Below, piece by piece: positions 1-64,000 of a stretch of DNA of 64,000 nt. The translations under genes and the position numbers were made by a program. Position 1 is the stretch's first letter, and each line of letters starts with the position of its first letter. The stretch lies in the UHGV virus genome UHGV-0212524. One strand, given 5' to 3'. The DNA comes from a virus. The notes under the pieces were generated by a model, which made no database searches, had not been told where the DNA came from, and saw only the letters and a program-made list of their open reading frames with translations.

Positions 1-2
1 GA

Positions 3-230
3 TTGTTGTACGACCACTCGGATAGTTCAGAGTTAGCGTTTACCATTGAGACGCTCTCGGTACGTAAAGATTTGGATAACGTGGGTAAAGGGAAGTGGTC
101 TATTGAACGCGTAGAGGAGATTCTCGGCCACTTTAAAGCCAACAACAAATTTAAACGTTGGTGTACATTACCTGAGTTAGTAGAAGAGTTGAAAAAGCGG
201 GATTGCAAGCCGCTACCTTTTAACCCGTAG
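3..230 (+). CDS. hypothetical protein (5' end may lie outside the window)
   Basis: 75-aa ORF reaching the window edge; no recognisable motif. Confidence 0.35.
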   Translation: MLYDHSDSSELAFTIETLSVRKDLDNVGKGKWSIERVEEILGHFKANNKFKRWCTLPELVEELKKRDCKPLPFNP

Positions 231-276
231 TCTTTTTTACAACTGCGGCTATTTTAATGATTAGGAGAATATAGAG

Positions 277-672
277 ATGACCGCAATATTAGGTATAATG
301 TCAAGAAAAGCTGATGTCATTGAGACATTTATTGACCAATATAACAACTCACCGTATACGCGTCTTAGATTGCGTATACCCCAGAATAGCACAGAATGGG
401 TTCGTTGGTTTAGGATTTGGGATAAAACAATAAGTAAAATTGATCCGTTATTTAGAATTAGGGTTGAACCTGCTTATTGGATTGTAATGGAAATTTCGCT
501 ACTACGTATTATCGAAAAACGTCCTATTGACACCATGACGATGTTTGGGAAAGATACGTATAAAATGTTGACCAACGGTTTTGTAGGTAATGGAGAACAC
601 ACCTTGTATCAGGCAATGCTGGAAATGTGTTTGTTCGATTTAGTTACTTACGAATTGGGGATTTCAAAATGA
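277..672 (+). CDS. hypothetical protein
   Basis: 131-aa ORF; ATG preceded by AGGAG-type RBS; first of a tightly packed co-directional array. Confidence 0.55.
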   Translation: MTAILGIMSRKADVIETFIDQYNNSPYTRLRLRIPQNSTEWVRWFRIWDKTISKIDPLFRIRVEPAYWIVMEISLLRIIEKRPIDTMTMFGKDTYKMLTNGFVGNGEHTLYQAMLEMCLFDLVTYELGISK

Positions 673-1133
673 ATTGCTTCGAATCTAAAGAAATTGTTGA
701 GTTGTTTAAACAGCGTGAGAAAACCACTTTCCGTGACTTGTACGATTCCGATTACCGTCCTCTGTTTGCGGTATTGCTGAAACTGGATAAAGAACCCGAA
801 ATTGCATTAGCAGAAGTTCAACATCACCACATCAGTTTCGTATTAACTGAAAACAAGGAACGTTGGGTAGATGACATACTGGGTCGTATTGCGCTTTTGG
901 AAACACCACATCGTTGGGAAGTGGTTATTCAGAAATCGCTGTTCCCACGGGAAGATATTTTCAACAATTATCGTCCGAAACAGTATTACAACCACGACGG
1001 GTCGCCAAAACGTGCTTTCCTGGCACCGCAACACTTCGTAACCTACGTAACGTTGCGTTATAAAGACACCGTGGTGCCGTTTGACACCTACCTGGAAATG
1101 CGTGAGATAATTTTAGGGAAGAGTCCGTCATGA
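669..1133 (+). CDS. hypothetical protein
   Basis: ATG at 669 overlaps the upstream stop (ATGA) with GGGGA RBS; ORF track frame extends to 627. Confidence 0.5.
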   Translation: MNCFESKEIVELFKQREKTTFRDLYDSDYRPLFAVLLKLDKEPEIALAEVQHHHISFVLTENKERWVDDILGRIALLETPHRWEVVIQKSLFPREDIFNNYRPKQYYNHDGSPKRAFLAPQHFVTYVTLRYKDTVVPFDTYLEMREIILGKSPS

Positions 1134-1612
1134 TTCAATTTTCTGTTGGCGCAGAAAGACTGGCGTCGTTTAAAGAACGTGCTCAGTCTGCAATCAAAAA
1201 CGGTTACATTGAGAAAGGTGTTCGTGATACCTGTAAACTAATCAACGACCATCCGCACCTGGCGACAATGTGGAGCTGTGAAGGTCACGGTATGTATTCT
1301 AAGTCACCTGGAAATCTGCATATCGTTTTTGCAACAGACGCTATTGGAAGTCAGATTCCAATGCAGGTTATGACCGAACTTGCAAAATCAGATTTACCGA
1401 ATTTCTGGAATCTTAGTTTGTGTCGTCTTTATATACCAGACGCATACACGGATTTGGTATATCTTGAACCTGACTATGGATTAAATACCGATGACACGTC
1501 TTACTGGTCTTGGAAAATCGGATACATGTGCTTGATTAATCGGCCTGTATTAATTGAAGCACGTCAAGCTCTTTACAAAGCATTTCACACAGTATTAGTT
1601 GAGAATAAATAA
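1130..1612 (+). CDS. hypothetical protein
   Basis: 160-aa ORF; ATGA start/stop overlap with upstream gene. Confidence 0.55.
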   Translation: MIQFSVGAERLASFKERAQSAIKNGYIEKGVRDTCKLINDHPHLATMWSCEGHGMYSKSPGNLHIVFATDAIGSQIPMQVMTELAKSDLPNFWNLSLCRLYIPDAYTDLVYLEPDYGLNTDDTSYWSWKIGYMCLINRPVLIEARQALYKAFHTVLVENK

Positions 1613-2304
1613 TGGCTACCAAACAAAAGAAACCTCGTAACAAAAAGTATAACCCGAAAGCGGCTGCTAACCGTACTGCGCACACCATTGCTGAAAATGC
1701 GCTAAACCGTATTACTTTCGTCGGTAGCTCTATTCGTCCTATTGGTCCGTACGCAGGTCGTGGTTTCCAGTTCACAACGTCACCGCGTATGCGCATGGCA
1801 GCGACTGATATGTTAATCGGTGGTTTGTTTGACGAACCACGTAACTGGAAACTCTGGGTTGCGCATCTGTACGAAACAGATAATGGTGTACAAGCAGAAA
1901 CCGTCGTGGCCACGCTTGACGACTACACGTTAAGTGACTTCTGTCAGCACGGCGACAAAATCATCAAGTCGCTACGTGAGACAGAAGAAAACTACTTCGG
2001 CTATGCTTTCGTTGCTGCGCCTAATGAACGCTATGATTTCGACCAGGGAGAAGAACGCTTACTGGAAAACTTCATGCATTCTGGACTATTAGACAAATCC
2101 TTACACTTACCTGAAGAGGAACTGATGGTTTCGCGTAAGGATATGGTAACGTTGCTGTTAGCCGACCGTGGTCGTTTTGATATCACCGAGCCACATGTAC
2201 GTAAAGTACAGAAACTCGTGGATAAAGTAGACGAAACTGACCTGGACACTAATGAAGTCGCAACACGTATTCAAAGTGTAGTAAACCAGATTGAGGATTA
2301 CTAA
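1612..2304 (+). CDS. hypothetical protein with basic N-terminus
   Basis: 230-aa ORF; start coupled to upstream stop; N-terminal KQKKPRNKKYNPK. Confidence 0.55.
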   Translation: MATKQKKPRNKKYNPKAAANRTAHTIAENALNRITFVGSSIRPIGPYAGRGFQFTTSPRMRMAATDMLIGGLFDEPRNWKLWVAHLYETDNGVQAETVVATLDDYTLSDFCQHGDKIIKSLRETEENYFGYAFVAAPNERYDFDQGEERLLENFMHSGLLDKSLHLPEEELMVSRKDMVTLLLADRGRFDITEPHVRKVQKLVDKVDETDLDTNEVATRIQSVVNQIEDY

Positions 2305-2306
2305 AC

Positions 2307-2837
2307 GTGATAGCACGACTTGTGGGTTGGTTTAAGCAATGTCGTGCAAAGGCGGTCGAATGGCCGCCTATTACGCATGACGAGAAAGTGGCTCTTTTTT
2401 TGAGATATAACAAAGACTTGAAGAGATTAGGTGGATTAATGCGCTTAACGGAACGTCAGGTTTTTGCTAAGATTTCGAGCAGCGAGTTGCGTAAAGAAGT
2501 AATTCCACACCTATCCTTTTTAGGGCAGGTTTATGCAATGACGACAGAGGAATTTTTATCAACCCAAGGTAGCGAACGGCCACATATTCGGTTTTCCGTC
2601 GTAGGTGAACCTGATACGGTAGGTGAAATCGATTTTAAGATGCTGTATCGCAGAATAAAAGATGATGGGTTTATACATGTTAAACGATTATCAGAAACTT
2701 CTGTGGTGATTTATCATCGCACTGATCAGGATTTGTTAGGGTGTGTTATAAGGCTAACAAATTTACGTAGTTTTTACGTTGATTTACTTACAGACTTTTA
2801 TCCGGAACCTTGGTGTTTTATAGATGAAAATAAATGA
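2307..2837 (+). CDS. hypothetical protein
   Basis: 176-aa ORF; apparent GTG start 3 nt after upstream stop. Confidence 0.45.
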   Translation: MIARLVGWFKQCRAKAVEWPPITHDEKVALFLRYNKDLKRLGGLMRLTERQVFAKISSSELRKEVIPHLSFLGQVYAMTTEEFLSTQGSERPHIRFSVVGEPDTVGEIDFKMLYRRIKDDGFIHVKRLSETSVVIYHRTDQDLLGCVIRLTNLRSFYVDLLTDFYPEPWCFIDENK

Positions 2838-3036
2838 CGGATATATCATTTCAGCAATCGTTTCAACTGCGTTGATTGTAGCGATGTTGATGTTCTACGT
2901 TAAGACGTCTGACGAATCACGTAGAGACTCCCTTTATCGTGAATGTATGTCAGGCACTACTGTAGATAATCCACGCTACGCTGAATTAGTAATGGCGTGT
3001 ACGGAATACGCTAATCGAATGGGAGGAGGGAAATGA
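2824..3036 (+). CDS. small membrane protein
   Basis: 70 aa; single N-terminal hydrophobic helix; two spaced Cys; paralogous pattern with next ORF. Confidence 0.45.
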   Translation: MKINDGYIISAIVSTALIVAMLMFYVKTSDESRRDSLYRECMSGTTVDNPRYAELVMACTEYANRMGGGK

Positions 3037-3230
3037 AAATTTGGTTGCCGATTCTAGTTTTTATCGTTATTGCAGGGGCACTCGCAAGTGCTGAGTTAGA
3101 TAGCCGTACTTTAGAAACGAAACGTGAATTGTACCAGGACTGTATAAAGGATTATACACCGGGTACAGAGCTTCATGCACAAGCTGTAAAAAGTTGTGCG
3201 TTGATGGCTGAATCGCAGACTCGCTCCTAA
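3033..3230 (+). CDS. small secreted/membrane protein (paralog of 2824..3036)
   Basis: 65 aa; N-terminal signal-like hydrophobic segment; ATGA overlap with upstream gene. Confidence 0.45.
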   Translation: MKIWLPILVFIVIAGALASAELDSRTLETKRELYQDCIKDYTPGTELHAQAVKSCALMAESQTRS

Positions 3231-3604
3231 TGCGTATCTGGACGCTACAACTCGCTAAGTGGCGGTTAGCTAAGCAGAAAGGATTTCACGCGGTGGATAT
3301 CACCGTGAAGTCAGGTCGAAAGGAACTCGCCCCCGACTGGGATTTCCTAATGGCGTATAAATCTTCTGTCAAGGACGCTGCCGCTGAACGTGAGTACACG
3401 ATAAAGTATTTGTACAAACTCGAACGACTGTTAGATACTGATGCCGAAGTTTTAGTGTCGTTACTCAGACACGATGACTTGGTTTTGATGTGTTATTGTC
3501 CCGCAGGTAAGTTTTGTCATCGACACTTACTGGCGAACAAACTTCAAGAAGTGGGAATGATGTTTGGTATCGACGTTGTGTTGTGTGGAGAATTAACCGA
3601 ATAA
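3230..3604 (+). CDS. hypothetical protein with Cys/His cluster
   Basis: 124 aa; CYCPAGKFCHRH near C-terminus suggests metal binding; terminator follows. Confidence 0.5.
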   Translation: MRIWTLQLAKWRLAKQKGFHAVDITVKSGRKELAPDWDFLMAYKSSVKDAAAEREYTIKYLYKLERLLDTDAEVLVSLLRHDDLVLMCYCPAGKFCHRHLLANKLQEVGMMFGIDVVLCGELTE

Positions 3605-3670
3605 AAAATTCTATCGAAATCTTCCGGAAAAATCACTAATCATTCTTGATTTTTAACTACAGAATAGTCT

Positions 3671-3714
3671 CCTACCGCCCGATTCTATGGGCGGTAGGTG
3701 TTTTATTTTTTTTT
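3671..3714 (+). terminator. rho-independent terminator
   Basis: CCTACCGCCC..GGGCGGTAGG hairpin followed by a 14-nt T-rich run. Confidence 0.7.
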
Positions 3715-3730
3715 GATCTCGGAGGGTTAA

Positions 3731-4294
3731 GTGGCCACACCATACGTACCTGATTTGAGTCTGACCTCAGCAGAGCTAGTGGTCGCTTTAATCAATCACG
3801 ATAATGGGTTACAGCTTACGCTAAACGAAATACGTATTAGCGGGACCGTAACAAACTCATCTCCAACAACTTCGCGTCGTAACACCATTACCGAAATCAG
3901 TAAAATCAGAAAACCAGATGGTGCGTCTGTTGTGGTTTATTACGACAGACTCGACGCAGATGAAGTATTAACGTATGAACCCATTCTGATTTCGTTAGAC
4001 GGTACTGAAGACAACGTTCGTGACATTCTTAGTGTTGTAAATGAATTCTGCGGAACGAACTTACAACCCGAGGATTTACGTGCTTCAGATATCACTTTAG
4101 GTAACGATCCCATTTCCGTTAACGTTGCCGACGATTCTCCTGCGTGGATGAACGCGTTTATGGTGACGTTGTTTGATACAACCGAACGGGCATTAGCAAA
4201 CGAAGAAGATGCAATCTTCTGTATTGGTGACAATGCCGTTCTTACATTCGAGGTTACAGATGGCGACAGCACTGAAGAAGACGAGACTCCATGA
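3731..4294 (+). CDS. hypothetical protein, PDLSLTS paralog family (upstream flank of adhesin module)
   Basis: 187 aa; N-terminus ...PDLSLTSAELVVALINHD... and YYDRL / CGTNLQPEDL segments paralogous to 13858..14370. Confidence 0.6.
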   Translation: MATPYVPDLSLTSAELVVALINHDNGLQLTLNEIRISGTVTNSSPTTSRRNTITEISKIRKPDGASVVVYYDRLDADEVLTYEPILISLDGTEDNVRDILSVVNEFCGTNLQPEDLRASDITLGNDPISVNVADDSPAWMNAFMVTLFDTTERALANEEDAIFCIGDNAVLTFEVTDGDSTEEDETP

Positions 4295-4721
4295 GCTCGA
4301 AAGCTACGCAGGCACACCGCAGGGCGGGGTACTGCTGTATAGCAAAGACAATAAAGAATATAAAATTGATGTTGATAAGTTAGCCCCGGTTGCGACAGTC
4401 ACCACGGTTAACGGTTCGAATAATGCCGCCACGTTGGATTTCAATACCAGCACTGACATTATTCTGGTGTTAAACGATCCCACTACTACGGTGACGTTCG
4501 CAGCCCTTACTAACGTTGCGGAAAATACCCGTTTCGAAGTAATGCTAACGTTTAAGCAGGGAACAGGGGCGAATAAAGTAACCTGGCCTGAAAACGTTAA
4601 GTGGCCTCACGGTGCAAAACCGGTTTTATCCTACACGGCAAATGCGGAAGACACTCTGTCGCTTTATACCCTTGACGGGGGTGCCACTTGGAAAGGTTCT
4701 CTTCTTGCAGCGGGTTACTAA
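4260..4721 (+). CDS. short fibre-like protein sharing N-terminal anchor motif with the long tail fiber
   Basis: ATG at 4260 with GAGG RBS; N-terminal MATALKKTRLHELESYAGTPQGGVLLYSKDNKEYKI matches N-terminus of 7806..12272. Confidence 0.55.
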   Translation: MATALKKTRLHELESYAGTPQGGVLLYSKDNKEYKIDVDKLAPVATVTTVNGSNNAATLDFNTSTDIILVLNDPTTTVTFAALTNVAENTRFEVMLTFKQGTGANKVTWPENVKWPHGAKPVLSYTANAEDTLSLYTLDGGATWKGSLLAAGY

Positions 4722-7700
4722 ATGAGAAAACATTTTCAGCGTCACGCGATTAGCTACGCGTTATCGTTAGCTTACGGTCACCAATCCTTCGTTACCCGGA
4801 ATACGGGAACGACTAACGACGCACATATCGATCATTACATTCAAAACGAAGAAGGTGTTCTGTCGAATAACCGTCATTTCATCGCTGATACCATGGCGGA
4901 ATACCAACCGAACGGTGACGCAACGACCGAGGGTCAGTCGTTACACATTATCGGTTATTGCCACATGTATATCGCAACAAAAGACGAAAGATGGTTAGAT
5001 GCTGCGAAACACGCCTGGGATGCGTACAACACGTACTTCTACGCCGGACAGCCTATTCCGACAACACCCCAGCGTCGGATTTGTAACTGGTTAGTAAACG
5101 GGAAAGAACCGGTATTAGCACACTATCCTATTCACCCTACGGAACCTACCAACGGCGGGTATAAATGTGTTCCTGTAAGGTTTACAAATGGCCAATGTAA
5201 GATACCGCACGGTGCACCTTTCTGGGGAGAGTATTTGGATATCTGTACGTTTGCATATCGTGGCCACCCTGCCTGGGCCGCGATTAACGCAGATGTACAG
5301 ATTATCAAGGAAGACAAAGAAGGGTCGATTAATTGGGAAGACGTTTTAACTCACGTTATTACTAATCCTGATAAGCCTTACGAAAGCACAGCTTGGGTCG
5401 ATTGGCCAACACTGCTAAATAATACTACAGGTTACACCCCGCTTTGGGGCGGCTCTGCAACAAAAGCTCCTAAACACGACGTTGACTGGATAATTGCCTG
5501 GACGGGTAACAAAATCCAGGATGGTGAAATTATTGAGACGGGATTAGCAGACGCTGATAAAGGTACCGTACAGTTAAAAGACACACAGTTAAACGGTGTC
5601 TATTTAATTAACTACGCGGTAAAACTTCCTGTCGAACACGGCGGTTACGAATTTAAACGTAATGAGCCGTGGCACAACCGTCCGGTCCACACACCGTTCT
5701 TAGGGTCGAAAAACCAATACGGTAACGCCGCTGATGCTGAACTGTGGTTTATCGACGCCTGTTATTTGCTGTGGCGAATCACAGGTGAAGAGAAATACAA
5801 ACAAGCATTAGACTGTGCTTTCTACACCGCACATGAGTACACGTATATTGATGCGACAGATAAATTCTTCCGTCGTTCTACCGCTGCGGATACACCGTTT
5901 ACTGACGGTATTTCGTACGATTTCGATTACCCAGATACCGTAAGTGCCACCTACGGCCGTGATGAGAATGGAGACATTACCATCCACGTGCCTGAAGCGG
6001 CGCAGCACTTTATGGAGCAAAAAGCGGTTAGGTTCAGGATTAACAAAGACTCTAAACTACGTGTCACGTACGGTGGAGTTTGTAAGAATGGCGATCCTGT
6101 CTACTGTAAAGTGATGGTGAACATTAACCCTGCGAAAGCTGATACCGAGGAGGTAAACTGGTACGGTTTAACCTTACCTCGGTCTACGGTAAATACCGTT
6201 AAACAGTACGATGTTGACTTAGGCCAACTTTCCCGTATTACCACCCCAGAAGGGGGAGACTACCTGATAGCTGAAGCCCGTGCGTGTTCGGACTACGGTG
6301 GTTGTACGTGGGAAGAACGTTTTGAGGATAGCATTTACGATGGTCGCGCGGGTACCGTGGTAGAAGCGGAATTTCCTGATGACAGTGCCGGGTTTATTAT
6401 CGGGTTTTGGTTAACCGCTGAAGAGAAGGTAAAACCCGTTTCTATTGTTTACCGTGCAGACGCAGATTTTAACTTGCGTTTAGTCGACAGTGATAACTGG
6501 CTTTGGTGGTGGATGTTACCCAACACAAACAACGAATGGCGTCAGGTAACGTTGAATCCGGATGAAGCCACACTTTCCGGTTATCAGCCAGACCACACAG
6601 ACGCTGACCCTAAACCTTCAGCACCGAATTTCGATAAGGTGGATCAGGTCACGATTCTTCCTGACTCCACAGTTGACCATGCACACTTTGCTTACTATTG
6701 TGTTAACGATGTCCCACCGGTCTTTAATAAAGACGATGGTTATATTTTAACCTTCCGTATTGCCTTACGCGGTGGTGCAGAGTTTGATGCAAAGGTGGGT
6801 GATTGTACGATTGTAGATTACCGATTGGATTCGTTAGCGTACTGTCCGGGTACGATACCGTTCACGAACAGCTACTTAGAAGGTTCAGAACAGTTAGGTG
6901 CTTGGCACGGGATGCCTTATCCAGGTTATCAGTATCCGTTTATGTACAGTATCCACAAAGACGACCGGTATAAGTTGTGGTTAGATAACCAGATTCAATT
7001 CCTGCACGATTCGCAGTTGGCTTACCAACAGCAAATTGGGGAATTAGGACCTGGTTGCGCAGCTTATATCTGGAACCGTTGGGACAACTACAGCTACGGA
7101 GAAGCGGATACCTGGACGACGTTCCATTGGGGTGATGACCATCCTTGGGCAGGGTATCAGCCTCGCGCGTTTCATGCTGCGTGTCGGTGTTGGTACGAAC
7201 TGAAACTGCGAGGTAAAGACGTTCCCGAGGCGTTAACAACCTATATTGACAACTGGGTGAATTGGCTAGGTGGGTTTGTGGATCGGTTTAACGGCCACAC
7301 TCCTAACGAGTTCCCTACAGCACCGGATAAAGCTGTTTGGGTGGAAAACGACTTCACCGCACATATGTGTGGGTTGTGGTTAGCAGGGTGTTGCTGGGCA
7401 TTACTCGCCGGTGCAACGAATCCGAACTACGAAAAAGTGGTTAATGCGGCAATTAAGGAGTTAGGTGAAGGGTTTACGATTACCTCAATTCCGAATAAGC
7501 CGATTAATGGAGCGTGGTCTCCAGCCGCTCGAGAGTCTTCTGATAACGGAATGGCTTATGGGTTCTACACTGGAGAAGTGCTACGTGCGTTAGGTCTCTA
7601 CGTTACTTATAAAACCTACGGACCCAACGCTAATATTTATCGTGACTTAGCGATTACTGACCACAGTCAAGCGGTCTTAGACGTTACGTTAACGATAGAA

Positions 7701-7727
7701 GATGTTCCATTAAAACCGGAGCAATAA
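4722..7727 (+). CDS. large structural protein (1001 aa), function unknown
   Basis: ATG directly abuts upstream stop; Trp/Tyr-rich; sits between fibre-anchor gene and long tail fiber; terminator follows. Confidence 0.6.
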   Translation: MRKHFQRHAISYALSLAYGHQSFVTRNTGTTNDAHIDHYIQNEEGVLSNNRHFIADTMAEYQPNGDATTEGQSLHIIGYCHMYIATKDERWLDAAKHAWDAYNTYFYAGQPIPTTPQRRICNWLVNGKEPVLAHYPIHPTEPTNGGYKCVPVRFTNGQCKIPHGAPFWGEYLDICTFAYRGHPAWAAINADVQIIKEDKEGSINWEDVLTHVITNPDKPYESTAWVDWPTLLNNTTGYTPLWGGSATKAPKHDVDWIIAWTGNKIQDGEIIETGLADADKGTVQLKDTQLNGVYLINYAVKLPVEHGGYEFKRNEPWHNRPVHTPFLGSKNQYGNAADAELWFIDACYLLWRITGEEKYKQALDCAFYTAHEYTYIDATDKFFRRSTAADTPFTDGISYDFDYPDTVSATYGRDENGDITIHVPEAAQHFMEQKAVRFRINKDSKLRVTYGGVCKNGDPVYCKVMVNINPAKADTEEVNWYGLTLPRSTVNTVKQYDVDLGQLSRITTPEGGDYLIAEARACSDYGGCTWEERFEDSIYDGRAGTVVEAEFPDDSAGFIIGFWLTAEEKVKPVSIVYRADADFNLRLVDSDNWLWWWMLPNTNNEWRQVTLNPDEATLSGYQPDHTDADPKPSAPNFDKVDQVTILPDSTVDHAHFAYYCVNDVPPVFNKDDGYILTFRIALRGGAEFDAKVGDCTIVDYRLDSLAYCPGTIPFTNSYLEGSEQLGAWHGMPYPGYQYPFMYSIHKDDRYKLWLDNQIQFLHDSQLAYQQQIGELGPGCAAYIWNRWDNYSYGEADTWTTFHWGDDHPWAGYQPRAFHAACRCWYELKLRGKDVPEALTTYIDNWVNWLGGFVDRFNGHTPNEFPTAPDKAVWVENDFTAHMCGLWLAGCCWALLAGATNPNYEKVVNAAIKELGEGFTITSIPNKPINGAWSPAARESSDNGMAYGFYTGEVLRALGLYVTYKTYGPNANIYRDLAITDHSQAVLDVTLTIEDVPLKPEQ

Positions 7728-7748
7728 TAACCCGCTTATAAAAATGTT

Positions 7749-7780
7749 GGGGGAGGTGCTTTACCTCCCCCAGATCTTTT
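7749..7780 (+). terminator. hairpin terminator
   Basis: GGGGGAGGT..ACCTCCCCC hairpin after the 1001-aa gene; weak T tract. Confidence 0.55.
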
Positions 7781-7805
7781 AGCTCCCGATAGAGAATTAA
7801 ATATC

Positions 7806-10800
7806 ATGGCTAAAGCGGTAAAGAAAATTCGTTTACACGATTTACGTCCATACACCGGGGATATAGGTGAAGGTGTTTTACTTTTTTCCAAGGATGAGAA
7901 AGATTATAAGTTACCTGTCCGTGAGATCGTTGCAGATATTGACACCGTACGTAATGCGGTGTCTGATGCACAAACAGCAGCAACACAATCACAAGAAGCT
8001 GCAACTCAGGCTACACAAGCAAAGAATTTAGCAGAAACAGCAAAACAACAAACTGACACCGTTGCGGCTACAGTTGCTCAACAAGCGCAAACTGTAACCG
8101 AAAAAGCAACTGAAGTCGGTACAAAACACACTGAAGTGTTAGCCGCGAAAACGGCGGTAGATACCCAGGTTGTGTCCGTTAATGAGAAAGCGCAAGCGGT
8201 AGCGGCAAGCGAGGCCAACGTCACACAAGCGGTGACTACCGTTACGAAGAAAGCAGAAACTGTTGCCACACAAGCCGGTCAAGTCGAACAGTCGCTTACG
8301 GCAGTTAACGAAGCTGTCGCGTCGGTAGAGTCGTCAAAAGCCGCTGTAGAAGCTACAGCAACGCAAGTTACCACAGACAAAGAAACCGCAGAGAATGCGG
8401 CAACGCGTTCTGAGGCAGCGGCTAAGCGTGCAGAAGAAATCGCTGCAAAAGGTAACGTTGATGCAACAACGACCAGTAAAGGTATCGTTAGACTTAATAA
8501 TACCTTAAGCAGTGACTCTGTTACTGAAGCGGCTACGCCGTCAACGGTTAAGCAGTTAAATGAAGATTTGCAGTTAAAAGCAAACCGTCACAACCCAACT
8601 TTTACCGGTGTGGTAAAAGCACCAACACCTGCTTCGGATTCTAACGACACGAGCGTCTCAACGACCGCATGGGTACGGCAAGCGATTGCTGAATTAGTGG
8701 ACTCTTCACCCGAGACGTTAGATACGTTATCAGAAATTGCAGCTGCGTTAGGAAACGATCCTAACTTTGCGACAACGATGACGAACCAACTCGCGGGTAA
8801 ACAGCCGTTAAGTCCGTTACTGACAGCGATTGCCGCAGTCACCACCGCTGCAAACAAACTCCCTTACTTTACCGGTAGTAATCAGGTAGGGTTAGCGGAT
8901 TTCACCTCGACTGCGCGTGATTTGTTAGCGAAAGGGTCGACGGCAGATATCATTAACTTCCTGGGTTTGAAAACCACTGTTGATAAAGCTGCGGGTGCTA
9001 TGCAACGCAGTTCTAACGGTGCCGATATTCCAGATAAAGTCACCTTCGCGAAGAACATCGGGTTGTCAGCAGAGACGTATTTGAAGTTTAATGGGGAAAT
9101 GGCAGTAGATGCGGATATCAACACCTTCGGCCCAGTCGAAGCGTTTATGGGTGTCTGGTCTAAAGCCACGTCTACGAATGCAACAATTGCAAAGAACTTC
9201 CCGGAAGACGATGCAGTTGGTTACTTAGAGGTATTCAAAGCAGGTAACTACAGCGGAAGCCAACGTTTTACCATACGTAACGGTAACGTCTATACTCGTC
9301 GTTTAACAGGAACCTGGAACGGTACTAACGGCCCTTGGTCGCCCTGGAGAATGACAACTACCGCGAACCGTCCGCTCTCCACCACTATTGACCTTAACAC
9401 TTTAGGTGGTGTTGAACACATGGGTCAGTGGCGTAACTCCAGTTCTTCTCTTGCGACGTTCGATCGTCATTATCCCGAAGAAGGTGGTAATGCTCAAGGT
9501 GTATTAGAAGTAATGGAAGGTGGTCTCTACGGACGTATGCAACGTTACACCACTCGTCGTGGTACGATGTATGTCCGTGGGTTGACTGCGACTTGGGATG
9601 CGTCTAATCCACAGTGGGAAGATTGGATTCAAGTTGGGTATCAGGTAGACGGTGCCTACTATAAGGGTAGCTTTAATGACTTAACTAAACCTGGTCGTTT
9701 TAGTGTTACCGGTGAGGCTACTGACGGTCCGTTAACAGACTCTGCTGGCGCAACCTTGTTAGGTGTTTGCGAAGTTACCTTACGCTTAGACGGTTCAGGC
9801 GTTGAACAAAATTATACCACATACGGTACAGGCGCAACTACGAAAGGTCGCAAGTTCCAACGAATTCGTACAGGAAACGCCTGGAGCGAATGGCGAGAGA
9901 TTTTCACATCCTATTCACTCCCGTTGGCTTTAGGGATCGGTGGGGTTGCTGCCAAGGTCGATCCGTTAGACTGGCAAACCTTCGATTTCGTTCCTGGCCA
10001 GATGATAAGTACACCGTTGAATACCATGAAAAACATTCCTGCGGGAATGGATTGGGGTGTTATTGACGGTAACTTGGTCAGTATTCTCGTAGGGGCGTCA
10101 GAGGACACCGGTACTGGTCGGAGTATGTTGGTCTGGCGCGGTACAGTGTCTACTGCTAACTATCGCTTCTTTGCAGTACGTATCGCTGGCGAGAAGGGTA
10201 GCCGTACGATTACGCCACGACAGATGCCTGTGTTGAACGCAGCCCACACTTGGGCAGAGAAACAGACCTTTGCAAAAGGGTTAGCAGGTGAGTTAACCGG
10301 CAATGCTTCAACCGCCACTAAGCTCCAGACTGCGCGTAGAATTGGCGGGGTCGCTTTCGACGGCAGCGGCGACGTTAACCTCCCAGGTGTTAACCAACAA
10401 GGTAATCAAAACACCACAGGTAACGCCGCGACAGCCACTAAACTTCAAACCGCCAGAAATATTAACGGTGTGAAATTCGATGGCTCTGGAGACATCAATA
10501 TCAACACCTTGGTAGGTCGTGGACGGGTTACCGCTCTGACCGGGTCGAACAAGGGTACACCTGGTATCCAGATGTACGAAGTTTACAATAACGGTTATCC
10601 AACCGCCTATGGTAACTTGCTGCACTTAGGTGGTGCTAATGCGCTAGGCGAAGGTGAGTTGTTAATTGGTTGGTCGGGCACGAGTGGTGCACACGCACCC
10701 GTTTATATTCGTAGTCGACGCGATACGGCTGATGCGCCGTGGTCAGATTGGGCACAAGTTTATACTGCCCGTGACAGTATTCCTGGTGTAAATACCACCG

Positions 10801-12272
10801 GTAATCAGGATACTACTGGCAATGCCGCTACCGCGACGAAACTGAAAACCGCTCGCAGAATCGGCGGCGTTACCTTTGACGGTACTGGGGATATCAATTT
10901 ACCGGGGGTTAACCAGCAAGGCAACCAGAATACGACAGGTAATGCAGCGACCGCTACTAAGTTACAAACAGCACGTAAGATCGGCGGTGTTAACTTTGAC
11001 GGTTCGCAAGACATTAGTCTGCCCGGTGTAAACCAGACGGGTAATCAGTCGACTACCGGAAACGCAGCCACGGCAACAAAGTTGCAGACAGCGCGTACCA
11101 TTAACGGTATCGCATTTGACGGTACTAGAAATATATCGTTAGGGCCTGCCGATATAGGTTGTCCGGCTTCGCCCACTGGTTGGTTGGAGACTGGTAAAGA
11201 CGGCGGCGCAATAACTACAGCACAGCTAGTGACGTTATTGCAAAATAACGGCGCGTTTACCACAAAATCATGGGTTGCTCGCTGTGCATGGGCTTATGCT
11301 GCTAGTGCGTCCATACCGAACAGCGAGACGGGTTGTGGTGTTATTCCGTTAGCTGGGGCTGTTATAGAAGTGATTAGTAACAGCGCAAACAACTACACGA
11401 TCCGTATAACGACCCCCACAACGACGAGCGTCGGCGGCGCACTCACTAATGCGGAGTTTATCTACGTAAATAACGGTGATGCTTACTCACCAGGTTGGCG
11501 TCGCGCTTACAATACGAAAAACAAGCCAACTGCTGCGGATGTTGGGGCGTTGCCATTATCTGGCGGTCAATTGAATGGTGTGCTGACGCTGCAAAATGTG
11601 AGTCAGCCTCTCAAGACGCCGGGTGGCGGCATTCTGGCAAATGATGGAAATTTATACATCAATAAGTCAGGATTTGCAGGCTGGATTGATGCGCTGTTTT
11701 TGAAGAACAGCGGCGGTACTGTCACTGGCGATTTAACGGTTAACGGTAAACTGGTTACGAAGTATGCTGATTTCCGAATCGCTTACGGTAGCTGCGGTTT
11801 CATTTTACGTAATGATGGTGCCAATACCTATTTCTTAGTAACCGACTCCGGACAAGCCGCAACGGGTTCCTGGAACGGACTACGTCCGTTGTATTTTAAT
11901 AACTCTAACGGTCAAGTAACCTTTGGTCATAACATTTCTAGCAACGGTAACGGTTCGTTTAACGACGTACAGATTCGTTCTGACCGTCGCAACAAACGTA
12001 ATCTGGTGAAGCTGGATAAGGCTTTGGATCGGTTAGAAGCGCTTACCGGCTATCTGTACGAGGTTCAACATCCAGACGACGGTTGGAACACTTCGGTAGG
12101 TCTAATTGCTCAAGACGCATTAGAAGCGTTACCTGAACTTGTGTCTGAGGATGATGATGCCATTTCAGGCGAAAAACGTTTACGTCTAAACTACAATGGC
12201 GTTATTGCGCTGTTAGTAGAGGGTATGAAAGCGTTGCGTCAAGAGGTTAACGAAATTAAAGGAAGATCCTAA
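7806..12272 (+). CDS. long tail fiber protein with C-terminal intramolecular chaperone (peptidase S74-like) domain
   Basis: 1488 aa; A/T/Q-rich shaft; five tandem ~40-aa fibre repeats (TGNAATATKLQTAR.IGGV.FDGSGD); C-terminal SDRRNK (Ser-Lys dyad spacing) + LDKALDRLEAL. Confidence 0.85.
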   Translation: MAKAVKKIRLHDLRPYTGDIGEGVLLFSKDEKDYKLPVREIVADIDTVRNAVSDAQTAATQSQEAATQATQAKNLAETAKQQTDTVAATVAQQAQTVTEKATEVGTKHTEVLAAKTAVDTQVVSVNEKAQAVAASEANVTQAVTTVTKKAETVATQAGQVEQSLTAVNEAVASVESSKAAVEATATQVTTDKETAENAATRSEAAAKRAEEIAAKGNVDATTTSKGIVRLNNTLSSDSVTEAATPSTVKQLNEDLQLKANRHNPTFTGVVKAPTPASDSNDTSVSTTAWVRQAIAELVDSSPETLDTLSEIAAALGNDPNFATTMTNQLAGKQPLSPLLTAIAAVTTAANKLPYFTGSNQVGLADFTSTARDLLAKGSTADIINFLGLKTTVDKAAGAMQRSSNGADIPDKVTFAKNIGLSAETYLKFNGEMAVDADINTFGPVEAFMGVWSKATSTNATIAKNFPEDDAVGYLEVFKAGNYSGSQRFTIRNGNVYTRRLTGTWNGTNGPWSPWRMTTTANRPLSTTIDLNTLGGVEHMGQWRNSSSSLATFDRHYPEEGGNAQGVLEVMEGGLYGRMQRYTTRRGTMYVRGLTATWDASNPQWEDWIQVGYQVDGAYYKGSFNDLTKPGRFSVTGEATDGPLTDSAGATLLGVCEVTLRLDGSGVEQNYTTYGTGATTKGRKFQRIRTGNAWSEWREIFTSYSLPLALGIGGVAAKVDPLDWQTFDFVPGQMISTPLNTMKNIPAGMDWGVIDGNLVSILVGASEDTGTGRSMLVWRGTVSTANYRFFAVRIAGEKGSRTITPRQMPVLNAAHTWAEKQTFAKGLAGELTGNASTATKLQTARRIGGVAFDGSGDVNLPGVNQQGNQNTTGNAATATKLQTARNINGVKFDGSGDININTLVGRGRVTALTGSNKGTPGIQMYEVYNNGYPTAYGNLLHLGGANALGEGELLIGWSGTSGAHAPVYIRSRRDTADAPWSDWAQVYTARDSIPGVNTTGNQDTTGNAATATKLKTARRIGGVTFDGTGDINLPGVNQQGNQNTTGNAATATKLQTARKIGGVNFDGSQDISLPGVNQTGNQSTTGNAATATKLQTARTINGIAFDGTRNISLGPADIGCPASPTGWLETGKDGGAITTAQLVTLLQNNGAFTTKSWVARCAWAYAASASIPNSETGCGVIPLAGAVIEVISNSANNYTIRITTPTTTSVGGALTNAEFIYVNNGDAYSPGWRRAYNTKNKPTAADVGALPLSGGQLNGVLTLQNVSQPLKTPGGGILANDGNLYINKSGFAGWIDALFLKNSGGTVTGDLTVNGKLVTKYADFRIAYGSCGFILRNDGANTYFLVTDSGQAATGSWNGLRPLYFNNSNGQVTFGHNISSNGNGSFNDVQIRSDRRNKRNLVKLDKALDRLEALTGYLYEVQHPDDGWNTSVGLIAQDALEALPELVSEDDDAISGEKRLRLNYNGVIALLVEGMKALRQEVNEIKGRS
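10296..11160 (+). repeat. in-frame tandem coding repeats (phage tail-fibre repeat units) inside the long tail fiber gene
   Basis: Five degenerate ~120-nt units each encoding TGNAATATKL(Q/K)TAR.I(G/N)G(V/I).FDG(S/T)(G/Q/R)(D/N). Confidence 0.8.
11982..12269 (+). other. predicted autoproteolytic intramolecular chaperone domain (C-terminal 96 aa of tail fiber)
   Basis: Begins at D following Ser in IRS|DRRNK; Ser...Lys spacing of 5 as in S74 chaperone domains; location read from sequence. Confidence 0.6.
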
Positions 12273-13054
12273 TGGCAGTTGTCGGCGTAGGTGGTTGGAT
12301 TGGTTCTTCAGCAAAAGCTGAAACTGGTAACGATTGGATGTCTGGCGCGATGCGCACACTTGGTGTGCCGGTTCCAGGCTGGATGTCGCAATTGGCGGGA
12401 AAATCAAAAGAGGTTCAGTATTCGATCGGGGCTAATCACAATTACAATAAAGATACGCTTATTAACTATTTACGTTCTATAGGCTCTAATGCTGTCGTTG
12501 TGACCATTACAGGGGATTTAGTGTCTTATAGTAGCGGGGTTCCTTGTTTAGAATTCCCTAGCAATCTTCCAAATTCGTATATTACACTCATCATCAATCC
12601 TGGGGTTACAGTATACGGCAGAGGAGGCAACGGCGGTTCTAACTCACCAGGCGGTGCAGGTGGAACCGCAATACAGAACGGAATAGGAAACAGACTGCGT
12701 ATAACCAACCGTGGCGCTATTGCCGGAGGCGGTGGCGGCGGTGGCGGCGGTAACAGGGGTAGACTAATATTTGGTGGTGGCGGTGGTCGCCCATTCGGTG
12801 CTGGTGGGTCTTCCTCACATATGAGTTCCGGTGCAGCTGCTGGTACTATTTCCGCTCCTGGTAGAGGATCTGTTGGTGAGGGGTCTCTTAGTGCATATAC
12901 AGGCGGTTCGGGTGGTAATGTCGGTGCTGCTGGAGGAAGATGTAATACTCATGGTAACGGTACAGAATATAACGGCGGAGCCGCTGGTGCAGCCGTTAGA
13001 GGTAATGCGCCAAGATGGGACGCAGTAGGTGCAATATATGGTTCACGTGTTTAA
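12272..13054 (+). CDS. 38: tail fiber tip adhesin, gp38-like (T2/S16 type) with glycine-rich motifs
   Basis: 260 aa; N-terminus MAVVGVGGWIGSSAKAETGNDWMS and ITGDLVSYS as recalled for T2-type gp38; C-terminal half has multiple poly-Gly motifs. Confidence 0.7.
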   Translation: MAVVGVGGWIGSSAKAETGNDWMSGAMRTLGVPVPGWMSQLAGKSKEVQYSIGANHNYNKDTLINYLRSIGSNAVVVTITGDLVSYSSGVPCLEFPSNLPNSYITLIINPGVTVYGRGGNGGSNSPGGAGGTAIQNGIGNRLRITNRGAIAGGGGGGGGGNRGRLIFGGGGGRPFGAGGSSSHMSSGAAAGTISAPGRGSVGEGSLSAYTGGSGGNVGAAGGRCNTHGNGTEYNGGAAGAAVRGNAPRWDAVGAIYGSRV

Positions 13055-13114
13055 TTTGAAAAAGTATGGGGATACTCACTCCCCTCCTCACACCTTTCAA
13101 AAGGATAGGGTATA

Positions 13115-13618
13115 ATGGGGGTAGCATCTGGATGGGTCGGTTCTTCGGCCAAGAACGAAACGGGCGAACAATGGATGAGTGCTGCTGGTAGTAAATTAGG
13201 ATTGGGTAGACCTTTTATGATGAGTCAAATGGTGGGCCGATCTCTTGGCTGTAAAATCGCAACTGCTGCATATAGCGATTCAATGGCTAAATTTTGGGGT
13301 GCGGTGGGACCAAACTGGCCGTTAGCGCAGAAAAATAAAGGGACTATTCAGAATCCTGGTAGCTGCGGCGTAGGCACACTTATTGGTATCCAACTACTAT
13401 TGATCACATTGGCTGCTGATGCAAAACCAAGTTTAGCGGTCTATTTACAAGGTGGGAGAGCTTCTAACATCACCGTAAATCTAGGCGGCAACACTTGTAC
13501 GGTAGCCTATCAGCAGGTTATTAATGGTCAACATTATTACTGGACCTCTAACATTAGCACTGCTTTCCAAAACGTGATGAAATCAACCGGCACATTAAGA
13601 GATTTGAAGATTAGTTAA
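13115..13618 (+). CDS. gp38 N-domain paralog with unrelated, non-glycine-rich C-terminal domain
   Basis: 167 aa; N-terminus MGVASGWVGSSAKNETGEQWMSAAG parallels 12272..13054; C-terminal half lacks Gly-rich motifs. Confidence 0.6.
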   Translation: MGVASGWVGSSAKNETGEQWMSAAGSKLGLGRPFMMSQMVGRSLGCKIATAAYSDSMAKFWGAVGPNWPLAQKNKGTIQNPGSCGVGTLIGIQLLLITLAADAKPSLAVYLQGGRASNITVNLGGNTCTVAYQQVINGQHYYWTSNISTAFQNVMKSTGTLRDLKIS

Positions 13619-13639
13619 TAATTTTCAAGCGAATGTGCT

Positions 13640-13900
13640 TGAAAACGTAATCGGGGGGGGGGGTGAAATGTTTTTAGCCACCATTTTATGTCTCCCCAAG
13701 CATAGGAGGTAACCATACGTGGAACATTTCACGCCTGTTTGGGCGTTAACTTAAGTAAAAAACGATCACTCGAATCTGCTATAAAAAGCAATCGGGGGGT
13801 GGTGAAATGTTTATAGACAACTTTTTATGTCTCTCCAATCATAGGAGGTAACCATACGTGGAACAATTCACGCCTGATTTGTCGTTAACTTCACTTAACA
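13640..13900 (+). repeat. ~110-bp tandem duplication (two diverged copies) ahead of 13858..14370, with homopolymeric G tracts
   Basis: 13651..13757 and 13791..13897 align (ATCGGGGGG..GTGAAATGTTT..CATAGGAGGTAACCATACGTGGAAC..); first copy has G11 run and a start remnant that terminates after 11 codons. Confidence 0.8.
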
Positions 13901-14370
13901 TGGTTATTTCACTGGTTAACCATGACCTCCAGCTCGACCTGCAAGAGAACGAGGTTGAAGTCAGCGACGTAAAGACCAGTAACGAAATGGATCGTGACAC
14001 CACTGCTGTTGTAAAGATAAAACGTCCTGGTAACAGAACGTTACAAATCTATTACAACCGTTTAACCGCAGAGCGGTGGTTAAACCAGCAACCTATTCTG
14101 GTAAAGGTTTCCGGTAATGGTTTTACCGCACACGATCTAATCGACGGAATTAACGCGGCTTGCGGTTGTAATTTACAACCCGACGATCTTACCGACGAAT
14201 CATTTACCGTAGGGAAAGACGCTGTAACGTTACAGGTTTCACCCAACTCGTTAGGTTATAAAGGCCAATTCTCCGTTCTGGTTTTCGGTAACGACGAAGA
14301 AGCCGCTGTAGTAAAAGACAACGATTTAATCGTTACCGCAGATAATCGCGTCTTAACCTTTGGTGGTTAA
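13858..14370 (+). CDS. hypothetical protein, PDLSLTS paralog family (downstream flank of adhesin module)
   Basis: 170 aa; GTG start with AGGAGG RBS; N-terminus and YYNRL / CGCNLQPDDL paralogous to 3731..4294. Confidence 0.6.
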   Translation: MEQFTPDLSLTSLNMVISLVNHDLQLDLQENEVEVSDVKTSNEMDRDTTAVVKIKRPGNRTLQIYYNRLTAERWLNQQPILVKVSGNGFTAHDLIDGINAACGCNLQPDDLTDESFTVGKDAVTLQVSPNSLGYKGQFSVLVFGNDEEAAVVKDNDLIVTADNRVLTFGG

Positions 14371-14529
14371 TAGTGGCTGAACTGGTAGGAAAGGTACGCA
14401 TTCGCGAGCTACCGACACTTTCAGAAGACATCACTGGTGTGGTGGTGTTAGCGTCTATTGCCTGTTAAGATCGTTATTACGCATCTTACAGGGACAACGC
14501 TTTCTCAGAACGGAATGAAATAAATATTA

Positions 14530-14573
14530 GGTAGTAGGGGCTAAGCCCCTACTACCTTTCTTTTTTATTTTTT
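14530..14573 (+). terminator. rho-independent terminator
   Basis: GTAGTAGGGG-CTAA-GCCCCTACTAC hairpin + TTTCTTTTTTATTTTTT. Confidence 0.75.
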
Positions 14574-14574
14574 C

Positions 14575-14619
14575 TCAGATATATATTACCTAGGGGAGAG
14601 CGAAATTTACATTCGCTCT
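14575..14619 (+). promoter_or_regulatory. conserved promoter-like motif with stem-loop (copy 1 of 4)
   Basis: TCAGATATATATTACCTAGG followed by inverted repeat AGAGCGAA..TTCGCTCT; directly after a terminator. Confidence 0.5.
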
Positions 14620-14744
14620 ATTAGTTATAGCCGAAAGGAGGATTAGTTCTATCACCCGTATTATCTGTTCTGGTGAATTGGGTGAAGATAAAAAATCGTG
14701 TTTGATAAATTAGTTGAAGACTACGTTAAGAAAGAGGGACAATT

Positions 14745-15188
14745 ATGAAACCAAATACTACTAACGGCATTATGTTACTTTGTGATTCTGAAACGTTAGC
14801 AAATCGTATTCGTGGTTTGATGCAAGTACGTTGGCAGCAAAAGGTTTGCGTGGACTATGCTGCACCGTTTGTTCACGTTACCTGGCTACCAGAAGCTAAC
14901 GATTTTAAAGAGAGTATAACCACGAGAAGAATTAAAGATTGGTTAATGGCAATCATTAACAAACGGATTACCGTTATCAATTTCCAGTTGTTCGGTAGTA
15001 AAGAAGAACACGATACCTTAAAACGCTGTTTAAGGGGATTGGATCTTGCCTTTTCTGTTCGTGGAAACTGTTACACAGCGTTCTTCATCGGTTCTCTTGA
15101 GTTATTTCAGGGAACATTAAACATTCAACTAAAAGAAGATTACGGGATCGTAAATAAGATTGATTTCGAATTCCCAGCAATGATTTAA
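14745..15188 (+). CDS. hypothetical protein
   Basis: 147-aa ORF; AGAGGG RBS; first gene after terminator and promoter-like motif. Confidence 0.55.
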   Translation: MKPNTTNGIMLLCDSETLANRIRGLMQVRWQQKVCVDYAAPFVHVTWLPEANDFKESITTRRIKDWLMAIINKRITVINFQLFGSKEEHDTLKRCLRGLDLAFSVRGNCYTAFFIGSLELFQGTLNIQLKEDYGIVNKIDFEFPAMI

Positions 15189-15199
15189 GGAGGAGTAGC

Positions 15200-16042
15200 A
15201 TGTTTCAGTTCGAACTCACCGAAGAAGAAAAGGTTATCAACAAGTTTAAAATTTCCCCTATCCCTACTGAGGATCAAATTAAAGAAATCACTGAGCTACA
15301 AAACACGTACACGTTTTACTATAAAGTTAAATCAGAAGCGTTTAACATTTTCTGGGTAGAAGGCGAGGTCGATTTCCCTAACAAGCTCATTAGTGCGGTT
15401 ATGGATATTTTAGTACGGGCTGTTGAGACGCCTAAAGATCCAGAAATTCCGGATCAAATGACTTGTAGGCTAAAAGACAAGCCAACTGCGAAAGACGTCG
15501 CTTACTTCACAGACGAGATTCCACTTACCCCCAAACAGGCAGGTAAAATCGGTTCGATATTATACCTTTTTTACAACGACAAATTCACTTATCTGGTTGA
15601 AAACAACGTGCTTAAAGTGAACTATGAAGGTGCTACTTATCGCGCTTTTTTAAATAACCTATTGAATGACATAGAGAAAGAAAATATTCTGCTATTTACA
15701 GTTGAGGATATTAGCGAGGCCGATGCTGCCGAGTTTATTCGCGCAGTGAAAGATGAACACGAACACCATCTATTTATAATTTATCAAAGCAAATATCTTG
15801 AAGGTAACCTGAATCTCTTGATCCCAAACAAACCATGGGTTCTTAAAGTTCTGGAACCCCTTGCGCAGAAAATTAAGAGAGATGGTGAATATTTTAAACA
15901 CGTTCTCAAGAAATACGAAAAAGAAATCAGCGAACGACTTTCACGCCACTTTTTTGGACAGCTAGAAGCTCACGTTGGCGAATACGCCCAGCTGTTTGAT
16001 AGATTTTGTAACGAGATGAGAGAAGTTCGGAATCTTAAATAA
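15200..16042 (+). CDS. hypothetical protein (EAD..EF.R motif family)
   Basis: 280 aa; AGGAGG RBS; VEDISEADAAEFIRAVKDEHEH resembles repeats in 20001..21167. Confidence 0.55.
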   Translation: MFQFELTEEEKVINKFKISPIPTEDQIKEITELQNTYTFYYKVKSEAFNIFWVEGEVDFPNKLISAVMDILVRAVETPKDPEIPDQMTCRLKDKPTAKDVAYFTDEIPLTPKQAGKIGSILYLFYNDKFTYLVENNVLKVNYEGATYRAFLNNLLNDIEKENILLFTVEDISEADAAEFIRAVKDEHEHHLFIIYQSKYLEGNLNLLIPNKPWVLKVLEPLAQKIKRDGEYFKHVLKKYEKEISERLSRHFFGQLEAHVGEYAQLFDRFCNEMREVRNLK

Positions 16043-16084
16043 CGAAGGCTTAATTACCCCACTATTTACCTAAAGGAGCATTAA

Positions 16085-16600
16085 ATGTCTGTAACAATCA
16101 ACATGAATCTTTATACCAAACGTGAACGTCAAATCTTGGCTAATCAGCCAGGTGTTACTACGATTGACGGTAAACCTATCGACCCATTAAAAGTCGTTGT
16201 CGCACACAACTGTTTCGAGAAAGACTGGGACATCATGTATTTCCGTTGCCGTTCTGTCGCCAACGCACTTACCCAGCTCTCGAATTATCATCCTGGCCCA
16301 GTATTAAAAGACTGGGTTTGGTTAGTCCCTAAAACACCTTCAGCGATTGAGTATCCGTCGGGTATGGTCTATATTCGTCCTGTCGCTTATCCAGAACGTT
16401 TAAAAGAATATCTGGAGGTTATCTGGGACCGACCTCGTAAAGAGCTGGTGACGATTATCCGTTTACTTCAAATGTGCGATATCCCCAATGTTTCGAATCT
16501 GAAACTTACGTCTCGCGATATTAACCAGGCTTACTGGGAACTAGAGTGGACAGAACCGAAATTCGAAAACACTAACCGTATTTTCTTGCACCGGGGGTAA
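16085..16600 (+). CDS. hypothetical protein
   Basis: 171-aa ORF with AAGGAG RBS. Confidence 0.55.
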   Translation: MSVTINMNLYTKRERQILANQPGVTTIDGKPIDPLKVVVAHNCFEKDWDIMYFRCRSVANALTQLSNYHPGPVLKDWVWLVPKTPSAIEYPSGMVYIRPVAYPERLKEYLEVIWDRPRKELVTIIRLLQMCDIPNVSNLKLTSRDINQAYWELEWTEPKFENTNRIFLHRG

Positions 16601-16602
16601 AA

Positions 16603-16884
16603 ATGTTAGATTGGTTGTTGGGTTTAATTAACTCACGTCAACAGGAGCTTTATAAAGAAAACACGCGGTTACGGCAGCAGCTTAGTAACAATCGTCAAAC
16701 CAAACGACAGTTAATTCGGATGGTAAAACAACAGGCGCGCTGTATACGCGATATCGATTATCAGTATCACCGTCTGAATACCTTAGACCCAACAACAAAA
16801 GCTTTAGGCAGTACGATTGGACACGCACGGAAAGTCAGTCACGACGCGTTAGTTCGAATCGACACAATAGAAGAGAAGCTGTGA
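16603..16884 (+). CDS. small coiled-coil protein
   Basis: 93 aa; heptad-like Q/R/L-rich N-terminus; start 3 nt after upstream stop. Confidence 0.5.
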   Translation: MLDWLLGLINSRQQELYKENTRLRQQLSNNRQTKRQLIRMVKQQARCIRDIDYQYHRLNTLDPTTKALGSTIGHARKVSHDALVRIDTIEEKL

Positions 16885-16926
16885 TATAACCCCTCTCAGG
16901 AATTCCTGAGAGGGTGGAGTAACAAT

Positions 16927-17301
16927 ATGTCATTACTGTTATACAAATTCAGATGTTGGCTAGACACCTCGTTTAAAACCTGGGCTTGTGGTGAGAATGT
17001 CAGAACGATCGTTAAAGCAACAGACTGGTATACCGAAATTGTGGTACTCCCTGACGGTAAACTAATTAATGTTCAGGTACGCAATATCACCGTCAGGATA
17101 GGTCGTAAAGGCGGTGCTATTTTTCTTCCCGAACTCTATCTGGTTTCTGCATTGGAACTGAAAGCAGGACCGATGTTATTTGGTCGAACAGCGCAACACT
17201 ATTTCGATACGCTTATTAAACTTAGTAATAGTGTAAAGAAATTAGGTGAGTCGGTCCATAGATTTATTAAAGAAACTGAACGAACTACGGTGGAGATTTA
17301 A
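16927..17301 (+). CDS. hypothetical protein
   Basis: 124-aa ORF; GGAG RBS. Confidence 0.55.
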   Translation: MSLLLYKFRCWLDTSFKTWACGENVRTIVKATDWYTEIVVLPDGKLINVQVRNITVRIGRKGGAIFLPELYLVSALELKAGPMLFGRTAQHYFDTLIKLSNSVKKLGESVHRFIKETERTTVEI

Positions 17302-17304
17302 AAG

Positions 17305-17613
17305 ATGGAAAGTAAAATCACGAACACATCAGCACCTGAGAACATTGTCAACTATATTCTCAGTGGCGGATTGTTAGAAGACAATAAAGAAACGTGCGAT
17401 AAACTCGTTTCTCAACTACTGCCGATTCGTTCAGAATACTGCGAAGTCGTTATCTTGGGTTCTGAGTATTGCGTACGTTCTTACTGTCGTCGTTTCGAAG
17501 CCTTACGTGTTCCACGTACGTTAGGTGGCGTGATACTCTTAGTCTCTAACTTTCACAATGCACACGTTCGTGTTGCAACCTGGATTGCTAACGGTGGTAA
17601 CAATGGTTTTTAA
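17305..17613 (+). CDS. hypothetical Cys-containing small protein
   Basis: 102 aa; several Cys (CDK..CEVV..YCVRSYC). Confidence 0.5.
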   Translation: MESKITNTSAPENIVNYILSGGLLEDNKETCDKLVSQLLPIRSEYCEVVILGSEYCVRSYCRRFEALRVPRTLGGVILLVSNFHNAHVRVATWIANGGNNGF

Positions 17614-17911
17614 ATTGTTAGGTTTCGGAAAATGCAAAGAGTGTGCAAAGCACGAAGAATATATCAAGTTATTAGAAGAAACAGTTGAAACGCAAAAAGA
17701 ACTTATCTCTGAATACCGCGCGAAAACCGGTTCAGTGGAATATCTGACCATCCTTGTTTGTGCTATTGCTGAATTGGGTTGTGAGGGAAAATTACCTAAA
17801 GAAGAGATATTAAAATTATTAAAAGAAAAAACAGAGTTCTACCGTAAAGAAATTGATGATTATAAACGTGAAGTTATAAGAGCGAATTGGGAGGTTATTA
17901 ATGAAGCGTGA
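17603..17911 (+). CDS. hypothetical protein with N-terminal CxxC
   Basis: ATG at 17603 overlapping upstream gene end; KCKEC motif; Lys/Glu-rich. Confidence 0.45.
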   Translation: MVFKLLGFGKCKECAKHEEYIKLLEETVETQKELISEYRAKTGSVEYLTILVCAIAELGCEGKLPKEEILKLLKEKTEFYRKEIDDYKREVIRANWEVINEA

Positions 17912-18182
17912 AACGGTTGTATTTCGTAGTAATGGTGATGTGGTTTTGTATCGTGGTAAGAAACGTATTCGTACGTTAGAATACCGAGAAGCAAAACGTT
18001 TTGTTGAAGAGTGTGCATGGTTAATGCATTACGAAGGGAACTATCGTGCTATCTTAGAAGCACCGCGTTTAGAACGTGCGGTTGCACAGATGGCGATAGG
18101 TAATCCTAAGAACTGTTACCTGGCACGTAAGCCAAAATACCTACAGCGGCTTTCGTTAGGTAGCTTTATTGCGGGGTTTTAA
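17901..18182 (+). CDS. hypothetical protein
   Basis: 93-aa ORF; GGGAGG RBS. Confidence 0.5.
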   Translation: MKRETVVFRSNGDVVLYRGKKRIRTLEYREAKRFVEECAWLMHYEGNYRAILEAPRLERAVAQMAIGNPKNCYLARKPKYLQRLSLGSFIAGF

Positions 18183-18193
18183 TAAAAATAATT

Positions 18194-18255
18194 TCAGATA
18201 TATATTACCTAGGTGAGAGTTCAGCTACTCTCACTTAACTAAAACCATTTTAGGA
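18194..18255 (+). promoter_or_regulatory. conserved promoter-like motif + stem-loop + conserved 5'UTR/RBS (copy 2 of 4)
   Basis: TCAGATATATATTACCTAGG + GTGAGAGT..ACTCTCAC + CTTAACTAAAACCATTTTAGGAG immediately before ATG 18265. Confidence 0.55.
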
Positions 18256-18264
18256 GCATATACC

Positions 18265-18759
18265 ATGAACTTCACTAGACTTGATTACACTAACGAATTA
18301 GTTGACAAAGAAAAATACAAATTCACCGTTGACTTGGGTTACGGATTACTGGACGTAGAAAAAGATGTTCTGCACAAAGAATTCCGTGAGCAGTTCGGTG
18401 CTTTGTTCTGCGCAGGTTTCCGCAGAAACACTATTGATATCGGTTACAGCGCAACAGCGTATACCGATGAAGAAATGTTTAAGCTGGTAACACAGATTAT
18501 CGGAACGCGTGGAGCTAATCGTCTTAATTATTCCAACGAACTTGTTTCGAAAGAGCATTACAAGTTCACCGTTAGACTACCTGCACACCTCACAGAAGAA
18601 GATAAGAACATCCTCTACAAAGCCCTCCAAACCGAATTCGGTAAATCGCTCAAAGTAGGGTTCCGTAGTCGTAGTATCGATATCGGAATTAGTGTGGATG
18701 TGTGTAGTGACGATGACCTTTACGAATTAGTTTCGGAAGTTATCGGAAAACATCTCTAA
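18265..18759 (+). CDS. hypothetical protein made of two tandem ~80-aa repeats
   Basis: 164 aa; halves align (L.Y.NELV.KE.YKFTV.L...GFR.R.IDIG......D..L..LV...IG); preceded by conserved promoter-like motif. Confidence 0.6.
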   Translation: MNFTRLDYTNELVDKEKYKFTVDLGYGLLDVEKDVLHKEFREQFGALFCAGFRRNTIDIGYSATAYTDEEMFKLVTQIIGTRGANRLNYSNELVSKEHYKFTVRLPAHLTEEDKNILYKALQTEFGKSLKVGFRSRSIDIGISVDVCSDDDLYELVSEVIGKHL

Positions 18760-18805
18760 ACCTAAATTAACACTTCGACTTGTAAATCTAAAAGGAAAAA
18801 TAAAA

Positions 18806-19570
18806 ATGAAAACTATCGAATTCAAAAACAGCAACGTACGCGAGCAAGGACACATTATCACGAGCTTCCTGAAAAATTCTACACCGCATTTAGCTTATCA
18901 ATTCTACGGGAACGAACTTAAGATTGCCGGTTTTGATGAAGTTGAATTAAATAGGGCAAACGAATTCATTACCGACGTTATTGCCGACGAAGCTACCTGT
19001 TTAGTTCTGAACTTTGTTAAACCTGGAGAAGACATAAAGTCTGCCGAGAAGTTATTTATGGCAGTTTCTGAGAAACTATACGGTATCGTTGAGGTTGATA
19101 GCAATAACTATATTGTTTATTTTAAGCATTCTCCAAAGAAAAACCTCACTAAACTCAGAGAGTTTTTTGAACACAACCCTTCATACTGCGTAGATCTTTA
19201 CACCCTCGCTTACGACGGAAAAGTACATCCTAACAACCTTATTCGTTATGACTATATTCCGCATGTACCGGGAAGATTCGAGGCTACGGAATGGTTCTTA
19301 TTACACAAAGATCGGATTGCTTATTACAATTACGAAGAGATCAAAGGAATTGTAGACAAAATCAATGACGACTACTTACAAACTCGCGAAATGTTTTGCG
19401 TGACTGTAAGAGCTAACGGATTAACTTCGTTCACTTGTGACAACCGCGTCGGTCGTCGCGTCTACGATCTGCTAATAAAGGAACTCGACAAACTTACTCC
19501 GGTAAAAGTTGGTGTTAACTATTTAAATTGGATAAAGGCAGGATTAATTGATGAAAACCCTAAATTCTGA
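18806..19570 (+). CDS. hypothetical protein
   Basis: 254-aa ORF; AAGGAAA RBS. Confidence 0.55.
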   Translation: MKTIEFKNSNVREQGHIITSFLKNSTPHLAYQFYGNELKIAGFDEVELNRANEFITDVIADEATCLVLNFVKPGEDIKSAEKLFMAVSEKLYGIVEVDSNNYIVYFKHSPKKNLTKLREFFEHNPSYCVDLYTLAYDGKVHPNNLIRYDYIPHVPGRFEATEWFLLHKDRIAYYNYEEIKGIVDKINDDYLQTREMFCVTVRANGLTSFTCDNRVGRRVYDLLIKELDKLTPVKVGVNYLNWIKAGLIDENPKF

Positions 19571-19979
19571 TTTGCGTGATTACATTCGTAAATACCCAGC
19601 CAGTATTCCGGTACTGGCTTCACTCTCTTTATCGGGTATGGACCTTAATACCTTAACGGTAGAAAAATTCCACGAAGTGGTGAAGTCGTCGTATCAAATT
19701 GTTACCGATATGTCAGTGCGGAAACGTGCTGACTACCCAGACGGCGATTTCGGTACAGAGATGTTCACAGACTACGCAGTTGCGTATCTGATGGGACGTC
19801 ACTTTATCGATAAACTCAATACGGCTGTAGAAGGAGAAACAGTCACGGAAATTGTTAATGCTTGGCAGCAACGTATTGTGAGTGACGCTTACTGTCGTCA
19901 AGCCTTAAAGAAAATGTCGGCGGTAGCATTAACCAATGACCAACGTGCTTTAGAGTTCCTTAAGCACAACTACGAATAA
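19551..19979 (+). CDS. hypothetical protein (paralog of 21237..21668)
   Basis: ~142 aa; N-terminus L..D(L/I)R(D/N)YIR..P and overall length parallel 21237..21668. Confidence 0.55.
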   Translation: MKTLNSDLRDYIRKYPASIPVLASLSLSGMDLNTLTVEKFHEVVKSSYQIVTDMSVRKRADYPDGDFGTEMFTDYAVAYLMGRHFIDKLNTAVEGETVTEIVNAWQQRIVSDAYCRQALKKMSAVALTNDQRALEFLKHNYE

Positions 19980-20000
19980 TTTACCAAAAGGAAAAGTACC

Positions 20001-21167
20001 ATGTTTAATATTGAGATTACACCGCTCGTTAAAACTGAAATCCGTCCGGTTCCTGAAGCACAGTTACTCGATCAACTTTATCGTATATTCCTGGATAAAG
20101 GTGTGCATTTCCGTGTAGAACAAGTCAACGATGAAAGCATCGTGTTCTACTGGACTCACAGCAACGATTACCTTTGCGACACTATCGCGGTGGAAATCGG
20201 TGAGTTGCTCAACCCGGTAGAAACAACCGAGACAGAGCAACCGAAAGTCGAAGAGCAGCAGAAAGACGAACCGCACGTCCTCTGGTACGAAGGCGAAAAG
20301 ATTAAGGATATTAAAGAGGCGTTAGAGACCTTCTATCCCGATGATTTAGGCATTTACTGGGATAACAGCAAACTCGTCGTTCGATTGAAGAATGACGATC
20401 GTAACCTCATGGAAGAAGTACGTTCTGTCGCTGAGCTGATCGATAACGACACCGTTCGACTTATTTCGTTTCAAGGTATCGGAAAAGGTGAAGCGGACGA
20501 ATTCATGCGTATAGTTGTTCACGAACACAAGGAGAAAATTCGCCAGTCTAATTATGCTGGCGATACTCTAACTGTGCTTGTTGATAATGACCCTGTTGTT
20601 ATTAATCAACTGAACATCTGTATGCGTAAGTTAACAAAGAAAATTTTTCTTAACCAACTCGAAGAAGGGGAGCAACCGCGTGAAGAGTCCGATGTGTTGA
20701 AAGCCTTTACATACACTGGTCCAGATGCCGAAGCGATTAATGACACTTTGACAGCATTCTATTCTACCAAGGTAGAGACCAAACTCGAGGGCGAAAAACT
20801 CACCTTTAAATGGAAATGGTGGAACATTGCTTTTGAAGAAGAAATTCATAGTCTCATTAATGAGATTGTTGACAACCGTCTACGTCTTCTAACAATCACT
20901 ACTATTGGGAAAGAAGATGCCGATACGTTTATGCGTGATATCACTCGTTGGTTTCCTGAGAAAGTCCGTCAGTGGACTTACAAAAACGATACACTTACCA
21001 TTCTACTCAACTATGAACCCGGTATTATTGGAAAGTTAAAAACTCATCTGCGTGACTTGTGGTCAGTTCGTTTTCTTAATAATAACGAGCACTTACTCGA
21101 CGCGTACTTTAGAGAAATATCTTCTGGCGTAGGTTGCAACTGCCCTAACTGTCAGAAGCATCGCTAA
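20001..21167 (+). CDS. hypothetical protein with internal duplication and C-terminal CNCPNC
   Basis: 388 aa; two copies of ..IGKGEADEFMRIVVHEHKEKIRQ..DTLTVL.. / ..IGKEDADTFMRDITRWFPEKVRQ..DTLTIL..; ends GCNCPNCQKHR. Confidence 0.6.
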   Translation: MFNIEITPLVKTEIRPVPEAQLLDQLYRIFLDKGVHFRVEQVNDESIVFYWTHSNDYLCDTIAVEIGELLNPVETTETEQPKVEEQQKDEPHVLWYEGEKIKDIKEALETFYPDDLGIYWDNSKLVVRLKNDDRNLMEEVRSVAELIDNDTVRLISFQGIGKGEADEFMRIVVHEHKEKIRQSNYAGDTLTVLVDNDPVVINQLNICMRKLTKKIFLNQLEEGEQPREESDVLKAFTYTGPDAEAINDTLTAFYSTKVETKLEGEKLTFKWKWWNIAFEEEIHSLINEIVDNRLRLLTITTIGKEDADTFMRDITRWFPEKVRQWTYKNDTLTILLNYEPGIIGKLKTHLRDLWSVRFLNNNEHLLDAYFREISSGVGCNCPNCQKHR

Positions 21168-21184
21168 TTAACTAAAATCGTCCA

Positions 21185-21216
21185 AGGGGTGGTAAACCAC
21201 CCCTCTATTATTGTAT
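21185..21216 (+). terminator. hairpin terminator
   Basis: AGGGGTGG-TAAA-CCACCCCT followed by a T-rich stretch. Confidence 0.6.
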
Positions 21217-21236
21217 TTACCTAAAGGAGCATTAAA

Positions 21237-21668
21237 ATGTTTTTCGTATTAAAAGATGATATCCGTAACTACATTCGCAACAACCCGATTGCCCTGGGCG
21301 TTTTAGCAGGTTTCTGTCGTCCAAATACTGATTTCGATTTAGTTAAGTTAGAAGAATATCAGGAAATTGTGAATACTAACTACATGCACATCTGTAGCTG
21401 GGGTAAACGTCCTCGTGAAGAGTATCCCGCAGGTGAATTAGGCGACTCTATGCATCGTGACCAGAATCTGATGCACGAATTCGTTGAATACACACTGGAA
21501 AATCTTAACTATCCGCTTTTAGTCGACACTGTACCAGAAATGGTTGACGAGTGGTTAAGTCGTGTTTACAACGACCCTACTGCCAGCACTCTACTGAGTC
21601 AGATGTCGCAAACTTCTCGTGATATCGACACCCGGACCCTGATGTACCTAGCACACAACGTTCGCTAA
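21237..21668 (+). CDS. hypothetical protein (paralog of 19551..19979)
   Basis: 143 aa; AAGGAG RBS; terminator follows. Confidence 0.55.
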   Translation: MFFVLKDDIRNYIRNNPIALGVLAGFCRPNTDFDLVKLEEYQEIVNTNYMHICSWGKRPREEYPAGELGDSMHRDQNLMHEFVEYTLENLNYPLLVDTVPEMVDEWLSRVYNDPTASTLLSQMSQTSRDIDTRTLMYLAHNVR

Positions 21669-21675
21669 CCTCTCT

Positions 21676-21730
21676 CCGCTATAGGCTTCGGTCTATAGCG
21701 GAATTAATTTTCTTTCCCTTTTCTTTTTTG
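21676..21730 (+). terminator. rho-independent terminator
   Basis: CCGCTATAG..CTATAGCGG hairpin followed by a long T-rich tract. Confidence 0.65.
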
Positions 21731-21834
21731 TTATTTTGACGCTACTTTACTTACACCCTACCCGACTATTCCTATGCTGGCTGAGGGATGTAAAACGACC
21801 TCTTAAACCTTTTTACTTACTGTGAGTTAACGCG

Positions 21835-22683
21835 ATGTCTCTTACGTCAAAACAGAAACTGCTAAAACTCATCAACACTGAAAACAATATTAGTCCACCG
21901 TTGACTTTCAGTGATGTTGATATCGGAGAACCTACCGGTACTGGGGTTGATACCCAGGTGGTTCTGACCTCTAAACTCAAAGGCGATGAGTCTACTACTT
22001 TAACAGTGACTTACCACCGTCGTAATTTACCTGACTACTTAACCGGTGAGTTGGTATTCGGTAACGACAGTGTGGTAACCGCATCAGATTTGCTTAATGC
22101 GATCAACGCAAAATACAGCCTAAATATTTTACCCTCGGATATCGTTGACGCAAAAGTTGAAGGCGAAACCCATCAGCTTACCGCTAACGAGAAATCTTAC
22201 GAGTGGTGCGGTGTAGTAACGCTTACGCTGCATGATCCTATTGACCTGACTGAACTTTTACCAGTTACTCAATTAGAGAATCTGGTAGAGTATCCGTCCA
22301 CTAAGAAAGGTAACGCTGCGGTTTATTCACACCCGATTGATTTCACCGCAGAAAAAGATTACCTTGACCCGATTACTATCAACGACACCGTAGACTTGGT
22401 AGAGTTAGCCTCTAAACTGGATGGCGTCGTTGATGAGAAATGGGTAAGTGTACCTAAGAACGCGGCTAACAACCTGTACGGTGCTAAAGTTATTTACGAT
22501 GGTCCAACCGCAGGTTACGAAGGCGCAAATACGAAGTTCACTCGTGTGTTGGTGCTAACGCTCAGCCCGCTGTGTTCTAACCTGACCGGTAACCTGTTAA
22601 TTCACTTTAACGGTACCGATCGTCCGAAGTCGAAGATTGAATTAGCACAGACTAATCCGGTCTTACCGGGATTCTTAGATTAA
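21835..22683 (+). CDS. hypothetical protein, Y.(R/N)R family
   Basis: 282 aa; paralogous segments with 22697..23176 (DLL.(A/V)IN..YSL); weak RBS. Confidence 0.5.
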   Translation: MSLTSKQKLLKLINTENNISPPLTFSDVDIGEPTGTGVDTQVVLTSKLKGDESTTLTVTYHRRNLPDYLTGELVFGNDSVVTASDLLNAINAKYSLNILPSDIVDAKVEGETHQLTANEKSYEWCGVVTLTLHDPIDLTELLPVTQLENLVEYPSTKKGNAAVYSHPIDFTAEKDYLDPITINDTVDLVELASKLDGVVDEKWVSVPKNAANNLYGAKVIYDGPTAGYEGANTKFTRVLVLTLSPLCSNLTGNLLIHFNGTDRPKSKIELAQTNPVLPGFLD

Positions 22684-22696
22684 GAGGATTACAGTA

Positions 22697-23176
22697 ATGA
22701 CCAATCAAGAAACTATCTTCGACCTTATTAAAAAGGCTAACCCGGACGCTGAGTTCGACACCACCAAAGTCACGCTGGGCGATCCGGTTGTGACCACCGG
22801 TACTTACAATACCGAAATCACAGTTGCGTCAATTAAGAATCTCGGTTACACTAACGAACAAACGTTCCAGTATAACCGCATTGACGCAGGTTTGTATTTC
22901 CTGAACGTATTACCGAAACTGTTGGTAGAATCTGCAACGACTACCGCTGACTTACTGCCCGTCATTAACGAGCAGTACAGCCTAACCCTTACAGAAGACG
23001 ACGTGTGGGTAGAACAGGTTGGTGAGTTACCGTTGGACGGTAGCGCAATCGAACACGGTATTTTCTTCCGTCCTGAGTGTCTGACTTGGGTCGGCGGTTT
23101 TACGGTGCGTGTTGCACGTAAACCGGCTGTTGAAACACCGCCAGCTAAGCCATCACGCGCTAAGAAGAAAAAATAA
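22697..23176 (+). CDS. hypothetical protein, Y.(R/N)R family, Lys-rich C-terminus
   Basis: 159 aa; GAGG RBS; ends PAKPSRAKKKK; terminator follows. Confidence 0.55.
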   Translation: MTNQETIFDLIKKANPDAEFDTTKVTLGDPVVTTGTYNTEITVASIKNLGYTNEQTFQYNRIDAGLYFLNVLPKLLVESATTTADLLPVINEQYSLTLTEDDVWVEQVGELPLDGSAIEHGIFFRPECLTWVGGFTVRVARKPAVETPPAKPSRAKKKK

Positions 23177-23180
23177 TTAC

Positions 23181-23216
23181 AGGGTGGGGGTAATCCCCAC
23201 CCTCTTTTCTTTTTTG
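23181..23216 (+). terminator. rho-independent terminator
   Basis: AGGGTGGGG-GTAAT-CCCCACCCT + TCTTTTCTTTTTTG. Confidence 0.75.
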
Positions 23217-23239
23217 TGTAAAAGAGGAGTTAAACGAAA

Positions 23240-23830
23240 ATGGCTGAACGTTGGTCTAAAGAAGGTATCATTGAATCCAAAACCGATTTGGAAGGCGGGT
23301 ACGTCAACGACCCTGACGACTTAGGTGCAGAAACGAACCACGGTATCACGGTAACGACTGCACGTGAGTACGGTTACACAGGGAAGATGAAAGACCTTAC
23401 CCGTGCACAAGCATTCGATATCTACGATCGCGGTTGGTGGAAGAAGCTCAAACTTGATGAGATTTTCGCTATCTCACCGTTACTCGCGGACCGGATGTTT
23501 GATTTTGGTATTAACGCAGGTCGTGCCAACTGCGTGAAATCGCTACAGCGTATTCTCAACGTGTTGAACAACGAAGGTAAACTCTACGCGGACATCGATA
23601 CCGACGGCGGTATGGGGCCTAAAACGCTGGGCGCGTTGAACGCGTACCTGAAATATCGTAAAGATGAAGGGCTAAGCATTTTAATCTTTGCGTTAATCTC
23701 GCACCAAGTAACTTACTACACGGAAATCTCCGAAAAACGTAAGAGAAACGAGAAATACACCTACGGTTGGTACGGCCGCGTCTTCAGAGAAATGGCAGAT
23801 TATGCGGTAAAAGCGGGGTTAGTAAAATGA
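23240..23830 (+). CDS. endolysin candidate, GH108-type lysozyme domain with peptidoglycan-binding region
   Basis: 196 aa; EGGYVNDPDDLGAETNHGIT fits the GH108 N-terminal signature as recalled; AGAGGAG RBS. Confidence 0.65.
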   Translation: MAERWSKEGIIESKTDLEGGYVNDPDDLGAETNHGITVTTAREYGYTGKMKDLTRAQAFDIYDRGWWKKLKLDEIFAISPLLADRMFDFGINAGRANCVKSLQRILNVLNNEGKLYADIDTDGGMGPKTLGALNAYLKYRKDEGLSILIFALISHQVTYYTEISEKRKRNEKYTYGWYGRVFREMADYAVKAGLVK

Positions 23831-23931
23831 ACTGGTTTGCTAAACTCTTAGCGTTATTGTGGAAAGCGTTAACGTCTGGACGGAAACGTAAAGACGAAAA
23901 ACGTGGACAAGAGTTCTTCTGGTTTTTGTAA
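23827..23931 (+). CDS. small amphipathic peptide (34 aa), possible lysis-associated membrane peptide
   Basis: ATG overlaps endolysin stop; MNWFAKLLALLWKALTSGRKRKDEKRGQEFFWFL; below ORF-track length cut-off. Confidence 0.3.
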   Translation: MNWFAKLLALLWKALTSGRKRKDEKRGQEFFWFL

Positions 23932-23946
23932 GGAAAGGTGTGGGTA

Positions 23947-24612
23947 ATGGAAAAGCTTCAATATAAACGTTTAGATAATAAGTGGTTTGTATTAACGGAG
24001 GATTACCATTATCCGTTTACGTTACGTGAGATTTATCACGACCACGTACACTTAGACCGTGCGGTTTATTTAACCGGTGTATTACCTGACACGCAACTGT
24101 GGTTAACCGCTCCGAAAGGGTTCGTTACCGATTTAGCGTCAATTCCTGAACACTTACAGGGAATTTTCCATCCTGACGGACCGTGGGCACCTGCGGCCTG
24201 CATTCACGACTTACTCTATCAAAAATGTAACACGGAGCGTAGCTATCCCATGACACCGGGTGGTAACGTTTCGCGTATTATCGATAAAGAGTTCTCTGAC
24301 TTAACATTCCTGCGTATTATGCAGTCGTTGGAAATCTCGCCGTATATCTGCCAAACATTTTATAAAGCCGTGGCGGGGTTCGGTTGGGATGCTTACGTAG
24401 ACCCTAACGCGAAGCCGTCTTATACCACTAACGATTACCGTACGTTAGATTACAATCGAAACTATTTGTTCGTTCGTGAGTTTAAGGAGCCTGCTATTCC
24501 TGACCACGAACGTGTTGATATCACCACAGGTTGTCCCGTTAATGTCAAATACTTGAACATCAAACGGGCTTTTCTGTCTGGGAGGGAAGATGTTTCATCC
24601 AAATCCGAGTAA
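23947..24612 (+). CDS. hypothetical protein, possibly DUF1353-like
   Basis: ATG at 23947 with AGGAAAGG RBS; GFVTDLASIP resembles the DUF1353 signature as recalled. Confidence 0.45.
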   Translation: MEKLQYKRLDNKWFVLTEDYHYPFTLREIYHDHVHLDRAVYLTGVLPDTQLWLTAPKGFVTDLASIPEHLQGIFHPDGPWAPAACIHDLLYQKCNTERSYPMTPGGNVSRIIDKEFSDLTFLRIMQSLEISPYICQTFYKAVAGFGWDAYVDPNAKPSYTTNDYRTLDYNRNYLFVREFKEPAIPDHERVDITTGCPVNVKYLNIKRAFLSGREDVSSKSE

Positions 24613-25105
24613 CTTTAAACTCAAAGAGTTAGTACCACAATCGTACATCGCCAAATACGGTGATTCTGCAATTCGGTTTATGAACCCGTTGTTAATGATT
24701 TCGCTACAACAGATTCGTAACCGTTTCGGCAGAATGGTGATTAACTCGTCTGCTGCGCAACAGCGTGGCCTAAGAACCTTAGACTTTTTCATCAACCAAG
24801 AAAAGCCTAAGGGTGGTAACTATAAACAACGTGCGTTACAACTCTACTCTGATTCAGGGAGTCAGCACAAGTTCGGTAATGCATTTGACGCAACACTGTT
24901 AGACTCAACGGTAAAACAAGTCCACGACTATATCGCCGCTAATCCTGACGAATTTCCGTTCATTCACTTTATCGAATGCGACATCAGTTGGTTACATATC
25001 GACGTTCGTAACCAACCGAATATCACGTTCTGGTCACCGAATCGCGGTACTGTGAAAGTCGTGAAACAAAGCCCTATCGATTGGAGCGCCTTAGTTAAAA
25101 TCTAA
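24590..25105 (+). CDS. putative cell-wall peptidase (M15-like metallopeptidase)
   Basis: 171 aa; GGAGGG RBS; SQHKFGNAFD (H..G.A.D) and WLHIDVR resemble M15 Zn-ligand motifs. Confidence 0.45.
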   Translation: MFHPNPSNFKLKELVPQSYIAKYGDSAIRFMNPLLMISLQQIRNRFGRMVINSSAAQQRGLRTLDFFINQEKPKGGNYKQRALQLYSDSGSQHKFGNAFDATLLDSTVKQVHDYIAANPDEFPFIHFIECDISWLHIDVRNQPNITFWSPNRGTVKVVKQSPIDWSALVKI

Positions 25106-25195
25106 GCGCATAATCCTTAACTTAGGGTGATTGTACATTATTTTGTATAAACTGTCTTAGAACGCATTCTAGAGCGTTTTACGGACAAAATAAGC

Positions 25196-25222
25196 CTACC
25201 CTCCTGCTAAGCAGGAGGGTAT
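25196..25222. terminator. bidirectional hairpin between convergent genes
   Basis: TACCCTCCTGC..GCAGGAGGGTA inverted repeat between plus gene end (25105) and minus gene end (25226). Confidence 0.6.
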
Positions 25223-25225
25223 TTA

Positions 25226-25705
25226 TTATTCTACCGGGTGCAACATAGTGCCGGTATCCGGAATGCTGCCTTCGTGACATCTGAAGAACGTTACACCTTT
25301 ACCTTCACCCGTTTTGTAGTTGACGGTAGAATACGCAAACGTTGGGGTTTTCGACAGTAACCCGTTTACACGGTAATAGCGCTCACCGGTAACAACGTTT
25401 AAGTTACCGTCCACCTTGCCTAACAGGTCTTTATAAAGTTGCGGAGATTCAATTTTACCTTCGTCCCATGTAGCGACCCAATTCGCCCCTGTATCCATGA
25501 CTAACACCGAAAGGGGCATCAGTTTTAGGCTAGACGGTACCGGTTTAAAATCGTCGAATTCTTGAGAAGCAGCTGTACAGGTGTAAATGACCATATCGTG
25601 TTGGTCAACAGGTACGGTGGAGAACTGACCTTCTGCGTTCGGCTGAATAGCACAACTTGCCAATGTCATTACAAAAGCAACGACCACGAGAATGCGTTTT
25701 AGCAT
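25226..25705 (-). CDS. lipoprotein (signal peptide with lipobox LASC)
   Basis: Start at internal Met (MLKRILVVVAFVMTLASC) with AAGGGTGAG RBS; isolated on opposite strand between terminators. Confidence 0.6.
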   Translation of the reverse strand: MLKRILVVVAFVMTLASCAIQPNAEGQFSTVPVDQHDMVIYTCTAASQEFDDFKPVPSSLKLMPLSVLVMDTGANWVATWDEGKIESPQLYKDLLGKVDGNLNVVTGERYYRVNGLLSKTPTFAYSTVNYKTGEGKGVTFFRCHEGSIPDTGTMLHPVE

Positions 25706-25843
25706 AATCTCACCCTTATTAAAATTAAGAAAAATTAATTTTTTCAGGTTAGCGCCTACTGCCAACCGTCATATCTATATTTTAGGAAATGTCTAAAATA
25801 ACATTCTTATGCAATCCACCCCTACCACTTACGAGGTAAAAAG

Positions 25844-26380
25844 ATGGCTAAAACCTTCAAACTGCAGTTCGTCGAAGCTGTAATTGCTAAAAACCCAGGA
25901 ACCGCTTCTAATCTGACGGTTGATGATGTCGATTTTGGTGCTGTCGAAGCGCACAGCGGTACCGGTGGTCGTAACACCAAAATTACGCTGACCGCCAAGG
26001 CAGAAAGCCAGAACTTCAAAGGCGAGAAAGAATTCCACTACATTCGTCTGGCTTCTCAAGACCTGATCGGTGCCAAAGCTTACGAAAAAGCCGGTAGCCT
26101 CGATCTGGAAAACTCTGCCATTGTAACCAAACTGAACGAAGAAATGGTTACTAAAGGTTATGTCGATGACTATTTCGCTGAAAGCGAACTGACCATTGAG
26201 AAAACTGACGGGGATAGTGGTGCTAAAGTTTACACTGTCAAAGTAAACGATGCACACATTAAATTCCTGGCTGGTACTATTGCCACCTTCACTTATTCCA
26301 ACCCAGCTCCTGAGAAGGTAGCGCTGAGCGGTCTGGAAGGTGAACTTGATGGCTTCACTGCACCGGGTGTCGGTGGCTAA
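25844..26380 (+). CDS. hypothetical protein, LDGFTA paralog family
   Basis: 178 aa; NTKITLTA..NFKGEKEFHYIRL and C-terminal GELDGFTA shared with 26450..26980. Confidence 0.6.
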   Translation: MAKTFKLQFVEAVIAKNPGTASNLTVDDVDFGAVEAHSGTGGRNTKITLTAKAESQNFKGEKEFHYIRLASQDLIGAKAYEKAGSLDLENSAIVTKLNEEMVTKGYVDDYFAESELTIEKTDGDSGAKVYTVKVNDAHIKFLAGTIATFTYSNPAPEKVALSGLEGELDGFTAPGVGG

Positions 26381-26389
26381 GTAAGTTAA

Positions 26390-26422
26390 ATCGGGGGGGG
26401 TGACCTCCCCCGATATTTCTCT
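26390..26422 (+). terminator. hairpin terminator with G-run stem
   Basis: ATCGGGGGGGG-TGACC-TCCCCCGAT between the two LDGFTA paralogs. Confidence 0.55.
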
Positions 26423-26449
26423 AACTTGTTCTATTAAGGACCTAAGATA

Positions 26450-26980
26450 ATGGCCGCTACTAACCAGATGATGTTGGTCGCGCTTTATAATGCTGCTAAC
26501 GCTGAGCTACCGCATCAGATTACAGATAAAGAAGTGTCCTTTGGTCTCCCTACTGCGCTGGAAGGCGAAAGTAAGAATACCAAAGTTACCATGACCGCAC
26601 TACCGGGTTCTGAGAATTTCAAAGGCGAAATCGAACTGCATTACGATCGTCTGGAGCCGGGTGTTGTAGGACGGATTGAACTAACTGACGATCTGTCTCG
26701 TTGGGTTCAAGAAAATGAACTCCGCGCTTGGTTACAGCTATACATCAACAAAGTAAAACCTGACGACGCTATCGCGCCAGGTGACGTTGTGTACAGCACC
26801 GAAGACCAGAAAGACGAACATGAAAACGTCACTCTGCGTACCGTGACATGCACCGTTACTGAACAGAACCTCCGTTATAAACCGGGTGTAATGGCAACTT
26901 TCGTAATTACACCGAAGGTAGTCGATAATCGTATTGACCTGGCCACCACCGACGGTGAATTGGACGGTTTTACTGCTTAA
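26450..26980 (+). CDS. hypothetical protein, LDGFTA paralog family
   Basis: 176 aa; NTKVTMTA..NFKGEIELHYDRL and C-terminal DGELDGFTA. Confidence 0.6.
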   Translation: MAATNQMMLVALYNAANAELPHQITDKEVSFGLPTALEGESKNTKVTMTALPGSENFKGEIELHYDRLEPGVVGRIELTDDLSRWVQENELRAWLQLYINKVKPDDAIAPGDVVYSTEDQKDEHENVTLRTVTCTVTEQNLRYKPGVMATFVITPKVVDNRIDLATTDGELDGFTA

Positions 26981-27019
26981 CCGCTAAGTCAACTACTATA
27001 ACAAAAAATAATAAGTTTA

Positions 27020-27050
27020 CCTACCTCCTTTACGGAGGTAGGTATTTTTT
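27020..27050. terminator. bidirectional rho-independent terminator
   Basis: CCTACCTCC..GGAGGTAGG hairpin flanked by A-run and T-run; between convergent operons. Confidence 0.75.
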
Positions 27051-27723
27051 ATTCTAATCCCATTTCCAGCGCAAGTGCACGGATCGTGTCGTAGTCACGC
27101 TGTTCGGCGTACTGACGAATTTCACTTTTCTGGGCAGACATCGCGTTGTGTAGCTGTTGGTCACGTTTCACAATAGCCGCCATTAACGCTTTACATTGCT
27201 CCAGCGTAAACGGTTCTATACGTGTATTCGACGTGTCCAGCCAATAATCCGGTGCAGTTTCAGACTGGATATATTGACCCAGCATCTGACGAGAGGTTTC
27301 ATCCGCTTGGAAATGATGGCCGTCAACTTCGATATAACCGTGACGCTGGTCTTCGTATCGGTGTTCAATTTCCAACATGATTTTCTGGATATCTAAATAG
27401 ATATAGCGAGACGTCGAGCGCATATTCGAACGAATCTCGTCCAGGTTAATCTCCAGAACGTCAGTAATGAATTCTTTTGCTTTGTTCAGTGTAAACTTCG
27501 CCTCAATAGGAGACATTTCGTAAGTTTGCATCTGAGCTAAAGCTTCTTCATCACTCATCCCTTCAATCAACTTATAGTGCAGTAATGCACAGAACCCCGT
27601 ACGACCACGGTCTTCGTTACCTACACGTTCCATGTAGTTACCGTGGCGGTCAATTGGCAGATCGTGCGCGAAATAACGCGCCCGAATCTCTTCTTTCGTT
27701 AAGCTTTTGTTAGAAGCAGACAT
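27049..27723 (-). CDS. hypothetical protein, last gene of the radical-SAM/Cys-peptide operon
   Basis: 224 aa; overlaps upstream gene by 25 nt; bidirectional terminator follows. Confidence 0.6.
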   Translation of the reverse strand: MSASNKSLTKEEIRARYFAHDLPIDRHGNYMERVGNEDRGRTGFCALLHYKLIEGMSDEEALAQMQTYEMSPIEAKFTLNKAKEFITDVLEINLDEIRSNMRSTSRYIYLDIQKIMLEIEHRYEDQRHGYIEVDGHHFQADETSRQMLGQYIQSETAPDYWLDTSNTRIEPFTLEQCKALMAAIVKRDQQLHNAMSAQKSEIRQYAEQRDYDTIRALALEMGLE

Positions 27724-28265
27724 TCTTCTTCTCCAACCATACCTAATTCTTGCAGCAAGCCAAAATCAACCAACTGGAAGGTTTCAGAGAGATCGTTTGA
27801 CCACACCACGTTTGCAATGTCGCGTTCTTCATCCGTTAACTGTGGTAACACATTTTCGTTGAACGTCTGATGCTCTACGTAATAAGCATCGTAGATAGAC
27901 GTAGAACGCAAGCAACGGATTGGCAGACGCGGGAAAGACACCGCTAATGCAGCAATAGATGCGCTACTCGGATTCTCCGCAGAATAACGAAGCAATTCGA
28001 TCTTGTGGCGTGGGTAATCCAGTACGCGTTGTTCGAAACCCGGATTACGTTTTTCGATTTCCACAACGGACTCATGGCCTGTCTCTGTACAGTAAACGGG
28101 AATCATCACGTTTAGCCCGTACTTAATCAACAGAGGTTTAATCTCATCTGTAAAGTCTTCACCAGGGATAATGGCGTGAACGTTATAGAGTTTGTGTTTG
28201 CGCAGAAAACGCTCAACCAGGTGGAGTTTACGCTTCGTAAAATTGTGGATCAGAATTGATTTCAT
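27699..28265 (-). CDS. hypothetical protein
   Basis: Start at internal ATG 28265 (GAGG RBS); overlaps the radical SAM gene 3' end. Confidence 0.55.
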   Translation of the reverse strand: MKSILIHNFTKRKLHLVERFLRKHKLYNVHAIIPGEDFTDEIKPLLIKYGLNVMIPVYCTETGHESVVEIEKRNPGFEQRVLDYPRHKIELLRYSAENPSSASIAALAVSFPRLPIRCLRSTSIYDAYYVEHQTFNENVLPQLTDEERDIANVVWSNDLSETFQLVDFGLLQELGMVGEEECLLLTKA

Positions 28266-29562
28266 TATTTGCCTCAGTAGGTTGTGCATTTAACGCACGT
28301 TTAGCTTGCTCACGCTCACGCGTACATTTCGGACAGTAACAAACAGACGAATCGTGCAGTGACGATGCGTGGACGGTGCCTGTACGTTGACGCCAGTATT
28401 CTGCCGCCATCAGTTTTGCGGTCGTCCAACCACATTGACGTCGTTCAGCGTGGTACGCCTTACGGTCTTCCAGTGTCCCTTCACCGTTTTCGTAGGAAGC
28501 AGCTGCACAGCTCCCACAACCGTGTTTCATCGGACAACCTAAGCACGTTTCAGGATAGTTGGTGTATTGCGTCTGAATCTCTTCCAGCAGTTTCCCGCCG
28601 TCTAAGCTAACAAACTCACGACCGACTAACTCAAACACCGCAGAGCGTGACGTTACCGTTGACATGAATCGGTTACAACCATACACCTTACGGTCAAAAC
28701 CTAAACAAGTCATAAACGTCAACGTCCCACAGAACGGACGTAAACGTTCAGGGTTATAACGGTGCGTGTCGTCGTACAGCAGTTTATCACGCCAATCTGG
28801 GTCCCAAATCTGACGGAAATCCAGACCTTCAGGAATGATGTGGGACAACACGTTACGTGGATTGGTGTGCAGCCCTTTCTCAATCCAATAATCCATCACC
28901 TCGATCATCTGCAACGCAATATCCGTTGCCATGCTCCGTGGAAGGATATCTTCGTACGTCACGTTACCCGAAATCGTACCACCACCCGCAATATCGATTA
29001 ACGACTTCATACTCGCCGCGTAATGCGGGAGGGTTTCGGTTGTAAAGGTTGCCTTGATACCCAGTTCAGCAATACCCACTTCTTTTAAGTAGTTATAGCC
29101 ACGAACAGCGGCTTCGTAAGAACCCTGACGCGTCGTGGTAAAGATACGATAACGGTCATGGACTTCTGGCAGCCCGTCGATAGACACACCGATGGAGAGT
29201 TTGTCTTTCCAACGCTCGACGATCTCACGGTTTAACGGACGGTCTAACAACGTCCCGTTCGTGGAGATACTGAACATATACGGTCGATTATGCTCCTTAC
29301 ACAACTGTTCTGCGGTTTCAAACGCCGCTAACAGCAGTTTCGGTTGCATAAAAGGTTCGCCGCCGATGATATCAATAATGACGTCGATGTTCGGAATATC
29401 TTTATCACGCTCAAAACAGGCGTGTAAGAAATCCACGATATCCGCCGCTTTGTTATTACGCGGATACTTACGTTCGTAACAATACTCACAGTCTAAGTTA
29501 CAAGACAGGTTCGTTACCACCTGGTAAGTACGTTGTGAACGTGGTGCTTCATTATTGCTCAT
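28228..29562 (-). CDS. radical SAM enzyme with C-terminal SPASM-like Cys cluster
   Basis: 444 aa; CNLDCEYC (Cx3Cx2C) near N-terminus, GGEP motif, C-terminal CLGCPMKHGCGSC plus further Cys. Confidence 0.8.
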   Translation of the reverse strand: MSNNEAPRSQRTYQVVTNLSCNLDCEYCYERKYPRNNKAADIVDFLHACFERDKDIPNIDVIIDIIGGEPFMQPKLLLAAFETAEQLCKEHNRPYMFSISTNGTLLDRPLNREIVERWKDKLSIGVSIDGLPEVHDRYRIFTTTRQGSYEAAVRGYNYLKEVGIAELGIKATFTTETLPHYAASMKSLIDIAGGGTISGNVTYEDILPRSMATDIALQMIEVMDYWIEKGLHTNPRNVLSHIIPEGLDFRQIWDPDWRDKLLYDDTHRYNPERLRPFCGTLTFMTCLGFDRKVYGCNRFMSTVTSRSAVFELVGREFVSLDGGKLLEEIQTQYTNYPETCLGCPMKHGCGSCAAASYENGEGTLEDRKAYHAERRQCGWTTAKLMAAEYWRQRTGTVHASSLHDSSVCYCPKCTREREQAKRALNAQPTEANNEINSDPQFYEA

Positions 29563-30469
29563 CTTTGCTTATCCTTTTACGCTCTGCATAAATCACGCGT
29601 TTAATGTACTCGTAAGCACCTACCCCGATAGAGCAAGCAAGCTGATTGCACCCACCGTTTAAGATAGCCGGTGCATTCTGAAGCTGATGTTCTGTTCCAT
29701 CTGCGTTCAAATACAACTCTTCGCTACAGACATTACACTCGTTTTCGAAAATCTTGCTGACAGACACGCCGCACGATTCTCCGGTTTGGACGTTCAGCCG
29801 TTCCATATTCTCCTGAATCTTTAAATAACCATAAACGAAGTTCATGATGTGATCGGGAGACAACGGTTTTGGCATTTGGGCATCAAACATCAGAGAAAAC
29901 GCACGGGGACGATAGTGGTACATCGCACGATGTAAATCCACAATATCTTCATACCAGCGCTTATCGGCTAACTGGTCACGCGTAATCACAGCCCAGGTTT
30001 GGAAGTTATCGAGTTCGTATAACGCTTCCAGTGCTTCGTGGCTATCCTCTTCAATAAAGCGCATAAAAGGGCGCTCAGAACGTTTGTAGCCATCAATTGA
30101 TACAAACACATGCTCAAAGTCTTTTAGCAGCGTAAGATGCGATTTACGCAGTTTTAAGCCGTTGGTATACAAGTGATGCTCAAGGTGCGGATGAGACACT
30201 TTCAGTTCGTTAACGAAATCCTCAATCTTACGTTGGACGAGTAGCGGTTCACCACCCGTCCAATGTATTTCCTTAATAGCTGGATTCTCTTGTAGTAATT
30301 CCAGGATACGTTCGCGTTGAAAAGCACGAGACGAATCTTCACGATTCATGTAGTAGGCTCCACCGCAGAAACTACAGTCTAGGTTACACTTAGACGTCGT
30401 AACTACGGACAATATAGTGGGTTTATCGTACAACTTCGTCGAGATCCTGGATTCCACATTGTCTATCAT
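29552..30469 (-). CDS. radical SAM enzyme (second, shorter; possible twitch/partial SPASM)
   Basis: 305 aa; CNLDCSFC (Cx3Cx2C), TGGEPLL, C-terminal Cys (C..CNVC..GGCNQLAC); 11-nt overlap with next gene. Confidence 0.75.
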   Translation of the reverse strand: MIDNVESRISTKLYDKPTILSVVTTSKCNLDCSFCGGAYYMNREDSSRAFQRERILELLQENPAIKEIHWTGGEPLLVQRKIEDFVNELKVSHPHLEHHLYTNGLKLRKSHLTLLKDFEHVFVSIDGYKRSERPFMRFIEEDSHEALEALYELDNFQTWAVITRDQLADKRWYEDIVDLHRAMYHYRPRAFSLMFDAQMPKPLSPDHIMNFVYGYLKIQENMERLNVQTGESCGVSVSKIFENECNVCSEELYLNADGTEHQLQNAPAILNGGCNQLACSIGVGAYEYIKRVIYAERKRISKDEQ

Positions 30470-30489
30470 TGCAGGTTGCTCCAGTATTT

Positions 30490-31377
30490 TTAAATATAAT
30501 CGATGGCGAATAAAGGATCTTCGTCGAAGTTAACACCGGGTTTTAAAATCAGTGGCGAATTATACGCTTCCAGTAAACGGTTAAGTTCGTTGTAGCGGCT
30601 ATTCATCCGTTTGAGGTCTTCTAAGGTCACAACACGGTCAAGCATCGGCTTAACTGCTTCGGCTTCTTCGTCAGTCAGTTTAACTTTCGACAGCAAGAAG
30701 CTGACGAGTTTGGAAATGTCCGCTTCGGTAGCTGGGCTCTGACCAAAACGTACCTGAACCATATGCTGCATCCACGGTTTACGAATGCGTTTCGTAATCA
30801 CGTGTTCGTCAGTGATGGCTTTCCAAACCGAACGTTCACGAATCCATTCGAACTTATAGCTGTACGCCATTAAGTCGGCCAGATGCGTAATTCCGAGTTC
30901 TTGATAGCCTTCAATATCGATATACGGTTCCGTATCAAAATACTCTTTGGTATCTTTTTCAACCAACGCGTAATAGTTAGGGAACGCACCCAGGTAGTCT
31001 GGACTCCACCAACGACGGGCCATTGGTTTAGCATCGAGTTCTTCAAACGGTGTGAACATAAGTTCTAAGTCAACTGTATTATTTAACACACCGTCGCTAA
31101 AGAAATATTTACCGTCGATAAGTTTACCGCGTTGTGAGTTGTCACCGGTAAAGACAACGATGCTTTCGCCAACCATATCACGAATTTTGAACGTATTCTC
31201 AACCGTAAAGTTGTCACGATTAGCGATATGACGACCACGCACTTTCGGCCATTCCCCAGGAATCATGGCAATTAAGCGTACATCATCAGCAAGATGGTGA
31301 CGTACCGAATCAGGGGAAGAGATGTGAAGTGGATGATTGAACGTTGTCGTATATGCAAGATGTAGATCGTTCTTCAT
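30490..31377 (-). CDS. hypothetical protein between Cys-rich peptide genes and radical SAM enzymes
   Basis: 295 aa; GGAG RBS; no recognisable motif. Confidence 0.6.
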   Translation of the reverse strand: MKNDLHLAYTTTFNHPLHISSPDSVRHHLADDVRLIAMIPGEWPKVRGRHIANRDNFTVENTFKIRDMVGESIVVFTGDNSQRGKLIDGKYFFSDGVLNNTVDLELMFTPFEELDAKPMARRWWSPDYLGAFPNYYALVEKDTKEYFDTEPYIDIEGYQELGITHLADLMAYSYKFEWIRERSVWKAITDEHVITKRIRKPWMQHMVQVRFGQSPATEADISKLVSFLLSKVKLTDEEAEAVKPMLDRVVTLEDLKRMNSRYNELNRLLEAYNSPLILKPGVNFDEDPLFAIDYI

Positions 31378-31498
31378 TGATTACTCCAATTATTTCACGG
31401 GTAGTATCTTTAGCGTCTAGCTCAGACCCAACATAAACAGCAGCTTTGTTATCAAGGATGGTTTCGAAGGGCTTGGTATGGAACCACCACCAGAAGAC

Positions 31499-31708
31499 TT
31501 ACCTGCCTCCCCCTGCACCTTTACTACAGCTACCACTGCACGCCCAGCTACAACTCCCATTACAGTTATAGTGAGTTAACGGTAATCCTGCCAAGTTATT
31601 CGTTGAGGACACCGTACCCTGATTAGCAATATAGTTATTCGCATCTGTGGTTTTAATGTAGCCTTCAACCTGACCGATTCTGTCTCGAATATTTTTGAGG
31701 GAAATCAC
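31499..31708 (-). CDS. Cys-rich precursor-like peptide C (leader + short CxxxC core)
   Basis: 69 aa; GTG start with AGGAGGTGA RBS; leader MISLKNIRDRIGQVEG...; core YNCNGSCSWACSGSCSKGAGGGR. Confidence 0.7.
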   Translation of the reverse strand: MISLKNIRDRIGQVEGYIKTTDANNYIANQGTVSSTNNLAGLPLTHYNCNGSCSWACSGSCSKGAGGGR

Positions 31709-31718
31709 TTCTCACCTC

Positions 31719-32114
31719 CTATCGTCCTGTGCACGACGAGCAGCCACCGGTACAGCTACTGGAGCACGATGCTGTACAGCCGCCCGTACAAGTGCCCGAG
31801 CACGCATTAGCGCACCCACCCGAACAACTCCCCGAACACCCTGAACAGCTACTTGAACACCCTGACGTACAGTTTGCAGAGCATGAAGAACCGCAACCAC
31901 CAGACGCGTTCCCTGTACAGCCACCAGAGCAACTCGAGCAGGTAAAGGAACACGTGCCCGCACAGTCATAATGCGCACGATTCCGACCACCGAACAGGTC
32001 CGCGTTATTCGTGGCCTTATTGCGGATGTAGTTCTGTACACCTGTGGTGTTTTTCAGCGCGATACTATCGACGTTATTAAGACGTCTTACTAATTCAGCT
32101 AATCCAACCGCCAT
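31719..32114 (-). CDS. Cys-rich precursor-like peptide B (leader + long CxxxC-repeat core)
   Basis: 131 aa; AGGGGGA RBS; ~55-aa leader then ~75 aa of C/S/G/T/A/N with ~20 Cys mostly spaced Cx3C; ends GR. Confidence 0.7.
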   Translation of the reverse strand: MAVGLAELVRRLNNVDSIALKNTTGVQNYIRNKATNNADLFGGRNRAHYDCAGTCSFTCSSCSGGCTGNASGGCGSSCSANCTSGCSSSCSGCSGSCSGGCANACSGTCTGGCTASCSSSCTGGCSSCTGR

Positions 32115-32123
32115 TTCTTCCCC

Positions 32124-32516
32124 CTATCGACCAGAGCAACCGCCGGAGCAAGCACCCGAACAGTTATGCGAACAACGCCCAGTACAACTTCCAGTACAGG
32201 TACTTGTACAACTGCTAGAACAAGCCCCCGAGCAGCCAGAGCATCCCGAACAGTTGCCCCCACAGGACGAAGAGCAGCTACCCACGCACGACGCTGAACA
32301 GTTTCCTGAACAGCTCGAGCAACCGTGAGTACATCCGTTAGAACATGTCCACGAACACGCTCCTCCGCAGTCTAAACGCGAAGGCGTCCAACCGGAAAAC
32401 GAATCTGCCGCGTTATGCGCTTTCGATGCGACCTGCGCATTGACACGAGGGCCGGTAGCGACTGTATTTTCTACTGTGGTTAACCGATCGCGCATTTGTT
32501 TAACACTAATCGCCAT
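32124..32516 (-). CDS. Cys-rich precursor-like peptide A (leader + long CxxxC-repeat core)
   Basis: 130 aa; AAGGA RBS; leader MAISVKQMRDRLTTVEN...; core DCGGACSWTCSNGCTHGC...; ends GR. Confidence 0.7.
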   Translation of the reverse strand: MAISVKQMRDRLTTVENTVATGPRVNAQVASKAHNAADSFSGWTPSRLDCGGACSWTCSNGCTHGCSSCSGNCSASCVGSCSSSCGGNCSGCSGCSGACSSSCTSTCTGSCTGRCSHNCSGACSGGCSGR

Positions 32517-32540
32517 TACGCTTCCTTAAAATTAAAATAG

Positions 32541-32573
32541 AGGAGGAACCAGCCATAAGCATAGTTCCTCCTG
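32541..32573 (-). terminator. intra-operon hairpin (attenuator/terminator) between fibre gene and Cys-peptide genes
   Basis: AGGAGGAAC..GTTCCTCCT inverted repeat followed on the minus strand by a T-rich run, then RBS of peptide A. Confidence 0.5.
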
Positions 32574-32581
32574 TAATTAAA

Positions 32582-33787
32582 TTATTTCGTACCCGCTTCC
32601 GCCTGTACGTCATCACGAGACGTCAGGTTAGCGTTAACGTGTACTGGGGCCTGAACCACACCACCGTATCTCTTGTGGAGATAACCGGTGTGCGGGTTAT
32701 CTGCCGCGATGTGGTTTTGTAGGTTCTGGTTCGCTTGACTGATTGCGTTCGTGTTATTGTTAACTTGCTGTTTAAGCGCATCCAGGTTCTGTTGTACCTG
32801 ATCGATTTTCTGATCGGTTTCTTGACCCTGTTGCTCTAACGCGGCAACACGCTGAATAACCTGATTCAGTTTTGTGTTTAAATCGTTGATGCTCTTTTGC
32901 AGTTGTAACACTAACGAGTTCAGGTTCGCTAACGCTAAGGCCATTTTCTGGTAGTTTTGAGCAACCACGTTAAGTTGGTCGTTCCACGCTTCCAGAGAGT
33001 TGACAACAGCGTCAATACGCTTACCTAAAGCTTCGTCCGCTTTCTTCAGTGCATTGATTTCCGTAATCGTTGCGTCGATGGCAGACTGGACGTCACGAAT
33101 AAGCGCACGGATTTCAGTTTCTGTTAACCCGTTAACCTGATGAATATCAAGATGGTGAACGTTACCGGTTGCGTTGATGTGTGCATTTAAAGCGTCTAAG
33201 AAGTCATTTTTCAGGCTTTCTAAAATCGCTTTAATGTTCTCTAACTGTACCGCGTCACCGGAACTGATCGCATCTTTAATACCCGCCAATACGGTAATGA
33301 TATATTCAAAACCGTAGATGTCACCCACGTCTTTATACGTCGGTGCAGATGGGAATGTATCCGGTACGTTACGCAGGTCTTTAAACGCAATCGTACGGTT
33401 ATCGAGGTTTAATTCAGCAATCGCCTGTTCGATAGCCACAATGTTCGCAGACTGTGGACCACCAACGACCTGCGCAGATACCGTAATATCTGTTGGAATC
33501 GCTGTGTTAGTGACCACCACCGCCATAACAATCTCGCGGTTTTTAGTCAGCTTTTCATAAGTCGGGTGTGCAAAAATCAACTCATAATCGGTACCACGTT
33601 CGTAGGTTGCATCCGGTCGGTTAGCAACACGTAAACGGAACGTGTCCGCAAAGAACGGGCCGTCAGGAAAAGCAAAAGCACGGTTTACTTTACCTGTACC
33701 TAACGTAATCTGACGCTCTACAGCGTTAGACGTTAGCGAGCCCGTTAAATCTAAAGGATATTGATAAACAATGGAGGCCATGGCCAC
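32582..33787 (-). CDS. tail fibre-like protein with coiled-coil C-terminal half
   Basis: 401 aa; N-terminal FPDGPFF..RLRV....TDYEL module shared with three upstream giants; Q/N/L-rich coiled coil. Confidence 0.7.
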   Translation of the reverse strand: MAMASIVYQYPLDLTGSLTSNAVERQITLGTGKVNRAFAFPDGPFFADTFRLRVANRPDATYERGTDYELIFAHPTYEKLTKNREIVMAVVVTNTAIPTDITVSAQVVGGPQSANIVAIEQAIAELNLDNRTIAFKDLRNVPDTFPSAPTYKDVGDIYGFEYIITVLAGIKDAISSGDAVQLENIKAILESLKNDFLDALNAHINATGNVHHLDIHQVNGLTETEIRALIRDVQSAIDATITEINALKKADEALGKRIDAVVNSLEAWNDQLNVVAQNYQKMALALANLNSLVLQLQKSINDLNTKLNQVIQRVAALEQQGQETDQKIDQVQQNLDALKQQVNNNTNAISQANQNLQNHIAADNPHTGYLHKRYGGVVQAPVHVNANLTSRDDVQAEAGTK

Positions 33788-33821
33788 TCTCCTTTATTCG
33801 AGACGTCCTTGTCTCGAGTCA

Positions 33822-36800
33822 TTAAGATGTAAACATAAGATTGAACTGGAGTTTGTCGATATCGCGAGTTTCCGCCGGATTCACGGCATCGTACGCGGTC
33901 GCTACGTAAACGGTTAGCGTACCGTTAGCGTAAGACGATTTCACCGGTGGGTTAGTTCCGGTCTGACCATCTCGGACAATGAGCGTAGGTTCACTCGGGA
34001 GATTGTCAAACTGACCCTTGACCGCTTTATACACCAAACCAGATTGCGCAGCCAGTTCAGTGTCCGTAAAGACAAAGAACGGTGTGTCGATATCAGCCTG
34101 CTTGACGATGGTGTTCGATTCAACGTCAATCAACTGTACCGCCCCAAACTTCGTACGATAACTTTCATACTCGTTCTTCGGAATAACGAACGTGACATGA
34201 ACACGAACCTCCTCGGCAGGTTTAAACCCACTGTGCTCTTTTTCCAGGTACTGGTTGGCGGTTAACGTTACCGTTTGTTCAGTCATCGTACCACCGGCCT
34301 GGTTTAATGCATACCGAGCTTCAACAATACCGGTTGGTGCAGCAAGTCGTAGTTTCAGAGCACGATTCGCCGTTCCTGGATTACCTGGCACCTGAACACG
34401 CAAACTCAATGCTAAGTAAGCATTCGTTCCGGTAGTCGGTTTCGTATACGCACCAATCCATTTCATGTTCGCAGACGCTGCCTGCATGTTCTCAGAAGCA
34501 GTGGCTGTCGCAATGTTAGCAGCTACCGCTTTCTGCCAGAATTGGTCAGCGCAGTTCTCATACGCTACCCTGGCCACGCTCTTATAACCCGAATACGTTT
34601 CCTGAATTGGTAACTTAGGACGCGTCGTAATGCCGGACAGTGAACCCCATTTCTGACCGTCAACATACCCTTCACCTTTCGACGCAGACGCCGTAGGTGC
34701 TTTAACGGGCTTGTTAACCAGTGTTAATAGAGGACCCGTCTTTCTGTCAAACGCTGCTGCTACATCGTGTTGGTCGATAATTGCTGCGTGGTCTTCCAGT
34801 TCTTTCACACGACCCAAACGTTTTACTTTGTCGATACTGATACCAGTAATACGGCTGGAATCGGTGGTTACTGTCCCAACGAACAGTCTTGTTGAGGTAT
34901 CGGCTAACTGCTCCAAACCGATGCGGTATTGCGCGGTAGAACCCGACACCTCAGCGTGCACGTAGAACGTCTGGTTAGCGTGATTGGATGGGAACTCACT
35001 GCTTAAATCCACAGACCACGTTGGGAGTGTGTAACTGCTGCTACCGAAATCTAATTTGACTTCTTCTGTCAAATACAGAATCCAACCTTCCGCTGTTTCC
35101 ACACCGGCAATAATAACCGCCTGACCTCCGGTTGAGAACGTCGTGTCGTTAACGAACTCTGCGGCTGTATACGCGTTACCTGAACAGAAAACACGGTCAG
35201 CTTTAGAGTAAATCAACGCCATCTTGTCCCAATCACCGGCACCCATATAGCACCCAGATTCTGGTCTATGTTCAGGGGCCATCTGCCGTAACTGTGATTT
35301 ACCTGCAACGCGTGTCCAACCTGAACCAGGGTCGAAGGTATATTTAGCAGCGTAGCCCAGGGCGTTTAAGTCCCCGATATTTCGGGTAGTTAACGTATAA
35401 GGTAACCAGATACCGAAGTTAGTTCCATCCGCAGATGCAAAAATAGGCTGCCCCACGCGCCTCGTTTTACCTCCCGCTCCCCCATTTAGTGACTGATAAC
35501 TTAAACCATAATCGAGGTCTAAGAACCAGTCCACCAACTTAAAGGTGGCTGAGTTGAAACGTAAGTAGCCGTTCTCTTTAGATGGGCTCACCATGAAGTA
35601 ATAGATGTCAAGAATTCGACGTCCGTTACTTGAGGTTTTCATGCACGAAACTTGCAACAAGTCAAATTCGCACACGGTGTTGATACCCAACATCCAAAGA
35701 GCAAACAATGCATTACCGGTTTGATGTGCAGCACTAATACGTTCGTTCGCGTAACCATTTGCTTGACCAGATGGCGCACCGTCAACGATCATCCGAATCA
35801 TTTTCTGCCGATCGGCTTCTTCTAGCGTTAAGCGTTCGGAAGACAATGCGAAGTTACCGTAGATGTTACGATACGGGAACGTTTCTGCTTTGGTCAAATA
35901 CCAGCCGTTCAACTGTCCATGACGCTCCTCAGGGATCATGCACGCAGCCATACAGCTAAGCTGCTCGTAAAGCGTTGGATCGACTTCACGACGGTTGTTG
36001 TTCGGACCGTACCCACTATACCCAGAAACATCGTAAGGTTTGTTCGGATCAACTTCCACTTCGATCGTGTAACGGTTACGAGGGTTCGATAACCAGACCT
36101 TATTCGAACCACCAATCCCTACTGGATAAGACAAACCGATGGTGTAAATGGAGCCACGGCCTTTATCCCAGGTAAACGTTCCTTCGCCCGAGGTGTTGTT
36201 TGGGTTATCGTAACGCAGATAATCGAAAAGCTCTCTGCCTTGTGTACTCTTAATAGAAACATTAGGCATTTGGTCCGCATCGGCAATTTGCCAACAGGAA
36301 AGCATCATTCCTGTACCGTTGGGTTTAGCATACGTCGCGAAACAACGGTTGTTTGCCTGGCCACCACCCCACTTACGATTGGTTCCTACAGTTGAACCAT
36401 CTGCGAACGAGAGTGTAGTAGTAGCATCAGCCTTGATGGGGAAGCGTTCGCGGCCTTCTAACGTAACCTTGCCCGTCAACGTATCGATTGTAAAACTTGT
36501 TGCCCATTGAAGGAAATTAATCGTCGTACCGTCGGCCGCTGCAAACCACACGGTAGGCATATGGTTCACACGAATCACGCTATCGCGCACAGCACACGCG
36601 TGGTTACATTCTGGACCGTGAACAAAGTTACGCCCGATCGTCCATTTAGCACGACCCTCCGGTGTGAGATATGTAAAGAATTGACCCGTTTGCGACTCTT
36701 CGGTTTTCTGACCAATACGCAAGCAGAGGTTATCTCCGAATTGTCCCATCTCGCCGGTTAGAGTTACACGTTCAAATTCTAACGTAGTGTTAGTAGACAA

Positions 36801-39008
36801 ATCGGCCTTACGTAGACGCCAAGCTGCTACGGCGTAAGCGGAGTTATTTACCGTTGAACGGAGAAGATAAACGTAGTCCTCAACCAACACGACATCGTCA
36901 GCTTCCGGCCACGGGTTCCAGGTTTGTTCCACAGTACCACTGGGGTTGCCGTTACGGTACACGGGCATCGTAACGCGACATACCACCGTGTGCTTAGTGT
37001 GGTCCATCGAGCCATTAAACAGCACCAAATAACGGTTATTGTCAGAACCCAGGCAAATAATCGCTTCCTGGCCACCGATCAATATCGCTATTAGGGTCAC
37101 CCCAGGATATTTACTCATCCCGGCAGGGTGATATTTCACTGAGGTCTGCTGCGGATTTACAAACGCGTTTGACGTGTCAATGTCAGCATAGCCGTAATAA
37201 ATAGCTTCCGTACCCGGCACGCCGTTAGAACCGTTACGGAGCGAATAAACCTTACCCTGCTGATACCCAACAACCCCTTTCTGGTAGGACTGGTTTTTGG
37301 TATAGCCTGCGTAGTTACCTAACGCTGGGATAGGTAAGAAGTTCTTGTTACCGAATTTCGCTCCACCTACCGTCCACGCCGGTAAGATGGTATTCAGTTT
37401 ATCAGAGACCTTCTTAATCTCTTTTGCGAACAACCAGCCTTGACGCGACGTGACAGCTTTATCGTTAGTGGTGTCAATTGCATCCCAGAGCTGTAAGATA
37501 CCGTCAACCGTTGCACTACCAATCGGGACGTTATCCAAGTCAGCAGTGGTGTGGGTGTGCGTTTTCAAACTCTTGTTTTTCAACACGTTCGTTAACGCTT
37601 TTGTCACAGGCTTATCACTCGGTATGGTGTTATCCATCTTATCGATACCGAAATCGGTTTTCGTTAAGGTTAACACCATATTGTCGCCTGTTTTAACAAA
37701 CCCTTTACCGTTAACGGTATAGTCATCGTCAACGTACAAGTCCAAGCGGTCTTTTAATTCTGTTACAGCTTTCTGGGAGATAGCAGTACCTAACGCCGCA
37801 GACGTAGAGATATTCGTAATCGAGAACAACCCATAAACTGATTCGGACGCCGTGGGAATATTCGCGTTTAACGTAACCGGGTTAGTCTGTTTTGCGGTAC
37901 CGTACGGTTTTACAGTGTCTGACGCTTTGAAATACGCGTTTGCTTCAAGCAACGTTACTGACGTCAGATACATGTTCACCATTTCTGGTGTAACCAGGTA
38001 CACGGAGTTATAAACTGGCGCTAATACGTCCTGTTCCGACCCCGAGTGAACCCAAAGCGTATTCAGACCCGCACTGAATTCAACCGCTAAACCCGATTCG
38101 TTGTTGTCCTGGTCTGCTTTAATCACCAACGGTTGTGGCGAGGTAATTAACCACTTATCACCACGAATACTGATGATGTGGCCACCTGACGTTTTAAACG
38201 TTAATTCATTACCGTTCGTGGTACCCCATCGACCGTAAACGGTGCCGAGGGCTTCACCCATTAACTGGTCAACGTCCGATTGCTCAATACCCGCTGAACC
38301 CATCAGCGTAGCCAACTCGTCAATCGTCAACCCAAACGCTTTTGTAGCGTCAACAGCACGACCTAATACCGGGAGAGCAGCAATGTCATCAGTGGTATAA
38401 TGATGCGCGTTAGGGTTACGGTGATGCTGGTATAACTCTTCGTCGAAAACCTTTTTACCGTTCTCGTAAATCAAGTTAGTGACTTCACTGAACGCAGCAT
38501 CTAATTCCGTAGAACGTTTGATGATTTTCTTGCGAATGTCTTCTAACGCCTTAACAACCTCATCCCTCAGAATCGCTTCTTCTAAGTTAGCAGGCGGGTC
38601 GATAGGCTGAATAACCGGCGCATACGCCATTAGTTCAGACCAGTCCACGTTACGTGGGTCTTTCAGGTCAGTACGAACTAAGAACTTCCCGATTTCAGAT
38701 TGCGGTACACGGTATTGACGTGCTACCCCTAAAATCTCATATTCGATTTCTGTTGCAGTAAGCAACATAAACCCGCCGTAAATCTGATCTTGTTCAGCTT
38801 CTGCGAGTTCTTTAAAGTAATAGCCTAAATAGTAGTCCAACCCCTCAATCAGAGTACGACGTCCGTTAGGCGCGGTATCGTCGGCTACTGTGAGTTTTAA
38901 TCCGATACGATAAAAAGGTCCTTCAGGCGGAATGACCACGTTAAATCGGTTAGGGTACGTCGCTGTGCTTAGCGTACCGTTAAACTGCGCCGCGTCTTCT
39001 CTCGGCAT
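33822..39008 (-). CDS. giant tail fibre/spike-like structural protein (1728 aa)
   Basis: N-terminal IPPEGPFY..LKLTV....GLDYYL module; AGGAG RBS. Confidence 0.75.
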   Translation of the reverse strand: MPREDAAQFNGTLSTATYPNRFNVVIPPEGPFYRIGLKLTVADDTAPNGRRTLIEGLDYYLGYYFKELAEAEQDQIYGGFMLLTATEIEYEILGVARQYRVPQSEIGKFLVRTDLKDPRNVDWSELMAYAPVIQPIDPPANLEEAILRDEVVKALEDIRKKIIKRSTELDAAFSEVTNLIYENGKKVFDEELYQHHRNPNAHHYTTDDIAALPVLGRAVDATKAFGLTIDELATLMGSAGIEQSDVDQLMGEALGTVYGRWGTTNGNELTFKTSGGHIISIRGDKWLITSPQPLVIKADQDNNESGLAVEFSAGLNTLWVHSGSEQDVLAPVYNSVYLVTPEMVNMYLTSVTLLEANAYFKASDTVKPYGTAKQTNPVTLNANIPTASESVYGLFSITNISTSAALGTAISQKAVTELKDRLDLYVDDDYTVNGKGFVKTGDNMVLTLTKTDFGIDKMDNTIPSDKPVTKALTNVLKNKSLKTHTHTTADLDNVPIGSATVDGILQLWDAIDTTNDKAVTSRQGWLFAKEIKKVSDKLNTILPAWTVGGAKFGNKNFLPIPALGNYAGYTKNQSYQKGVVGYQQGKVYSLRNGSNGVPGTEAIYYGYADIDTSNAFVNPQQTSVKYHPAGMSKYPGVTLIAILIGGQEAIICLGSDNNRYLVLFNGSMDHTKHTVVCRVTMPVYRNGNPSGTVEQTWNPWPEADDVVLVEDYVYLLRSTVNNSAYAVAAWRLRKADLSTNTTLEFERVTLTGEMGQFGDNLCLRIGQKTEESQTGQFFTYLTPEGRAKWTIGRNFVHGPECNHACAVRDSVIRVNHMPTVWFAAADGTTINFLQWATSFTIDTLTGKVTLEGRERFPIKADATTTLSFADGSTVGTNRKWGGGQANNRCFATYAKPNGTGMMLSCWQIADADQMPNVSIKSTQGRELFDYLRYDNPNNTSGEGTFTWDKGRGSIYTIGLSYPVGIGGSNKVWLSNPRNRYTIEVEVDPNKPYDVSGYSGYGPNNNRREVDPTLYEQLSCMAACMIPEERHGQLNGWYLTKAETFPYRNIYGNFALSSERLTLEEADRQKMIRMIVDGAPSGQANGYANERISAAHQTGNALFALWMLGINTVCEFDLLQVSCMKTSSNGRRILDIYYFMVSPSKENGYLRFNSATFKLVDWFLDLDYGLSYQSLNGGAGGKTRRVGQPIFASADGTNFGIWLPYTLTTRNIGDLNALGYAAKYTFDPGSGWTRVAGKSQLRQMAPEHRPESGCYMGAGDWDKMALIYSKADRVFCSGNAYTAAEFVNDTTFSTGGQAVIIAGVETAEGWILYLTEEVKLDFGSSSYTLPTWSVDLSSEFPSNHANQTFYVHAEVSGSTAQYRIGLEQLADTSTRLFVGTVTTDSSRITGISIDKVKRLGRVKELEDHAAIIDQHDVAAAFDRKTGPLLTLVNKPVKAPTASASKGEGYVDGQKWGSLSGITTRPKLPIQETYSGYKSVARVAYENCADQFWQKAVAANIATATASENMQAASANMKWIGAYTKPTTGTNAYLALSLRVQVPGNPGTANRALKLRLAAPTGIVEARYALNQAGGTMTEQTVTLTANQYLEKEHSGFKPAEEVRVHVTFVIPKNEYESYRTKFGAVQLIDVESNTIVKQADIDTPFFVFTDTELAAQSGLVYKAVKGQFDNLPSEPTLIVRDGQTGTNPPVKSSYANGTLTVYVATAYDAVNPAETRDIDKLQFNLMFTS

Positions 39009-39042
39009 CGTAAAGACTCCTACTTTTAAATAAAATGGATAC

Positions 39043-39064
39043 CCCTCCCCATTACAGGGAGGGG
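39043..39064 (-). terminator. intra-operon hairpin between two giant structural genes
   Basis: CCCCTCCC..GGGAGGGG inverted repeat; T-rich tract follows on the minus strand before the next RBS. Confidence 0.5.
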
Positions 39065-39102
39065 TTACCTACGGACACACAACTGCCCGCAGGCAGCCTG
39101 TC

Positions 39103-42100
39103 CTAAGTACGATCCCCTAACTGCTTCCCGTTAAGTTCACGTTTCAGTACAGAAAGTATCCATTTCCACGCTTTACTCGTGATATGGTACGGATTGCGTT
39201 TCTCCATTAAGAACTGCTTTTCACCGCTACGCAGTTCGAAGCTCTGCGCATTAAGCTGATCCTGACGAGTGCTTTGCTCATCAGTCACGTCTAACGAACA
39301 GGTAAAGTTAAGCTCGTAACCTTCGGGATTATCACCCGGCGGGTCTAAGACAATATAGATGTCCTGACCTACACGTAAGTCGGTGGCCGTGATACTAATC
39401 GCTTTACCTACGTCAGCACTGGTTGACAGAGCAAACTCTGCGCTATCAGTAGACGCTAAGAATGGGTCTTTCCCTGCGTCGCCGATAATCACCTTACCTG
39501 GCCAGTTACTTTTTATCGTTCCTGACACTTTTGCAATTCGGTACTGTTGTTTATCGGCACCTTGTGCAAAACGGAGAATGAGTTTGTGACGATAACGACT
39601 TGCAGCAGCCTTAGTCGTACTCCACTCGTTGTTCCAGGAAGTATGCAGTTCGTTTTTCTTCGCCATCAGCGCACCGCGAGACAGCTTACGATCAAAGAAC
39701 TGCGCAGGTAACTGCCCATCGTGAGAAACCGCAACGTTTCCCTGACCAGTTGGCAAGGCAATGCTCTCCGTGGCACGGTATTTTTGACTAATCTCATAAG
39801 TCGCAGGGTCAATCACAGACTGACTATAATCAGCGTCTTTGTTATCAGCCAAATACCCAACGGATGAATCCAAATACGACTCAAACAACGAACGTAAGTA
39901 ATGATACTTATCAATGTCGATGTTGTTCGTAACCGGATCAATCAGTGCGTGGCTAATTGTTACTCGGCATTTCGCGCTCAGTTCTTTAAACGACAACCCT
40001 ATTCCGTCACCGGTGAAATAATCCACCAAGTCAAACGGGAATTGAATCTCCAATTGACGTTGTTTAACTGTCGTCGTCCCAAACTGCGAGAACGACAACG
40101 CTAAACGTAACACACGCGTACTTACGTTATAACGGTAACGAATCATCCCACGAGGTGCATGGTTTGCAGAGATTTTATCTCGGGTGGCACCCCAGCCAAT
40201 CAAATCGAGAATCGCGGGGTTGGTTTCTTCACCGTTGAACAACACGTCCTTAAACGTTGCATTCACCGCTGTTTCCCCAGACTCTTCCATTACCAACGGA
40301 ATGTCAGTAACGTCTGAAACTGAACGGGAACCAATCCCCAACTTACACGCTTTGTCCGTCAGGTCAATACGTACATAACGACGTTTAACACTCGCCCCTT
40401 GCGTTGACGTACATAGCACCAAATCTGGTGCGGCAGTAAGTGCTTGTGTTCCACCGACGTCGTCAACATCGAATGCAAACGAACCTTCGAACGTCGGTGC
40501 GTTGTTTTCTTTCGGGTTAAACGGTGTAAACCAGCAATACGGTGTAGCACCTTCAGGCATCACAACGTACTGAAGACTGGACTTCACGTTTTGGTTGTGT
40601 GCGTAAGTATAAAGACCGCGACTGACAAGATGGAAAACATCACCTGTTCCGGCTGTTAACGCTTTCCTAAAGATACACGCTCTTGGTTCGGCAATAGCAC
40701 GGTTTAATAACGGCAAACGTGGGTTATCCGTTAACGCCCAGTCCACAGAACTGAGTCCGTGTGCTTTACGCGTGTCGATGTGTTCACTAACCTCGGCACT
40801 TTTCCCGAAATCAAACGTGGTTTCGAACCCTACCGTTTTATTCGCGTAATTCTCACCAGCAACAATATCAACGTAACCGATATAACCACGTTCAGGATCA
40901 ACTGCGATGCTCTGAATCGGTTCAGCACGCGAATACAGAGAGCCTGTGAGCATGTTAACGTACAGATAGTGACGAATCCCTACGTGCGTGGTAACAAACT
41001 CCTGGAGAAGCTCTACGCGCGTTTCAGGGCCACTGAAGTAAACAGGGTAATCCCCATCGTAAACTTCAAACTGTACCGCTGCGGACTTAGCCGTGTCACT
41101 ACATTCAGCTTTAACCGCAATCGTGTAGTTTTCAACGTCTGCTGACGTTTCATACACTGCAACGAGTGGAGATTCGCCTGAAGCTGCTAGGTTACCGTTG
41201 ATATAAACGGTTACCGGTCCGCCCCCTGCGGCATAAACCCAGAGCTTCGATTGGTACGCCCTTACACGCGTTTTTGCCAGAACCGTAACGACTGACTGGT
41301 CACCCATCTGTGTAGCAGTTTTACCTACCGGGACAGACTGGAACCCCATCAACGGCGGTTCTTCAATACCCGTCCAGTTGATTCCCGTACCGTTACTCAC
41401 CTTACCCGTAGGCCAGGTCAGTTCAAGCTGGTTATTCGGTGAGAACCAGTTAAACATCGGGGTGGTTTGCAGGTCAATCGCACCAGTAACGGTGCTGTCG
41501 CCTTTCGTCCCGTCCAGCAAATAGAAATATTTCAAATCCTGAACGGAGATTGACGTACCCTGGCTATTAAAGCGCCAGTCTGCACCTTTCACAGCAGCAA
41601 AATCAGTTACCGTGCCTTCTTTCGCGTTTGCAATTGCAGCAGCCACCACATCTAAACGGGCTGAAAGCTCTTTTAAGATGTTCGGTACCACCGCACGGTT
41701 TTCAACTAAGCCGTTCTGGTTAGTTGCGTAACGACCGATGCCGTAAATCGACTGCGAGGCTTTATAAATGCCTAACTCTGACCAGTCGTGATGGTGTCCG
41801 ACGTCTGCTAAACCACTAACCGAAGCATTCAGTGCGGTTGACAACGGTTTGTCGAGGTCTGCGGTGTTATCCGCTTGCCCTAATCCCAGGTCAGCTTTTG
41901 TGATTGTCCTGGAACCGTCGTTCATCGGTTTACCGTTAATCATGGTCGTTTTAGTCACGTACCCTGATAAGTCGGTTGAATACGGCGTTAATGACGCAGG
42001 GGTTGCAGCAACCCCAACCGTTTCTGTGCCTTTACCGGTTTTAAGTTTAACAACACCTTTTTCAGCGGTGGTCGCTTTCGTCGGGTCGATAGTCCCCACG

Positions 42101-43287
42101 ATAGGATCGGCACGAGAACCTTTACCGGTAAAACTAATCCCGTTACGGCCTTCGATATACACTTTGGAGTCATCAGGATCGCTACCGCCACTCCCGCCAG
42201 CATCAGGGTCTTGCTGATACTCCATCAGCGCTGTGGTGGTCAACAACGGGTTACCGTTCAGAGTGAGTTTGTTCATCCCTAAAGCGTCACCGGTTGACTC
42301 GATACGTAAGGTGTTTTTACCCGCACGCCAGTTAATGTAACGTCCCGCACCTGTGCCTTCCAGATGCCCTACCGCCAATACCACAGAACCGTTGGATTTT
42401 AACGTAAAGCCATCATTCGCAAAAATGATTTCGGACTCACCATTTTTCGAACGGAACTGTGCGCGGTTTCCAGACACCGTACAGTTAAACACGCCCCGTA
42501 CTTCCGAAGAAATCCAGTGGGAGATATACGTGTCAATAACTGACTGTGGTAAACGAAACGCTTTCAGTTCTTCCGTTAACGCTTTTAATTTTAACCCGTA
42601 CGCCATAAAGGTGTCAGGTGTTTTCAGGTTAACGGGATGGGCATTAATTTGTGCGCTCGTGGTTTCGTGCGGGTTCGTCGCGGCGATATGTGCTGGGTAG
42701 TTAAACGCTTCGATTTCTTTCCCCAACGCAGCCACTAGCGCTTTAACTTCGGCTAATTTATCTTTAATTAGCTGGTTAGCATCATCGGTTTTCAGCTCGA
42801 TATCGTGAATCGCTGACGCTAAATATTTTTTGTTCAGCAAGTCCGCCCAGGACGTTGCCGCTGGCGTAGCCGGGTATAACGACGGTCTACCGTCTAACAA
42901 CAGCCAGTCTGCACTGACCGGGTTATTCAAATATTTCACCAGCTCGTCGAGCATGTCAACGAACGGGTCGTAGAACGTACCGCCGAGCATTTGCCCTTCA
43001 AAGGTTACAATGCCTTTGATGGATGGGTTGATAAGGTGTACCCCACAATACACGTTGGCTGCTACCGAGTCATCCAGTTCCGTCAGCTGATATTGCAGTT
43101 CGTAATCCACCCCACGGCTCAGTGGGGTGGTTGAACCTGGTTGTCTGACGACTAAGTCTTCAAAGAACGGGCGATGGTCTAAAATCACCACCCGGTCGTT
43201 GTTGTTTTCTGACCCGATGATACGCTCCTCTAAGAAGTGATTCTCGGTTTTCGTCCCCCGAGGATCGTAAGGATACGCTTTCATCAA
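39103..43287 (-). CDS. giant tail fibre/spike-like structural protein (1394 aa)
   Basis: N-terminal DHRPFFEDLVV......GVDYEL module. Confidence 0.75.
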   Translation of the reverse strand: MMKAYPYDPRGTKTENHFLEERIIGSENNNDRVVILDHRPFFEDLVVRQPGSTTPLSRGVDYELQYQLTELDDSVAANVYCGVHLINPSIKGIVTFEGQMLGGTFYDPFVDMLDELVKYLNNPVSADWLLLDGRPSLYPATPAATSWADLLNKKYLASAIHDIELKTDDANQLIKDKLAEVKALVAALGKEIEAFNYPAHIAATNPHETTSAQINAHPVNLKTPDTFMAYGLKLKALTEELKAFRLPQSVIDTYISHWISSEVRGVFNCTVSGNRAQFRSKNGESEIIFANDGFTLKSNGSVVLAVGHLEGTGAGRYINWRAGKNTLRIESTGDALGMNKLTLNGNPLLTTTALMEYQQDPDAGGSGGSDPDDSKVYIEGRNGISFTGKGSRADPIVGTIDPTKATTAEKGVVKLKTGKGTETVGVAATPASLTPYSTDLSGYVTKTTMINGKPMNDGSRTITKADLGLGQADNTADLDKPLSTALNASVSGLADVGHHHDWSELGIYKASQSIYGIGRYATNQNGLVENRAVVPNILKELSARLDVVAAAIANAKEGTVTDFAAVKGADWRFNSQGTSISVQDLKYFYLLDGTKGDSTVTGAIDLQTTPMFNWFSPNNQLELTWPTGKVSNGTGINWTGIEEPPLMGFQSVPVGKTATQMGDQSVVTVLAKTRVRAYQSKLWVYAAGGGPVTVYINGNLAASGESPLVAVYETSADVENYTIAVKAECSDTAKSAAVQFEVYDGDYPVYFSGPETRVELLQEFVTTHVGIRHYLYVNMLTGSLYSRAEPIQSIAVDPERGYIGYVDIVAGENYANKTVGFETTFDFGKSAEVSEHIDTRKAHGLSSVDWALTDNPRLPLLNRAIAEPRACIFRKALTAGTGDVFHLVSRGLYTYAHNQNVKSSLQYVVMPEGATPYCWFTPFNPKENNAPTFEGSFAFDVDDVGGTQALTAAPDLVLCTSTQGASVKRRYVRIDLTDKACKLGIGSRSVSDVTDIPLVMEESGETAVNATFKDVLFNGEETNPAILDLIGWGATRDKISANHAPRGMIRYRYNVSTRVLRLALSFSQFGTTTVKQRQLEIQFPFDLVDYFTGDGIGLSFKELSAKCRVTISHALIDPVTNNIDIDKYHYLRSLFESYLDSSVGYLADNKDADYSQSVIDPATYEISQKYRATESIALPTGQGNVAVSHDGQLPAQFFDRKLSRGALMAKKNELHTSWNNEWSTTKAAASRYRHKLILRFAQGADKQQYRIAKVSGTIKSNWPGKVIIGDAGKDPFLASTDSAEFALSTSADVGKAISITATDLRVGQDIYIVLDPPGDNPEGYELNFTCSLDVTDEQSTRQDQLNAQSFELRSGEKQFLMEKRNPYHITSKAWKWILSVLKRELNGKQLGDRT

Positions 43288-43297
43288 AAAATTCTCC

Positions 43298-46200
43298 TTA
43301 ATCGCGAATGATTACCGCCTGCACTTTATTGTTGGTGTCGATAAACGACATTACGCGCTCCTTGTTAAGATAAGGAGGTATCGGTAACGCAGCGTAATCC
43401 GCCAGGCTGTTATTAAACTCGGTTGCCACTAGCGCATTAAGCGTTTCAGGGTCTGAGCTTGTCCCGGCCAATTCCATGACGCGTACACGATTTAACGAGG
43501 AGTAGTTGCTGATATAATCCAACAGCGTACCGTAGAGTTTGTTCCCGGTTATGCTGTCTGTCGTAGAACGGATATTAGCACGCACTTCGTCCTCATAAAG
43601 TCCCCCTAAACCGTAGTAAATAGGGGTGTACGGATCGTTAACGATAGGCGCGAGGTTGAACCCAGTTAAACGGTCGGTCAGCGAGATTTTCTGCGTAGTA
43701 CCACCTGCCGCCGTACAGCTTACGTATTTATCTGCCGCAGACAAATACACCACAATAGTGTAAACAGTACCTGCTAAGGTCAGCGTTGCGTTAAACGTTA
43801 ATTCGTTATTCGCACCACGCGTGTGGGTAAATGATACGTCAGGATGTAACGTACTCCACGGTGCTGGGGTAACGCGTTTGGTCGGCGTGAAACCTAACAC
43901 CACGGATTTCCCGTTACCGAAGTTTAAACCAAACCCGGCGTAACAATACTCACCGTTACTGTCGGTTAAACGATAACCACGGGTGATAAGTAACGACAAC
44001 CGCATAAACTCGTCTTCGGTATTTTTCCAGCAAGCCAGGATGGTTTCTAGCACCGTTCCGGTTTTTGCGTTGCTTTCGGTTTCCCAACTGACTCGCATCC
44101 CCGCATTGTTAAATACCGGGAACAGGTTGTGGATAAACCCGTGAACGTTATCACTTACCCCTTTTGCATCAAACACCCACTTCGACGCAAGCTGGTCGTA
44201 TTTCACACCATCGAGTGCTTTATATCCACCGCCAACCACATAACGCCAGTCTGCTTCGCCACGCACAACCGCTTGAAGTCCAGAAGCCCAGCAGGGCGCA
44301 CCTACTGTTAAATTGCTTAACCCCAGCACTGCACGTGAAGCAGAACGCTGAATGTGTGCGTTATCATTGGCGACGTGGTCTTTCAGCTCACGGAAATCGC
44401 CTAACCGTGTCACGTTACGTAGTTCAGTAACGAACACTTCAGAAAGGTCGTTAATACCGATTAGACCCACGCGCGTCATGGTATCCGTTTCAGCCTGACT
44501 GTAGCTGTCGTGAATAATGTACTTCGCTTTGTTATCGACAATGTCAACAAAAATCCCTGCGTAAATTTCCTTATTCAGATTCGGGAAACGTTCAGTGACG
44601 TTAACCGACATCAACGGCACGTCGTACGTTTCGCCGCCAACGAAATACGTGGAAGCAGGAAGTGTCACTAGGATTTTGTCTTTAACCGTAACGTCAATTA
44701 GGTCGTTACCGGACTTACCAAAGCGAATAATGTCAACGCGCGCACCCGAGTCAACCCCGCCGACGGTATTCTCCAAATCTTCAATCTGGGAAGTCTGCGC
44801 CATCACCACACTACCGTCGAGCGCTAAAGTGGCATCATCCACTTCCAGACCGAATTTAATCAGGCCCCGTTTCGTGGTGTCTGCGTTCGCAACACCGAAT
44901 ACGGAAGACGGGTGTTGGTGAACCTTCGGTGAGTATTTGTCCAGCTCGGTCTGCTGTGCAACAGAAATCGGTAAGTCAACGTCCGGGGTATTCGCAACGT
45001 TACCTAAACCAAAGGTAATTTTGTCGATAGTAACCGAACTGGTAAGCTGCATGTCGTTGATGTACGACTTGGCGGCAACTAACTTACCGGTAAACTCTGC
45101 GTCCAGTTTTTCAATTAACGCAGGGGTTGCTGCGAGGTTTTCAGCCGTACCGAATTCGTCCGTTAACTGCCAACACGCTAACGTAGTAACGTCTTCGGCA
45201 ACCGGAAGAATAAACGTTGCGACAAACGGCGACGCTTTAATCCCGCTACCCGTAAGTTCCACTGTAGCTGTAGTTGCACCGTAGAATAATCCCGTACCGC
45301 CTGCGGTATTGCCCGGCAAATACGGCGCTACCGTAGTGGGGTCTAAGAGTTTCTTACCGCGCCACAGTAATCCACGGTCATCAGGATATAGCACAAGCTG
45401 GTTATCTCCCGCTTGCAACGTTACCGGGTTGTTACCCACGTTAACGTCAGTAGAACCTTGACCGATGAACTTAATGGATTTCGGATCAACGACAAACTGA
45501 GCACCTAAACGTCTCTCGTCAACAACGCCAGGTGCTTTCTTAATGGTAACCGTGTTACCTTTGTTTTGCGAACTAATATTGACGCCGTCAGCAACATTAT
45601 TGATCAGCGATTTAAAGTGGTGCTGATTCTCTAATGCTTCTAACGCAGCGTCCATGTTATTGAAGTTAATCCGACCGCTATACGTTTTACTGTTTACGGT
45701 AATAACGACGTCAAACACATTCCCTGTACGCTTCAGTTGAAAACGTAGCGTAAAATCCCCATCCGGTATTGCCGGATTAGGAGCTTGCGAAATATACCGA
45801 ACTGCCGGTACAGGACTACCGTAACCGTGCAACGCCAGTTCGATAGTAAGAGTACCGGACCAGACTTCACCGGTAATCTCTACGTACTTACCGGAGTTAC
45901 TACCGGGATTTTCGTAGAAACGAAAACCAACCCTACCGACCGCTTCATTACCAGACGCTGTTTTACGTCCGGTAACAATAAAGTCAATATCTTGCAGGTT
46001 GGCAGGTACCGCATTAAAGTTAGCACTGAAACCGCTTTTCGTTCCTGTATAACGAAGCGCACCGTGATATCTGTGGCCACTACTAACATAGCTTTCACTA
46101 AAATAAGGACTCACGTACTTCGACATCGACACTGGGTCGACTTCAGTAGTAAATGACGTAAAGCCGGGGAGCGTTGTAATCGTGCCGTTAACGTTCTTGC

Positions 46201-47620
46201 TCGCTGATTCACGAAGCAGTTTTTTCTGGGCGGTTAACGTTGCCTGCGTTGGGTACTTAGCGTTTACGTAATCGGTTAATTGCTCCTTAGTTTTCCCGTA
46301 GGCTAATGCTGCGTCGGATGCAATGCCGTTTAATTCTAACGCACGAATCGGACCCCAGGTGTCAGCGTGTGGGTTATCCTTACGGGTGACGTGTTCGTGC
46401 GCAGGCGCGTTGCGATAGAGCTGTTCTACTAACTGATGGTACTTAACGATTAACTGATAAACGTCGTTACTTACGTCTGCTTCTGGCGCACCAGGTAACG
46501 CAAGGAATTGAGCATAATCGTTCTCAGCCGCCCACCAGTTTAAGTTAACGTTGGTTTTGTACTTCAGCCACTTCGCAACATCCGTTTTGGTGTAACCTGC
46601 TGAGAATTCGTCTGGCGGTGTGTCAACGTTAAAGGTGTAGTCCATGGACTGTTTGTTAGTCGTCACCTCGATAACGTATACACCGTTACCCGGTTGACGA
46701 ACAACGCTAAACGTTAATTCGCCTTTTAATTCATCGTCGGTCAAACCGTTGATTAACGTATAATCATAATCGGTCGAACCACTGCCTAACGCAACTGTCA
46801 GTCGTAGGCTGATTTTACGTTGTTTTAATTGGAGACGAAGGATACTTGCGCCACCGTTCGCGTAGCACAACATCCAATCGATTTGTTCGTTCGGATTAAT
46901 ACTCCCCATATTCGGAAAAATAGCCGGAATACGGTATTTCATCGACAGGGAATATTCATTTAACGTGGTGGTTTTGTACGTAACGGAGAAACGGCGTTTA
47001 GCGGTATTGTAAGTATACCCACCTTTGTTGTCGTACGTTGCGTACTGTTCAGACGTGATAACCGTACCATTAGCACGATGCTCGATATCTAACGTGTTAC
47101 GTGCAATCGGGTCTACCCGATTCACCACGTTACCTAACGAATCACCTAAGCCTGCAATGGCCTGCATTAATTCCAGTTCACCTTTCCAGTTTTCCCAGTC
47201 GAACTGAATATCGACCGGTGGAAAGTAAACTTCGCCGATAACGGTATCCCATTGACACGCAGACGGGTATTTATCTTTATTGAGTTCGCGTTCTGCGGTA
47301 ATCTGTTCTTGGGTCGCTTCACCACAACCTACGGCGTGGTAATCTACCGTGAAATTCGATTTGTATTTGTCATTAACAATCCAAATCATCCCGTGCACGA
47401 GATAGGCTGTGCGCAACATACCGGTCTCGTACGGGTGTGTAATAACGTAATCGTCGCCTAAGGTCAGTATTTTGCCGCCGCTCTTGACCACCAGGGATGT
47501 GGTGAAAAAAGGGGCGTGGGCAGGTACCAACATTCGGTACTTCGTACCAATGACGGCGACCGCTTCACCGGTTATTTTATTCCCCGGTTCTTTGAAGTGT
47601 GGGTCTAGGACGACAGCCAT
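43298..47620 (-). CDS. giant tail fibre/baseplate-like structural protein (1440 aa), first gene of minus-strand operon
   Basis: N-terminal PAHAPFFTTSLVV......GDDYVI module; 10-nt gap to next gene. Confidence 0.75.
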   Translation of the reverse strand: MAVVLDPHFKEPGNKITGEAVAVIGTKYRMLVPAHAPFFTTSLVVKSGGKILTLGDDYVITHPYETGMLRTAYLVHGMIWIVNDKYKSNFTVDYHAVGCGEATQEQITAERELNKDKYPSACQWDTVIGEVYFPPVDIQFDWENWKGELELMQAIAGLGDSLGNVVNRVDPIARNTLDIEHRANGTVITSEQYATYDNKGGYTYNTAKRRFSVTYKTTTLNEYSLSMKYRIPAIFPNMGSINPNEQIDWMLCYANGGASILRLQLKQRKISLRLTVALGSGSTDYDYTLINGLTDDELKGELTFSVVRQPGNGVYVIEVTTNKQSMDYTFNVDTPPDEFSAGYTKTDVAKWLKYKTNVNLNWWAAENDYAQFLALPGAPEADVSNDVYQLIVKYHQLVEQLYRNAPAHEHVTRKDNPHADTWGPIRALELNGIASDAALAYGKTKEQLTDYVNAKYPTQATLTAQKKLLRESASKNVNGTITTLPGFTSFTTEVDPVSMSKYVSPYFSESYVSSGHRYHGALRYTGTKSGFSANFNAVPANLQDIDFIVTGRKTASGNEAVGRVGFRFYENPGSNSGKYVEITGEVWSGTLTIELALHGYGSPVPAVRYISQAPNPAIPDGDFTLRFQLKRTGNVFDVVITVNSKTYSGRINFNNMDAALEALENQHHFKSLINNVADGVNISSQNKGNTVTIKKAPGVVDERRLGAQFVVDPKSIKFIGQGSTDVNVGNNPVTLQAGDNQLVLYPDDRGLLWRGKKLLDPTTVAPYLPGNTAGGTGLFYGATTATVELTGSGIKASPFVATFILPVAEDVTTLACWQLTDEFGTAENLAATPALIEKLDAEFTGKLVAAKSYINDMQLTSSVTIDKITFGLGNVANTPDVDLPISVAQQTELDKYSPKVHQHPSSVFGVANADTTKRGLIKFGLEVDDATLALDGSVVMAQTSQIEDLENTVGGVDSGARVDIIRFGKSGNDLIDVTVKDKILVTLPASTYFVGGETYDVPLMSVNVTERFPNLNKEIYAGIFVDIVDNKAKYIIHDSYSQAETDTMTRVGLIGINDLSEVFVTELRNVTRLGDFRELKDHVANDNAHIQRSASRAVLGLSNLTVGAPCWASGLQAVVRGEADWRYVVGGGYKALDGVKYDQLASKWVFDAKGVSDNVHGFIHNLFPVFNNAGMRVSWETESNAKTGTVLETILACWKNTEDEFMRLSLLITRGYRLTDSNGEYCYAGFGLNFGNGKSVVLGFTPTKRVTPAPWSTLHPDVSFTHTRGANNELTFNATLTLAGTVYTIVVYLSAADKYVSCTAAGGTTQKISLTDRLTGFNLAPIVNDPYTPIYYGLGGLYEDEVRANIRSTTDSITGNKLYGTLLDYISNYSSLNRVRVMELAGTSSDPETLNALVATEFNNSLADYAALPIPPYLNKERVMSFIDTNNKVQAVIIRD

Positions 47621-47687
47621 TATCTACTCCTATAGTCCGTGGGCGTCGAGTTCATACTATGACTTGAATCTATTGAGGAAAAGAGCT

Positions 47688-48950
47688 GTGACTACTGCTT
47701 ATCAAGTGCGGCCTGACAGCGCTTTTGGCTTCTCTCGAGAGACCCGTACCTGGGGAGCCATCGACGTCACGCAACCCTTAGAAACCTTGTGTTCTGATTA
47801 CCATATTTTCGAAGTCGGTCTGAGTGCGCTTGGTAAAGACTATACGTTAATTAGCCAATATCACCTCGCTGACTTACAAAACCGTACCGATACGTTACAA
47901 GACTGGCTGAATGAAAAAGCCGGTGTGGTTATCTCTGCGTTGAAAGACGGTTTACCGACGTTAGAGTTTGATTGGGCACACTACCAATCGATTAATGCCG
48001 ATGTTCCAGTAGAAACCTACCTGTGTCCTCCCGGTTACCATTACAGTCAAGATTTCAGTATAGACGATGCTGACGACGTTGTGATTGTTTGCGAAGATAA
48101 ATGGAAAGACAAATACCGTAACGGGGTGTTGTACAACATCAACGGTCAATGGGTACCACATCAGTCGGATACAGTTGGTGTACGTTTACCGGGCGCGGGT
48201 AAGATAGTACGTCGTGCAGGGACACCGGATATCGGCTGCATGGTCTTTAGTAAATTGGGGAATGTTAAAACGTACCCCATTGCTAACTTGACCCTAAACA
48301 AACTCGACACCACCCGTGACTATTATTCCACGTTAATGATTTCTTTACCGGAATCTATTACGGGTAAAACCGTGGGGTTTGTTATCGGGGGTCTGATACA
48401 CTGGTTACCGGTTACTGGGTACTTCTCCGACAAAGCCATTATGGTCTCGTTACCGAACTTTGACGTTGCGCGTACTGTGTTAGAAACCCGACGTTATTAC
48501 GACTGGGATAGCATCGGTGTTGGCGATCTGTCATCCCCGACCAGCGTACAGCGTATCCGCAACCCAGAAACATTAAAGGCGCTTTTAACCCACGAGTCGT
48601 CGTTTATCTTTACGGTGGATAATCCGTATCTGGAAGAAGAAGTTGTGGGGGTTTCTCACAACGCTATCTGGGGACGTTTATACCTTAAAGATCCTAATGA
48701 CCCTGATGGGGAAAAACAGCTGGGCTATCTGTTAAACCGCTTCGGTAAAACCGTTGCTTATTGGCCGACGTGGGAAGAAGGGGAATGGGTATTTAACACC
48801 ACGGAATTCGACAGTCAAAACTACGTGTTCCGTGAGGCCCGTTGGTATAACCAGAAGAAAATTAACGATGCACAGGCAATCGTAGGACCTTTCGGTCCCT
48901 GGGAAAAAGTCTATTTGGAAATGCATCGTTTCCGTGCAAGAAAAAAATAA
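47688..48950 (+). CDS. hypothetical protein (421 aa), divergent from structural operon
   Basis: GTG at 47688 with GAGGA RBS preferred over 47472, which would overlap the minus gene by ~150 nt. Confidence 0.55.
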   Translation: MTTAYQVRPDSAFGFSRETRTWGAIDVTQPLETLCSDYHIFEVGLSALGKDYTLISQYHLADLQNRTDTLQDWLNEKAGVVISALKDGLPTLEFDWAHYQSINADVPVETYLCPPGYHYSQDFSIDDADDVVIVCEDKWKDKYRNGVLYNINGQWVPHQSDTVGVRLPGAGKIVRRAGTPDIGCMVFSKLGNVKTYPIANLTLNKLDTTRDYYSTLMISLPESITGKTVGFVIGGLIHWLPVTGYFSDKAIMVSLPNFDVARTVLETRRYYDWDSIGVGDLSSPTSVQRIRNPETLKALLTHESSFIFTVDNPYLEEEVVGVSHNAIWGRLYLKDPNDPDGEKQLGYLLNRFGKTVAYWPTWEEGEWVFNTTEFDSQNYVFREARWYNQKKINDAQAIVGPFGPWEKVYLEMHRFRARKK

Positions 48951-48955
48951 GTAAC

Positions 48956-48995
48956 CTCCTACCCTCTAAGAGGGTAGGAGTAGCACGTTTTTTTC
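48956..48995. terminator. bidirectional rho-independent terminator
   Basis: CTCCTACCCTC..GAGGGTAGGAG hairpin with flanking A and T runs between convergent genes. Confidence 0.65.
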
Positions 48996-48997
48996 AC

Positions 48998-49207
48998 TTA
49001 GTCTTTTTTGTAGACAATCGCGTTACCGTGCAGTTTGTTGTTACCGGAAATACCGATAACTTTAAACGCTTCACCGCCGATCTTTTCAGCTTCGACAGCC
49101 AGCTTAGCAGTAACGTCGTCTACGGTATCACCGAAAGCGCTTACGTTACCAATTTTCTTGAACTCTTCAGGAATGTGTTCAGCAGAAGAGAATTCTTTAA
49201 TAGCCAT
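48998..49207 (-). CDS. small DUF1471-like (YhcN/BhsA-like) protein lacking a signal peptide
   Basis: 69 aa; AFKVIGISGNNKLHGNAIVYKK resembles the conserved core of enterobacterial DUF1471 proteins as recalled. Confidence 0.45.
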   Translation of the reverse strand: MAIKEFSSAEHIPEEFKKIGNVSAFGDTVDDVTAKLAVEAEKIGGEAFKVIGISGNNKLHGNAIVYKKD

Positions 49208-49267
49208 AGCTACTCTCCAGTTAAAGAAAGGAAGGACTGTATCGTGTTACAACCAAAGCATAAGATA

Positions 49268-49289
49268 GCTCCTCCCCGAAGGGAGGAGT
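49268..49289. terminator. intergenic hairpin
   Basis: GCTCCTCCC-CGAA-GGGAGGAG stem-loop between two minus-strand genes. Confidence 0.4.
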
Positions 49290-49406
49290 GAGTGCGCGAA
49301 AAAAGTGGCCTGCTTAACTAAACGATGAGGTTTAAGAAAAGTGTTGATAAGAAGCTTACCAACGTCAGGTCACAATATATAATACCAGCGTAAGAAAAAG
49401 GGGAAA

Positions 49407-50372
49407 TCAGCGTGGGCCTGAAGTTGGGCCATGGACGCCGTCGTGGATGTGTACGCTGAAGGTAATACCGGAAATCACCGCATCCTTAACCGTAAAGATA
49501 CCCACGCCTTCGCCCGTACCACCGTATTTGAAGTTCTTAGCAACTTCCAAATTACCGGTGAACATCGCTTCGTTACCTTCTTGCTTAAAGTTCGGCGTTT
49601 TATACGTTGTTGAACCAGAAGCTTCAGTTAGCCAGGTTTCTGTTTTAAAGGTAACCGATTTCGACGCTTCGGTATTCCGAACTTCGCATTTCTCATTAAT
49701 CGTTTTCGTTTCCAGGTTAATCGAACGTTTTGCGTAAATGAACGCATCTTCTTTGTTGATGTTCACTTTCGAGAGCATCGCGTTCTCAAAACCTAAATCG
49801 TCTTCCACCGAGTTAATGTAATACTTATTCCCTTTATGGTCAACGCACTGCCACGACCCGTTAGCGTTATCGAATTGGAATAACCACGCCGCTTTCTCCC
49901 CATTCACCATACTTGTTCTTAGGGTAACGTGTTTGTCAATCGTTGAGACGTTTAACACATACGCGTTCGACAAGTCATCCGCCATCTGGTTTTCCGGGTC
50001 AGCCGACCACGCGTAAACCGCATCCTCTAATCGCTTAACGTTAGCGAAATTCAAATCAATCCAAAAATAAATATCAGTTTGCCCTAGACGTAGCAAGATA
50101 ACGTAATCTTCTCGCTTAACGTCTGGGGAATTAATTCGGTTGGAATTAAATTTCCACCACTTTGCAGTAATCGTGTTACCGGTTTTAATCGTTAGGTTGT
50201 CGATAGCACCCCCAGTATCGTGTACCTTTTCAGCGGTTGAGGAAACTGATTGTACAACGGTAGGGTTCGCAAAGTTGGTTTCAATTGGTATCACTTTTAC
50301 CCGATCTGTACCACGGGGTTTGTCTTCCGCGACGATACCAATCGAGAAAAAGTCAACGCTGGATTTCTCCAT
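49407..50372 (-). CDS. hypothetical structural protein with C-terminal HxH motif (possible central spike)
   Basis: 321 aa; C-terminus FSVHIHDGVHGPTSGP; assignment speculative. Confidence 0.5.
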   Translation of the reverse strand: MEKSSVDFFSIGIVAEDKPRGTDRVKVIPIETNFANPTVVQSVSSTAEKVHDTGGAIDNLTIKTGNTITAKWWKFNSNRINSPDVKREDYVILLRLGQTDIYFWIDLNFANVKRLEDAVYAWSADPENQMADDLSNAYVLNVSTIDKHVTLRTSMVNGEKAAWLFQFDNANGSWQCVDHKGNKYYINSVEDDLGFENAMLSKVNINKEDAFIYAKRSINLETKTINEKCEVRNTEASKSVTFKTETWLTEASGSTTYKTPNFKQEGNEAMFTGNLEVAKNFKYGGTGEGVGIFTVKDAVISGITFSVHIHDGVHGPTSGPR

Positions 50373-50400
50373 TAGGTCGTTCCTTAGATCGGAAATGAAT

Positions 50401-50453
50401 TCAGATATATTTTACTTAAGTGAATAGGGGCTGAACTCGCACTTCAGCCCCTA
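50401..50453 (+). promoter_or_regulatory. conserved promoter-like motif with downstream stem-loop (copy 3 of 4, diverged)
   Basis: TCAGATATATTTTACTTAAG + hairpin TAGGGGCTGAA..TTCAGCCCCTA; ~50 nt upstream of small ORF 50505..50582. Confidence 0.45.
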
Positions 50454-50504
50454 TGGGCACGTTTCTTTCGAAACGGAGTTACCATGTGATTAGGAGACAG
50501 ACCA

Positions 50505-50582
50505 ATGTCTACTGAGAAGAAAAGCGGATTGGACGAAGTCATCGTACTGTTCAAACGCTACAACCCGGCTATTCCTCGGTAA
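50505..50582 (+). CDS. small ORF (25 aa)
   Basis: ATG with AGGAGA RBS downstream of promoter-like motif; MSTEKKSGLDEVIVLFKRYNPAIPR. Confidence 0.25.
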   Translation: MSTEKKSGLDEVIVLFKRYNPAIPR

Positions 50583-50758
50583 TCATAGTATTACTTAAAA
50601 TTTACAGATTGTCCCTTTATTCTGCTACTCGGGATACCGGTAGGGGGTAGGGGGCAATATGTATACGGATATAAATAGCGGAGGTATACGTAGTATACCG
50701 ACATACTCTTCCCAGAGGAACGTAGTGACTCCCTTATTCCATTTTAGGAGAATATATC
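50583..50758. promoter_or_regulatory. non-coding region with direct repeat GGTAGGG x2 and palindrome GGTATAC-gta-GTATACC
   Basis: 176-bp gene-free stretch ahead of the 50759 paralog cluster; tandem GGTAGGG (50639..50652); perfect 7-bp inverted repeat (50683..50699); extra GTATAC at 50662. Confidence 0.35.
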
Positions 50759-51316
50759 ATGATTACTATCGAAATGAAACAACAAGCTATTGAGTTTGTT
50801 AAGCTGGGTGCAGGTAAACACCAACTTGATTATCCTTGCGTTATACAGTCTAACGTTATCCGGCCAGGTACAATGATTACCGGTCTTCAAGTTGAAGAAT
50901 TTGATGGAGATGCTGTGGTTTGGGAACGCCGTTTCTCACGACTTAATTATCATAGTGTCGGAGATAGTTTTACCGAAATATTCCGTCATCTGTTTTCCGG
51001 TACCGGATGGAAAGTAACGAGTGCGTTCTACGGTGGCAATGTTATTACCCTTCTAGACAGAGGAGATGCACGTTATCTCGTGAACTTTACTTTCGCAAGA
51101 CGCTACGCATATTTCCCTAACCCACTTACGTGTACGTTAAGTAACCCAGGAATACTACTAACAGATAAAGAAGCAGAGGCACTACTTACAGAACTGAAAA
51201 AGGACGGTTGTGATATTGATGACTGGGAAACATTGGTAGGGACAGCAAAAGCACACGGTTGGCATACAGTGCGCAAACTCGGTCAGCAACTGTTGTTCTT
51301 AGCTTATAACGTTTAA
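50759..51316 (+). CDS. hypothetical protein, GW..V...G.QLLF C-terminal module family
   Basis: 185 aa; AGGAG RBS; C-terminus GWHTVRKLGQQLLFLAYNV. Confidence 0.6.
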   Translation: MITIEMKQQAIEFVKLGAGKHQLDYPCVIQSNVIRPGTMITGLQVEEFDGDAVVWERRFSRLNYHSVGDSFTEIFRHLFSGTGWKVTSAFYGGNVITLLDRGDARYLVNFTFARRYAYFPNPLTCTLSNPGILLTDKEAEALLTELKKDGCDIDDWETLVGTAKAHGWHTVRKLGQQLLFLAYNV

Positions 51317-51345
51317 GTAACGAACAACCCTAAAGGAGAGTAAAA

Positions 51346-52497
51346 ATGCGAAATATTATTTCTAAACCAGGACATGTCAAGATCCTAAAAGAACTGATGG
51401 ACAGATGCTATAATCAGACTTGGCCTCTGCCAAGCTTAACCATCGAGTCTTCATTACAACGCGAGTTGTTTGGTTATAACTTGGGCTGCTGTGTACTGAG
51501 TGAATACGATGAGATTATCGCGCCTGTCGATGTCTGTACTTACGATGAAGAAATTGAAGGTTACCAGTTCGAGGTTTACACAAATTCTGGACTAAATTAC
51601 CGTAAACTCGTTGTTAGAGAAAAGAGTAGCGGCCGGAAGATTATGTTTAAGGTCTTCCCAAGCGGTAAAGTCAGTAGTTTATGTTTTCAGCTTGAGCAAG
51701 TGTCCTTTCACGGTGCAGCTATTTTAACTAAACCAGAACTCGCGTTATTAAGTGGGTTAATTGGTTTTGAAGCAAAAACCATCAAAGTTGAGCAGGAACT
51801 CACACGAAACGATTTCGGCTCGACCTGGTACGAAAGTTTCTTCCGCTACGAAATGTTAAGTGATAAAGCTATCAAGCTCACTTACCGTTCTACCGACGAT
51901 CTCGTTTACCACATTTTAATTAGCGGCGAACCCCACCTGATTATTGAAGACAAAGGAGAAAATCAAATGTCTGCCTTAAGAGACGAATTAGCCCAATTCA
52001 TTCGTGACGTCGAAGAGAAAAGCAAGAGCGAACACATTTTCTCACAACGCTATCCTGAACTTATTGACGAGACCACCGATAGTGTCGTCGACGGTATACG
52101 CATTTTCCCAAGTGGTCTTGCAATCTACCGACTGCCCAGCGTTAACCAGCTTAAAGTCATGGAAATGCTAAAAGACGTTTTAGCAGAAGCGGGTTGGGAA
52201 TATCGTTTCGATTGCAATTTCGAAGGGATGGCGTTATTCGTTACAAAGAAAAATTATACGTTGTCAATCGATCTGCCCAAAAGTCAATATTACAGTTTCT
52301 TCCCGAAAGCGGATGACCGCACTGAAAAAGAACCTGCGTTGTTACTCGATGCGGCAGAATCCAATACGCTAATGATGCGTCTGCGGATGGTTGACAAAAA
52401 GTTAAATACCGGCCATTTAACGACGATCGGTAAAGATTACGGTTGGAAATCTGTCGAACCGTACGGCAGTCAGCTGCTGTTTGTTGCTGACCTTTAA
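51346..52497 (+). CDS. hypothetical protein, GW..V...G.QLLF C-terminal module family
   Basis: 383 aa; AGGAG RBS; C-terminus GWKSVEPYGSQLLFVADL. Confidence 0.6.
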   Translation: MRNIISKPGHVKILKELMDRCYNQTWPLPSLTIESSLQRELFGYNLGCCVLSEYDEIIAPVDVCTYDEEIEGYQFEVYTNSGLNYRKLVVREKSSGRKIMFKVFPSGKVSSLCFQLEQVSFHGAAILTKPELALLSGLIGFEAKTIKVEQELTRNDFGSTWYESFFRYEMLSDKAIKLTYRSTDDLVYHILISGEPHLIIEDKGENQMSALRDELAQFIRDVEEKSKSEHIFSQRYPELIDETTDSVVDGIRIFPSGLAIYRLPSVNQLKVMEMLKDVLAEAGWEYRFDCNFEGMALFVTKKNYTLSIDLPKSQYYSFFPKADDRTEKEPALLLDAAESNTLMMRLRMVDKKLNTGHLTTIGKDYGWKSVEPYGSQLLFVADL

Positions 52498-52523
52498 TAA
52501 GTGAAAATACACTTTCTCTAACT

Positions 52524-52547
52524 GCCGCGCTTTAGTCGCGGCTTTTG
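52524..52547 (+). terminator. rho-independent terminator
   Basis: GCCGCG-CTTTAGT-CGCGGC + TTTTG. Confidence 0.6.
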
Positions 52548-52564
52548 TTAAGAAGGAAATAGAA

Positions 52565-53338
52565 ATGAAAGTCCATTTAGACGATATCTTTAAAACCGAA
52601 CCGTATATGATCGAAGGCCCGCTAACGTCGCTACTATTTGCCGATAGACTAGATCGAACGTTGCAATTACAATCGGTCGAATCTGCACCGATTAACGATG
52701 TAGAGCGCTACGAGCGCATCAACCATACGCGGGGTGAGTATCGTCGCTATAAGCCAAACTCACTAACCATCAAGCTTTGGAAAGTGAGCACAGGTAAAGT
52801 ATTAACTTATCGCGCTGTTGGTAGTTATTACATTCAACAGGCCAAAGAGTGGTTAGAAAAAGTTAAAGAACTGAACTTCGATCTACTGAGCAAAAAACTG
52901 CGCGATCATAACGCCAGTTTGCCGATACGTAATTATTTCTCCACGATTGAAAATAGTCGTTGCTTCGTTTCCAGCAAGTCTATGATATCGCCTGGGGCTG
53001 ATGTTCAAACAACACTGAAAGATGTGATTGTGAAGAAAATCTTTCATGAATCTGAACACGTTGGATTTCGTATCTATTTAACGCACAAGAGGCCATTTAC
53101 CGTGATTCATGTTGTTACCGCACCCGAAGGCTCGGCAGTCGTACGTGAACTTCCTGACGCACGTGACCGTAGCCCTAATGAGCCACTTTACTTAATGTCA
53201 GGAACAAAATCAGAATCTTTGATGTCCCGTTACAGCATGGTTGATGTTGTTGATACTGCTATGAAGTTAGGTTGGAAAGAAGTACAGCAGCACGGCAAAC
53301 AATTGCTGTTTATCGCAGATGTAAATCTCAATAACTAA
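52565..53338 (+). CDS. hypothetical protein, GW..V...G.QLLF C-terminal module family
   Basis: 257 aa; C-terminus GWKEVQQHGKQLLFIADV. Confidence 0.6.
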   Translation: MKVHLDDIFKTEPYMIEGPLTSLLFADRLDRTLQLQSVESAPINDVERYERINHTRGEYRRYKPNSLTIKLWKVSTGKVLTYRAVGSYYIQQAKEWLEKVKELNFDLLSKKLRDHNASLPIRNYFSTIENSRCFVSSKSMISPGADVQTTLKDVIVKKIFHESEHVGFRIYLTHKRPFTVIHVVTAPEGSAVVRELPDARDRSPNEPLYLMSGTKSESLMSRYSMVDVVDTAMKLGWKEVQQHGKQLLFIADVNLNN

Positions 53339-53350
53339 AGAGGTGGTACC

Positions 53351-53929
53351 GTGTACCGATTAATAGAAATGAGAAAAGACGTTTGGTTGGAAAACCTCGT
53401 CGATGGGGAGCTTGAGGGAATAGAGCTTTCCTTACCAGAGAGAGCGGACACGGTATTGGCCTTTCTGGTAAAACAGGCAGACCGTGAGCCGGTAGGAATT
53501 TTCACTGTGGACTATAAAGATCCGCGAGGAATTCATTTACGGAACATTTGCAGTGGTTTGGAAAACTTACCGGCTAATCCGTTCTTAAACTACGCAAAAC
53601 GTAAACTCCAACCGGGACAACACCTCTGGGTAACGTTATCGCCTGACGTTAGGATCATACGTGACGATTACTCGGCGTTTGTACAGGCAACGAAAGTCAG
53701 TCTGTATAACCCGAACGCAGAGCGTACCGATATGCCGTTTATAATTACCTTAGAAGACGATGGAACGCAAGAAGGTATCGAGGCAATTACGGAATTAGTA
53801 AACTCTTATCCGGTTGCCACTATCGAGATAGAAAACCCAAGCCGTTTACAATTGGGTGACCTGCTCGAATGGATCGAACTGAATACAGAATTCTTAATCA
53901 ATTCTCGTCAGTATCGATTCGACGTTTAA
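53351..53929 (+). CDS. hypothetical protein
   Basis: 192 aa; GTG start with AGAGGTGG RBS; terminator follows. Confidence 0.5.
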   Translation: MYRLIEMRKDVWLENLVDGELEGIELSLPERADTVLAFLVKQADREPVGIFTVDYKDPRGIHLRNICSGLENLPANPFLNYAKRKLQPGQHLWVTLSPDVRIIRDDYSAFVQATKVSLYNPNAERTDMPFIITLEDDGTQEGIEAITELVNSYPVATIEIENPSRLQLGDLLEWIELNTEFLINSRQYRFDV

Positions 53930-53933
53930 CAAC

Positions 53934-53962
53934 GGTGGGGTGTAAACCCCACCTTTTTTTTG
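53934..53962 (+). terminator. rho-independent terminator
   Basis: GGTGGGG-TGTAAA-CCCCACC + TTTTTTTT. Confidence 0.8.
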
Positions 53963-53984
53963 TTCTCTAACATTAAAAATAATC

Positions 53985-54046
53985 TCAGATATATATTACT
54001 TAGGTGAGAGTACAAAAGCTCTCACTTAACTAAAACCATTTTAGGA
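53985..54046 (+). promoter_or_regulatory. conserved promoter-like motif + stem-loop + conserved 5'UTR/RBS (copy 4 of 4)
   Basis: TCAGATATATATTACTTAGG + GTGAGAG..CTCTCAC + CTTAACTAAAACCATTTTAGGAG before ATG 54056; near-identical to copy 2. Confidence 0.55.
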
Positions 54047-54055
54047 GTATTAACG

Positions 54056-54427
54056 ATGAAAAGCGAATTGTTCAAAGACCCGTTTGTTGTATTACTGATC
54101 GTTACTCGCGCTGCCACTAACCCAGAAGACCTGAAACGTTTACTTGCCAACGAAGCATACCTTATCGAACAGCGTGACGCGCAGTTAGCCAAACCACACG
54201 CTGAAGGCCAGGTGAAAGACCTTATCTCTATTTTCCGTAACGAAGAATGGCGTAAAAACAACCAGCTGTCCGACAACCTGACGGTTGCAATTGCAAAACT
54301 CTTGACACTGTTCAATCTTGACAAAGACATTAACCAAAGCCTTTCTACAGAAGAACGTCTGGAGATGATAAGAGGTATCGGAGATAGCTATACGCAGATT
54401 AAAGCATTCCCCAACACAGTTATTTAA
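54056..54427 (+). CDS. hypothetical protein
   Basis: 123 aa; TAGGAG RBS within conserved promoter/5'UTR unit. Confidence 0.55.
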   Translation: MKSELFKDPFVVLLIVTRAATNPEDLKRLLANEAYLIEQRDAQLAKPHAEGQVKDLISIFRNEEWRKNNQLSDNLTVAIAKLLTLFNLDKDINQSLSTEERLEMIRGIGDSYTQIKAFPNTVI

Positions 54428-54473
54428 TTTCATGTTTTGTGGGAACTTCCCCATAACCCGAAGGAGCATTTCA

Positions 54474-54935
54474 ATGAAAACCTTTACCACATTCTTAATA
54501 ACCATTTTAACTTTCGGCCTCAATAGCGCACACGCCGCTATCAATAGCTGGGAACAAATACAAAACCCTGGCCAGGTAGTTTACGAAATCGAAGACACCG
54601 CCGGAAACGGACTGTCTATCAACTGTGACACTGAAACTGCGAATCGCAAATTTTACGGTCGGATGGTTTGGTATTACGGGGAACCCGTAGGTGCAACTAA
54701 CGCTGAAGATAACACGATGGATATTGTCGTAAACGGCAAAACCTATAACATCCCTACCGTGGACGGTAGTGACAAAGCAGAACTCGCTTGGGTTGCTTTC
54801 GTTAATGCTATCGGTAATGCCAAAACTTTCAGTGTGAGTATCAATGGTAACGATGCCGCTAACTTTACCGTAGAAGGCGATCGTTTATCTGAAACTTTCT
54901 TCCAGAACTGTGGACACACCCGTCCTAACAAATAA
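54474..54935 (+). CDS. secreted small protein (signal peptide), first of five
   Basis: Start at internal ATG with AAGGAG RBS; MKTFTTFLITILTFGLNSAHA signal-like N-terminus. Confidence 0.55.
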   Translation: MKTFTTFLITILTFGLNSAHAAINSWEQIQNPGQVVYEIEDTAGNGLSINCDTETANRKFYGRMVWYYGEPVGATNAEDNTMDIVVNGKTYNIPTVDGSDKAELAWVAFVNAIGNAKTFSVSINGNDAANFTVEGDRLSETFFQNCGHTRPNK

Positions 54936-54963
54936 CTAATAATCTTTTTTAGAGTGCGTGAAA

Positions 54964-55350
54964 ATGAATATCAGAACTATACTTTATACCATCATTATTT
55001 TCTGTGCAATCGGTATTACTGGCACTTATGCTTTCGGCGATTCGGACGTCCGCCATTACGAACCGGCTCCTGACTCACCCATTATCAACCCGGACGAGTC
55101 ACCTACGTTAATGCGCAGTTTCGGTAAACTGCAAGTTTATCGCTTAGTACGCGGTGAAACGTGTACCGGATTACTCATTGCCGACACCCGTGCACAAGTC
55201 TACCAACGTCTGACGGATATCGCCTGCGAACAACCAAAAGTCATGTCGGTCAGTATTCATCCGTTAGAGGTCGGAAACTATACTGCTGTGGACTTCTTCC
55301 ATAATGCAGAACTGATTGGCCGTATTACTTTAAATCGTAGCGCTGAATAA
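54964..55350 (+). CDS. secreted small protein (signal peptide)
   Basis: MNIRTILYTIIIFCAIGITGTYAFG hydrophobic N-terminus; 2 Cys in mature part; start uncertain (54958 GTG or 54964 ATG). Confidence 0.5.
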   Translation: MNIRTILYTIIIFCAIGITGTYAFGDSDVRHYEPAPDSPIINPDESPTLMRSFGKLQVYRLVRGETCTGLLIADTRAQVYQRLTDIACEQPKVMSVSIHPLEVGNYTAVDFFHNAELIGRITLNRSAE

Positions 55351-55368
55351 TTTAATGGAGAATTTACA

Positions 55369-55851
55369 ATGAAACGTTTACATACCCTGATGTTCTTCGT
55401 GGCTATTCTGTTCACAGGCTTTACCTTTAACGCAGAAGCGGCTACCGTAAAACAAGCACTTAGCTGTAACCCGGAAGCCTGGGCTGAACAACCTGGAGCG
55501 TGTCCTGATATCAACACACTCTATACTGACGATGCGACTTATAAAGCCGCAATCGATAAAGCGTTGAAACCGGTCGGACTAGACGGATTATTCGGTAAAG
55601 ATGGTGTAATGAATGGTCCTGGCGGCGATGTTATTCCCGTGCAAATCAACGGCAAAGTCTGGCTTGAGTCTACCGCTTGCAAAAGCAATGCTTGTGGTTG
55701 GGAATACATCACGACGCTTTATAACCCTCAGACCCATGTCGTAGTAGGTTACTATTACAACGTCGACCCAGGTTATCTGGTTTGGTTTGGCGATATCGGC
55801 GTTAATGAATTCGCCTATCTGGTTAAGAAATACGTAGCTGCGGTTAACTAA
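55369..55851 (+). CDS. secreted small protein (signal peptide)
   Basis: MKRLHTLMFFVAILFTGFTFNAEA signal peptide with AxA-like site; 4 Cys in mature part. Confidence 0.55.
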   Translation: MKRLHTLMFFVAILFTGFTFNAEAATVKQALSCNPEAWAEQPGACPDINTLYTDDATYKAAIDKALKPVGLDGLFGKDGVMNGPGGDVIPVQINGKVWLESTACKSNACGWEYITTLYNPQTHVVVGYYYNVDPGYLVWFGDIGVNEFAYLVKKYVAAVN

Positions 55852-55866
55852 TTTAAGGAGTCTGTC

Positions 55867-56277
55867 ATGAAAACGTTTATCAAAACTTTACTCGTTGCTG
55901 TAACTGTTCTGTTCTCTCTTAACGTAGCAGCAAAAACAGTAAAACTACCGGCGGGTATCAAATACGTCAACAGTACCGACGAATTCTACTGCACAGAAAT
56001 TGACGGTCTGTATTGCCAGACAAAGAATTTGTTTGAATACAAAGGTAACAGGTATGTTTTCGTTGTTGAGCAAGGCGGTGCCTGGTGCTACGACAGCCCT
56101 ATGTCGGTGCTCAATCTGGAAACTTGGAAAGCACAGAAAATTGAATACAAAGACAACCAACTGTGTTCAGGCGAAAACAAACCGTTCTTCAAAATCAAAA
56201 ATGGTGTGCCGACTGTAGGTGTTATCGACACCTCTGGAGCACCCATCGTTGTCGCTCAGGACAAACTTAAAATCTAA
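55867..56277 (+). CDS. secreted small protein (signal peptide)
   Basis: MKTFIKTLLVAVTVLFSLNVAA signal peptide; 4 Cys; AAGGAG RBS. Confidence 0.55.
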   Translation: MKTFIKTLLVAVTVLFSLNVAAKTVKLPAGIKYVNSTDEFYCTEIDGLYCQTKNLFEYKGNRYVFVVEQGGAWCYDSPMSVLNLETWKAQKIEYKDNQLCSGENKPFFKIKNGVPTVGVIDTSGAPIVVAQDKLKI

Positions 56278-56287
56278 GGAGTAAACC

Positions 56288-56677
56288 ATGCGTCTTATCT
56301 GCGCTTTGTTGGCGTTTTTCTCAATCGGAGTTATGGCTTCTACACACATCGACGATTTATTACTTACCCCGGCAACGAACACAGACTATCACTACAACCC
56401 ACCGGGTTTTGAAGTCTGCGAAGGCGATGCAGGCGAGTGCCAAGAAGTTGGCGCAGATGGACGCTATATACTCGTAAAAGCAGACGGCGGAACAACCTGC
56501 CCTGCGGGTTATTATTTCGTACTTGACGCTGTAGCAAAAGAGGTGCTTCCTGTAACGACCAAAACGTGTGACCCCACAGTTGTACTAACGCTTGCGAAAA
56601 GCAAATCACGTGACCGTCATCTTATCGTCATCGAAGAACGCGGTGAGATGCTAGGCGCTATCGAATTAGATTACTGA
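56288..56677 (+). CDS. secreted small protein (signal peptide)
   Basis: MRLICALLAFFSIGVMAS signal-like N-terminus; 4 Cys; AAGGAG RBS; terminator follows. Confidence 0.55.
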   Translation: MRLICALLAFFSIGVMASTHIDDLLLTPATNTDYHYNPPGFEVCEGDAGECQEVGADGRYILVKADGGTTCPAGYYFVLDAVAKEVLPVTTKTCDPTVVLTLAKSKSRDRHLIVIEERGEMLGAIELDY

Positions 56678-56688
56678 TGTGTAGTCTT

Positions 56689-56726
56689 GACCCCGGTTCG
56701 TTCCGATTCGTCCGGGGTCCTTTTTA
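56689..56726 (+). terminator. rho-independent terminator
   Basis: GACCCCGG..CCGGGGTC hairpin + CTTTTTAC after the secreted-protein cluster. Confidence 0.7.
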
Positions 56727-56756
56727 CGACCTGTTTTACCTAAAGGAGAATTAAAA

Positions 56757-57233
56757 ATGCGTTTATCTAATGTTTATCAAGCGGCCCAATTCCATCACGA
56801 ACTGACGGCTAAGCCTGAGTATATTCGCCACAACTTAACGGTGGCTTGGAAACTGTTATTGATTGCTGATGCAGCACGACACAACGACCAGGAAACTATT
56901 ATCAAAACCGTGCGTACTTTACGCCCTATTGATCTGGAAACAATTTGGTCGTTTGACTTAACTCGAATTTATCATCGTCGCTTTAATGCGGCGGTGGATG
57001 CGATACGTCCTTATTTCCACTATTTGCAAGCAACATCAGACTGTGGTCCATCCTTAGAGTGGGTCTTGGTACAAAGCGTATGGAGCGATTACATTTATCT
57101 CCTATCTTTAGAGACGGGTGAATGCATTATCGCTAACGAGGTATTCTCAACCAACGCTGAAATGTATCGTTCCCACGCTACTATCCAGGGTGTCTCACAG
57201 CCTATCTTATCACTCACGCACTTAGGGCTGTGA
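56757..57233 (+). CDS. hypothetical protein
   Basis: 158 aa; AAGGAG RBS; flanked by terminators. Confidence 0.55.
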   Translation: MRLSNVYQAAQFHHELTAKPEYIRHNLTVAWKLLLIADAARHNDQETIIKTVRTLRPIDLETIWSFDLTRIYHRRFNAAVDAIRPYFHYLQATSDCGPSLEWVLVQSVWSDYIYLLSLETGECIIANEVFSTNAEMYRSHATIQGVSQPILSLTHLGL

Positions 57234-57241
57234 TTAGCCCG

Positions 57242-57270
57242 GCCCCGCTGTGTACGGGGCTTCTTTTTTG
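57242..57270 (+). terminator. rho-independent terminator
   Basis: GCCCCG-CTGTGTA-CGGGGC + TTCTTTTTTG. Confidence 0.75.
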
Positions 57271-57287
57271 CCCAAGGAAACTGAAAC

Positions 57288-57896
57288 ATGAACGAAATTA
57301 CTTTGGTTCGTTTTATTGAAGCGATGCGTCAAAACGAAGCTAATCCACACTCTCCGTTATTTATTGATTTGATGGAAGAAGAAGTAGAAGGGTTCTTAGC
57401 GTACCCGCGTTTGAAAGCATATTTTGAACGTAAAACACCAACCGCTTACGAAAAGCTAATGTACGCGTTAGATAACCGTACTACGTTGAACACCACACCG
57501 TTTAAAGCGCTGGAAGCAATAGACCCTACCGGGGGTGCAGGTATCCCACAACGTGTTGTGTTCTACTACATCGACAACGGGCGTATTAAGGCCGACGTTG
57601 TAAATTGGATCTCTGAAGGGGAAATCCCAGAAACGCGTACCTTTAACCTCTGCCCAGTGGAAGAAGGTTGGGTTGCAGGAACACATTATTCCTATCCGTA
57701 CCAAAGCATCAAATCGCCATATCTGTATCCGGTGTATTTGGATGACGTTACACCAGGGAAATGTGTTCCCGTTACCAATCTGATTTGTTTACTGACGATG
57801 GAAGTTGTTGCGTCAGATGCAGGCCAGGCTTGGGTTGAGCAATCGAAAAATATCCAAAACTGGCAGGAGATGGGTTACAAACTCTACCAGCCGTAA
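57288..57896 (+). CDS. hypothetical protein
   Basis: 202 aa; AAGGAAA RBS; terminator follows. Confidence 0.55.
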   Translation: MNEITLVRFIEAMRQNEANPHSPLFIDLMEEEVEGFLAYPRLKAYFERKTPTAYEKLMYALDNRTTLNTTPFKALEAIDPTGGAGIPQRVVFYYIDNGRIKADVVNWISEGEIPETRTFNLCPVEEGWVAGTHYSYPYQSIKSPYLYPVYLDDVTPGKCVPVTNLICLLTMEVVASDAGQAWVEQSKNIQNWQEMGYKLYQP

Positions 57897-57902
57897 TACC
57901 GC

Positions 57903-57950
57903 GAGAGAACCTTCGGGTTCTCTCCCTTCTCTTTTATTTTTTTTCTTTTT
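57903..57950 (+). terminator. rho-independent terminator
   Basis: GAGAGAACC-TTCG-GGTTCTCTC + long T-rich tract. Confidence 0.8.
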
Positions 57951-57980
57951 ACACCACGCTCCGTGAATATGGAGGTGGAC

Positions 57981-60485
57981 ATGTTAAAAGTTGAACGTAT
58001 TGTACTTAAAGGATTTACCGGAATGGGGTTACACGAAATCGAAACCTTCGATTTTACTATCCATTCCCCAACCACCATTATCCTCGGTGGTAACGGCTGC
58101 GGTAAGACCAGCTTACTGTCCGTGTTTCTACCTATCGCACCTTCGAAATCCGAATTCCGTGACGGGGGTTCTTACACCAATATCTGTTTGGTTAACGACC
58201 ATCGTTACAAATTTAAGGTTGCACGTAAAGGCAACTCATTGGTTTGCGATATCGAGAACCTGACGACGGGTACCAAAATCGTCGAGCAAGGTAATGCGAA
58301 AGTGTATAACTCTCGCGTAGAAGAAATCACGGGCATTACAAAAGAGATTAAAGAGTTACTGAACGGGGAAGTGCTTTTAACGGATGCAGGAACGGAACTG
58401 CGCCGTAAGTGGTTCTACCGTTTAAGTACGTCAGACTTAACTTACGCGTTAGGTTTTTATCAACGTTTACGAAAAAACCTGACGATGCTAAACGGTGGTA
58501 TTGAAATCACCAGCCGCAAGATTGCAGAGTTGCGTACCCGCGTAATTGATAACGAAGAGGAACGTCAGCAATTAGCAACGCGGTTAAAAGCGTTAGAAGC
58601 GGATTTACGTGAACTCAACAAACAGATTGAACAACTGCCTGGTCTGAATCGTGACGTTACGGTGGCAACGATTCAATCGCTATTGCTTAAAATCGAAGCA
58701 CCGATTAATGCTATCTTGGAACACCGTGGCGGATTACCTACGGAAGAACAAGTAGAGGAAGCACGACGGATTGAAGCCACTGCCCGTGAAGCGGTGGTCT
58801 CTGCTGAAACAGAACTATCCATGCTAAACAAAGATTTGTCTTTGTTGATGGACGAGTCCACTCGCCAAGATTACCTGATGCGGAATCACGAGGGGTTAAA
58901 AAACACGGTTGCGAAACTACGCGAGTTAATAAAGCAGTGGGACACTGAGCACCTTTTCCCTGAACTGTTTGCAGAGACCGTTAACATCGACCAGCTTAAA
59001 GCAGCAACCGATGCGCGTGTCTGGGGACAACGTTTAGGAACAACACTGGATGCTATTAAGTCAACGGAGCGGTTGAACGTACTGGAAGAGAAACTGTTGA
59101 CCTTAGACCAAAACTCATCTGGGTTGCGTGACAGGTTACAGCGTGTTGAAAATGTATTGCAGAATCTCAACCACGAACGGAATCACTATTTGGAAACCGC
59201 CGAGGTTGATTGTCCGCAGTGTCAATTTAAATTCCGTCCGGGTGTCCGTCGTTCTTTGCCTGAATTGGAAGAAGCCATTCGTGGACAAATGGAGCAACGT
59301 AATACGTTACAGACTCAACTTGATTCCGTATTGCGAGACCGTACGGAATTAGAGTCGGACGTTAATTACATGCGTCAAGTACGGGAAATCGTTTTAACAT
59401 ACTCGAAAGACCCGGTATTGAGTTTGTTCTTTAAACGTCTCCAGGAGCGGAATGTCTTTACGGATAACCGCAGTCAGTTTGGCAGTCTGTGCGCAGAGTT
59501 CGATCGTGAACTTTATTCCGCAATTGAGTACCACGAAACGAAACAGCGTTTTGCTAAAGCGGAAAAAGAGTGGGAAAATGCGGTTGCAGCGGTAGGTAAC
59601 GTTGACGGTGCACTACAGCAGAAAATTGCCTTCCAGCAGGAACGTTTGGGTAAGGCAACAGAAACGCTCTCAGAGCGCCGTAGAGAGCACGCAGTTGCTA
59701 ATGATACCTTTTGTTATCTAAACGAACTTAAAGTCACTGTAGACAATTTTAATGCGGTTTTTGAGCGTTTAGAGAACGACGTTAAGGTAACATTAACCAA
59801 CACGGTGGTCGAAACGTTATTAAACGCCCGAGAAAACAAGTTGGATGCGTTCACCACAGCACGGGAAAGGTACCGTCAGATGGAAAACGAACTCAACCAA
59901 CTTACTGCGTTAGAAAAGGAGTTATCGGATTTACAAGCGCAGCAATTTAATAACAAGCTGATGATTCAAGCGTTCTCGCCCGAGAAAGGGGTATTACGCA
60001 AATACTTCTACAACGCTATCGTGAGAATCACAGAATTAATGACGCGATATATCGAACAAGTCTGGACCTACCCTATGCGGGTCATGCCGTGTGACTTAAC
60101 CGACGGTGACTTAGACTACACGTTCCCAGTGCAGTTGAAAACTCATCCTGAACCGGTACCTGACGTGCGGAAAGGGTCGAAAGCGCAGCGGGCCATCTTT
60201 AATTTGATGTTTCGTTTAACCGCTTACAAAGCCCTGAAACTTCATCAGTATCCGCTACTGTTGGATGAACCGTCAGAAGGGATGGATGAGGAACACCGAA
60301 ATAATCTTGTCGGGTTTATTAAAACCCTGGCGAATTCCGGTGAGTTCTCTCAGTTACTGGTGGTATCTCACGAAGCAGAAATTCATTCAAAACTTAACGA
60401 AGCCGCATACTGTGTTATTGAACCTGAAGGCGTAACACTGCCTGCGGTTTACAACGAAGGAGTAAAAATTGTCTACGCAAACTGA
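57981..60485 (+). CDS. Rad50/SbcC-like ATPase (Walker A/B, coiled coil, central CxxC zinc hook)
   Basis: Start at ATG 57981 (GGAGGTG RBS); GGNGCGKTS Walker A; long coiled coil; central CPQC; LLLDEPSEGMD Walker B; VVSHEAE. Confidence 0.6.
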   Translation: MLKVERIVLKGFTGMGLHEIETFDFTIHSPTTIILGGNGCGKTSLLSVFLPIAPSKSEFRDGGSYTNICLVNDHRYKFKVARKGNSLVCDIENLTTGTKIVEQGNAKVYNSRVEEITGITKEIKELLNGEVLLTDAGTELRRKWFYRLSTSDLTYALGFYQRLRKNLTMLNGGIEITSRKIAELRTRVIDNEEERQQLATRLKALEADLRELNKQIEQLPGLNRDVTVATIQSLLLKIEAPINAILEHRGGLPTEEQVEEARRIEATAREAVVSAETELSMLNKDLSLLMDESTRQDYLMRNHEGLKNTVAKLRELIKQWDTEHLFPELFAETVNIDQLKAATDARVWGQRLGTTLDAIKSTERLNVLEEKLLTLDQNSSGLRDRLQRVENVLQNLNHERNHYLETAEVDCPQCQFKFRPGVRRSLPELEEAIRGQMEQRNTLQTQLDSVLRDRTELESDVNYMRQVREIVLTYSKDPVLSLFFKRLQERNVFTDNRSQFGSLCAEFDRELYSAIEYHETKQRFAKAEKEWENAVAAVGNVDGALQQKIAFQQERLGKATETLSERRREHAVANDTFCYLNELKVTVDNFNAVFERLENDVKVTLTNTVVETLLNARENKLDAFTTARERYRQMENELNQLTALEKELSDLQAQQFNNKLMIQAFSPEKGVLRKYFYNAIVRITELMTRYIEQVWTYPMRVMPCDLTDGDLDYTFPVQLKTHPEPVPDVRKGSKAQRAIFNLMFRLTAYKALKLHQYPLLLDEPSEGMDEEHRNNLVGFIKTLANSGEFSQLLVVSHEAEIHSKLNEAAYCVIEPEGVTLPAVYNEGVKIVYAN

Positions 60486-60669
60486 TTGGTGGCGTCAGTT
60501 ACTAAGCGTTTTAGGGTTTAGCGTCATGGTGCTGGTTGCCATTCTGTACGTGCTATTTTGTATAACGGCGATTTTATGGGTGGTCTTAGCGTACGCGATT
60601 AGACTCGCCTGGGGTTCAATTTGGCACCAACGCGAATGTGAGTGGCGGTGTGTTGGAGGGAAGTCATGA
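60469..60669 (+). CDS. small membrane protein (two hydrophobic helices)
   Basis: 66 aa; TTG start with GAAGGAG RBS; overlaps ATPase gene end. Confidence 0.4.
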   Translation: MSTQTDWWRQLLSVLGFSVMVLVAILYVLFCITAILWVVLAYAIRLAWGSIWHQRECEWRCVGGKS

Positions 60670-60776
60670 TTGAGGGTATTCTGTTAACACTTGGGTCGTT
60701 GTGGGTTATTGGGAAATCTCTCAACTGGCTGATTAATAAGTACGGATGGGCTTTCAAAGGCTCTACGCACAGTTAA
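60666..60776 (+). CDS. small hydrophobic peptide (36 aa)
   Basis: ATGA overlap with upstream stop; MIEGILLTLGSLWVIGKSLNWLINKYGWAFKGSTHS. Confidence 0.3.
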   Translation: MIEGILLTLGSLWVIGKSLNWLINKYGWAFKGSTHS

Positions 60777-60784
60777 GTTAGAAC

Positions 60785-60814
60785 CCCCTCCTGGGTAACT
60801 GGGAGGGCGTTTTA
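60785..60814 (+). terminator. hairpin terminator
   Basis: CCCTCC..GGAGGG stem + GCGTTTTAC. Confidence 0.5.
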
Positions 60815-60826
60815 CGAGGGAAAACC

Positions 60827-60955
60827 ATGACTGTTGTCAATACTACCAATGCTGCAATCGGCGCTTTATATAACGCGGAACTAACATGGGGTGCGGGTTT
60901 TATTACCGTACTGCTTCTCGCCGCAGCCGCTTTTATCATTGGACGTTGGTTTTAA
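60827..60955 (+). CDS. small hydrophobic peptide (42 aa)
   Basis: ATG after hairpin; MTVVNTTNAAIGALYNAELTWGAGFITVLLLAAAAFIIGRWF. Confidence 0.3.
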   Translation: MTVVNTTNAAIGALYNAELTWGAGFITVLLLAAAAFIIGRWF

Positions 60956-60987
60956 TTTCATCTTTTTGCGTCTGTAAGGTCTGATAA

Positions 60988-61431
60988 ATGGAAATTTATT
61001 TGTTGAACGCACTTTCTAAAATCGGTGAAGAACAAGCGAAAGATTTACTCGCACTCCATTACCGTTACTTAGATCACCAAGCAACGATGCTGAAAATCAA
61101 AACCGCTGTACCGAAATTAAACGTGCGTCAACTGATCGAAGGCAACTGTGTTGTTCTGATTTATATCGACGATGTTGCGGTAGGTTATTGCAGTTACCGT
61201 AATCGCAACGGGGTACTCAAAATTCGTTCGTTATACGTGCTGCCTGATTACCGTCAGCGCGGGGTAATGAAAGAAATCTTCAAAGCGATAGCCGCTGATG
61301 AAGCATTCGGTGAAATTGCCATTGGGATGTACACGAAGTGCAAAGAAGCGAAAGAGTATTTCATTCGTCGTGGCTACAAAGCAACCTATTCTCACGATAA
61401 AGAATGGGTGGATTTCAGCAAAACTTTCTAA
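60988..61431 (+). CDS. GNAT-family acetyltransferase-like protein
   Basis: 147 aa; VLPDYRQRGVMKEIFKAI resembles the GNAT acetyl-CoA-binding motif. Confidence 0.45.
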   Translation: MEIYLLNALSKIGEEQAKDLLALHYRYLDHQATMLKIKTAVPKLNVRQLIEGNCVVLIYIDDVAVGYCSYRNRNGVLKIRSLYVLPDYRQRGVMKEIFKAIAADEAFGEIAIGMYTKCKEAKEYFIRRGYKATYSHDKEWVDFSKTF

Positions 61432-61497
61432 AACAATAAAGGCTCTCTTGACGTTCCTCACTATGAGTGTGAGATTTTTACGTCAGGAGAGCTACTT

Positions 61498-61734
61498 ATG
61501 TTAAACAGTTTCGGTGTAGGTGGAATGGATACAAGCATTTGCTGGAAAGAATACGAACGCGCAAAAGCATTTCTCCAGCATCCCAACGTGGGCAAGATCG
61601 GTCAGGTGTGTTTTGGTAAACCTGAACTGACGGCCTGTATTCAAGGCGCGTTAGGAACGCTGCCACCTGAATCACCTTTCGAGCCTAAGGAGAATCCAGA
61701 TGTTACCAGGAACCCAAACCCCGTACCTATTTAG
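61498..61734 (+). CDS. hypothetical protein
   Basis: 78 aa; AGGAGAG RBS. Confidence 0.45.
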   Translation: MLNSFGVGGMDTSICWKEYERAKAFLQHPNVGKIGQVCFGKPELTACIQGALGTLPPESPFEPKENPDVTRNPNPVPI

Positions 61735-62074
61735 TGAACCACTGGATAACAGCGACATCTTACAAATCTGTTATCAGTGTCACGAAATCGGTGGCAGTGA
61801 ACTTACGCGGGTTAATAAACTACTGTGGCTGATTCCAGAAATCGAATTACCGTTCGTTAAACCGAGTTTGTGGCGTCGTGGTGCGTGTCGTGAAGCGTAT
61901 ATGCTGTCAAGATTTAACATTAATCTGGAGAAGGTCTGGGAGAAGATGAACGACGCCCAAACCCGAGAACAGATTACGCACACGCTGGAATTGCACCTTG
62001 CCATGAAACGCCTCGGTCTCGAGCATGAAGGGCTAGAGTCCGTTATCAGTCAATGGGTGAAAAGGAATCGTTAA
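61700..62074 (+). CDS. hypothetical protein
   Basis: 124 aa; AAGGAG RBS; overlaps upstream ORF end. Confidence 0.5.
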   Translation: MLPGTQTPYLFSEPLDNSDILQICYQCHEIGGSELTRVNKLLWLIPEIELPFVKPSLWRRGACREAYMLSRFNINLEKVWEKMNDAQTREQITHTLELHLAMKRLGLEHEGLESVISQWVKRNR

Positions 62075-62147
62075 TGTCTAAAACGTATATAGCGATTTTG
62101 GTTGAGTTAGCGATTGGCGGAACGCGGTTTATCCCTGTGCATCAATT

Positions 62148-62672
62148 ATGCTTACCTCACTCGGTAAGACCGTTATGCTAACGATACTTCCAGAATCGGT
62201 TATTGACAACGACCTGTTTAACGCCCCTGAGCGCTTCAAGGTCGTTACGATAAATTGCGTAGGGGCAATGGGTCGGGGTATCGCTTTAGCGTGCAGAGAA
62301 CGCTATCCTGAGCTTTATCAGGACTACCGAGAACGTTGCTTCGCTAACGAAATACGAATAGGGAATGTGTACGTTTATCCCGAGGAAAACTGCATTCTCT
62401 TACCAACAAAAACACATTGGAAACTGAAATCCCAGGTTTCTTATGTTATCGCGGGTATCACCGCGTTGGCAGATGCCGCAGAAAACTTAGAGGGTGGGGT
62501 GGCTTTACCGCCGTTAGGGATGGCTAACGGTTGGTTGACAAAAGCTGAACGTCAACAAATCTTTTTGTTTATCGAAAAGAAACTCGTACCAAGGAGACAA
62601 CAATACTGTTTCTATTTACCCGATACGCTTTACCAAGAAGCAAAACCTTTAATTCCAAACCTTTTTAAATAG
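62148..62672 (+). CDS. macro-domain-like protein (putative ADP-ribose binding/hydrolase)
   Basis: 174 aa; VVTINCVGAMGRGIALA and GVALPPLGMANGWL resemble the two glycine-rich macro-domain loops; start uncertain. Confidence 0.45.
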   Translation: MLTSLGKTVMLTILPESVIDNDLFNAPERFKVVTINCVGAMGRGIALACRERYPELYQDYRERCFANEIRIGNVYVYPEENCILLPTKTHWKLKSQVSYVIAGITALADAAENLEGGVALPPLGMANGWLTKAERQQIFLFIEKKLVPRRQQYCFYLPDTLYQEAKPLIPNLFK

Positions 62673-62772
62673 ATATTATCATTAGGGCACACAACAAAGG
62701 AGTTCCAGCTGTCCGCGCCGTGATTTCGTTCTACGGAACACGGAAATGTATAAATCCAACTGGAGAACTAGT

Positions 62773-63459
62773 ATGTTTCGTATTTTCTTTCTTTTACTGG
62801 TAACACTTTTCGCGTTTAACGCATACGCATCCAAATCCGCGCCCAATGCCAAACACCATCGTGAATTCGAAATGATTCAAGACCGTTTCGAACGGGTAAA
62901 ACCGTTGATTGTGGAAATCTCTCGAAAGCAGGGTGTCGATCCTAATTTGATGACCACGCTAATCTATCGAGAGTCACGGTTTAATCCGAAGGCGTATAAT
63001 CGAACGTCTAAAGCGCACAGTCTGGTTCAGATGCTACCGAGCACAAAGCGCAATTTGCTAAAACTCTACGGTGCCGAAATCGGACTTAGTCGCAATGCGG
63101 ATTTGTACAATCCTCGTAATGCGGTGCTATTGGCTTCCGTCTACGTTAAACATTTAGAAAAGGGGTTGACTAAACGACTCAAACGCAAGCCCACTATTGC
63201 AGAAATTGCATTGGCTTATCACTGGGGTGAAAGTGGTGCACACGCCAGGATTAAAAGCAAGTCTCGGGCAGCACAACGAGAAATGGCGAGCTTTATGAAA
63301 GATGCAACGTTCTACAGTGCGAAAATCGACAAGCCTGTAGCATCTCGTCAGCTTGCGTTTGCGAAGAAACCAGAACGCCAGATTCAGTTAGCGGAAGTTA
63401 ACCGAATTTGGGATACGATAAACACCAGTTTTCCATTTAAACAAGGAGTCACCCTTTGA
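62773..63459 (+). CDS. secreted lytic transglycosylase (SLT domain)
   Basis: Start at internal ATG (GGAGAA RBS); signal peptide MFRIFFLLLVTLFAFNAYA; YRESRFNPKAYN...LVQMLPST fits SLT ES..NP..Q motif. Confidence 0.6.
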   Translation: MFRIFFLLLVTLFAFNAYASKSAPNAKHHREFEMIQDRFERVKPLIVEISRKQGVDPNLMTTLIYRESRFNPKAYNRTSKAHSLVQMLPSTKRNLLKLYGAEIGLSRNADLYNPRNAVLLASVYVKHLEKGLTKRLKRKPTIAEIALAYHWGESGAHARIKSKSRAAQREMASFMKDATFYSAKIDKPVASRQLAFAKKPERQIQLAEVNRIWDTINTSFPFKQGVTL

Positions 63460-63965
63460 GCATCGTTGTAACCGATTGGTATAAAGGTATCACTAAGGCT
63501 ACCCAACTTACTGCCCAGGACGTATATAGCATCGTTCGTAGCAGTAGCGAAGACCAGATAAAGTCCGACGAAGACTTTGCAACGCGTCATGAGTTTTACG
63601 ATGCCCTTAAAACGGCTTTCGGTGATGACGAAGAAGAAGGTTTAGAGTTTGACTGGAACGTCAACCTTGCCTTGTTGTGGATTTGCGGATTACGTCCGAG
63701 TGTGAAAGACACGGAGCAAGGGAAAGTTCTGTTGTGGCACTACACCGGTAAATACAATCCAAACCAGGTCTTTAAAGAAGCGTATATGGAAGCCACTGTA
63801 GAGTTACAGAATCTGCTGTTGGGTGAGAACACCTACTGCCAGCGTAGCTTCCTGACGATTCTGGAGAAACTGGCGACTACGCACAAAATCTGGCGTCAGG
63901 CAGATGCCCCTGAACACATCTTCGTTCTGGAATTTGCCGTGATTCCAAACCAGCCGTTCTTTTAA
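63456..63965 (+). CDS. hypothetical acidic protein
   Basis: 169 aa; TTG start with AAGGAG RBS overlapping upstream stop; hairpin follows. Confidence 0.45.
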   Translation: MSIVVTDWYKGITKATQLTAQDVYSIVRSSSEDQIKSDEDFATRHEFYDALKTAFGDDEEEGLEFDWNVNLALLWICGLRPSVKDTEQGKVLLWHYTGKYNPNQVFKEAYMEATVELQNLLLGENTYCQRSFLTILEKLATTHKIWRQADAPEHIFVLEFAVIPNQPFF

Positions 63966-63970
63966 TACTT

Positions 63971-63996
63971 GCCCCTAATCCGATTGGATTAGGGGT
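63971..63996 (+). terminator. hairpin at window end
   Basis: CCCCTAATCC-GATT-GGATTAGGGG perfect hairpin after last CDS. Confidence 0.5.
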
Positions 63997-64000
63997 ACTT

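Follow-up and report, generated by a model that had tools for sequence, protein, structure and literature searches.

Organization of the locus

The window analysed here, a 64-kb stretch (64,000 nucleotides), derives from an SPN3US-like chimallivirus, a giant phage. The locus comprises two short DUF7941 genes (A1 and A2), the gene of a 153-aa protein (B1), the gene of a glycosidase-like tail protein (C1), a long tail fibre gene (B2), two adhesin genes and the remnants of a further gene, B3 (Table 1). The 153-aa reading frame at 4260-4721 and the 1488-aa reading frame at 7806-12272 lie exactly where the sequence-only reading had placed them. Regarding the start of B1, an upstream ATG at 4209 was rejected for the ATG at 4260, because the orthologues all begin MAT..KK and a GAGG lies ~8 nt upstream of 4260. 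The last 35 nt of A1 overlap the start of B1, and C1 begins at 4722, directly after the end of B1 at 4721.

Regarding transcription signals, the first terminator-like hairpin closes the upstream unit, the A1-B1-C1 unit beginning after it, while the strong hairpin behind B3 ends the unit that runs from B2 to B3. The hairpin between C1 and B2 is kept in relatives, including those in which B1 and C1 are deleted. A scan for sigma-70 promoters gave sites no more numerous than expected by chance; the scan is not relevant here, as the phage uses its own RNA polymerases.

Table 1. Features of the locus, with positions in the 64-kb window.
Feature	Position	Strand	Evidence or remark
Terminator-like hairpin	3671..3698	+	11-bp stem, 8 GC pairs, then T-run
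A1, short DUF7941 protein, 187 aa, N-terminal globular domain and acidic tail	3731..4294	+	Orthologue of SPN3US gp122
B1, 153 aa, probable adaptor (anchor and C-terminal beta-sandwich)	4260..4721	+	phrog_9017, E 4.7e-39
Anchor module of B1, residues 1-42: MATALKKTRLHELESYAGTPQGGVLLYSKDNKEYKIDVDKLA	4260..4385	+	52% identity with B2 N-terminus; profile E ~3e-22
B1 C-terminal domain, residues ~47-153, motif QGTGANKVTWP...PVLSY...DGGxTW	4398..4718	+	Proposed docking platform for the enzyme
C1, 1001-aa glycosidase-like tail protein, no anchor of its own	4722..7727	+	phrog_2871 'tail protein', score 1457
Terminator-like hairpin between C1 and B2	7747..7773	+	
B2, 1488-aa long tail fibre	7806..12272	+	Pfam Gp34_trimer 2e-16, Peptidase_S74 1.6e-10
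Anchor module of B2, residues 1-42: MAKAVKKIRLHDLRPYTGDIGEGVLLFSKDEKDYKLPVREIV	7806..7931	+	Near-invariant in relatives
gp38-type adhesin (Gp38_N and glycine-rich GP38 domain), for the fibre tip	12272..13054	+	Pfam GP38 3.1e-69, Gp38_N 1.5e-15
Second adhesin, same Gp38_N attachment domain, different C-terminal domain	13115..13618	+	Pfam Gp38_N 3.8e-20, phrog_1121
A2, second short DUF7941 protein, 170 aa	13858..14370	+	Pfam DUF7941 1e-16
B3 remnant, third anchor copy (VAELVGKVRIRELPTLSEDITGVVVLAS), internal deletion, runs into IAC-stop	14373..14468	+	Profile E 1.8e-9; sequence read directly
Out-of-frame B3 C-terminal remnant (PVKIVITHLTGTTLSQNGMK-stop)	14461..14523	+	Compared with C-terminus of the 206-aa protein of relative L009
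Strong terminator-like hairpin	14529..14557	+	13-bp stem, 8 GC pairs, then T-run

A shared N-terminal module and its distribution

Comparison of the 153-aa with the 1488-aa protein by BLASTP aligned residues 1-50 of the former with residues 1-48 of the latter (26/50 identical, E 9e-12), and the N-terminal likeness claimed in the sequence-only reading is thus real, extending over ~42-48 residues at 52% identity. This was the sole significant segment; the next best had an E value of 0.66, and the two proteins therefore diverge completely past ~residue 45, as had also been claimed. The 5' ends of the two genes are only ~60% identical as DNA, with many synonymous differences, which points to an old conservation at the protein level; neither recent duplication nor gene conversion thus accounts for the likeness.

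A search of all six frames of the window with a profile of the module detected exactly three copies, at 4260, at 7806 and, truncated, at 14373-14468. An exhaustive search with the anchor profile against 1.84 billion representative proteins found the module at residue 1 only, in addition to truncated remnants, in proteins of 153-156, 188, 205, 259, 273, 706, 710 and 1494 aa, of which the 706-aa carrier consists of a SASA esterase plus DUF6645 and the 710-aa carrier is Ig/propeller-like; only four short fragments came from searching 5.8 billion proteins by word index with the profile of the anchor alone, and it was the exhaustive search that showed the distribution. In relatives, the module heads at least seven different bodies, among them the short adaptor, a 206-aa fibre, the SASA esterase and the long fibre. 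The combination of a conserved N-terminal segment with an exchanged or variable remainder (at least seven bodies, and a distal part of B2 at 15-35% identity) is that of anchored RBPs in general.

Regarding conservation, residues 1-45 of B2 are 96-100% identical in seven relatives, while identity falls to as little as 70% in residues 46-240 and stands at 15-35% in residues 1101-1488; the anchor is the most conserved segment of B2. Against relatives L008, L009 and L018, its codons carry 10-12 synonymous and no nonsynonymous differences, each of the next two 45-codon blocks having 8-14 nonsynonymous differences, and the B2 anchor is under strong purifying selection. Such a ratio is not expected of a non-functional scar left when recombination gave rise to the long fibre, and this account of the shared N-terminus is hardly credible, although the B2 anchor is closer to the B1 type (49-54% identity) than to the B3 type (~37%), which is consistent with duplication and fusion. 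Polar residues are kept in all three anchor classes, the conserved positions listed being K7, R9, H11, L13, L26 and Y34.

Database searches revealed no Pfam, NCBIfam or PDB homologue of the module, and neither B1 nor the N-terminus of B2 matched any Pfam profile, Phage_T7_tail (PF03906) included. At E <= 10, the PDB contained no phage chain matching the anchor profile, a search in which deposited phiKZ entries may omit fitted N-terminal segments of the gp131 type. The only PDB match of the anchor, to Elongin C, was a chance beta-hairpin, and its weak tblastn matches in Felixounavirus genomes (E 0.1-1), located at the C-terminus of an early-region hypothetical protein, were likewise judged to be chance. 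In the AF2 monomer of B1 the anchor is disordered (pLDDT 30-43), with two short strands. In its distribution and conservation, the shared N-terminus of ~42 residues behaves as a lineage-specific virion-attachment module of SPN3US-like chimalliviruses, referred to below as the anchor or plug.

The 153-aa protein and its glycosidase-like neighbour

B1 is the orthologue of SPN3US gp123 (47% identical over the full length) and C1 that of SPN3US gp124 (71% identical). The C-terminal domain of B1 contains the invariant motif QGTGANK..W..P..LSY..D..W and has a moderate fold likeness to T4gp10-like or TSP4 XD branching domains, a fold that is common. C1 has a weak match to GH76, under the Pfam cut-off, and is 40-41% identical over its full length to Bas62_0025 and to gp21 of Vibrio phage G1. 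PDB sequence searches with B1, C1 and A1 gave no meaningful matches.

At least six unrelated groups of phages (SPN3US-like phages, Justusliebigvirus Bas62, Vibrio podophage G1, PMBT28, Rosemountvirus vB_SenM-1 and the 348-kb SHEFM2K) have a gene for a small protein ending in the B1 C-domain that directly precedes the gene of a full-length C1 homologue, and the N-terminus of the small protein differs from group to group; in gp22 of the Vibrio podophage G1 it is Pfam Phage_T7_tail, the anchor domain of the T7 tail fibre. The B1 C-domain and C1 co-occur, with 521 and 539 phage records and near-identical genus distributions. An anchored first protein is thus followed by an adjacent anchor-less RBP, C1 being homologous to its partners from the first residues, which is the layout of adapter or anchor-branched RBP complexes such as those of K1-5 gp37, G7C gp66 and KP32 gp37, and the linkage of the two genes suggests that B1 contacts C1 and holds it by its C-domain. 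The proposal of a common N-terminal anchor is well supported by the unrelated bodies that carry the module, by the purifying selection and by the presence of Phage_T7_tail at the equivalent position in the podophage homologue.

In SPN3US, both orthologues were detected in virions and neither was assigned to the head, with SC/M values of 0.42 for gp123 and 0.64 for gp124 (PMC5694885, Suppl. Table 1); absence of the short protein from virions would have refuted the sequence-only reading, and its orthologue gp123 is present in them. The sequence-only reading had also considered the short protein as a competitor or regulator. Since both proteins carry the module, a free B1 competing for the socket of the fibre is physically conceivable; a decoy would, however, need neither a conserved C-domain nor its constant association with the gene of a tail enzyme, co-inherited across unrelated phage families, and gp123 and gp124 are about equally abundant in virions of SPN3US, a phage with no second anchor gene in the ~24-kb locus examined. 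This role is therefore very improbable. B1 is best read as an adaptor that probably plugs the enzyme into the baseplate and not as a free decoy, because its C-domain travels with C1, each phage group supplies an N-terminus of its own and SPN3US virions contain gp123 as well as gp124 among their non-head proteins.

The long fibre and its adhesins

B2 consists, in this order, of the anchor, a coiled coil (~38-233, with SMC-like coiled-coil matches in residues 38-233), a mosaic shaft, a Gp34_trimer domain and a Peptidase_S74 intramolecular chaperone. Residues 388-859 are 64% identical to P2 gpH, the Goslar fibre shares 51% identity with residues 248-1112, and segments similar to P1 S are also present. 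The Goslar fibre, in spite of this likeness in the shaft, was rejected as a carrier of the plug, its N-terminus being P2-H/P1-S-like. Regarding the fibre tip, a Gp38_N/GP38 adhesin is encoded after a fibre gene ending in the S74 chaperone, as in the T2-type gp37/gp38 tip; this adhesin is 75-80% identical to gp38 of RB49, JSE and PaulHMueller, and the second adhesin shares 58-62% identity with the 'tail fiber adhesin' of Stx phages and a P1-like phage. The long fibre is a P2/P1/T-even mosaic with two gp38-type adhesins, carried on the shared plug.

Turnover of anchor-bearing genes

The third copy of the anchor in the window, which the sequence-only reading did not list, belongs to B3, of which an intact gene (206 aa) is present in relatives L004, L008, L009, L013 and L014. 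Three anchors are found in L004, L013 and L014, two anchors and a remnant in the window, L005 and L015, and B2 plus B3 in L009, with a remnant of B1, and in L018, without B1. Only one anchor gene is present in SPN3US, Asesino, EC001, SPAsTU and Proteus phage 7 (~24-kb loci examined), and in metagenome-assembled genomes from which B1 or B3 has been deleted the other plug genes have intact reading frames.

These patterns bear on the alternative that the plug N-termini bundle together into a hetero-oligomeric base at a single attachment site, B1-C1, B2 and B3 then forming one branched organelle. A precedent exists in phiKZ, where a hetero-hexameric basal complex of several fibre paralogues, alike at the N-terminus and different at the C-terminus, was fitted at each docking site (PMC13250141), and the polar residues common to the three anchor classes, which fit a common interface, could make plug-to-plug contacts. 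Against this, five isolates manage with one anchor gene in the loci examined and the remaining plug genes stay intact after deletion of B1 or B3, so no partner appears obligatory; in addition, no sequence similarity to the phiKZ chains in the PDB was detected. Bundling is accordingly unlikely.

The DUF7941 neighbours

A1 and A2 both score above the Pfam cut-off for DUF7941 (PF25613) and have the fold of the N-terminal domain of gp127. Of the three plug genes in the window, two thus follow a gene for a phiKZ gp127-like protein, and A2 lies directly upstream of the third anchor-bearing gene in L004, L008, L009, L013, L014 and L018. In phiKZ, gp127 is located in the outer peripheral baseplate (PMC13250141). 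Proteomics of SPN3US did not find gp122 in wild-type virions and placed most DUF7941 paralogues in the head, these being seen in tailless particles. A1 is a candidate for a socket in the peripheral baseplate, or for another partner of the plug. In Goslar, a short DUF7941 gene also precedes a fibre gene (gp91-gp90), the fibre having a different N-terminus, and the adjacency of A and B genes is therefore not specific to the plug.

The module might instead be a recognition tag for the upstream DUF7941 protein (A1 or A2), acting as an assembly chaperone or an intermediate adaptor, with no direct binding to the core baseplate. This seems improbable: A2 is intact where B3 has decayed and A1 is intact where B1 is deleted, Goslar gp91-gp90 shows this gene order although the N-terminus of its fibre is unrelated, and no likeness of the anchor to the DUF7941 linker or tail was found. 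The last point concerns a possible mimicry between VLCIGDDAVLTF and GVLLFSKDxKEYKL, which was rejected at an hhalign probability of 0.5%, the segments not being aligned.

A proposed connector for host-recognition devices

The plug is probably a virion-attachment module that mounts the B1 (with C1), B2 and B3 cassettes on the periphery of the baseplate, these being gained, swapped and lost as cassettes. Each module-bearing protein would be mounted there via its plug. In the first cassette, the C-terminal beta-sandwich of the B1 adaptor would hold the anchor-less C1 encoded directly downstream; the second would be the long mosaic fibre B2, its tip carrying one of the two gp38-type adhesins; the third would be the 206-aa short fibre B3 (a SASA esterase in one relative), destroyed by deletion in the window. 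With three cassettes on one module, the phage would carry several host-recognition devices on one standard connector. The plugs may use one socket or several; a socket may be the upstream-encoded DUF7941 protein, which is like phiKZ gp127, or some other protein of the outer baseplate. Searches of the PDB with the three giant ORFs at 33822-47620 (minus strand), putative baseplate genes, gave no meaningful matches.

A more speculative and rather unlikely extension is that the A-B pairs are 'socket-and-plug' cassettes, in which each added socket (A1, A2) would provide a further place, either on the outer baseplate or on a DUF7941 filament network, for mounting any plug-bearing cargo, be it adaptor plus enzyme, long fibre or esterase. 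If true, such cassettes would tie the DUF7941 system of chimalliviruses to the evolution of host range and provide an engineering handle for jumbo phages.

How nucleus-forming jumbo phages of the SPN3US type attach their RBPs is essentially uncharted, gp123 and gp124 appearing in the literature found only as unassigned virion proteins. Useful in this respect are the short and strongly constrained plug, the reading of a small 'tail fiber' protein as the adaptor for a widely mobile tail glycosidase, and fibre-plus-adhesin cassettes of T-even, P2 and P1 origin that may be grafted whole onto the plug; together, plug, adaptor and grafting would offer concrete rules for predicting, and possibly re-engineering, host range. 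For studies of the chimallivirus baseplate, the gp127-like DUF7941 protein is a specific candidate socket.

Comparison with known systems

The principle of anchors and adaptors in phage RBPs is well known and the present finding therefore extends this picture and does not overturn it; the module itself is new. The B1-C1 pair resembles the gp37 adapters of SP6, K1-5 and K1E and the anchor-branched RBPs of Klebsiella phages, including 2044-307w, in which the first RBP consists of an anchor and a branching fragment (PMC6872550): in each case a small, anchored, non-enzymatic protein stands beside a large, anchor-less, enzymatic RBP, and modular exchange has left truncated remnants. Unlike in those systems, the anchor is only ~42 aa long and has no similarity to T7 gp17, the docking domain belongs to the distinct and widely mobile QGTGANK family, and the virion is that of a chimallivirus with a giant star-shaped baseplate. 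The N-terminal domain of T7 gp17 has an equal position and logical role and, in Vibrio G1, is fused to a B1-type C-domain; it is, however, unrelated to the plug in sequence, has about three times its length and docks at the adaptor/nozzle interface of podophages.

Regarding fibres, the distal part of B2 follows the T2/S16 tip, with Gp34_trimer and Peptidase_S74 domains at its end and, behind the fibre gene, Gp38_N/GP38 adhesin genes with 75-80% identity to Krischvirus gp38, whereas its proximal end is a chimallivirus plug and coiled coil that are not gp34/gp36/gp37-like, and two alternative adhesins are encoded. The 'DUF7941 fibre cloud' proposed for Goslar (bioRxiv 10.64898/2026.04.21.720040) is similar in that A1 and A2 belong to the gp23/gp91 type of short DUF7941 proteins and in that Goslar too has a short DUF7941 gene before a fibre gene, although this likeness concerns the neighbouring gene and not the plug. 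From the same virus family are gp131, gp133, gp134 and gp135 of phiKZ (PMC13250141), which likewise combine a common N-terminal segment with unrelated C-termini; these fibre proteins dock on the outer peripheral baseplate. In phiKZ the segments are larger, contain a six-helix bundle and form hetero-hexamers, whereas the plug is not detectably homologous to them and each plug-bearing gene can be absent, so that co-assembly does not appear to be required.

Gene organization and relatives of the phage

The phage to which the window belongs is a nucleus-forming, SPN3US-like jumbo phage, a member of the Chimalliviridae with Seoulvirus and Erskinevirus as relatives. Megablast matches to isolates such as SPN3US, Proteus phage 7 and Asesino consist of stretches only ~71-75% identical. 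Closer relatives came solely from metagenome or assembly data: IMG/VR contigs (samples 3300045988 and 3300029126), one contig each from Logan and ENA, and a 114-kb contig that is part of an assembly of Enterobacter ludwigii. The presence of this last contig in a bacterial assembly (L013; GCA_031875345.1, CP134655.1) is a hint to the host genus and to a cultured origin of the clade; at 13549-17863 its long-fibre gene is broken into ORFs of 629 and 696 aa.

Three strong terminator-like hairpins split the region into two units (Table). In cultured relatives (SPN3US gp122-gp124, Asesino gp139-141, EC001, SPAsTU and Proteus phage 7) the roughly 24-kb loci examined contain the N-terminal module once and, of these genes, just the A1-B1-C1 triad; unit 2 is therefore an addition in the clade of the window. 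The region upstream of B2, which is kept in the relatives' genomes L004-L018 and persists even where B1-C1 is deleted, reads CCGCTTATAAAAA, a G/C hairpin and then GATCTTTTAGCTCCCGATAGAGAATTAAATATC before the ATG, and could represent a terminator with a phage-specific late promoter after it.

Table. Features of the fibre region and the giant ORFs in the window
Feature	Position	Unit	Description
Hairpin	3671-3698		terminator-like
A1	3731-4294	1	DUF7941
B1	4260-4721	1	short protein, 153 aa
C1	4722-7727	1	1001-aa glycosidase-like 'tail protein'
B2 upstream region	7728-7805
Hairpin	7747-7773		terminator-like
B2	7806-12272	2	long tail fibre, 1488 aa
gp38 adhesin	12272-13054	2
Second adhesin	13115-13618	2	Gp38_N
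A2	13858-14370	2	DUF7941
B3 remnant	14373-14468	2	third module copy
B3 C-terminal scrap	14461-14523		out of frame
Hairpin	14529-14557		terminator-like
Remnant of 283-aa gene	about 14650-14748		deletion remnant
Giant ORF	33822-39008		minus strand, 1728 aa
Giant ORF	39103-43287		minus strand, 1394 aa
Giant ORF	43298-47620		minus strand, 1440 aa

The shared N-terminal module

The sequence-only reading that B1 and B2 have a common N-terminus and then diverge was confirmed, as were both ORFs, the start of B1 being set by aligning orthologues. BLASTP aligned residues 1-50 of B1 with 1-48 of B2 (52% identity, E 9e-12) and gave nothing else significant between the two proteins. Nucleotide identity between the two 5' ends is only about 60%, so the resemblance is old and has been maintained at the protein level. 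Searching the 64-kb window with a module profile revealed one extra copy, VAELVGKVRIRELPTLSEDITGVVVLAS followed by a stop (E 1.8e-9), in the remnant of a third gene, B3. The module has no Pfam, NCBIfam or PDB match.

The proposal that this module, or plug, is a shared anchor is well supported by modularity, constraint and positional analogy. In an exhaustive profile search against 1.84 billion representative proteins, matches were at the extreme N-terminus only, in proteins very different in size and content: 153-156-aa adaptors, proteins of 188, 205, 259 and 273 aa, a 706-aa SASA-family esterase (in the B3 slot of contig GCA_958329725.1), a 710-aa Ig/propeller-like protein, a roughly 1490-aa fibre and several truncated remnants. 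Among seven B2 orthologues, identity is 96-100% over residues 1-45, down to 70% over residues 46-240 and 15-35% over the distal 400 residues; compared with the three more distant orthologues, the anchor codons of B2 differ by 10-12 synonymous and 0 nonsynonymous changes, against 8 and 14 nonsynonymous changes in the two 45-codon blocks that come after. In a Vibrio podophage homologue of B1, Pfam Phage_T7_tail, a classical tail-attachment domain, takes the place of the module at the N-terminus.

The short protein and its proposed partner C1

Regarding the role of B1, its residues about 47-153 (the C-domain) are confidently predicted to form a beta-sandwich (pLDDT about 80-88) with the near-invariant motif QGTGANKVTWP...PVLSY...D...W, and the anchor is disordered in the predicted monomer. 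Small 'tail fiber' proteins that end in the C-domain were found in 521 phage records and C1 homologues in 539, with almost identical genus distributions. In every group inspected (SPN3US-like phages, Justusliebigvirus Bas62, Vibrio autographivirus G1, PMBT28, Rosemountvirus vB_SenM-1 and the 348-kb phage SHEFM2K) the C-domain gene is directly upstream of a full-length C1 homologue; these homologues are 40-71% identical from the first residues on, and the N-terminal part of the C-domain proteins differs in each group. C1 has no anchor of its own. In the simplest reading, the C-domain would be a docking platform for C1 and the N-terminus a backbone-specific connector, and B1 is better explained as an adaptor for this adjacent tail enzyme.

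The common anchor had also been read as allowing B1 to act as a competitor or regulator, which was not supported. Absence of the short protein from virions and infected cells, which the sequence-only reading set as its refuting condition, does not apply to the orthologue: gp123 (16.5 kDa, 5 unique peptides, SC/M 0.42) was detected in purified SPN3US virions, as was the C1 orthologue gp124 (113.7 kDa, SC/M 0.64), and both are absent from the list of SPN3US head proteins (PMC5694885, Suppl. Table 1); this argues against a free competitor or regulator.

The adaptor C-domain and a roughly 950-1000-aa glycosidase-like tail protein form a two-gene module found, at 28-76% identity, in numerous genera of podo-, myo- and jumbo phages (PMBT28, vB_SenM-1, SHEFM2K, Bas62, Vibrio G1 and Stenotrophomonas Philippe, for example), the larger protein being labelled 'tail protein', 'lateral tail fiber with glycosidase domains' or 'tail formation protein GpI'.

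The long fibre and its adhesins

In B2 the plug is followed by a coiled coil (residues about 38-233), a mosaic shaft and terminal Gp34_trimer and Peptidase_S74 domains. Residues 388-859 have 64% identity to P2 gpH and residues 248-1112 have 51% identity to the Goslar fibre; P1 S-like segments were also found in the shaft. The B2 plug shares about 50% identity with the B1 type and only about 37% with the B3 type, which suggests fusion of a B1-type 5' end to an imported enterobacterial fibre cassette. The gp38 adhesin is 75-80% identical to Krischvirus adhesins, and the second resembles adhesins encoded by Stx phages and by a P1-like phage. Both tandem adhesins carry the 40-residue Gp38_N fibre-tip attachment domain, but the receptor-binding part is a glycine-rich domain of T2/RB49 type in one and an unrelated domain of Stx-phage type in the other; two adhesins in tandem imply mixed or alternative tips.

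Candidate docking partners

Two of the window's three plug genes have a short DUF7941 gene upstream, A1 overlapping the B1 start and A2 ending three bases before the B3 remnant. B2 is preceded by C1, has no DUF7941 gene of its own and adjoins A1 only in relatives lacking B1-C1 (about 200 nt downstream of it in L018, with a B1 remnant between them in L009). A1 and A2 are attractive candidates for a socket or intermediate for the plug. Binding of the plug to an A protein is nevertheless improbable and is not taken as the main conclusion, because gp122, the SPN3US orthologue of A1, was not detected in wild-type virions, gp122 paralogues occur in tailless particles, the plug has no profile similarity to DUF7941 tails, the A genes stay intact once the neighbouring B gene is lost, and Goslar gp91 then gp90 have the same gene order but a different fibre N-terminus.

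In L008 (IMGVR_UViG_3300029126_000001, 6217-8151) the A2 DUF7941 domain forms the C-terminal end of a larger protein (644 aa) whose N-terminal roughly 470 residues are an additional region without annotation, a domain order reversed relative to the Goslar DUF7941-enzyme fusions; a plug-bearing gene still comes next. The three giant ORFs, which had no Pfam or PDB sequence match, seem, judged by size and number, to be the counterparts of SPN3US gp168-170, which are candidates for baseplate or tail-fibre proteins ('paralog family C'), and are further candidate docking partners.

Cassette turnover and comparison with known systems

Relatives have an intact B3 gene of 206 aa; the window has lost most of it through an internal deletion, and most of the 283-aa gene that follows is missing as well. 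This region is intact in L004, L008, L009, L013 and L014 and has decayed further in L005. The 31-aa remnant ORF of the window is a verbatim nr entry (hypothetical protein, 'MAG TPA Caudoviricetes').

B1-C1, B2 and B3 are all scored as intact in L004, L013 and L014; the window, L005 and L015 have intact B1-C1 and B2 with B3 decayed or absent. In L009 B1-C1 is deleted, leaving MTVRLKKIRLYELDAFTG... and the last codons of C1, with B2 and B3 intact; L018 has no B1-C1, an intact B2 and a plug-bearing SASA esterase in place of B3. At least one B1-type plug, on B1 or B2, is kept in every genome examined. Each device therefore appears dispensable singly in these genomes, the metagenome-assembled ones not being known to be viable, as would be expected for independently mounted accessory host-recognition proteins.

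For phage receptor-binding proteins, the joining of exchangeable receptor-binding cargo to a conserved N-terminal connector is a textbook principle. New here are this 42-residue module, used by up to three cassettes within one SPN3US-like clade, its link to a DUF7941 neighbour that is like phiKZ gp127, and a chimallivirus that has had a fibre-adhesin set of T-even/P2/P1 type grafted onto it. As a putative adaptor, B1 resembles gp37 of K1-5/SP6 and the 'anchor-branched' schemes (summarised by Latka et al., PMC6872550).

Follow-up and report, generated by a model that had tools for sequence, protein, structure and literature searches.

The region from position 3,731 to 14,370 of the window (the whole 64,000-nucleotide stretch of virus genome UHGV-0212524 that was analysed) is, taken as a whole, best explained as the place where a jumbo phage of the SPN3US-like, phiKZ-related kind encodes several receptor-binding proteins (RBPs) for host recognition, a reading to which we assign a probability of about 0.7. 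Two short DUF7941 genes, here called A and B, border an array of tail-fibre and adhesin genes. Host-range variation in the locus is piecemeal, proceeding by deletions and by segment swaps at domain or gene boundaries, with A and B as conserved islands. A role for DUF7941 proteins was proposed only in 2026, and the Goslar map does not resolve the fibres. The locus, of which roughly 20 variants exist in nature, offers a pairing that can be tested (RBP genes with one N-terminal motif next to a short DUF7941 gene) as well as a natural series of genomes that differ in which of three RBP systems they carry. Together, these could guide host-range engineering of jumbo phages of Salmonella, Shigella and E. 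coli.

Gene content of the locus

The window is syntenic with SPN3US, and the ancestral set of A, the small anchor protein and the 1001-aa protein corresponds to SPN3US gp122-124, where gp122 is likewise followed by gp123/124 (Table 1). SPN3US gp124 is a virion protein that is missing from tailless particles (PMC5105663 Table S4). The long fibre, two gp38 adhesins, B, its partner RBP and two small ORFs make up a block that is missing from SPN3US; relative to that phage, B sits within the lineage-specific block (about 7730-16080) and not at its edge. The fibre-anchor protein, the 1001-aa protein, the long fibre and both gp38-like genes all lie between A and B, as the earlier note had described.

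Table 1. Features of the host-recognition locus and of related genes in the window.
Feature	Position	Strand	Remarks
Terminator-like hairpin (intrinsic type, strong), 5' of A	3671..3698	+	11 pairs, 8 GC, T tail; left edge of first gene block
A: short DUF7941 protein, 187 aa	3731..4294	+	Pfam 72 bits; N-terminal domain plus tail
gp123-like small fibre/anchor protein, 153 aa	4260..4721	+	phrog_9017; 47% identity to SPN3US gp123
1001-aa tail protein, SPN3US gp124 ortholog	4722..7727	+	phrog_2871; 71% identity
Terminator-like hairpin between ancestral gp122-124-like and lineage-specific blocks	7747..7773	+	
Long tail fibre, 1488 aa	7806..12272	+	Gp34_trimer, gp37-like tip, Peptidase_S74
gp38a: T2/T6-type gp38 adhesin, 260 aa	12272..13054	+	GP38 E 3e-69, Gp38_N E 1.5e-15
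gp38b: second gp38-like gene, 167 aa	13115..13618	+	Gp38_N only; different C-terminal part
Tandem-duplication copy 1	13613..13759	+	Canonical gp38b-B intergenic sequence and decayed B start
Tandem-duplication copy 2	13754..13898	+	Decayed upstream part, intact RBS, real B start
B: second short DUF7941 protein, 170 aa	13858..14370	+	Pfam 61.7 bits
RBP-gene remnant after B, 31 codons	14373..14468	+	Keeps N-terminal motif start (VAELVGKVRIRELPTLSEDITGVVVLAS)
Strong terminator-like hairpin closing the LTF-gp38-B-RBP2 block	14529..14557	+	13 pairs, 8 GC
C (282 aa, full-length) and D (159 aa): further DUF7941 paralogs	21835..23176	+	SPN3US gp138-154 type; Pfam match

The ORF of the anchor is open from 4209, and its tabulated start is the likely one by homology. 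Searches of PDB sequences with the anchor and the 1001-aa protein returned no meaningful match. The hairpin that follows these two genes is kept in relatives that lack both of them. A sigma-70 promoter scan gave no site excess over shuffled sequence, as is expected of a phage with its own RNA polymerases.

The long fibre consists of a ~42-aa N-terminal motif, a long shaft, Gp34_trimer, a gp37-like tip and a Peptidase_S74 intramolecular chaperone, in that order, and its residues ~1100-1300 are hypervariable across relatives. The start of gp38a overlaps the stop codon of the fibre gene, and gp38a shares 78-90% nucleotide identity with T-even gp38 genes. It is missing in 6 of 18 relatives; gp38b is present in all 18, with a C-terminal part of two types.

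The T-even phages offer the closest parallel to this arrangement, in that a gp38 with Gp38_N and GP38 domains is encoded directly after a fibre gene and variation among relatives is concentrated in the fibre-tip and gp38 segments. The T-even distal long-tail-fibre locus, as Tetart et al. 1998 reportedly described, undergoes mosaic exchange between conserved motifs. Nevertheless, the present fibre resides in a phiKZ-like jumbo phage, gp34-36 half-fibre partner genes were not found in the locus, two gp38-like genes stand in tandem and the fibre N-terminus carries a motif of the SPN3US gp123 type in place of a gp36-binding end.

A shared N-terminal motif in the fibre proteins

Every RBP gene of the locus (the gp123-like anchor, the long fibre and, in relatives, the gene after B) opens with this ~42-aa motif, the consensus of which is roughly MA..VKK.R.HEL....G...G.V.L.SK..KEYK. 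The N-terminus of the long fibre is 58.5% identical to that of SPN3US gp123 (E 1.4e-8). Such an array of RBP genes with conserved N-termini and variable C-terminal receptor-binding parts, gained and lost between close relatives, is likewise found in other multi-RBP phages (for example, the Klebsiella jumbo phages RaK2 and Eowyn), and conserved N-terminal anchor modules of RBPs have been discussed as a general principle (bioRxiv 10.64898/2026.05.12.724579). What sets the present system apart is the rarity of the anchor, since a motif scan of 1.84 billion cluster representatives gave only 18 hits (at residues 1-45 in 15 of them, in proteins of 55 to 1494 aa), and the company of short DUF7941 genes. 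No T4 gp10-like branching domain was found in the locus by Pfam. The motif was also considered as a real substrate for recombination and was rejected as such, its DNA being 45-55% identical within a genome.

A and B as short members of the DUF7941 family

The proteins A and B are clear paralogs, as the earlier note had held, and the sequence motifs quoted there were found in both. They align over 169 residues with 36% identity and 57% positives (E 4e-36), and both exceed the Pfam gathering cut-off of 27 bits for DUF7941 (PF25613), covering positions 3-153 (A) and 3-166 (B) of the 276 in the profile. By position and sequence (45% identity), A is the ortholog of SPN3US gp122; B is without an ortholog in SPN3US-type phages, which carry gp122 alone. 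Both genes overlap a neighbour (A the anchor gene, and B, through ATGA, RBP2). The paralogy is confined to the protein level: the global nucleotide identity of the two genes is 52% by alignment columns and 59% by ungapped positions, the best blastn HSP spans 23 nt at 87%, and the longest exact string in common is 11 nt (TTACAACCCGA).

An AF2 model of A, built from a 68-sequence alignment, reached a pLDDT of 80.5 (a shallower alignment of 18 sequences had given 48). Compared with the PDB at E<=0.001, this model has a sole match, the phiKZ protein gp127 (9xqd_0; E 2.4e-7, probability 1.00, TM(target) 0.69), and a sequence profile of A and B also matches 9xqd phiKZ gp127 (E 1e-6). The model of A and the N-terminal domain of gp127 share one fold; B is putatively included on the strength of its identity to A. 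[quoted passage not shown] DUF7941 is a family specific to phiKZ-like jumbo phages, and the window conforms to this restriction; among the best 50 of 80 structural matches of the A model in BFVD (E<=0.001), every named organism is such a phage.

The window holds at least four DUF7941 genes; as C and D show, the pair of A and B does not stand alone. In being multi-copy, the family resembles that of SPN3US, Goslar and phiKZ. In SPN3US, where it is called "paralog family B" and gp122 has been counted in it only speculatively, about 20 such genes are present (PMC5694885), and the apparent bracket of A and B is thus a selection from a multigene family. The published roles conflict: members have been placed in the head in SPN3US, and at the peripheral baseplate or in filaments for phiKZ and Goslar. 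In phiKZ, gp127 belongs to the outer peripheral baseplate, where it caps the gp139 band in every star lobe (PMC13250141). One preprint has proposed that DUF7941 is a family for host recognition at the peripheral baseplate; in it, Goslar gp23 is also a short form without the C-terminal domain, gp22/23 being the filament former (bioRxiv 10.64898/2026.04.21.720040).

In a distance tree (about 170 positions, without support values), A, B, SPN3US gp122 and five short DUF7941 genes of Klebsiella phage Eowyn cluster apart from the head-type members. Compared with other DUF7941 proteins, A and B are short forms in a separate sub-clade that is always found beside RBP genes. The five Eowyn genes are interleaved with seven RBP genes that bear a related N-terminal motif. 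Erwinia phage RAY carries only tandem full-length DUF7941 genes in this context and is uninformative on the pairing of DUF7941 and RBP genes.

Putative docking adaptors for the fibres

Tentatively, and at somewhat less than even odds, A and B may be low-copy docking adaptors at the baseplate periphery. The N-terminal motifs of the RBPs would attach to A and B or next to them, the second adaptor paralog would have been gained together with further fibres, and the foreign T-even-type fibre would have been grafted on through the shared N-terminal motif. A more specific version, which we regard as rather doubtful, would have the short DUF7941 proteins serve as peripheral-baseplate "sockets" for a matching "plug" in the ~42-aa fibre motif, extra sockets (A plus B here, five in Eowyn) letting RBPs accumulate, foreign ones included. 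Two published observations count against the adaptor reading. Mass spectrometry of SPN3US virions did not detect gp122 and barely detected gp123 (PMC5694885; PMC5105663 Table S4), and other members of the family have been assigned to the head, as they are present in tailless particles (PMC5105663). A protein present at about 6 copies per virion, the number for phiKZ gp127, could be missed in this way, and a non-structural role would account for the non-detection of gp122 equally well. It also counts against the reading that the order of genes does not strictly give one adaptor to each RBP: the long fibre here follows the 1001-aa gene, not a DUF7941 gene, and Eowyn has five short genes for seven RBPs.

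The same non-detection of gp122 in purified virions, in which gp124 is detected, would suit non-structural assembly factors, that is, chaperones for the neighbouring fibres acting outside the virion, and so would the tight packing of A and B with RBP genes, which they partly overlap. Such a role is nonetheless unlikely, given that the matches in fold and sequence lead to a structural protein of the baseplate (phiKZ gp127), that members of the family are associated with virions in both Goslar and SPN3US, and that the long fibre already has its Peptidase_S74 chaperone domain and gp38-type partners. Furthermore, the genes of known fibre chaperones usually lie downstream of the fibre gene and not upstream of it.

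It is still less probable that A and B act as other DUF7941 proteins do (as head-associated proteins in SPN3US or as the free 'fibre-cloud' filament subunits proposed for Goslar), their adjacency to fibre genes being without specific functional meaning. The Pfam family is indeed common to the SPN3US head paralogs gp138-154 and Goslar gp22/23, and Goslar gp23 is likewise short. Against this, the short copies beside RBP genes form a separate clade, their position is kept in Seoulvirus, this lineage and Eowynvirus, and their number climbs with that of the RBP genes (1, 2 and 5, respectively). Unlike the abundant filament and head members, gp122 escaped detection in virions.

Variation among relatives

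The locus was compared across 18 related phage contigs of ~222-227 kb. A and B are retained in all 18, and the interval between them ranges from 6.7 to 10.2 kb with differing composition. The anchor and 1001-aa genes are deleted in 13 of the 18, with footprints that keep both gene ends, and A in this lineage adjoins either the anchor or the long fibre. Other changes between A and B comprise swapped fibre-tip segments and the presence of one or two gp38 genes, the fibre-tip and gp38 types assorting independently across relatives. Alignment breakpoints are concentrated just outside A and B (the terminator-like hairpin 5' of A lies in a hot spot at 3606-3672), and others are found repeatedly between the two genes, near 11130, 11710, 12290, 13270 and 13750. 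Beyond the bracket, the slot after B is equally variable, being occupied by a 206-aa protein, a 706-aa SASA esterase, a 133+348-aa pair or others, or deleted, as in this window. In contig c29126, a 475-aa N-terminal part is fused to B; a relationship to the 1001-aa protein was considered for it and rejected, and it matches C-terminal parts of other tail-fibre families.

The earlier note had regarded A and B as homology arms at which recombination swaps the whole fibre/adhesin block as a host-range cassette. Its description of a host-range hot spot with variable content between conserved A and B stands; paralogs without variable intervening content, which would have spoken against the idea, were not what the relatives showed. 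The constancy of both genes around a changing interval, the breakpoints just outside them and the pairing of an identical B protein (P0001) with two different intervening contents are all in keeping with a cassette. Exchange of the interval as a unit is nevertheless unsupported. The sub-segments have independent histories in the 18 relatives, with recurrent breakpoints between A and B and discordant segment identities (in contig c113438, B is 99% identical and A 84%), the two contents that accompany P0001 also speak against a single unit, and a second variable slot lies downstream of B. The nucleotide comparison leaves no flanking homology usable as a substrate for recombination, and neither A/B hybrid genes nor deletions between A and B were found among the 18 relatives. 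As A and B are oriented as direct repeats, a crossover joining the two would remove the intervening block instead of swapping it; genomes exchanging DNA would rely on the orthologous A-A and B-B homology, to which the paralogy is irrelevant. With at least four DUF7941 members in the genome counting further against it, single-cassette swapping at A and B is largely refuted and highly improbable. A variable region can be bordered by paralogs that do not serve as substrates for recombination.

Apparent local scars around B

The tandem duplication with a truncated gene start that had been noted at the 3' boundary was found upstream of B. It is 141 bp long, and its copies are direct repeats, 87% identical along 105 nt and about 80% identical along 151 nt. 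The truncated B start in copy 1 consists of an RBS and a GTG followed by a stop after 11 codons (13719..13754). Among the relatives compared, two copies are unique to this window. Single-copy relatives resemble copy 1 upstream and copy 2 in the coding part, and this mixed resemblance disfavours an import of copy 1 from another lineage as a recombination scar; duplication in place, followed by complementary decay, fits the sequences better. Both the duplicated 5' region of B and the deleted RBP gene after B look like local scars. Apart from the remnant of its beginning, the 3' end of that RBP gene also survives, to about 14523.

Features of the adhesin locus and of the DUF7941 genes
Feature	Coordinates	Description
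Hairpin	3671-3698	strong, terminator-like
A	3731..4294 (+)	short DUF7941 gene
Anchor	4260..4721	small 'tail fiber protein', gp123-like; ORF from 4209, start at 4260 by homology
1001-aa gene	4722..7727	tail protein, 71% identical to SPN3US gp124
Hairpin	7747-7773	strong, terminator-like
Long fibre	7806..12272	1488 aa; Gp34_trimer, gp37-like tip, Peptidase_S74 chaperone domain
gp38a	12272..13054	gp38-like gene
gp38b	13115..13618	gp38-like gene
Duplication, copy 1	13613-13759	RBS, GTG, 11 codons, stop
Duplication, copy 2	13754-13898	80-87% identical to copy 1
B	13858..14370 (+)	short DUF7941 gene, paralog of A
RBP2 remnant	14373..14468	31 codons; with the 3' end, pseudogene span 14373-14523
Hairpin	14529-14557	strong, terminator-like
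C	21835..22683	DUF7941 gene, 282 aa
D	22697..23176	DUF7941 gene, 159 aa

The paralogs as recombination arms

The earlier note read the paralogs A and B as homology arms around a possible exchangeable host-range cassette. The layout that it described for A, B and the genes between them stands in full (table), as does the paralogy (36% identity over 169 residues, E 4e-36), and both proteins score well over the Pfam threshold for DUF7941. At the nucleotide level, the proposed recombination substrate was not found: A and B are 52% identical by alignment columns and 59% by ungapped positions, they share no exact string longer than 11 nt, and blastn of A against B with 7-nt words returned nothing beyond one 23-nt HSP at 87%. 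Such likeness falls far under what homologous recombination needs. Furthermore, A and B are direct repeats, so that recombination between the two would excise the block instead of exchanging it. Nor are they a unique pair, as the window carries two more DUF7941 genes, C and D, which lie directly upstream of a GH108/PG_binding_3 endolysin-like gene (21835-23830).

Lineage and comparison set

The window belongs to a jumbo phage akin to SPN3US, a Salmonella phage (Seoulvirus). Megablast against SPN3US-type genomes gave just 71-75% identity over few stretches, and the genes around the locus follow the SPN3US gp120-gp141 order. The phage collection searched held no genome closer than about 75% nucleotide identity, and using A and B as queries brought up many closely related contigs of ~222-227 kb from IMG/VR, metagenomes and Salmonella, Shigella and E. 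coli isolate assemblies; one of these searches yielded ~100 full contigs. The phage is a member of a populous lineage, apparently undescribed, with genomes of ~222-227 kb. These relatives appear as single contigs in the isolate assemblies and in metagenomes, and a 99-nt terminal overlap in one IMG/VR contig suggests a complete circular assembly. Eighteen contigs in which the region is covered formed the comparison set.

Piecemeal variation of the locus

The comparison upheld the locus as a host-range hot spot and the interval between A and B as variable; among the 18 contigs, that interval was not replaced as a unit, and the earlier proposal was wrong both on the mechanism and on what is exchanged as a unit. 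A and B were found in every relative wherever the locus reaches them, with amino-acid identities to the window of 84-98% and 74-99%, respectively, and these can be discordant (A 84% vs B 99% in contig c113438). An identical B protein (P0001) occurs once with the anchor and 1001-aa genes and once without them, the gp38 genes numbering two or one. The anchor and 1001-aa genes are kept in five relatives (c078609, c095954, L015, L016 and L026) and missing in the other 13, which retain the 5'-terminal ~60 nt of the anchor (MET/ETPLKKTRLHELD...) and the 3'-terminal ~90 nt of the 1001-aa gene; the loss is an internal deletion within an SPN3US-like ancestral layout. Two stretches of the fibre, residues ~1100-1300 and ~1300-1488, show several independently assorting types, gp38a is missing in a third of the relatives (6/18), and gp38b ends in either of two C-terminal types.

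Recurrent alignment breakpoints lie on the left at about 3606-3672, 4265-4300 and 7671-7686, in the fibre/gp38 part at about 11130, 11550, 11712, 12290 and 13270, and around or after B at about 13620-13660, 13735-13794, 14290-14457, 14665, 15191 and 16048. These sites are gene and domain boundaries, all through the A-B interval and past B, and diversity arises piecemeal by segment exchange and deletion. Several relatives carry an extra gene of 144-145 aa between a DUF488-like gene (window 3230..3604) and A (e.g. L011:3658-4092), which makes the spacer upstream of A (3606-3672) another recurrent indel/breakpoint site. Only about half the relatives share the 280-aa ORF downstream of the locus (window 15200-16042), at 70-100% identity, and the window lacks a 283-aa gene that most of them carry behind the receptor-binding protein (RBP) gene after B.

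T-even gp38 genes match window 12319-13067, essentially gp38a, at 78-90% nucleotide identity, an indication that T-even phages and this phiKZ-like jumbo lineage exchanged adhesins fairly recently. The fibre tip is 46-57% identical, in amino acids, to P1-like and T4-like enterobacterial phage fibres; together, these matches place the origin of the adhesin end in the common enterobacterial fibre pool. The T-even phages matched by gp38a are RB49, JSE, Phi1, PaulHMueller, FL18 and kvi.

The slot after B and the duplication before it

The hairpins split the region into A-anchor-1001-aa gene and long fibre-gp38a-gp38b-B-RBP2 remnant. The second block, together with two small ORFs up to about 16080, is without counterpart in SPN3US, where gp124 is followed by gp125-126 and gp127 (= window 16085..16600), so that B lies inside a lineage-specific block. 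In the relatives, another RBP gene directly follows B, usually with overlapping stop and start codons. Its product is a 206-aa protein (eight contigs), a 706-708-aa protein bearing SASA esterase and DUF6645 domains (nine) or a 133+348-aa pair (one). This gene, RBP2, survives in the window as a remnant that has lost roughly 0.5 kb internally by comparison with the 206-aa gene of c078609. The deletion in c095954 is similar, with other boundaries, and the gene was therefore probably lost twice. As the gene after B differs among relatives and is reduced in the window, the most variable RBP slot lies outside the A-B bracket.

The tandem duplication with a truncated gene start was confirmed upstream of B. 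Its RBS/start motif is present in two copies only in the window and at most once in each relative; in the single-copy relatives, the upstream hairpin part is like copy 1 and the coding part like copy 2. The simplest reading is that 141 bp were duplicated locally and the two copies then decayed in complementary parts; no function is evident. The duplication coincides with the commonest breakpoint position (13735-13794). An 11-G run (13653-13663) within conserved hairpin-like sequence upstream of B is interrupted in copy 2 (13794-13802) and ranges from about 4 to 12 G among relatives, which may be real variation or assembly error.

Short DUF7941 proteins and a common N-terminal motif

The locus is best read as one with multiple RBPs, its short DUF7941 paralogs accompanying RBP genes that have a common N-terminal, putative docking motif. 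The same ~42-aa N-terminal motif (e.g. MAKAVKKIRLHDLRPYTGDIGEGVLLFSKDEKDYKLPVREIV) is carried by the anchor, the long fibre, the 206-aa, SASA and 133-aa proteins and SPN3US gp123 (fibre vs gp123 N-terminus, 58.5% identity, E 1.4e-8, tblastn). Its profile matched only 18 cluster representatives among 1.84 billion; in 15 of these, proteins of 55-1494 aa, the motif lies at the extreme N-terminus. Within a genome the motif DNA is just 45-55% identical, though the protein is conserved; the motif therefore reflects functional constraint, and a role as recombination sequence was rejected. In Klebsiella phage Eowyn, five short DUF7941 genes (gp226, 228, 229, 234 and 238) are interspersed with seven tail-fibre/tailspike genes whose N-termini show a related pattern, MA....KK(L/I).DLP.Y......G.LLY.E....Y. 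SPN3US has one short gene and one motif-bearing RBP set, the window lineage two and two to three, and Eowyn five and seven RBPs.

SPN3US has about 20 DUF7941 proteins, its 'paralog family B', for which gp122, the ortholog of A, was named as a speculative extra member (PMC5694885). A profile of A and B matched phiKZ gp127 in PDB 9xqd (E 1e-6), and this chain was the only significant solved match to the AF2 model of A (pLDDT 80.5; E 2.4e-7, TM 0.69). phiKZ gp127, one per star lobe, ends the gp139 band at the outer peripheral baseplate (PMC13250141). A 2026 preprint on phage Goslar describes DUF7941 as chimallivirus-specific and reports head-to-tail filaments, with carbohydrate-binding or hydrolase domains sometimes fused on; for the family it proposes a part in host recognition at the peripheral baseplate (bioRxiv 10.64898/2026.04.21.720040). 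A distance tree placed A, B, gp122 and the Eowyn short copies in one group, B branching outside A+gp122, apart from the head-type members (SPN3US gp138-141, C and D), a grouping that is only suggestive given a tree without support values. By mass spectrometry (PMC5105663 Table S4), gp124 clearly belongs to the tail (64-79 spectra, 0 in tailless particles), gp123 gave 5 spectra only and gp122 was undetected. This non-detection speaks against a simple structural role; it is not decisive, since a 20-kDa protein at six copies per virion could go undetected. We put the probability that A and B are docking adaptors at about 40%.

In one relative (L005:6217-8151, IMGVR_UViG_3300029126_000001), B forms the C-terminal part of a 644-aa ORF that over its first 475 aa matches the receptor-binding C-terminal part of other tail-fibre families (phrog_13714, phrog_7032); this RBD-DUF7941 fusion reverses the order of the Goslar DUF7941-RBD fusions.

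Follow-up and report, generated by a model that had tools for sequence, protein, structure and literature searches.

Background

Gp38 is a monomer which is joined to gp37 by its N-terminal domain after chaperone cleavage (PMC9569957; PMC12032242). In fibres of the S16 and RB49 type the gp38 to gp37 stoichiometry is 1:3. PMC9659904 was set aside as a precedent, since it deals with the unrelated T4-type gp38 chaperone. No account of two gp38 adhesins per fibre was found in the literature on tandem gp38, PEi20, LPML1, Gp38_N and the gp38 of jumbo and Stx phages, nor was an experimental paper found on the short Gp38_N subfamily (PHROG 1121), in which the word 'adhesin' comes from annotation. Other phages reach more than one receptor with one virion type or one population, through the invertible S-U/S'-U' fibre segments of Mu and P1, or through the branched LtfA/LtfB fibres of the T5-like phage DT57C.

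Organization of the fibre and adhesin locus

The window analysed here is a 64-kb stretch of the approximately 225-kb genome of UHGV-0212524. Two Gp38_N genes were identified in tandem directly 3' of a tail-fibre gene, all on the + strand, and the observation of two tandem gp38-like tip proteins with a common docking domain was confirmed. ORF A (260 aa) and ORF B (167 aa) lay exactly where the original prediction had placed them. The features of the locus were as follows:

7806..12272, + strand: tail fibre gene, 1488 aa (ORF; many PHROG tail-fibre families match)
11709..11894, + strand: Gp34_trimer-like trimerisation domain, fibre residues 1302-1363 (Pfam PF21446, E=2e-16)
11943..11978, + strand: predicted mature fibre tip NGNGSFNDVQIR, fibre residues 1380-1391 (motif conservation, 6F45_A alignment)
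11979..12269, + strand: C-terminal intramolecular chaperone of Peptidase_S74 type, fibre residues 1392-1488 (Pfam PF13884)
12260..13113, + strand: facultative cassette of 854 bp, made up of the final four codons of the fibre, all of ORF A and a spacer of 60 nt (blastn against sister genomes)
12272..13054, + strand: ORF A, GRM-type gp38 adhesin, 260 aa (Pfam Gp38_N and GP38, 6F45_D)
13055..13114, + strand: A-B spacer (sequence, RNA fold)
13115..13618, + strand: ORF B, short gp38-like tip protein, 167 aa (Pfam Gp38_N, phrog_1121)
13622..13645, + strand: inverted repeat with a 9-bp stem, just 3' of the ORF B stop (sequence, RNA fold)

A T2/S16-type phage was rejected as the source of the genome, which was that of an SPN3US/Asesino-like jumbo phage of the Salmonella/E. 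coli type. The fibre gene was flanked by genes for an SPN3US-type tail-associated protein and a DUF7941 virion protein. The whole fibre/A/B module was missing from the SPN3US/Asesino relatives, with neither a Gp38_N gene nor a homologous fibre at the corresponding position in SPN3US and Asesino. In our preferred reading, given a probability of about 0.55, A and B would be two alternative monomeric adhesins competing for one conserved fibre tip, in a gp37/gp38-type module which an SPN3US-like jumbo myovirus would have gained by horizontal acquisition.

The tail fibre and its tip

Residues 1-1072 of the fibre (7806-11021) were conserved among sister phages; in this part the identity to the fibres of L007 and L010 was 93-96%. 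Distally the fibre was mosaic, and identity to the same two fibres fell to 29-54%. No near-DNA match to the fibre gene was found among sequenced phages. A single 1488-aa gene was present and not the gp34-gp35-gp36-gp37 set of a Straboviridae long tail fibre, the gp37-like portion being only the distal ~190 residues.

The Gp34_trimer domain aligned with solved fragments of T4 gp34 and Mu protein S. Peptidase_S74 (PF13884) was found in fibre residues 1392-1446 (E=1.6e-10), preceded by the conserved tip motif, and both the tip/chaperone junction and the fibre C-terminus aligned with their S16 gp37 counterparts in 6F45_A. Trimerisation of the fibre would be assisted by the S74 chaperone at its C-terminus, which is expected to cut itself off afterwards at ...NDVQIR|SDRRNK (R1391|S1392, predicted by homology) and to leave the fibre with its conserved tip bared; NGNGSFNDVQIR is the putative docking site for Gp38_N. 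The tip motif was kept in every fibre preceding a Gp38_N gene, namely those of the sister phages, Stx phage P13374, CMS-2020a, PEi20 and L059, and the form GNG[SN]FNDV[QY]IR|SD was common to fibres preceding a GRM-type gp38, a short-type gp38 or one of each.

The 64-kb window held one tip motif for two Gp38_N genes. No further fibre bearing this tip was found in the window, and when the fibre end was used as a scan pattern, each related full-length jumbo contig gave one locus. These counts bear on the possibility that A and B cap different fibres, one of which would be encoded beyond the window with a compatible tip. Large myoviruses often bear several fibre types, the window covers less than a third of the genome, and gp38 of Krischvirus lies about 55 kb away from gp37, so adjacency of the two genes is not obligatory. 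Such an arrangement is nevertheless very unlikely in view of the single tip motif, the single fibre-end locus per contig, the position of B directly 3' of this same fibre in sister genomes, and the lack of any Gp38_N gene or homologous fibre at this position in SPN3US and Asesino.

ORF A, a GRM-type gp38

The T2/S16-type gp38 architecture proposed for ORF A was borne out. Gp38_N covered residues 1-42 (Pfam PF21721, E=1.5e-15; docking domain at 12272-12397) and GP38 covered residues 47-260 (PF05268, E=3.1e-69), with the beta-helix and the polyglycine sandwich (GRM/HVS) domain at 12410-13051. Residues 7-258 aligned with the solved S16 gp38 6F45_D (E=3.3e-50), in which alignment the glycine-rich motifs (G-runs) were conserved, and matches were also obtained to PHROG 2056 'tail fiber protein; host specificity' (E=3e-93) and to PP01 gp38 (9V85, E=2.8e-38). 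Compared with gp38 of FL18, an OmpA-dependent phage, ORF A showed 70% identity over the whole protein and about 88% in its receptor-binding half (residues 143-260). The hypervariable loops of ORF A thus most resemble those of a phage that depends on OmpA, which makes OmpA its likely receptor.

The start codon of ORF A overlapped the fibre stop (TAATG), and ORF A is predicted to be translationally coupled to the fibre gene. Its dN/dS was 0.13-0.26 in the C-terminal receptor-binding region and 0.17-0.56 in the docking domain, which is short and had few substitutions.

ORF B, a short Gp38_N tip protein

In ORF B, Gp38_N was identified in residues 1-40 (Pfam, E=3.8e-20; docking domain at 13115-13234), and the Pfam search gave no GP38 (PF05268) match. 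It matched phrog_1121 'tail fiber adhesin' over its full length (residues 1-165, E=7.7e-46), and the match to 6F45_D was confined to residues 1-44. The C-terminal 125 residues (13241-13615) were predicted as a beta-sandwich in the AF2 model with pLDDT about 90, for which fold no solved or characterised homologue was found. With no GGG runs and a glycine fraction of 0.13, the C-terminal half indeed lacked the glycine-rich motifs, as had been predicted. Given the absence of a PF05268 match and of GGG runs, and the beta-sandwich, ORF B lies outside the GP38 C-terminal family, and the docking domain alone is common. The full-length profile match and the location directly downstream of an S74-ended fibre place ORF B among the short Gp38_N tip proteins, and B-type genes occupied the same gene position in P13374, CMS-2020a and the sister jumbo phages. 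A cryo-EM preprint on phi24B was rejected as a source for the receptor of B; the lateral fibre and the tip proteins proposed there are not the same proteins, which makes the preprint uninformative on this point.

B might instead be a small cap or assembly factor which protects or matures the cleaved tip, leaving A as the sole true adhesin. The annotation 'distal long tail fiber assembly catalyst' is frequent among B-type proteins, and the lack of a characterised homologue for the C-terminal fold would agree with this; that label, however, goes back to T4 gp38, which is not a related protein, and the fibre carries its own intramolecular chaperone. In the sisters and the Stx phages, B is the sole candidate for a fibre which otherwise ends without a receptor-binding domain. 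The C-termini of alleles B1 and B2 were divergent (62% identity) and the docking domain was conserved, which is the pattern of a receptor-binding domain, and a purely auxiliary role for B appears highly improbable.

Docking domains, spacer and expression signals

The original prediction had noticed an N-terminal similarity of ~25 residues between the two proteins. The similarity was real and far beyond chance, with Gp38_N in both and a BLASTP E=2e-8 between A and B, but the length had been underestimated and was actually about 42-45 residues. In the docking domain 22/38 residues were identical (58%) and nothing convincing aligned beyond it, B continuing into its beta-sandwich, so the C-terminal halves are unrelated as claimed. 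A recent local tandem duplication was rejected, since the 5' ends were only 55% identical in nucleotides with a longest common run of 8 nt. The docking domain of B shared 93% identity with its counterpart in a phage-plasmid gene, compared with 58% for the domain of A.

A Shine-Dalgarno-like AAGGA was present in the A-B spacer. No significant RNA structure was detected there (fold z-score 0.33), no terminator-like site was called on its + strand, the single site (13068-13084) lying on the - strand, and the one promoter-like match (13087-13116) was not above shuffles. As the spacer has no significant RNA structure, A and B are likely to be co-transcribed. The inverted repeat after ORF B (RNA fold -9.8 kcal/mol, z = -2.0), which was not called a terminator by the consensus scan because it has no T-run, is a possible end of the transcription unit. 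No recombinase family was matched among the proteins scanned around the locus, and both adhesin genes were co-oriented with the fibre, each with its own ribosome-binding site, which is not the layout of the invertible Mu G or P1 C segments.

Distribution in related genomes

Ten related genomes were compared, a small sample consisting of uncultured assemblies. B was present and intact in all ten, and A in six, one of which (L014) had a 53-aa internal deletion in the gene, so A can decay. These counts make B the resident tip, with A as a facultative cassette. The second ORF, on which doubt had been cast, was thus the constant gene and the GRM-type ORF A the facultative one. The four B-only genomes (L007, L008, L009 and L015) each had B directly 3' of the fibre, and in blastn against the first three, homology ended at 12259 (87-89%) and resumed at 13114/13115 (97-98%).

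In the six tandem genomes the fibre-end, A and B alleles were reassorted, and the pair was found on two fibre-end types merely 29% identical. Neither an A-only genome nor a B pseudogene was seen among the ten. Both genes were under purifying selection (dN/dS about 0.07-0.26). That B is a decaying remnant was rejected, since it was intact throughout, with a dN/dS of 0.04-0.29 and a Shine-Dalgarno sequence in every related genome. Every B allele of the tandem genomes had a near-identical counterpart in a B-only genome (99.4% between the window and L007), so the purifying signal of B could stem from genomes in which it is the sole adhesin, and A could be very recent.

Outside this group, the tandem layout was found in about 1% of the sequenced phages carrying Gp38_N. 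It recurred on unrelated backbones, namely Kanagawavirus PEi20/KLB31, the FelixO1-like record LPML1 and the phage-plasmid-sized contig L059. In two CMS-2020a phage-plasmids, GRM-type and short-type genes alternated at one locus.

It could be argued that only one cap works and that the tandem state is a recombination intermediate, with A as a newly inserted cassette in transit and little used or unused, or else with A having taken over and B a leftover not yet lost. The extra 854-bp segment is clean against the B-only sisters, its flanks being 87-98% identical; B is nearly the same as its B-only copy, and A is missing in 4/10 genomes and internally deleted in L014. A transient state is hard to reconcile, however, with six genomes, several allele combinations and two fibre-end types. 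The absence of A-only genomes and B pseudogenes and the low dN/dS of both genes also speak against it, as do the independent recurrence of the layout in PEi20/KLB31, LPML1 and L059 and the state of A itself, which is intact, predicted to be coupled to the fibre and close to a functional OmpA-binding gp38. We therefore regard a single working cap as unlikely.

Two proposed adhesins for one fibre tip

In the preferred reading of two competing adhesins, one gp38 monomer would dock on the bared tip through the ~42-residue Gp38_N. The phage would make two caps, A with the polyglycine-sandwich receptor-binding domain of T-even phages and B with a different 125-residue beta-sandwich. Since there would be room for one cap per fibre, each fibre should bear A or B, and the virions, being mosaics, could attach through one or the other of two receptors, so that the host range would be broader or hedged. 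The original prediction was partly supported: its core, two adhesins which could cap one fibre tip, was backed by the single tip motif with its two Gp38_N genes, the conservation of that motif before either gp38 type, the B-only sisters and Stx phages, the allele swap in CMS-2020a and the purifying selection, and the roles it implied for the two genes were reversed.

That A and B sit together on one tip, stacked or as a heterocomplex, is hardly credible. Their tandem co-occurrence would suit it, and nothing else does; A-type and B-type proteins are each the sole tip gene in other phages, the alleles reassort independently, and one monomer fills the trimer tip in the S16-type complex (6F45).

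A wider reading of the two-adhesin model is put forward tentatively, as possible and not as probable. The mosaic virions may each carry OmpA-type caps and caps for another receptor, mixed at random, the B beta-sandwich may be a widespread class of receptor-binding domain, which would include O104:H4 outbreak-type Stx2 phages and SSU5-like phage-plasmids, and Gp38_N with the GNGxFNDVxIR tip may serve as a universal plug and socket across at least five phage groups.

Implications

If both caps are used, dual receptor specificity would be obtained very simply, with no inversion, branching fibre or extra fibre set, the only extra need being a second small gene with a 40-residue plug. Host-range broadening by insertion of an approximately 850-bp cassette would then be explained, and an engineering recipe is suggested, in which a second Gp38_N-tagged binder is placed after any S74-ended fibre. 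Should a single cap be used, the locus still gives a clear picture of adhesin-cassette movement between T-even, FelixO1-like, phage-plasmid, lambdoid and jumbo phages. The short B-type domain is an unstudied putative receptor binder, and its receptor is worth identifying because this domain is the only fibre tip of medically relevant Stx2 phages, P13374 and phi191 among them.

Comparison with known systems

Among the closest systems is the S16/T2/T6/RB49-type gp37-gp38 tip (6F45; PF21721 and PF05268), in which, as predicted for the window, a self-cleaving S74 chaperone ends the fibre and a separate gene encodes a monomeric adhesin with a ~40-residue N-terminal docking domain. ORF A is likewise a full three-domain gp38 with glycine-rich motifs and hypervariable loops. 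Unlike that type, the phage is an SPN3US-like jumbo phage and not a member of Straboviridae, no gp34-gp36 set was seen, and there are two adhesin genes, of which B is entirely without the polyglycine domain.

The full-length identity of ORF B was 58-62% to the short Gp38_N proteins of P13374 (ORF66 'tail fibre adhesin'), phi191 and CMS-2020a (SCU-175), and about 31% to the SSU5 homologue. In all of these a fibre with the NGNGSFNDVQIR|SD tip and a chaperone precedes the gene, which, unlike in the window, is the sole tip gene.

The T4-like Kanagawavirus phages PEi20 and KLB31 also carry two adjacent Gp38_N genes, annotated gene 38, downstream of gp37. Their common part is the 45-aa docking domain alone (76% identity) and the C-termini are unrelated. 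Unlike the window, both copies are of the short type with no GRM-type partner, and the pair is known from annotation alone, no published analysis of it having been found. The tandem varies within the genus, Kosakonia phage 305 having one gene 38. 'Listeria phage' LPML1 (Ounavirinae, OK283618.1) has the identical order, with a fibre (Gp34_trimer and S74), a GRM-type gp38 of 255 aa and a short Gp38_N protein of 160 aa, which differs in standing on an unrelated 87-kb FelixO1-like backbone with the fibre and adhesin genes annotated hypothetical. Its GRM-type protein was 39% identical to ORF A over a 143-residue BLASTP alignment (residues 8-144), and its short protein was similar to ORF B in the docking domain only.

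The functional outcome proposed here is the same as that of Mu/P1 and DT57C, and the window fibre also has a domain in common with Mu protein S. Unlike in Mu/P1, no recombinase was matched at the locus and the two adhesin genes point the same way as the fibre gene; unlike in DT57C, there was no sign of a branching fibre protein, and two caps with one docking domain would serve a single tip, of a kind which takes one gp38 monomer in the S16-type complex. The choice of receptor would come here from the competition of two monomeric caps.

Tandem adhesin genes behind one fibre

Two gp38-like adhesin genes, ORF A and ORF B, lay downstream of a single fibre gene in the window. With a probability of roughly 55%, their products are alternative monomeric caps for one conserved fibre tip, which would give fibres and virions with two receptor specificities.

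Genes around the fibre tip
4722-7727, + strand: tail-associated protein, 1001 aa
7806-12272, + strand: fibre, 1488 aa
12272-13054, + strand: ORF A, 260 aa, Pfam Gp38_N and GP38
between ORF A and ORF B, + strand: A-B spacer, 60 nt
13115-13618, + strand: ORF B, 167 aa, Pfam Gp38_N, PHROG 1121
13858-14370, + strand: DUF7941 virion protein

The original prediction, a tandem gp38-like pair with a common N-terminus, was therefore correct: ORF A and ORF B matched each other in BLASTP well beyond chance (E=2e-8), both carried the docking domain Gp38_N, and 22 of 38 residues were identical in this domain, to which true likeness was limited. The shared segment was real, but it covered about 42-45 residues instead of the predicted 25 or so. 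In ORF A, Pfam placed Gp38_N at residues 1-42 (E=1.5e-15) and GP38 at residues 47-260 (E=3.1e-69). The comparison with S16 gp38 that had been proposed was carried out, and the solved S16 adhesin (6F45_D) aligned with ORF A end to end (E=3.3e-50); PP01 gp38 (9V85), an adhesin already studied by means of GFP fusions, also aligned. In ORF B, Gp38_N at residues 1-40 (E=3.8e-20) was the only family found in the Pfam scan, and PHROG 1121 'tail fiber adhesin' covered the full length (E=7.7e-46).

The last 190 residues of the fibre were gp37-like. After a Gp34_trimer-type domain (residues 1302-1363) came a short stretch with NGNGSFNDVQIR at its end, and the Peptidase_S74 intramolecular chaperone began at S1392 (SDRRNKRN...); S16 gp37 (6F45_A) aligned with this region at its own tip/chaperone junction. 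S16, T2 and RB49-type fibres have a self-cleaving chaperone, and one gp38 monomer joins the trimer tip via its N-terminal domain (PMC9569957; PMC12032242). By homology to these fibres, chaperone cleavage and gp38 docking would also occur in the window's fibre. It is highly improbable that A and B, neighbours in the genome, act together as a heterocomplex.

Resident and facultative adhesins in sister genomes

Exact-protein and pattern searches yielded another nine loci from this uncultured lineage, all flanked by genes in the same order. Their sources were assemblies of Salmonella, Logan runs, IMG/VR contigs (151-225 kb) and, for L015, a 5.9-kb fragment. Genomes of ~225 kb in the lineage include IMGVR_UViG_3300029126_000001, 3300045988_078609 and 3300045988_113438. 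ORF B was intact in all ten genomes. Four loci (L007, L008, L009 and L015) had B only, beginning 3-4 nt past the fibre stop, and six (the window, L010, L013, L014, L016 and L017) had A then B. Relative to L007, the window contained a clean extra segment of 854 bp (12260-13113) made up of the final four codons of the fibre gene, the whole of ORF A and its spacer, with flanks 87% and 97.7% identical. ORF B is thus the tip gene resident in every genome of the set, and ORF A is a facultative cassette.

An intermediate of recombination, with only one cap really used, would be an unlikely explanation of the pair. In L014 (IMGVR_UViG_3300045988_078609) the A gene had lost 53 aa in frame, a deletion that took out the glycine-rich, hypervariable centre of the protein, next to an intact ORF B. 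Recombination mediated by glycine-rich motifs (GRMs) may have caused this deletion, or the accessory adhesin may be decaying. Glycine-rich repeats flanked it, and this ORF A homologue (4340-4978) started with GTG. The 5' ends of ORF A and ORF B were only 55% identical in nucleotides and had no stretch in common longer than 8 nt, so the pair is not prone to recombine itself away; recent duplication as its origin was ruled out by the same identity.

Among the lineage loci, two A alleles tracked the type of fibre end, and two B alleles (62% identical) assorted independently. The first 1072 fibre residues were 93-96% identical across the lineage and divergent beyond. A motif of ~35 residues, GNxxTTGNAATATKLQTARxIxGVxFDGxxD, was repeated about five times at fibre residues ~817-1110 (window ~10250-11130). 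The copies appeared as internal self-similar matches in blastn; they are a probable recombination substrate because they lie where sister fibres begin diverging.

Three fibre-end types, X1, X2 and X3, were distinguished. X1 (the window, L014 and L016) and X3 (the B-only genomes) had in common the tip NGNGSFNDVQIR/SDRRNK (slash, cleavage site), which was also present in Stx phage P13374 and CMS-2020a strain SCU-175, both encoding only short gp38. The X2 end (L010, L013 and L017) had the tip GGNGNFNDVYIR/SDARLK and only 29% identity to X1 across the last ~240 residues; it resembled the ends of L059, an IMG/VR contig, and of CMS-2020a strain SCU-107, which has GRM-type gp38 only. The ~10 residues preceding the cleavage site were conserved in every case compared, as would be expected of a common socket for Gp38_N. 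Direct evidence that a GRM-type and a short-type gene can substitute for one another at a single locus came from the two CMS-2020a phage-plasmids. That the two caps serve different fibres is improbable.

Other genes adjoining this module varied as well. L008 (ERR10789688) had no counterpart of the tail-associated protein of 1001 aa, glycosyl-hydrolase-like, that is encoded just before the fibre (4722-7727 in the window), and a 186-aa DUF7941 protein occupied this slot, so the tail gene adjoining the fibre is also variable in the lineage. The DUF7941 protein downstream of ORF B had 644 aa in L013 (5592-7526) but 170 aa in the window and in the remaining sisters; the C-terminal end was common to both forms, and its gene is another variable structural gene adjoining the adhesins.

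Selection and expression signals

dN/dS estimates by Nei-Gojobori
B, C-terminal domain: 0.07-0.12 where dS was measurable; 0.24-0.29 in two near-identical pairs with very few substitutions
B, docking domain: 0.04-0.29
A, C-terminal region: 0.13-0.26

Two-adhesin genomes were included in these comparisons (B, window versus L013, dN 0.109, dS 1.55). For each B allele of the tandem genomes a close twin existed among the B-only genomes, and some of the selection signal of B may therefore have been earned where B was the sole adhesin. It is rather improbable that B is a non-binding cap or an assembly factor.

The ATG of ORF A overlapped the fibre stop (TAATG) and was preceded by AAGGA, and AAGGAGG or AAGGA preceded ORF B in every genome. 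Neither significant RNA structure (z=0.33) nor a + strand terminator-like site was found in the A-B spacer, and a 9-bp hairpin followed ORF B (z=-2.0). In X2 genomes (L013, 4125-4215; L010, 5120-5215) a perfect GC-rich palindrome (CAGTGAGGGGTTCCCCTCACTG) separated the fibre stop from the TTG start of A2, thus the coupling of fibre and A differs from the TAATG overlap of the window. An intergenic 11-base G homopolymer was observed after ORF B (13653-13663) with a shorter G run near 13794, and in L014 an expansion of the G run at the start of ORF B introduced one extra glycine; these runs could be slippage-prone tracts.

Origin of the module and candidate receptors

Identity of the tail-associated protein was 71-76% to gp124 of SPN3US and gp141 of the Erwinia phage Asesino, which places the phage among the SPN3US-like jumbo phages; these two were the nearest isolates, and the lineage is without a close sequenced one. 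In SPN3US and Asesino small hypothetical genes, and no fibre, followed that tail-associated gene, and no Gp38_N gene was found in Seoulvirus records. The fibre gene had no near-DNA match (megablast) among 50,697 sequenced phages, and the receptor-binding part of ORF A was 77-89% identical in nucleotides to gp38 genes of Krischvirus, Mosigvirus and Tequatrovirus. The fibre-tip module is therefore a mosaic insert gained by horizontal transfer. Lineage contigs occurred inside Salmonella assemblies and sequencing runs. One example is L009 (GCA_044191855.1, Salmonella enterica serovar Chester), an assembly in which one contig has a 99% copy of ORF B. Such occurrences suggest that cultures carry the phage or are contaminated with it, and they point to Salmonella as the host.

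Within residues 143-260, where most of the hypervariable loops lie, ORF A had about 88% identity to the gp38 of FL18, a phage for which OmpA dependence has been shown, so OmpA is a reasonable guess for its receptor. Homologues of ORF B were present in Stx phages, SSU5-like plasmids and Kanagawavirus. Structural work on phi24B as a clue to the ORF B receptor was rejected, since the proteins are different.

Comparison with other two-adhesin layouts

A 44-residue Gp38_N query matched 848 sequenced phage records at only 857 places, therefore about 1% of the records have two copies. Kanagawavirus PEi20 (L003, 4980-6149) and KLB31 (L005, 5046-6136) carried two tandem 'gene 38' ORFs of the short type after gp37. 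In direct comparison the PEi20 pair shared only the 45-residue docking domain (76% identity), and for KLB31 a presence check confirmed two docking domains. Within this genus, Kosakonia phage 305 had a single gp38 copy; one versus two copies in Kanagawavirus parallels the presence/absence pattern of the jumbo lineage. LPML1 (OK283618.1; L081, 892-6274) had the window's layout, an S74-chaperone fibre, a 255-aa GRM-type gp38 and a 160-aa short Gp38_N protein, but on an unrelated Ounavirinae (FelixO1-like) backbone. Its fibre was of enterobacterial type though the record is labelled Listeria phage, a host label that looks doubtful. In L059 (IMGVR_UViG_3300045988_158219, 106.8 kb; 802-7816) the fibre was followed by a short gp38 (185 aa), a 202-aa ORF with no Pfam match and a GRM-type gp38 (274 aa), so the adhesin order was opposite to the window's, with an extra gene in between.

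No paper describing or testing two gp38 adhesins on one fibre was found in a literature search. Phage biologists are unlikely to be startled because multi-receptor phages are common, and a two-cap tip would offer a compact, directly testable mechanism with engineering value. Although the parts are known from gp37/gp38 fibre tips, no description exists of the two-cap arrangement, of the way it recurs in four or more unrelated backbones, or of the B-type domain itself.
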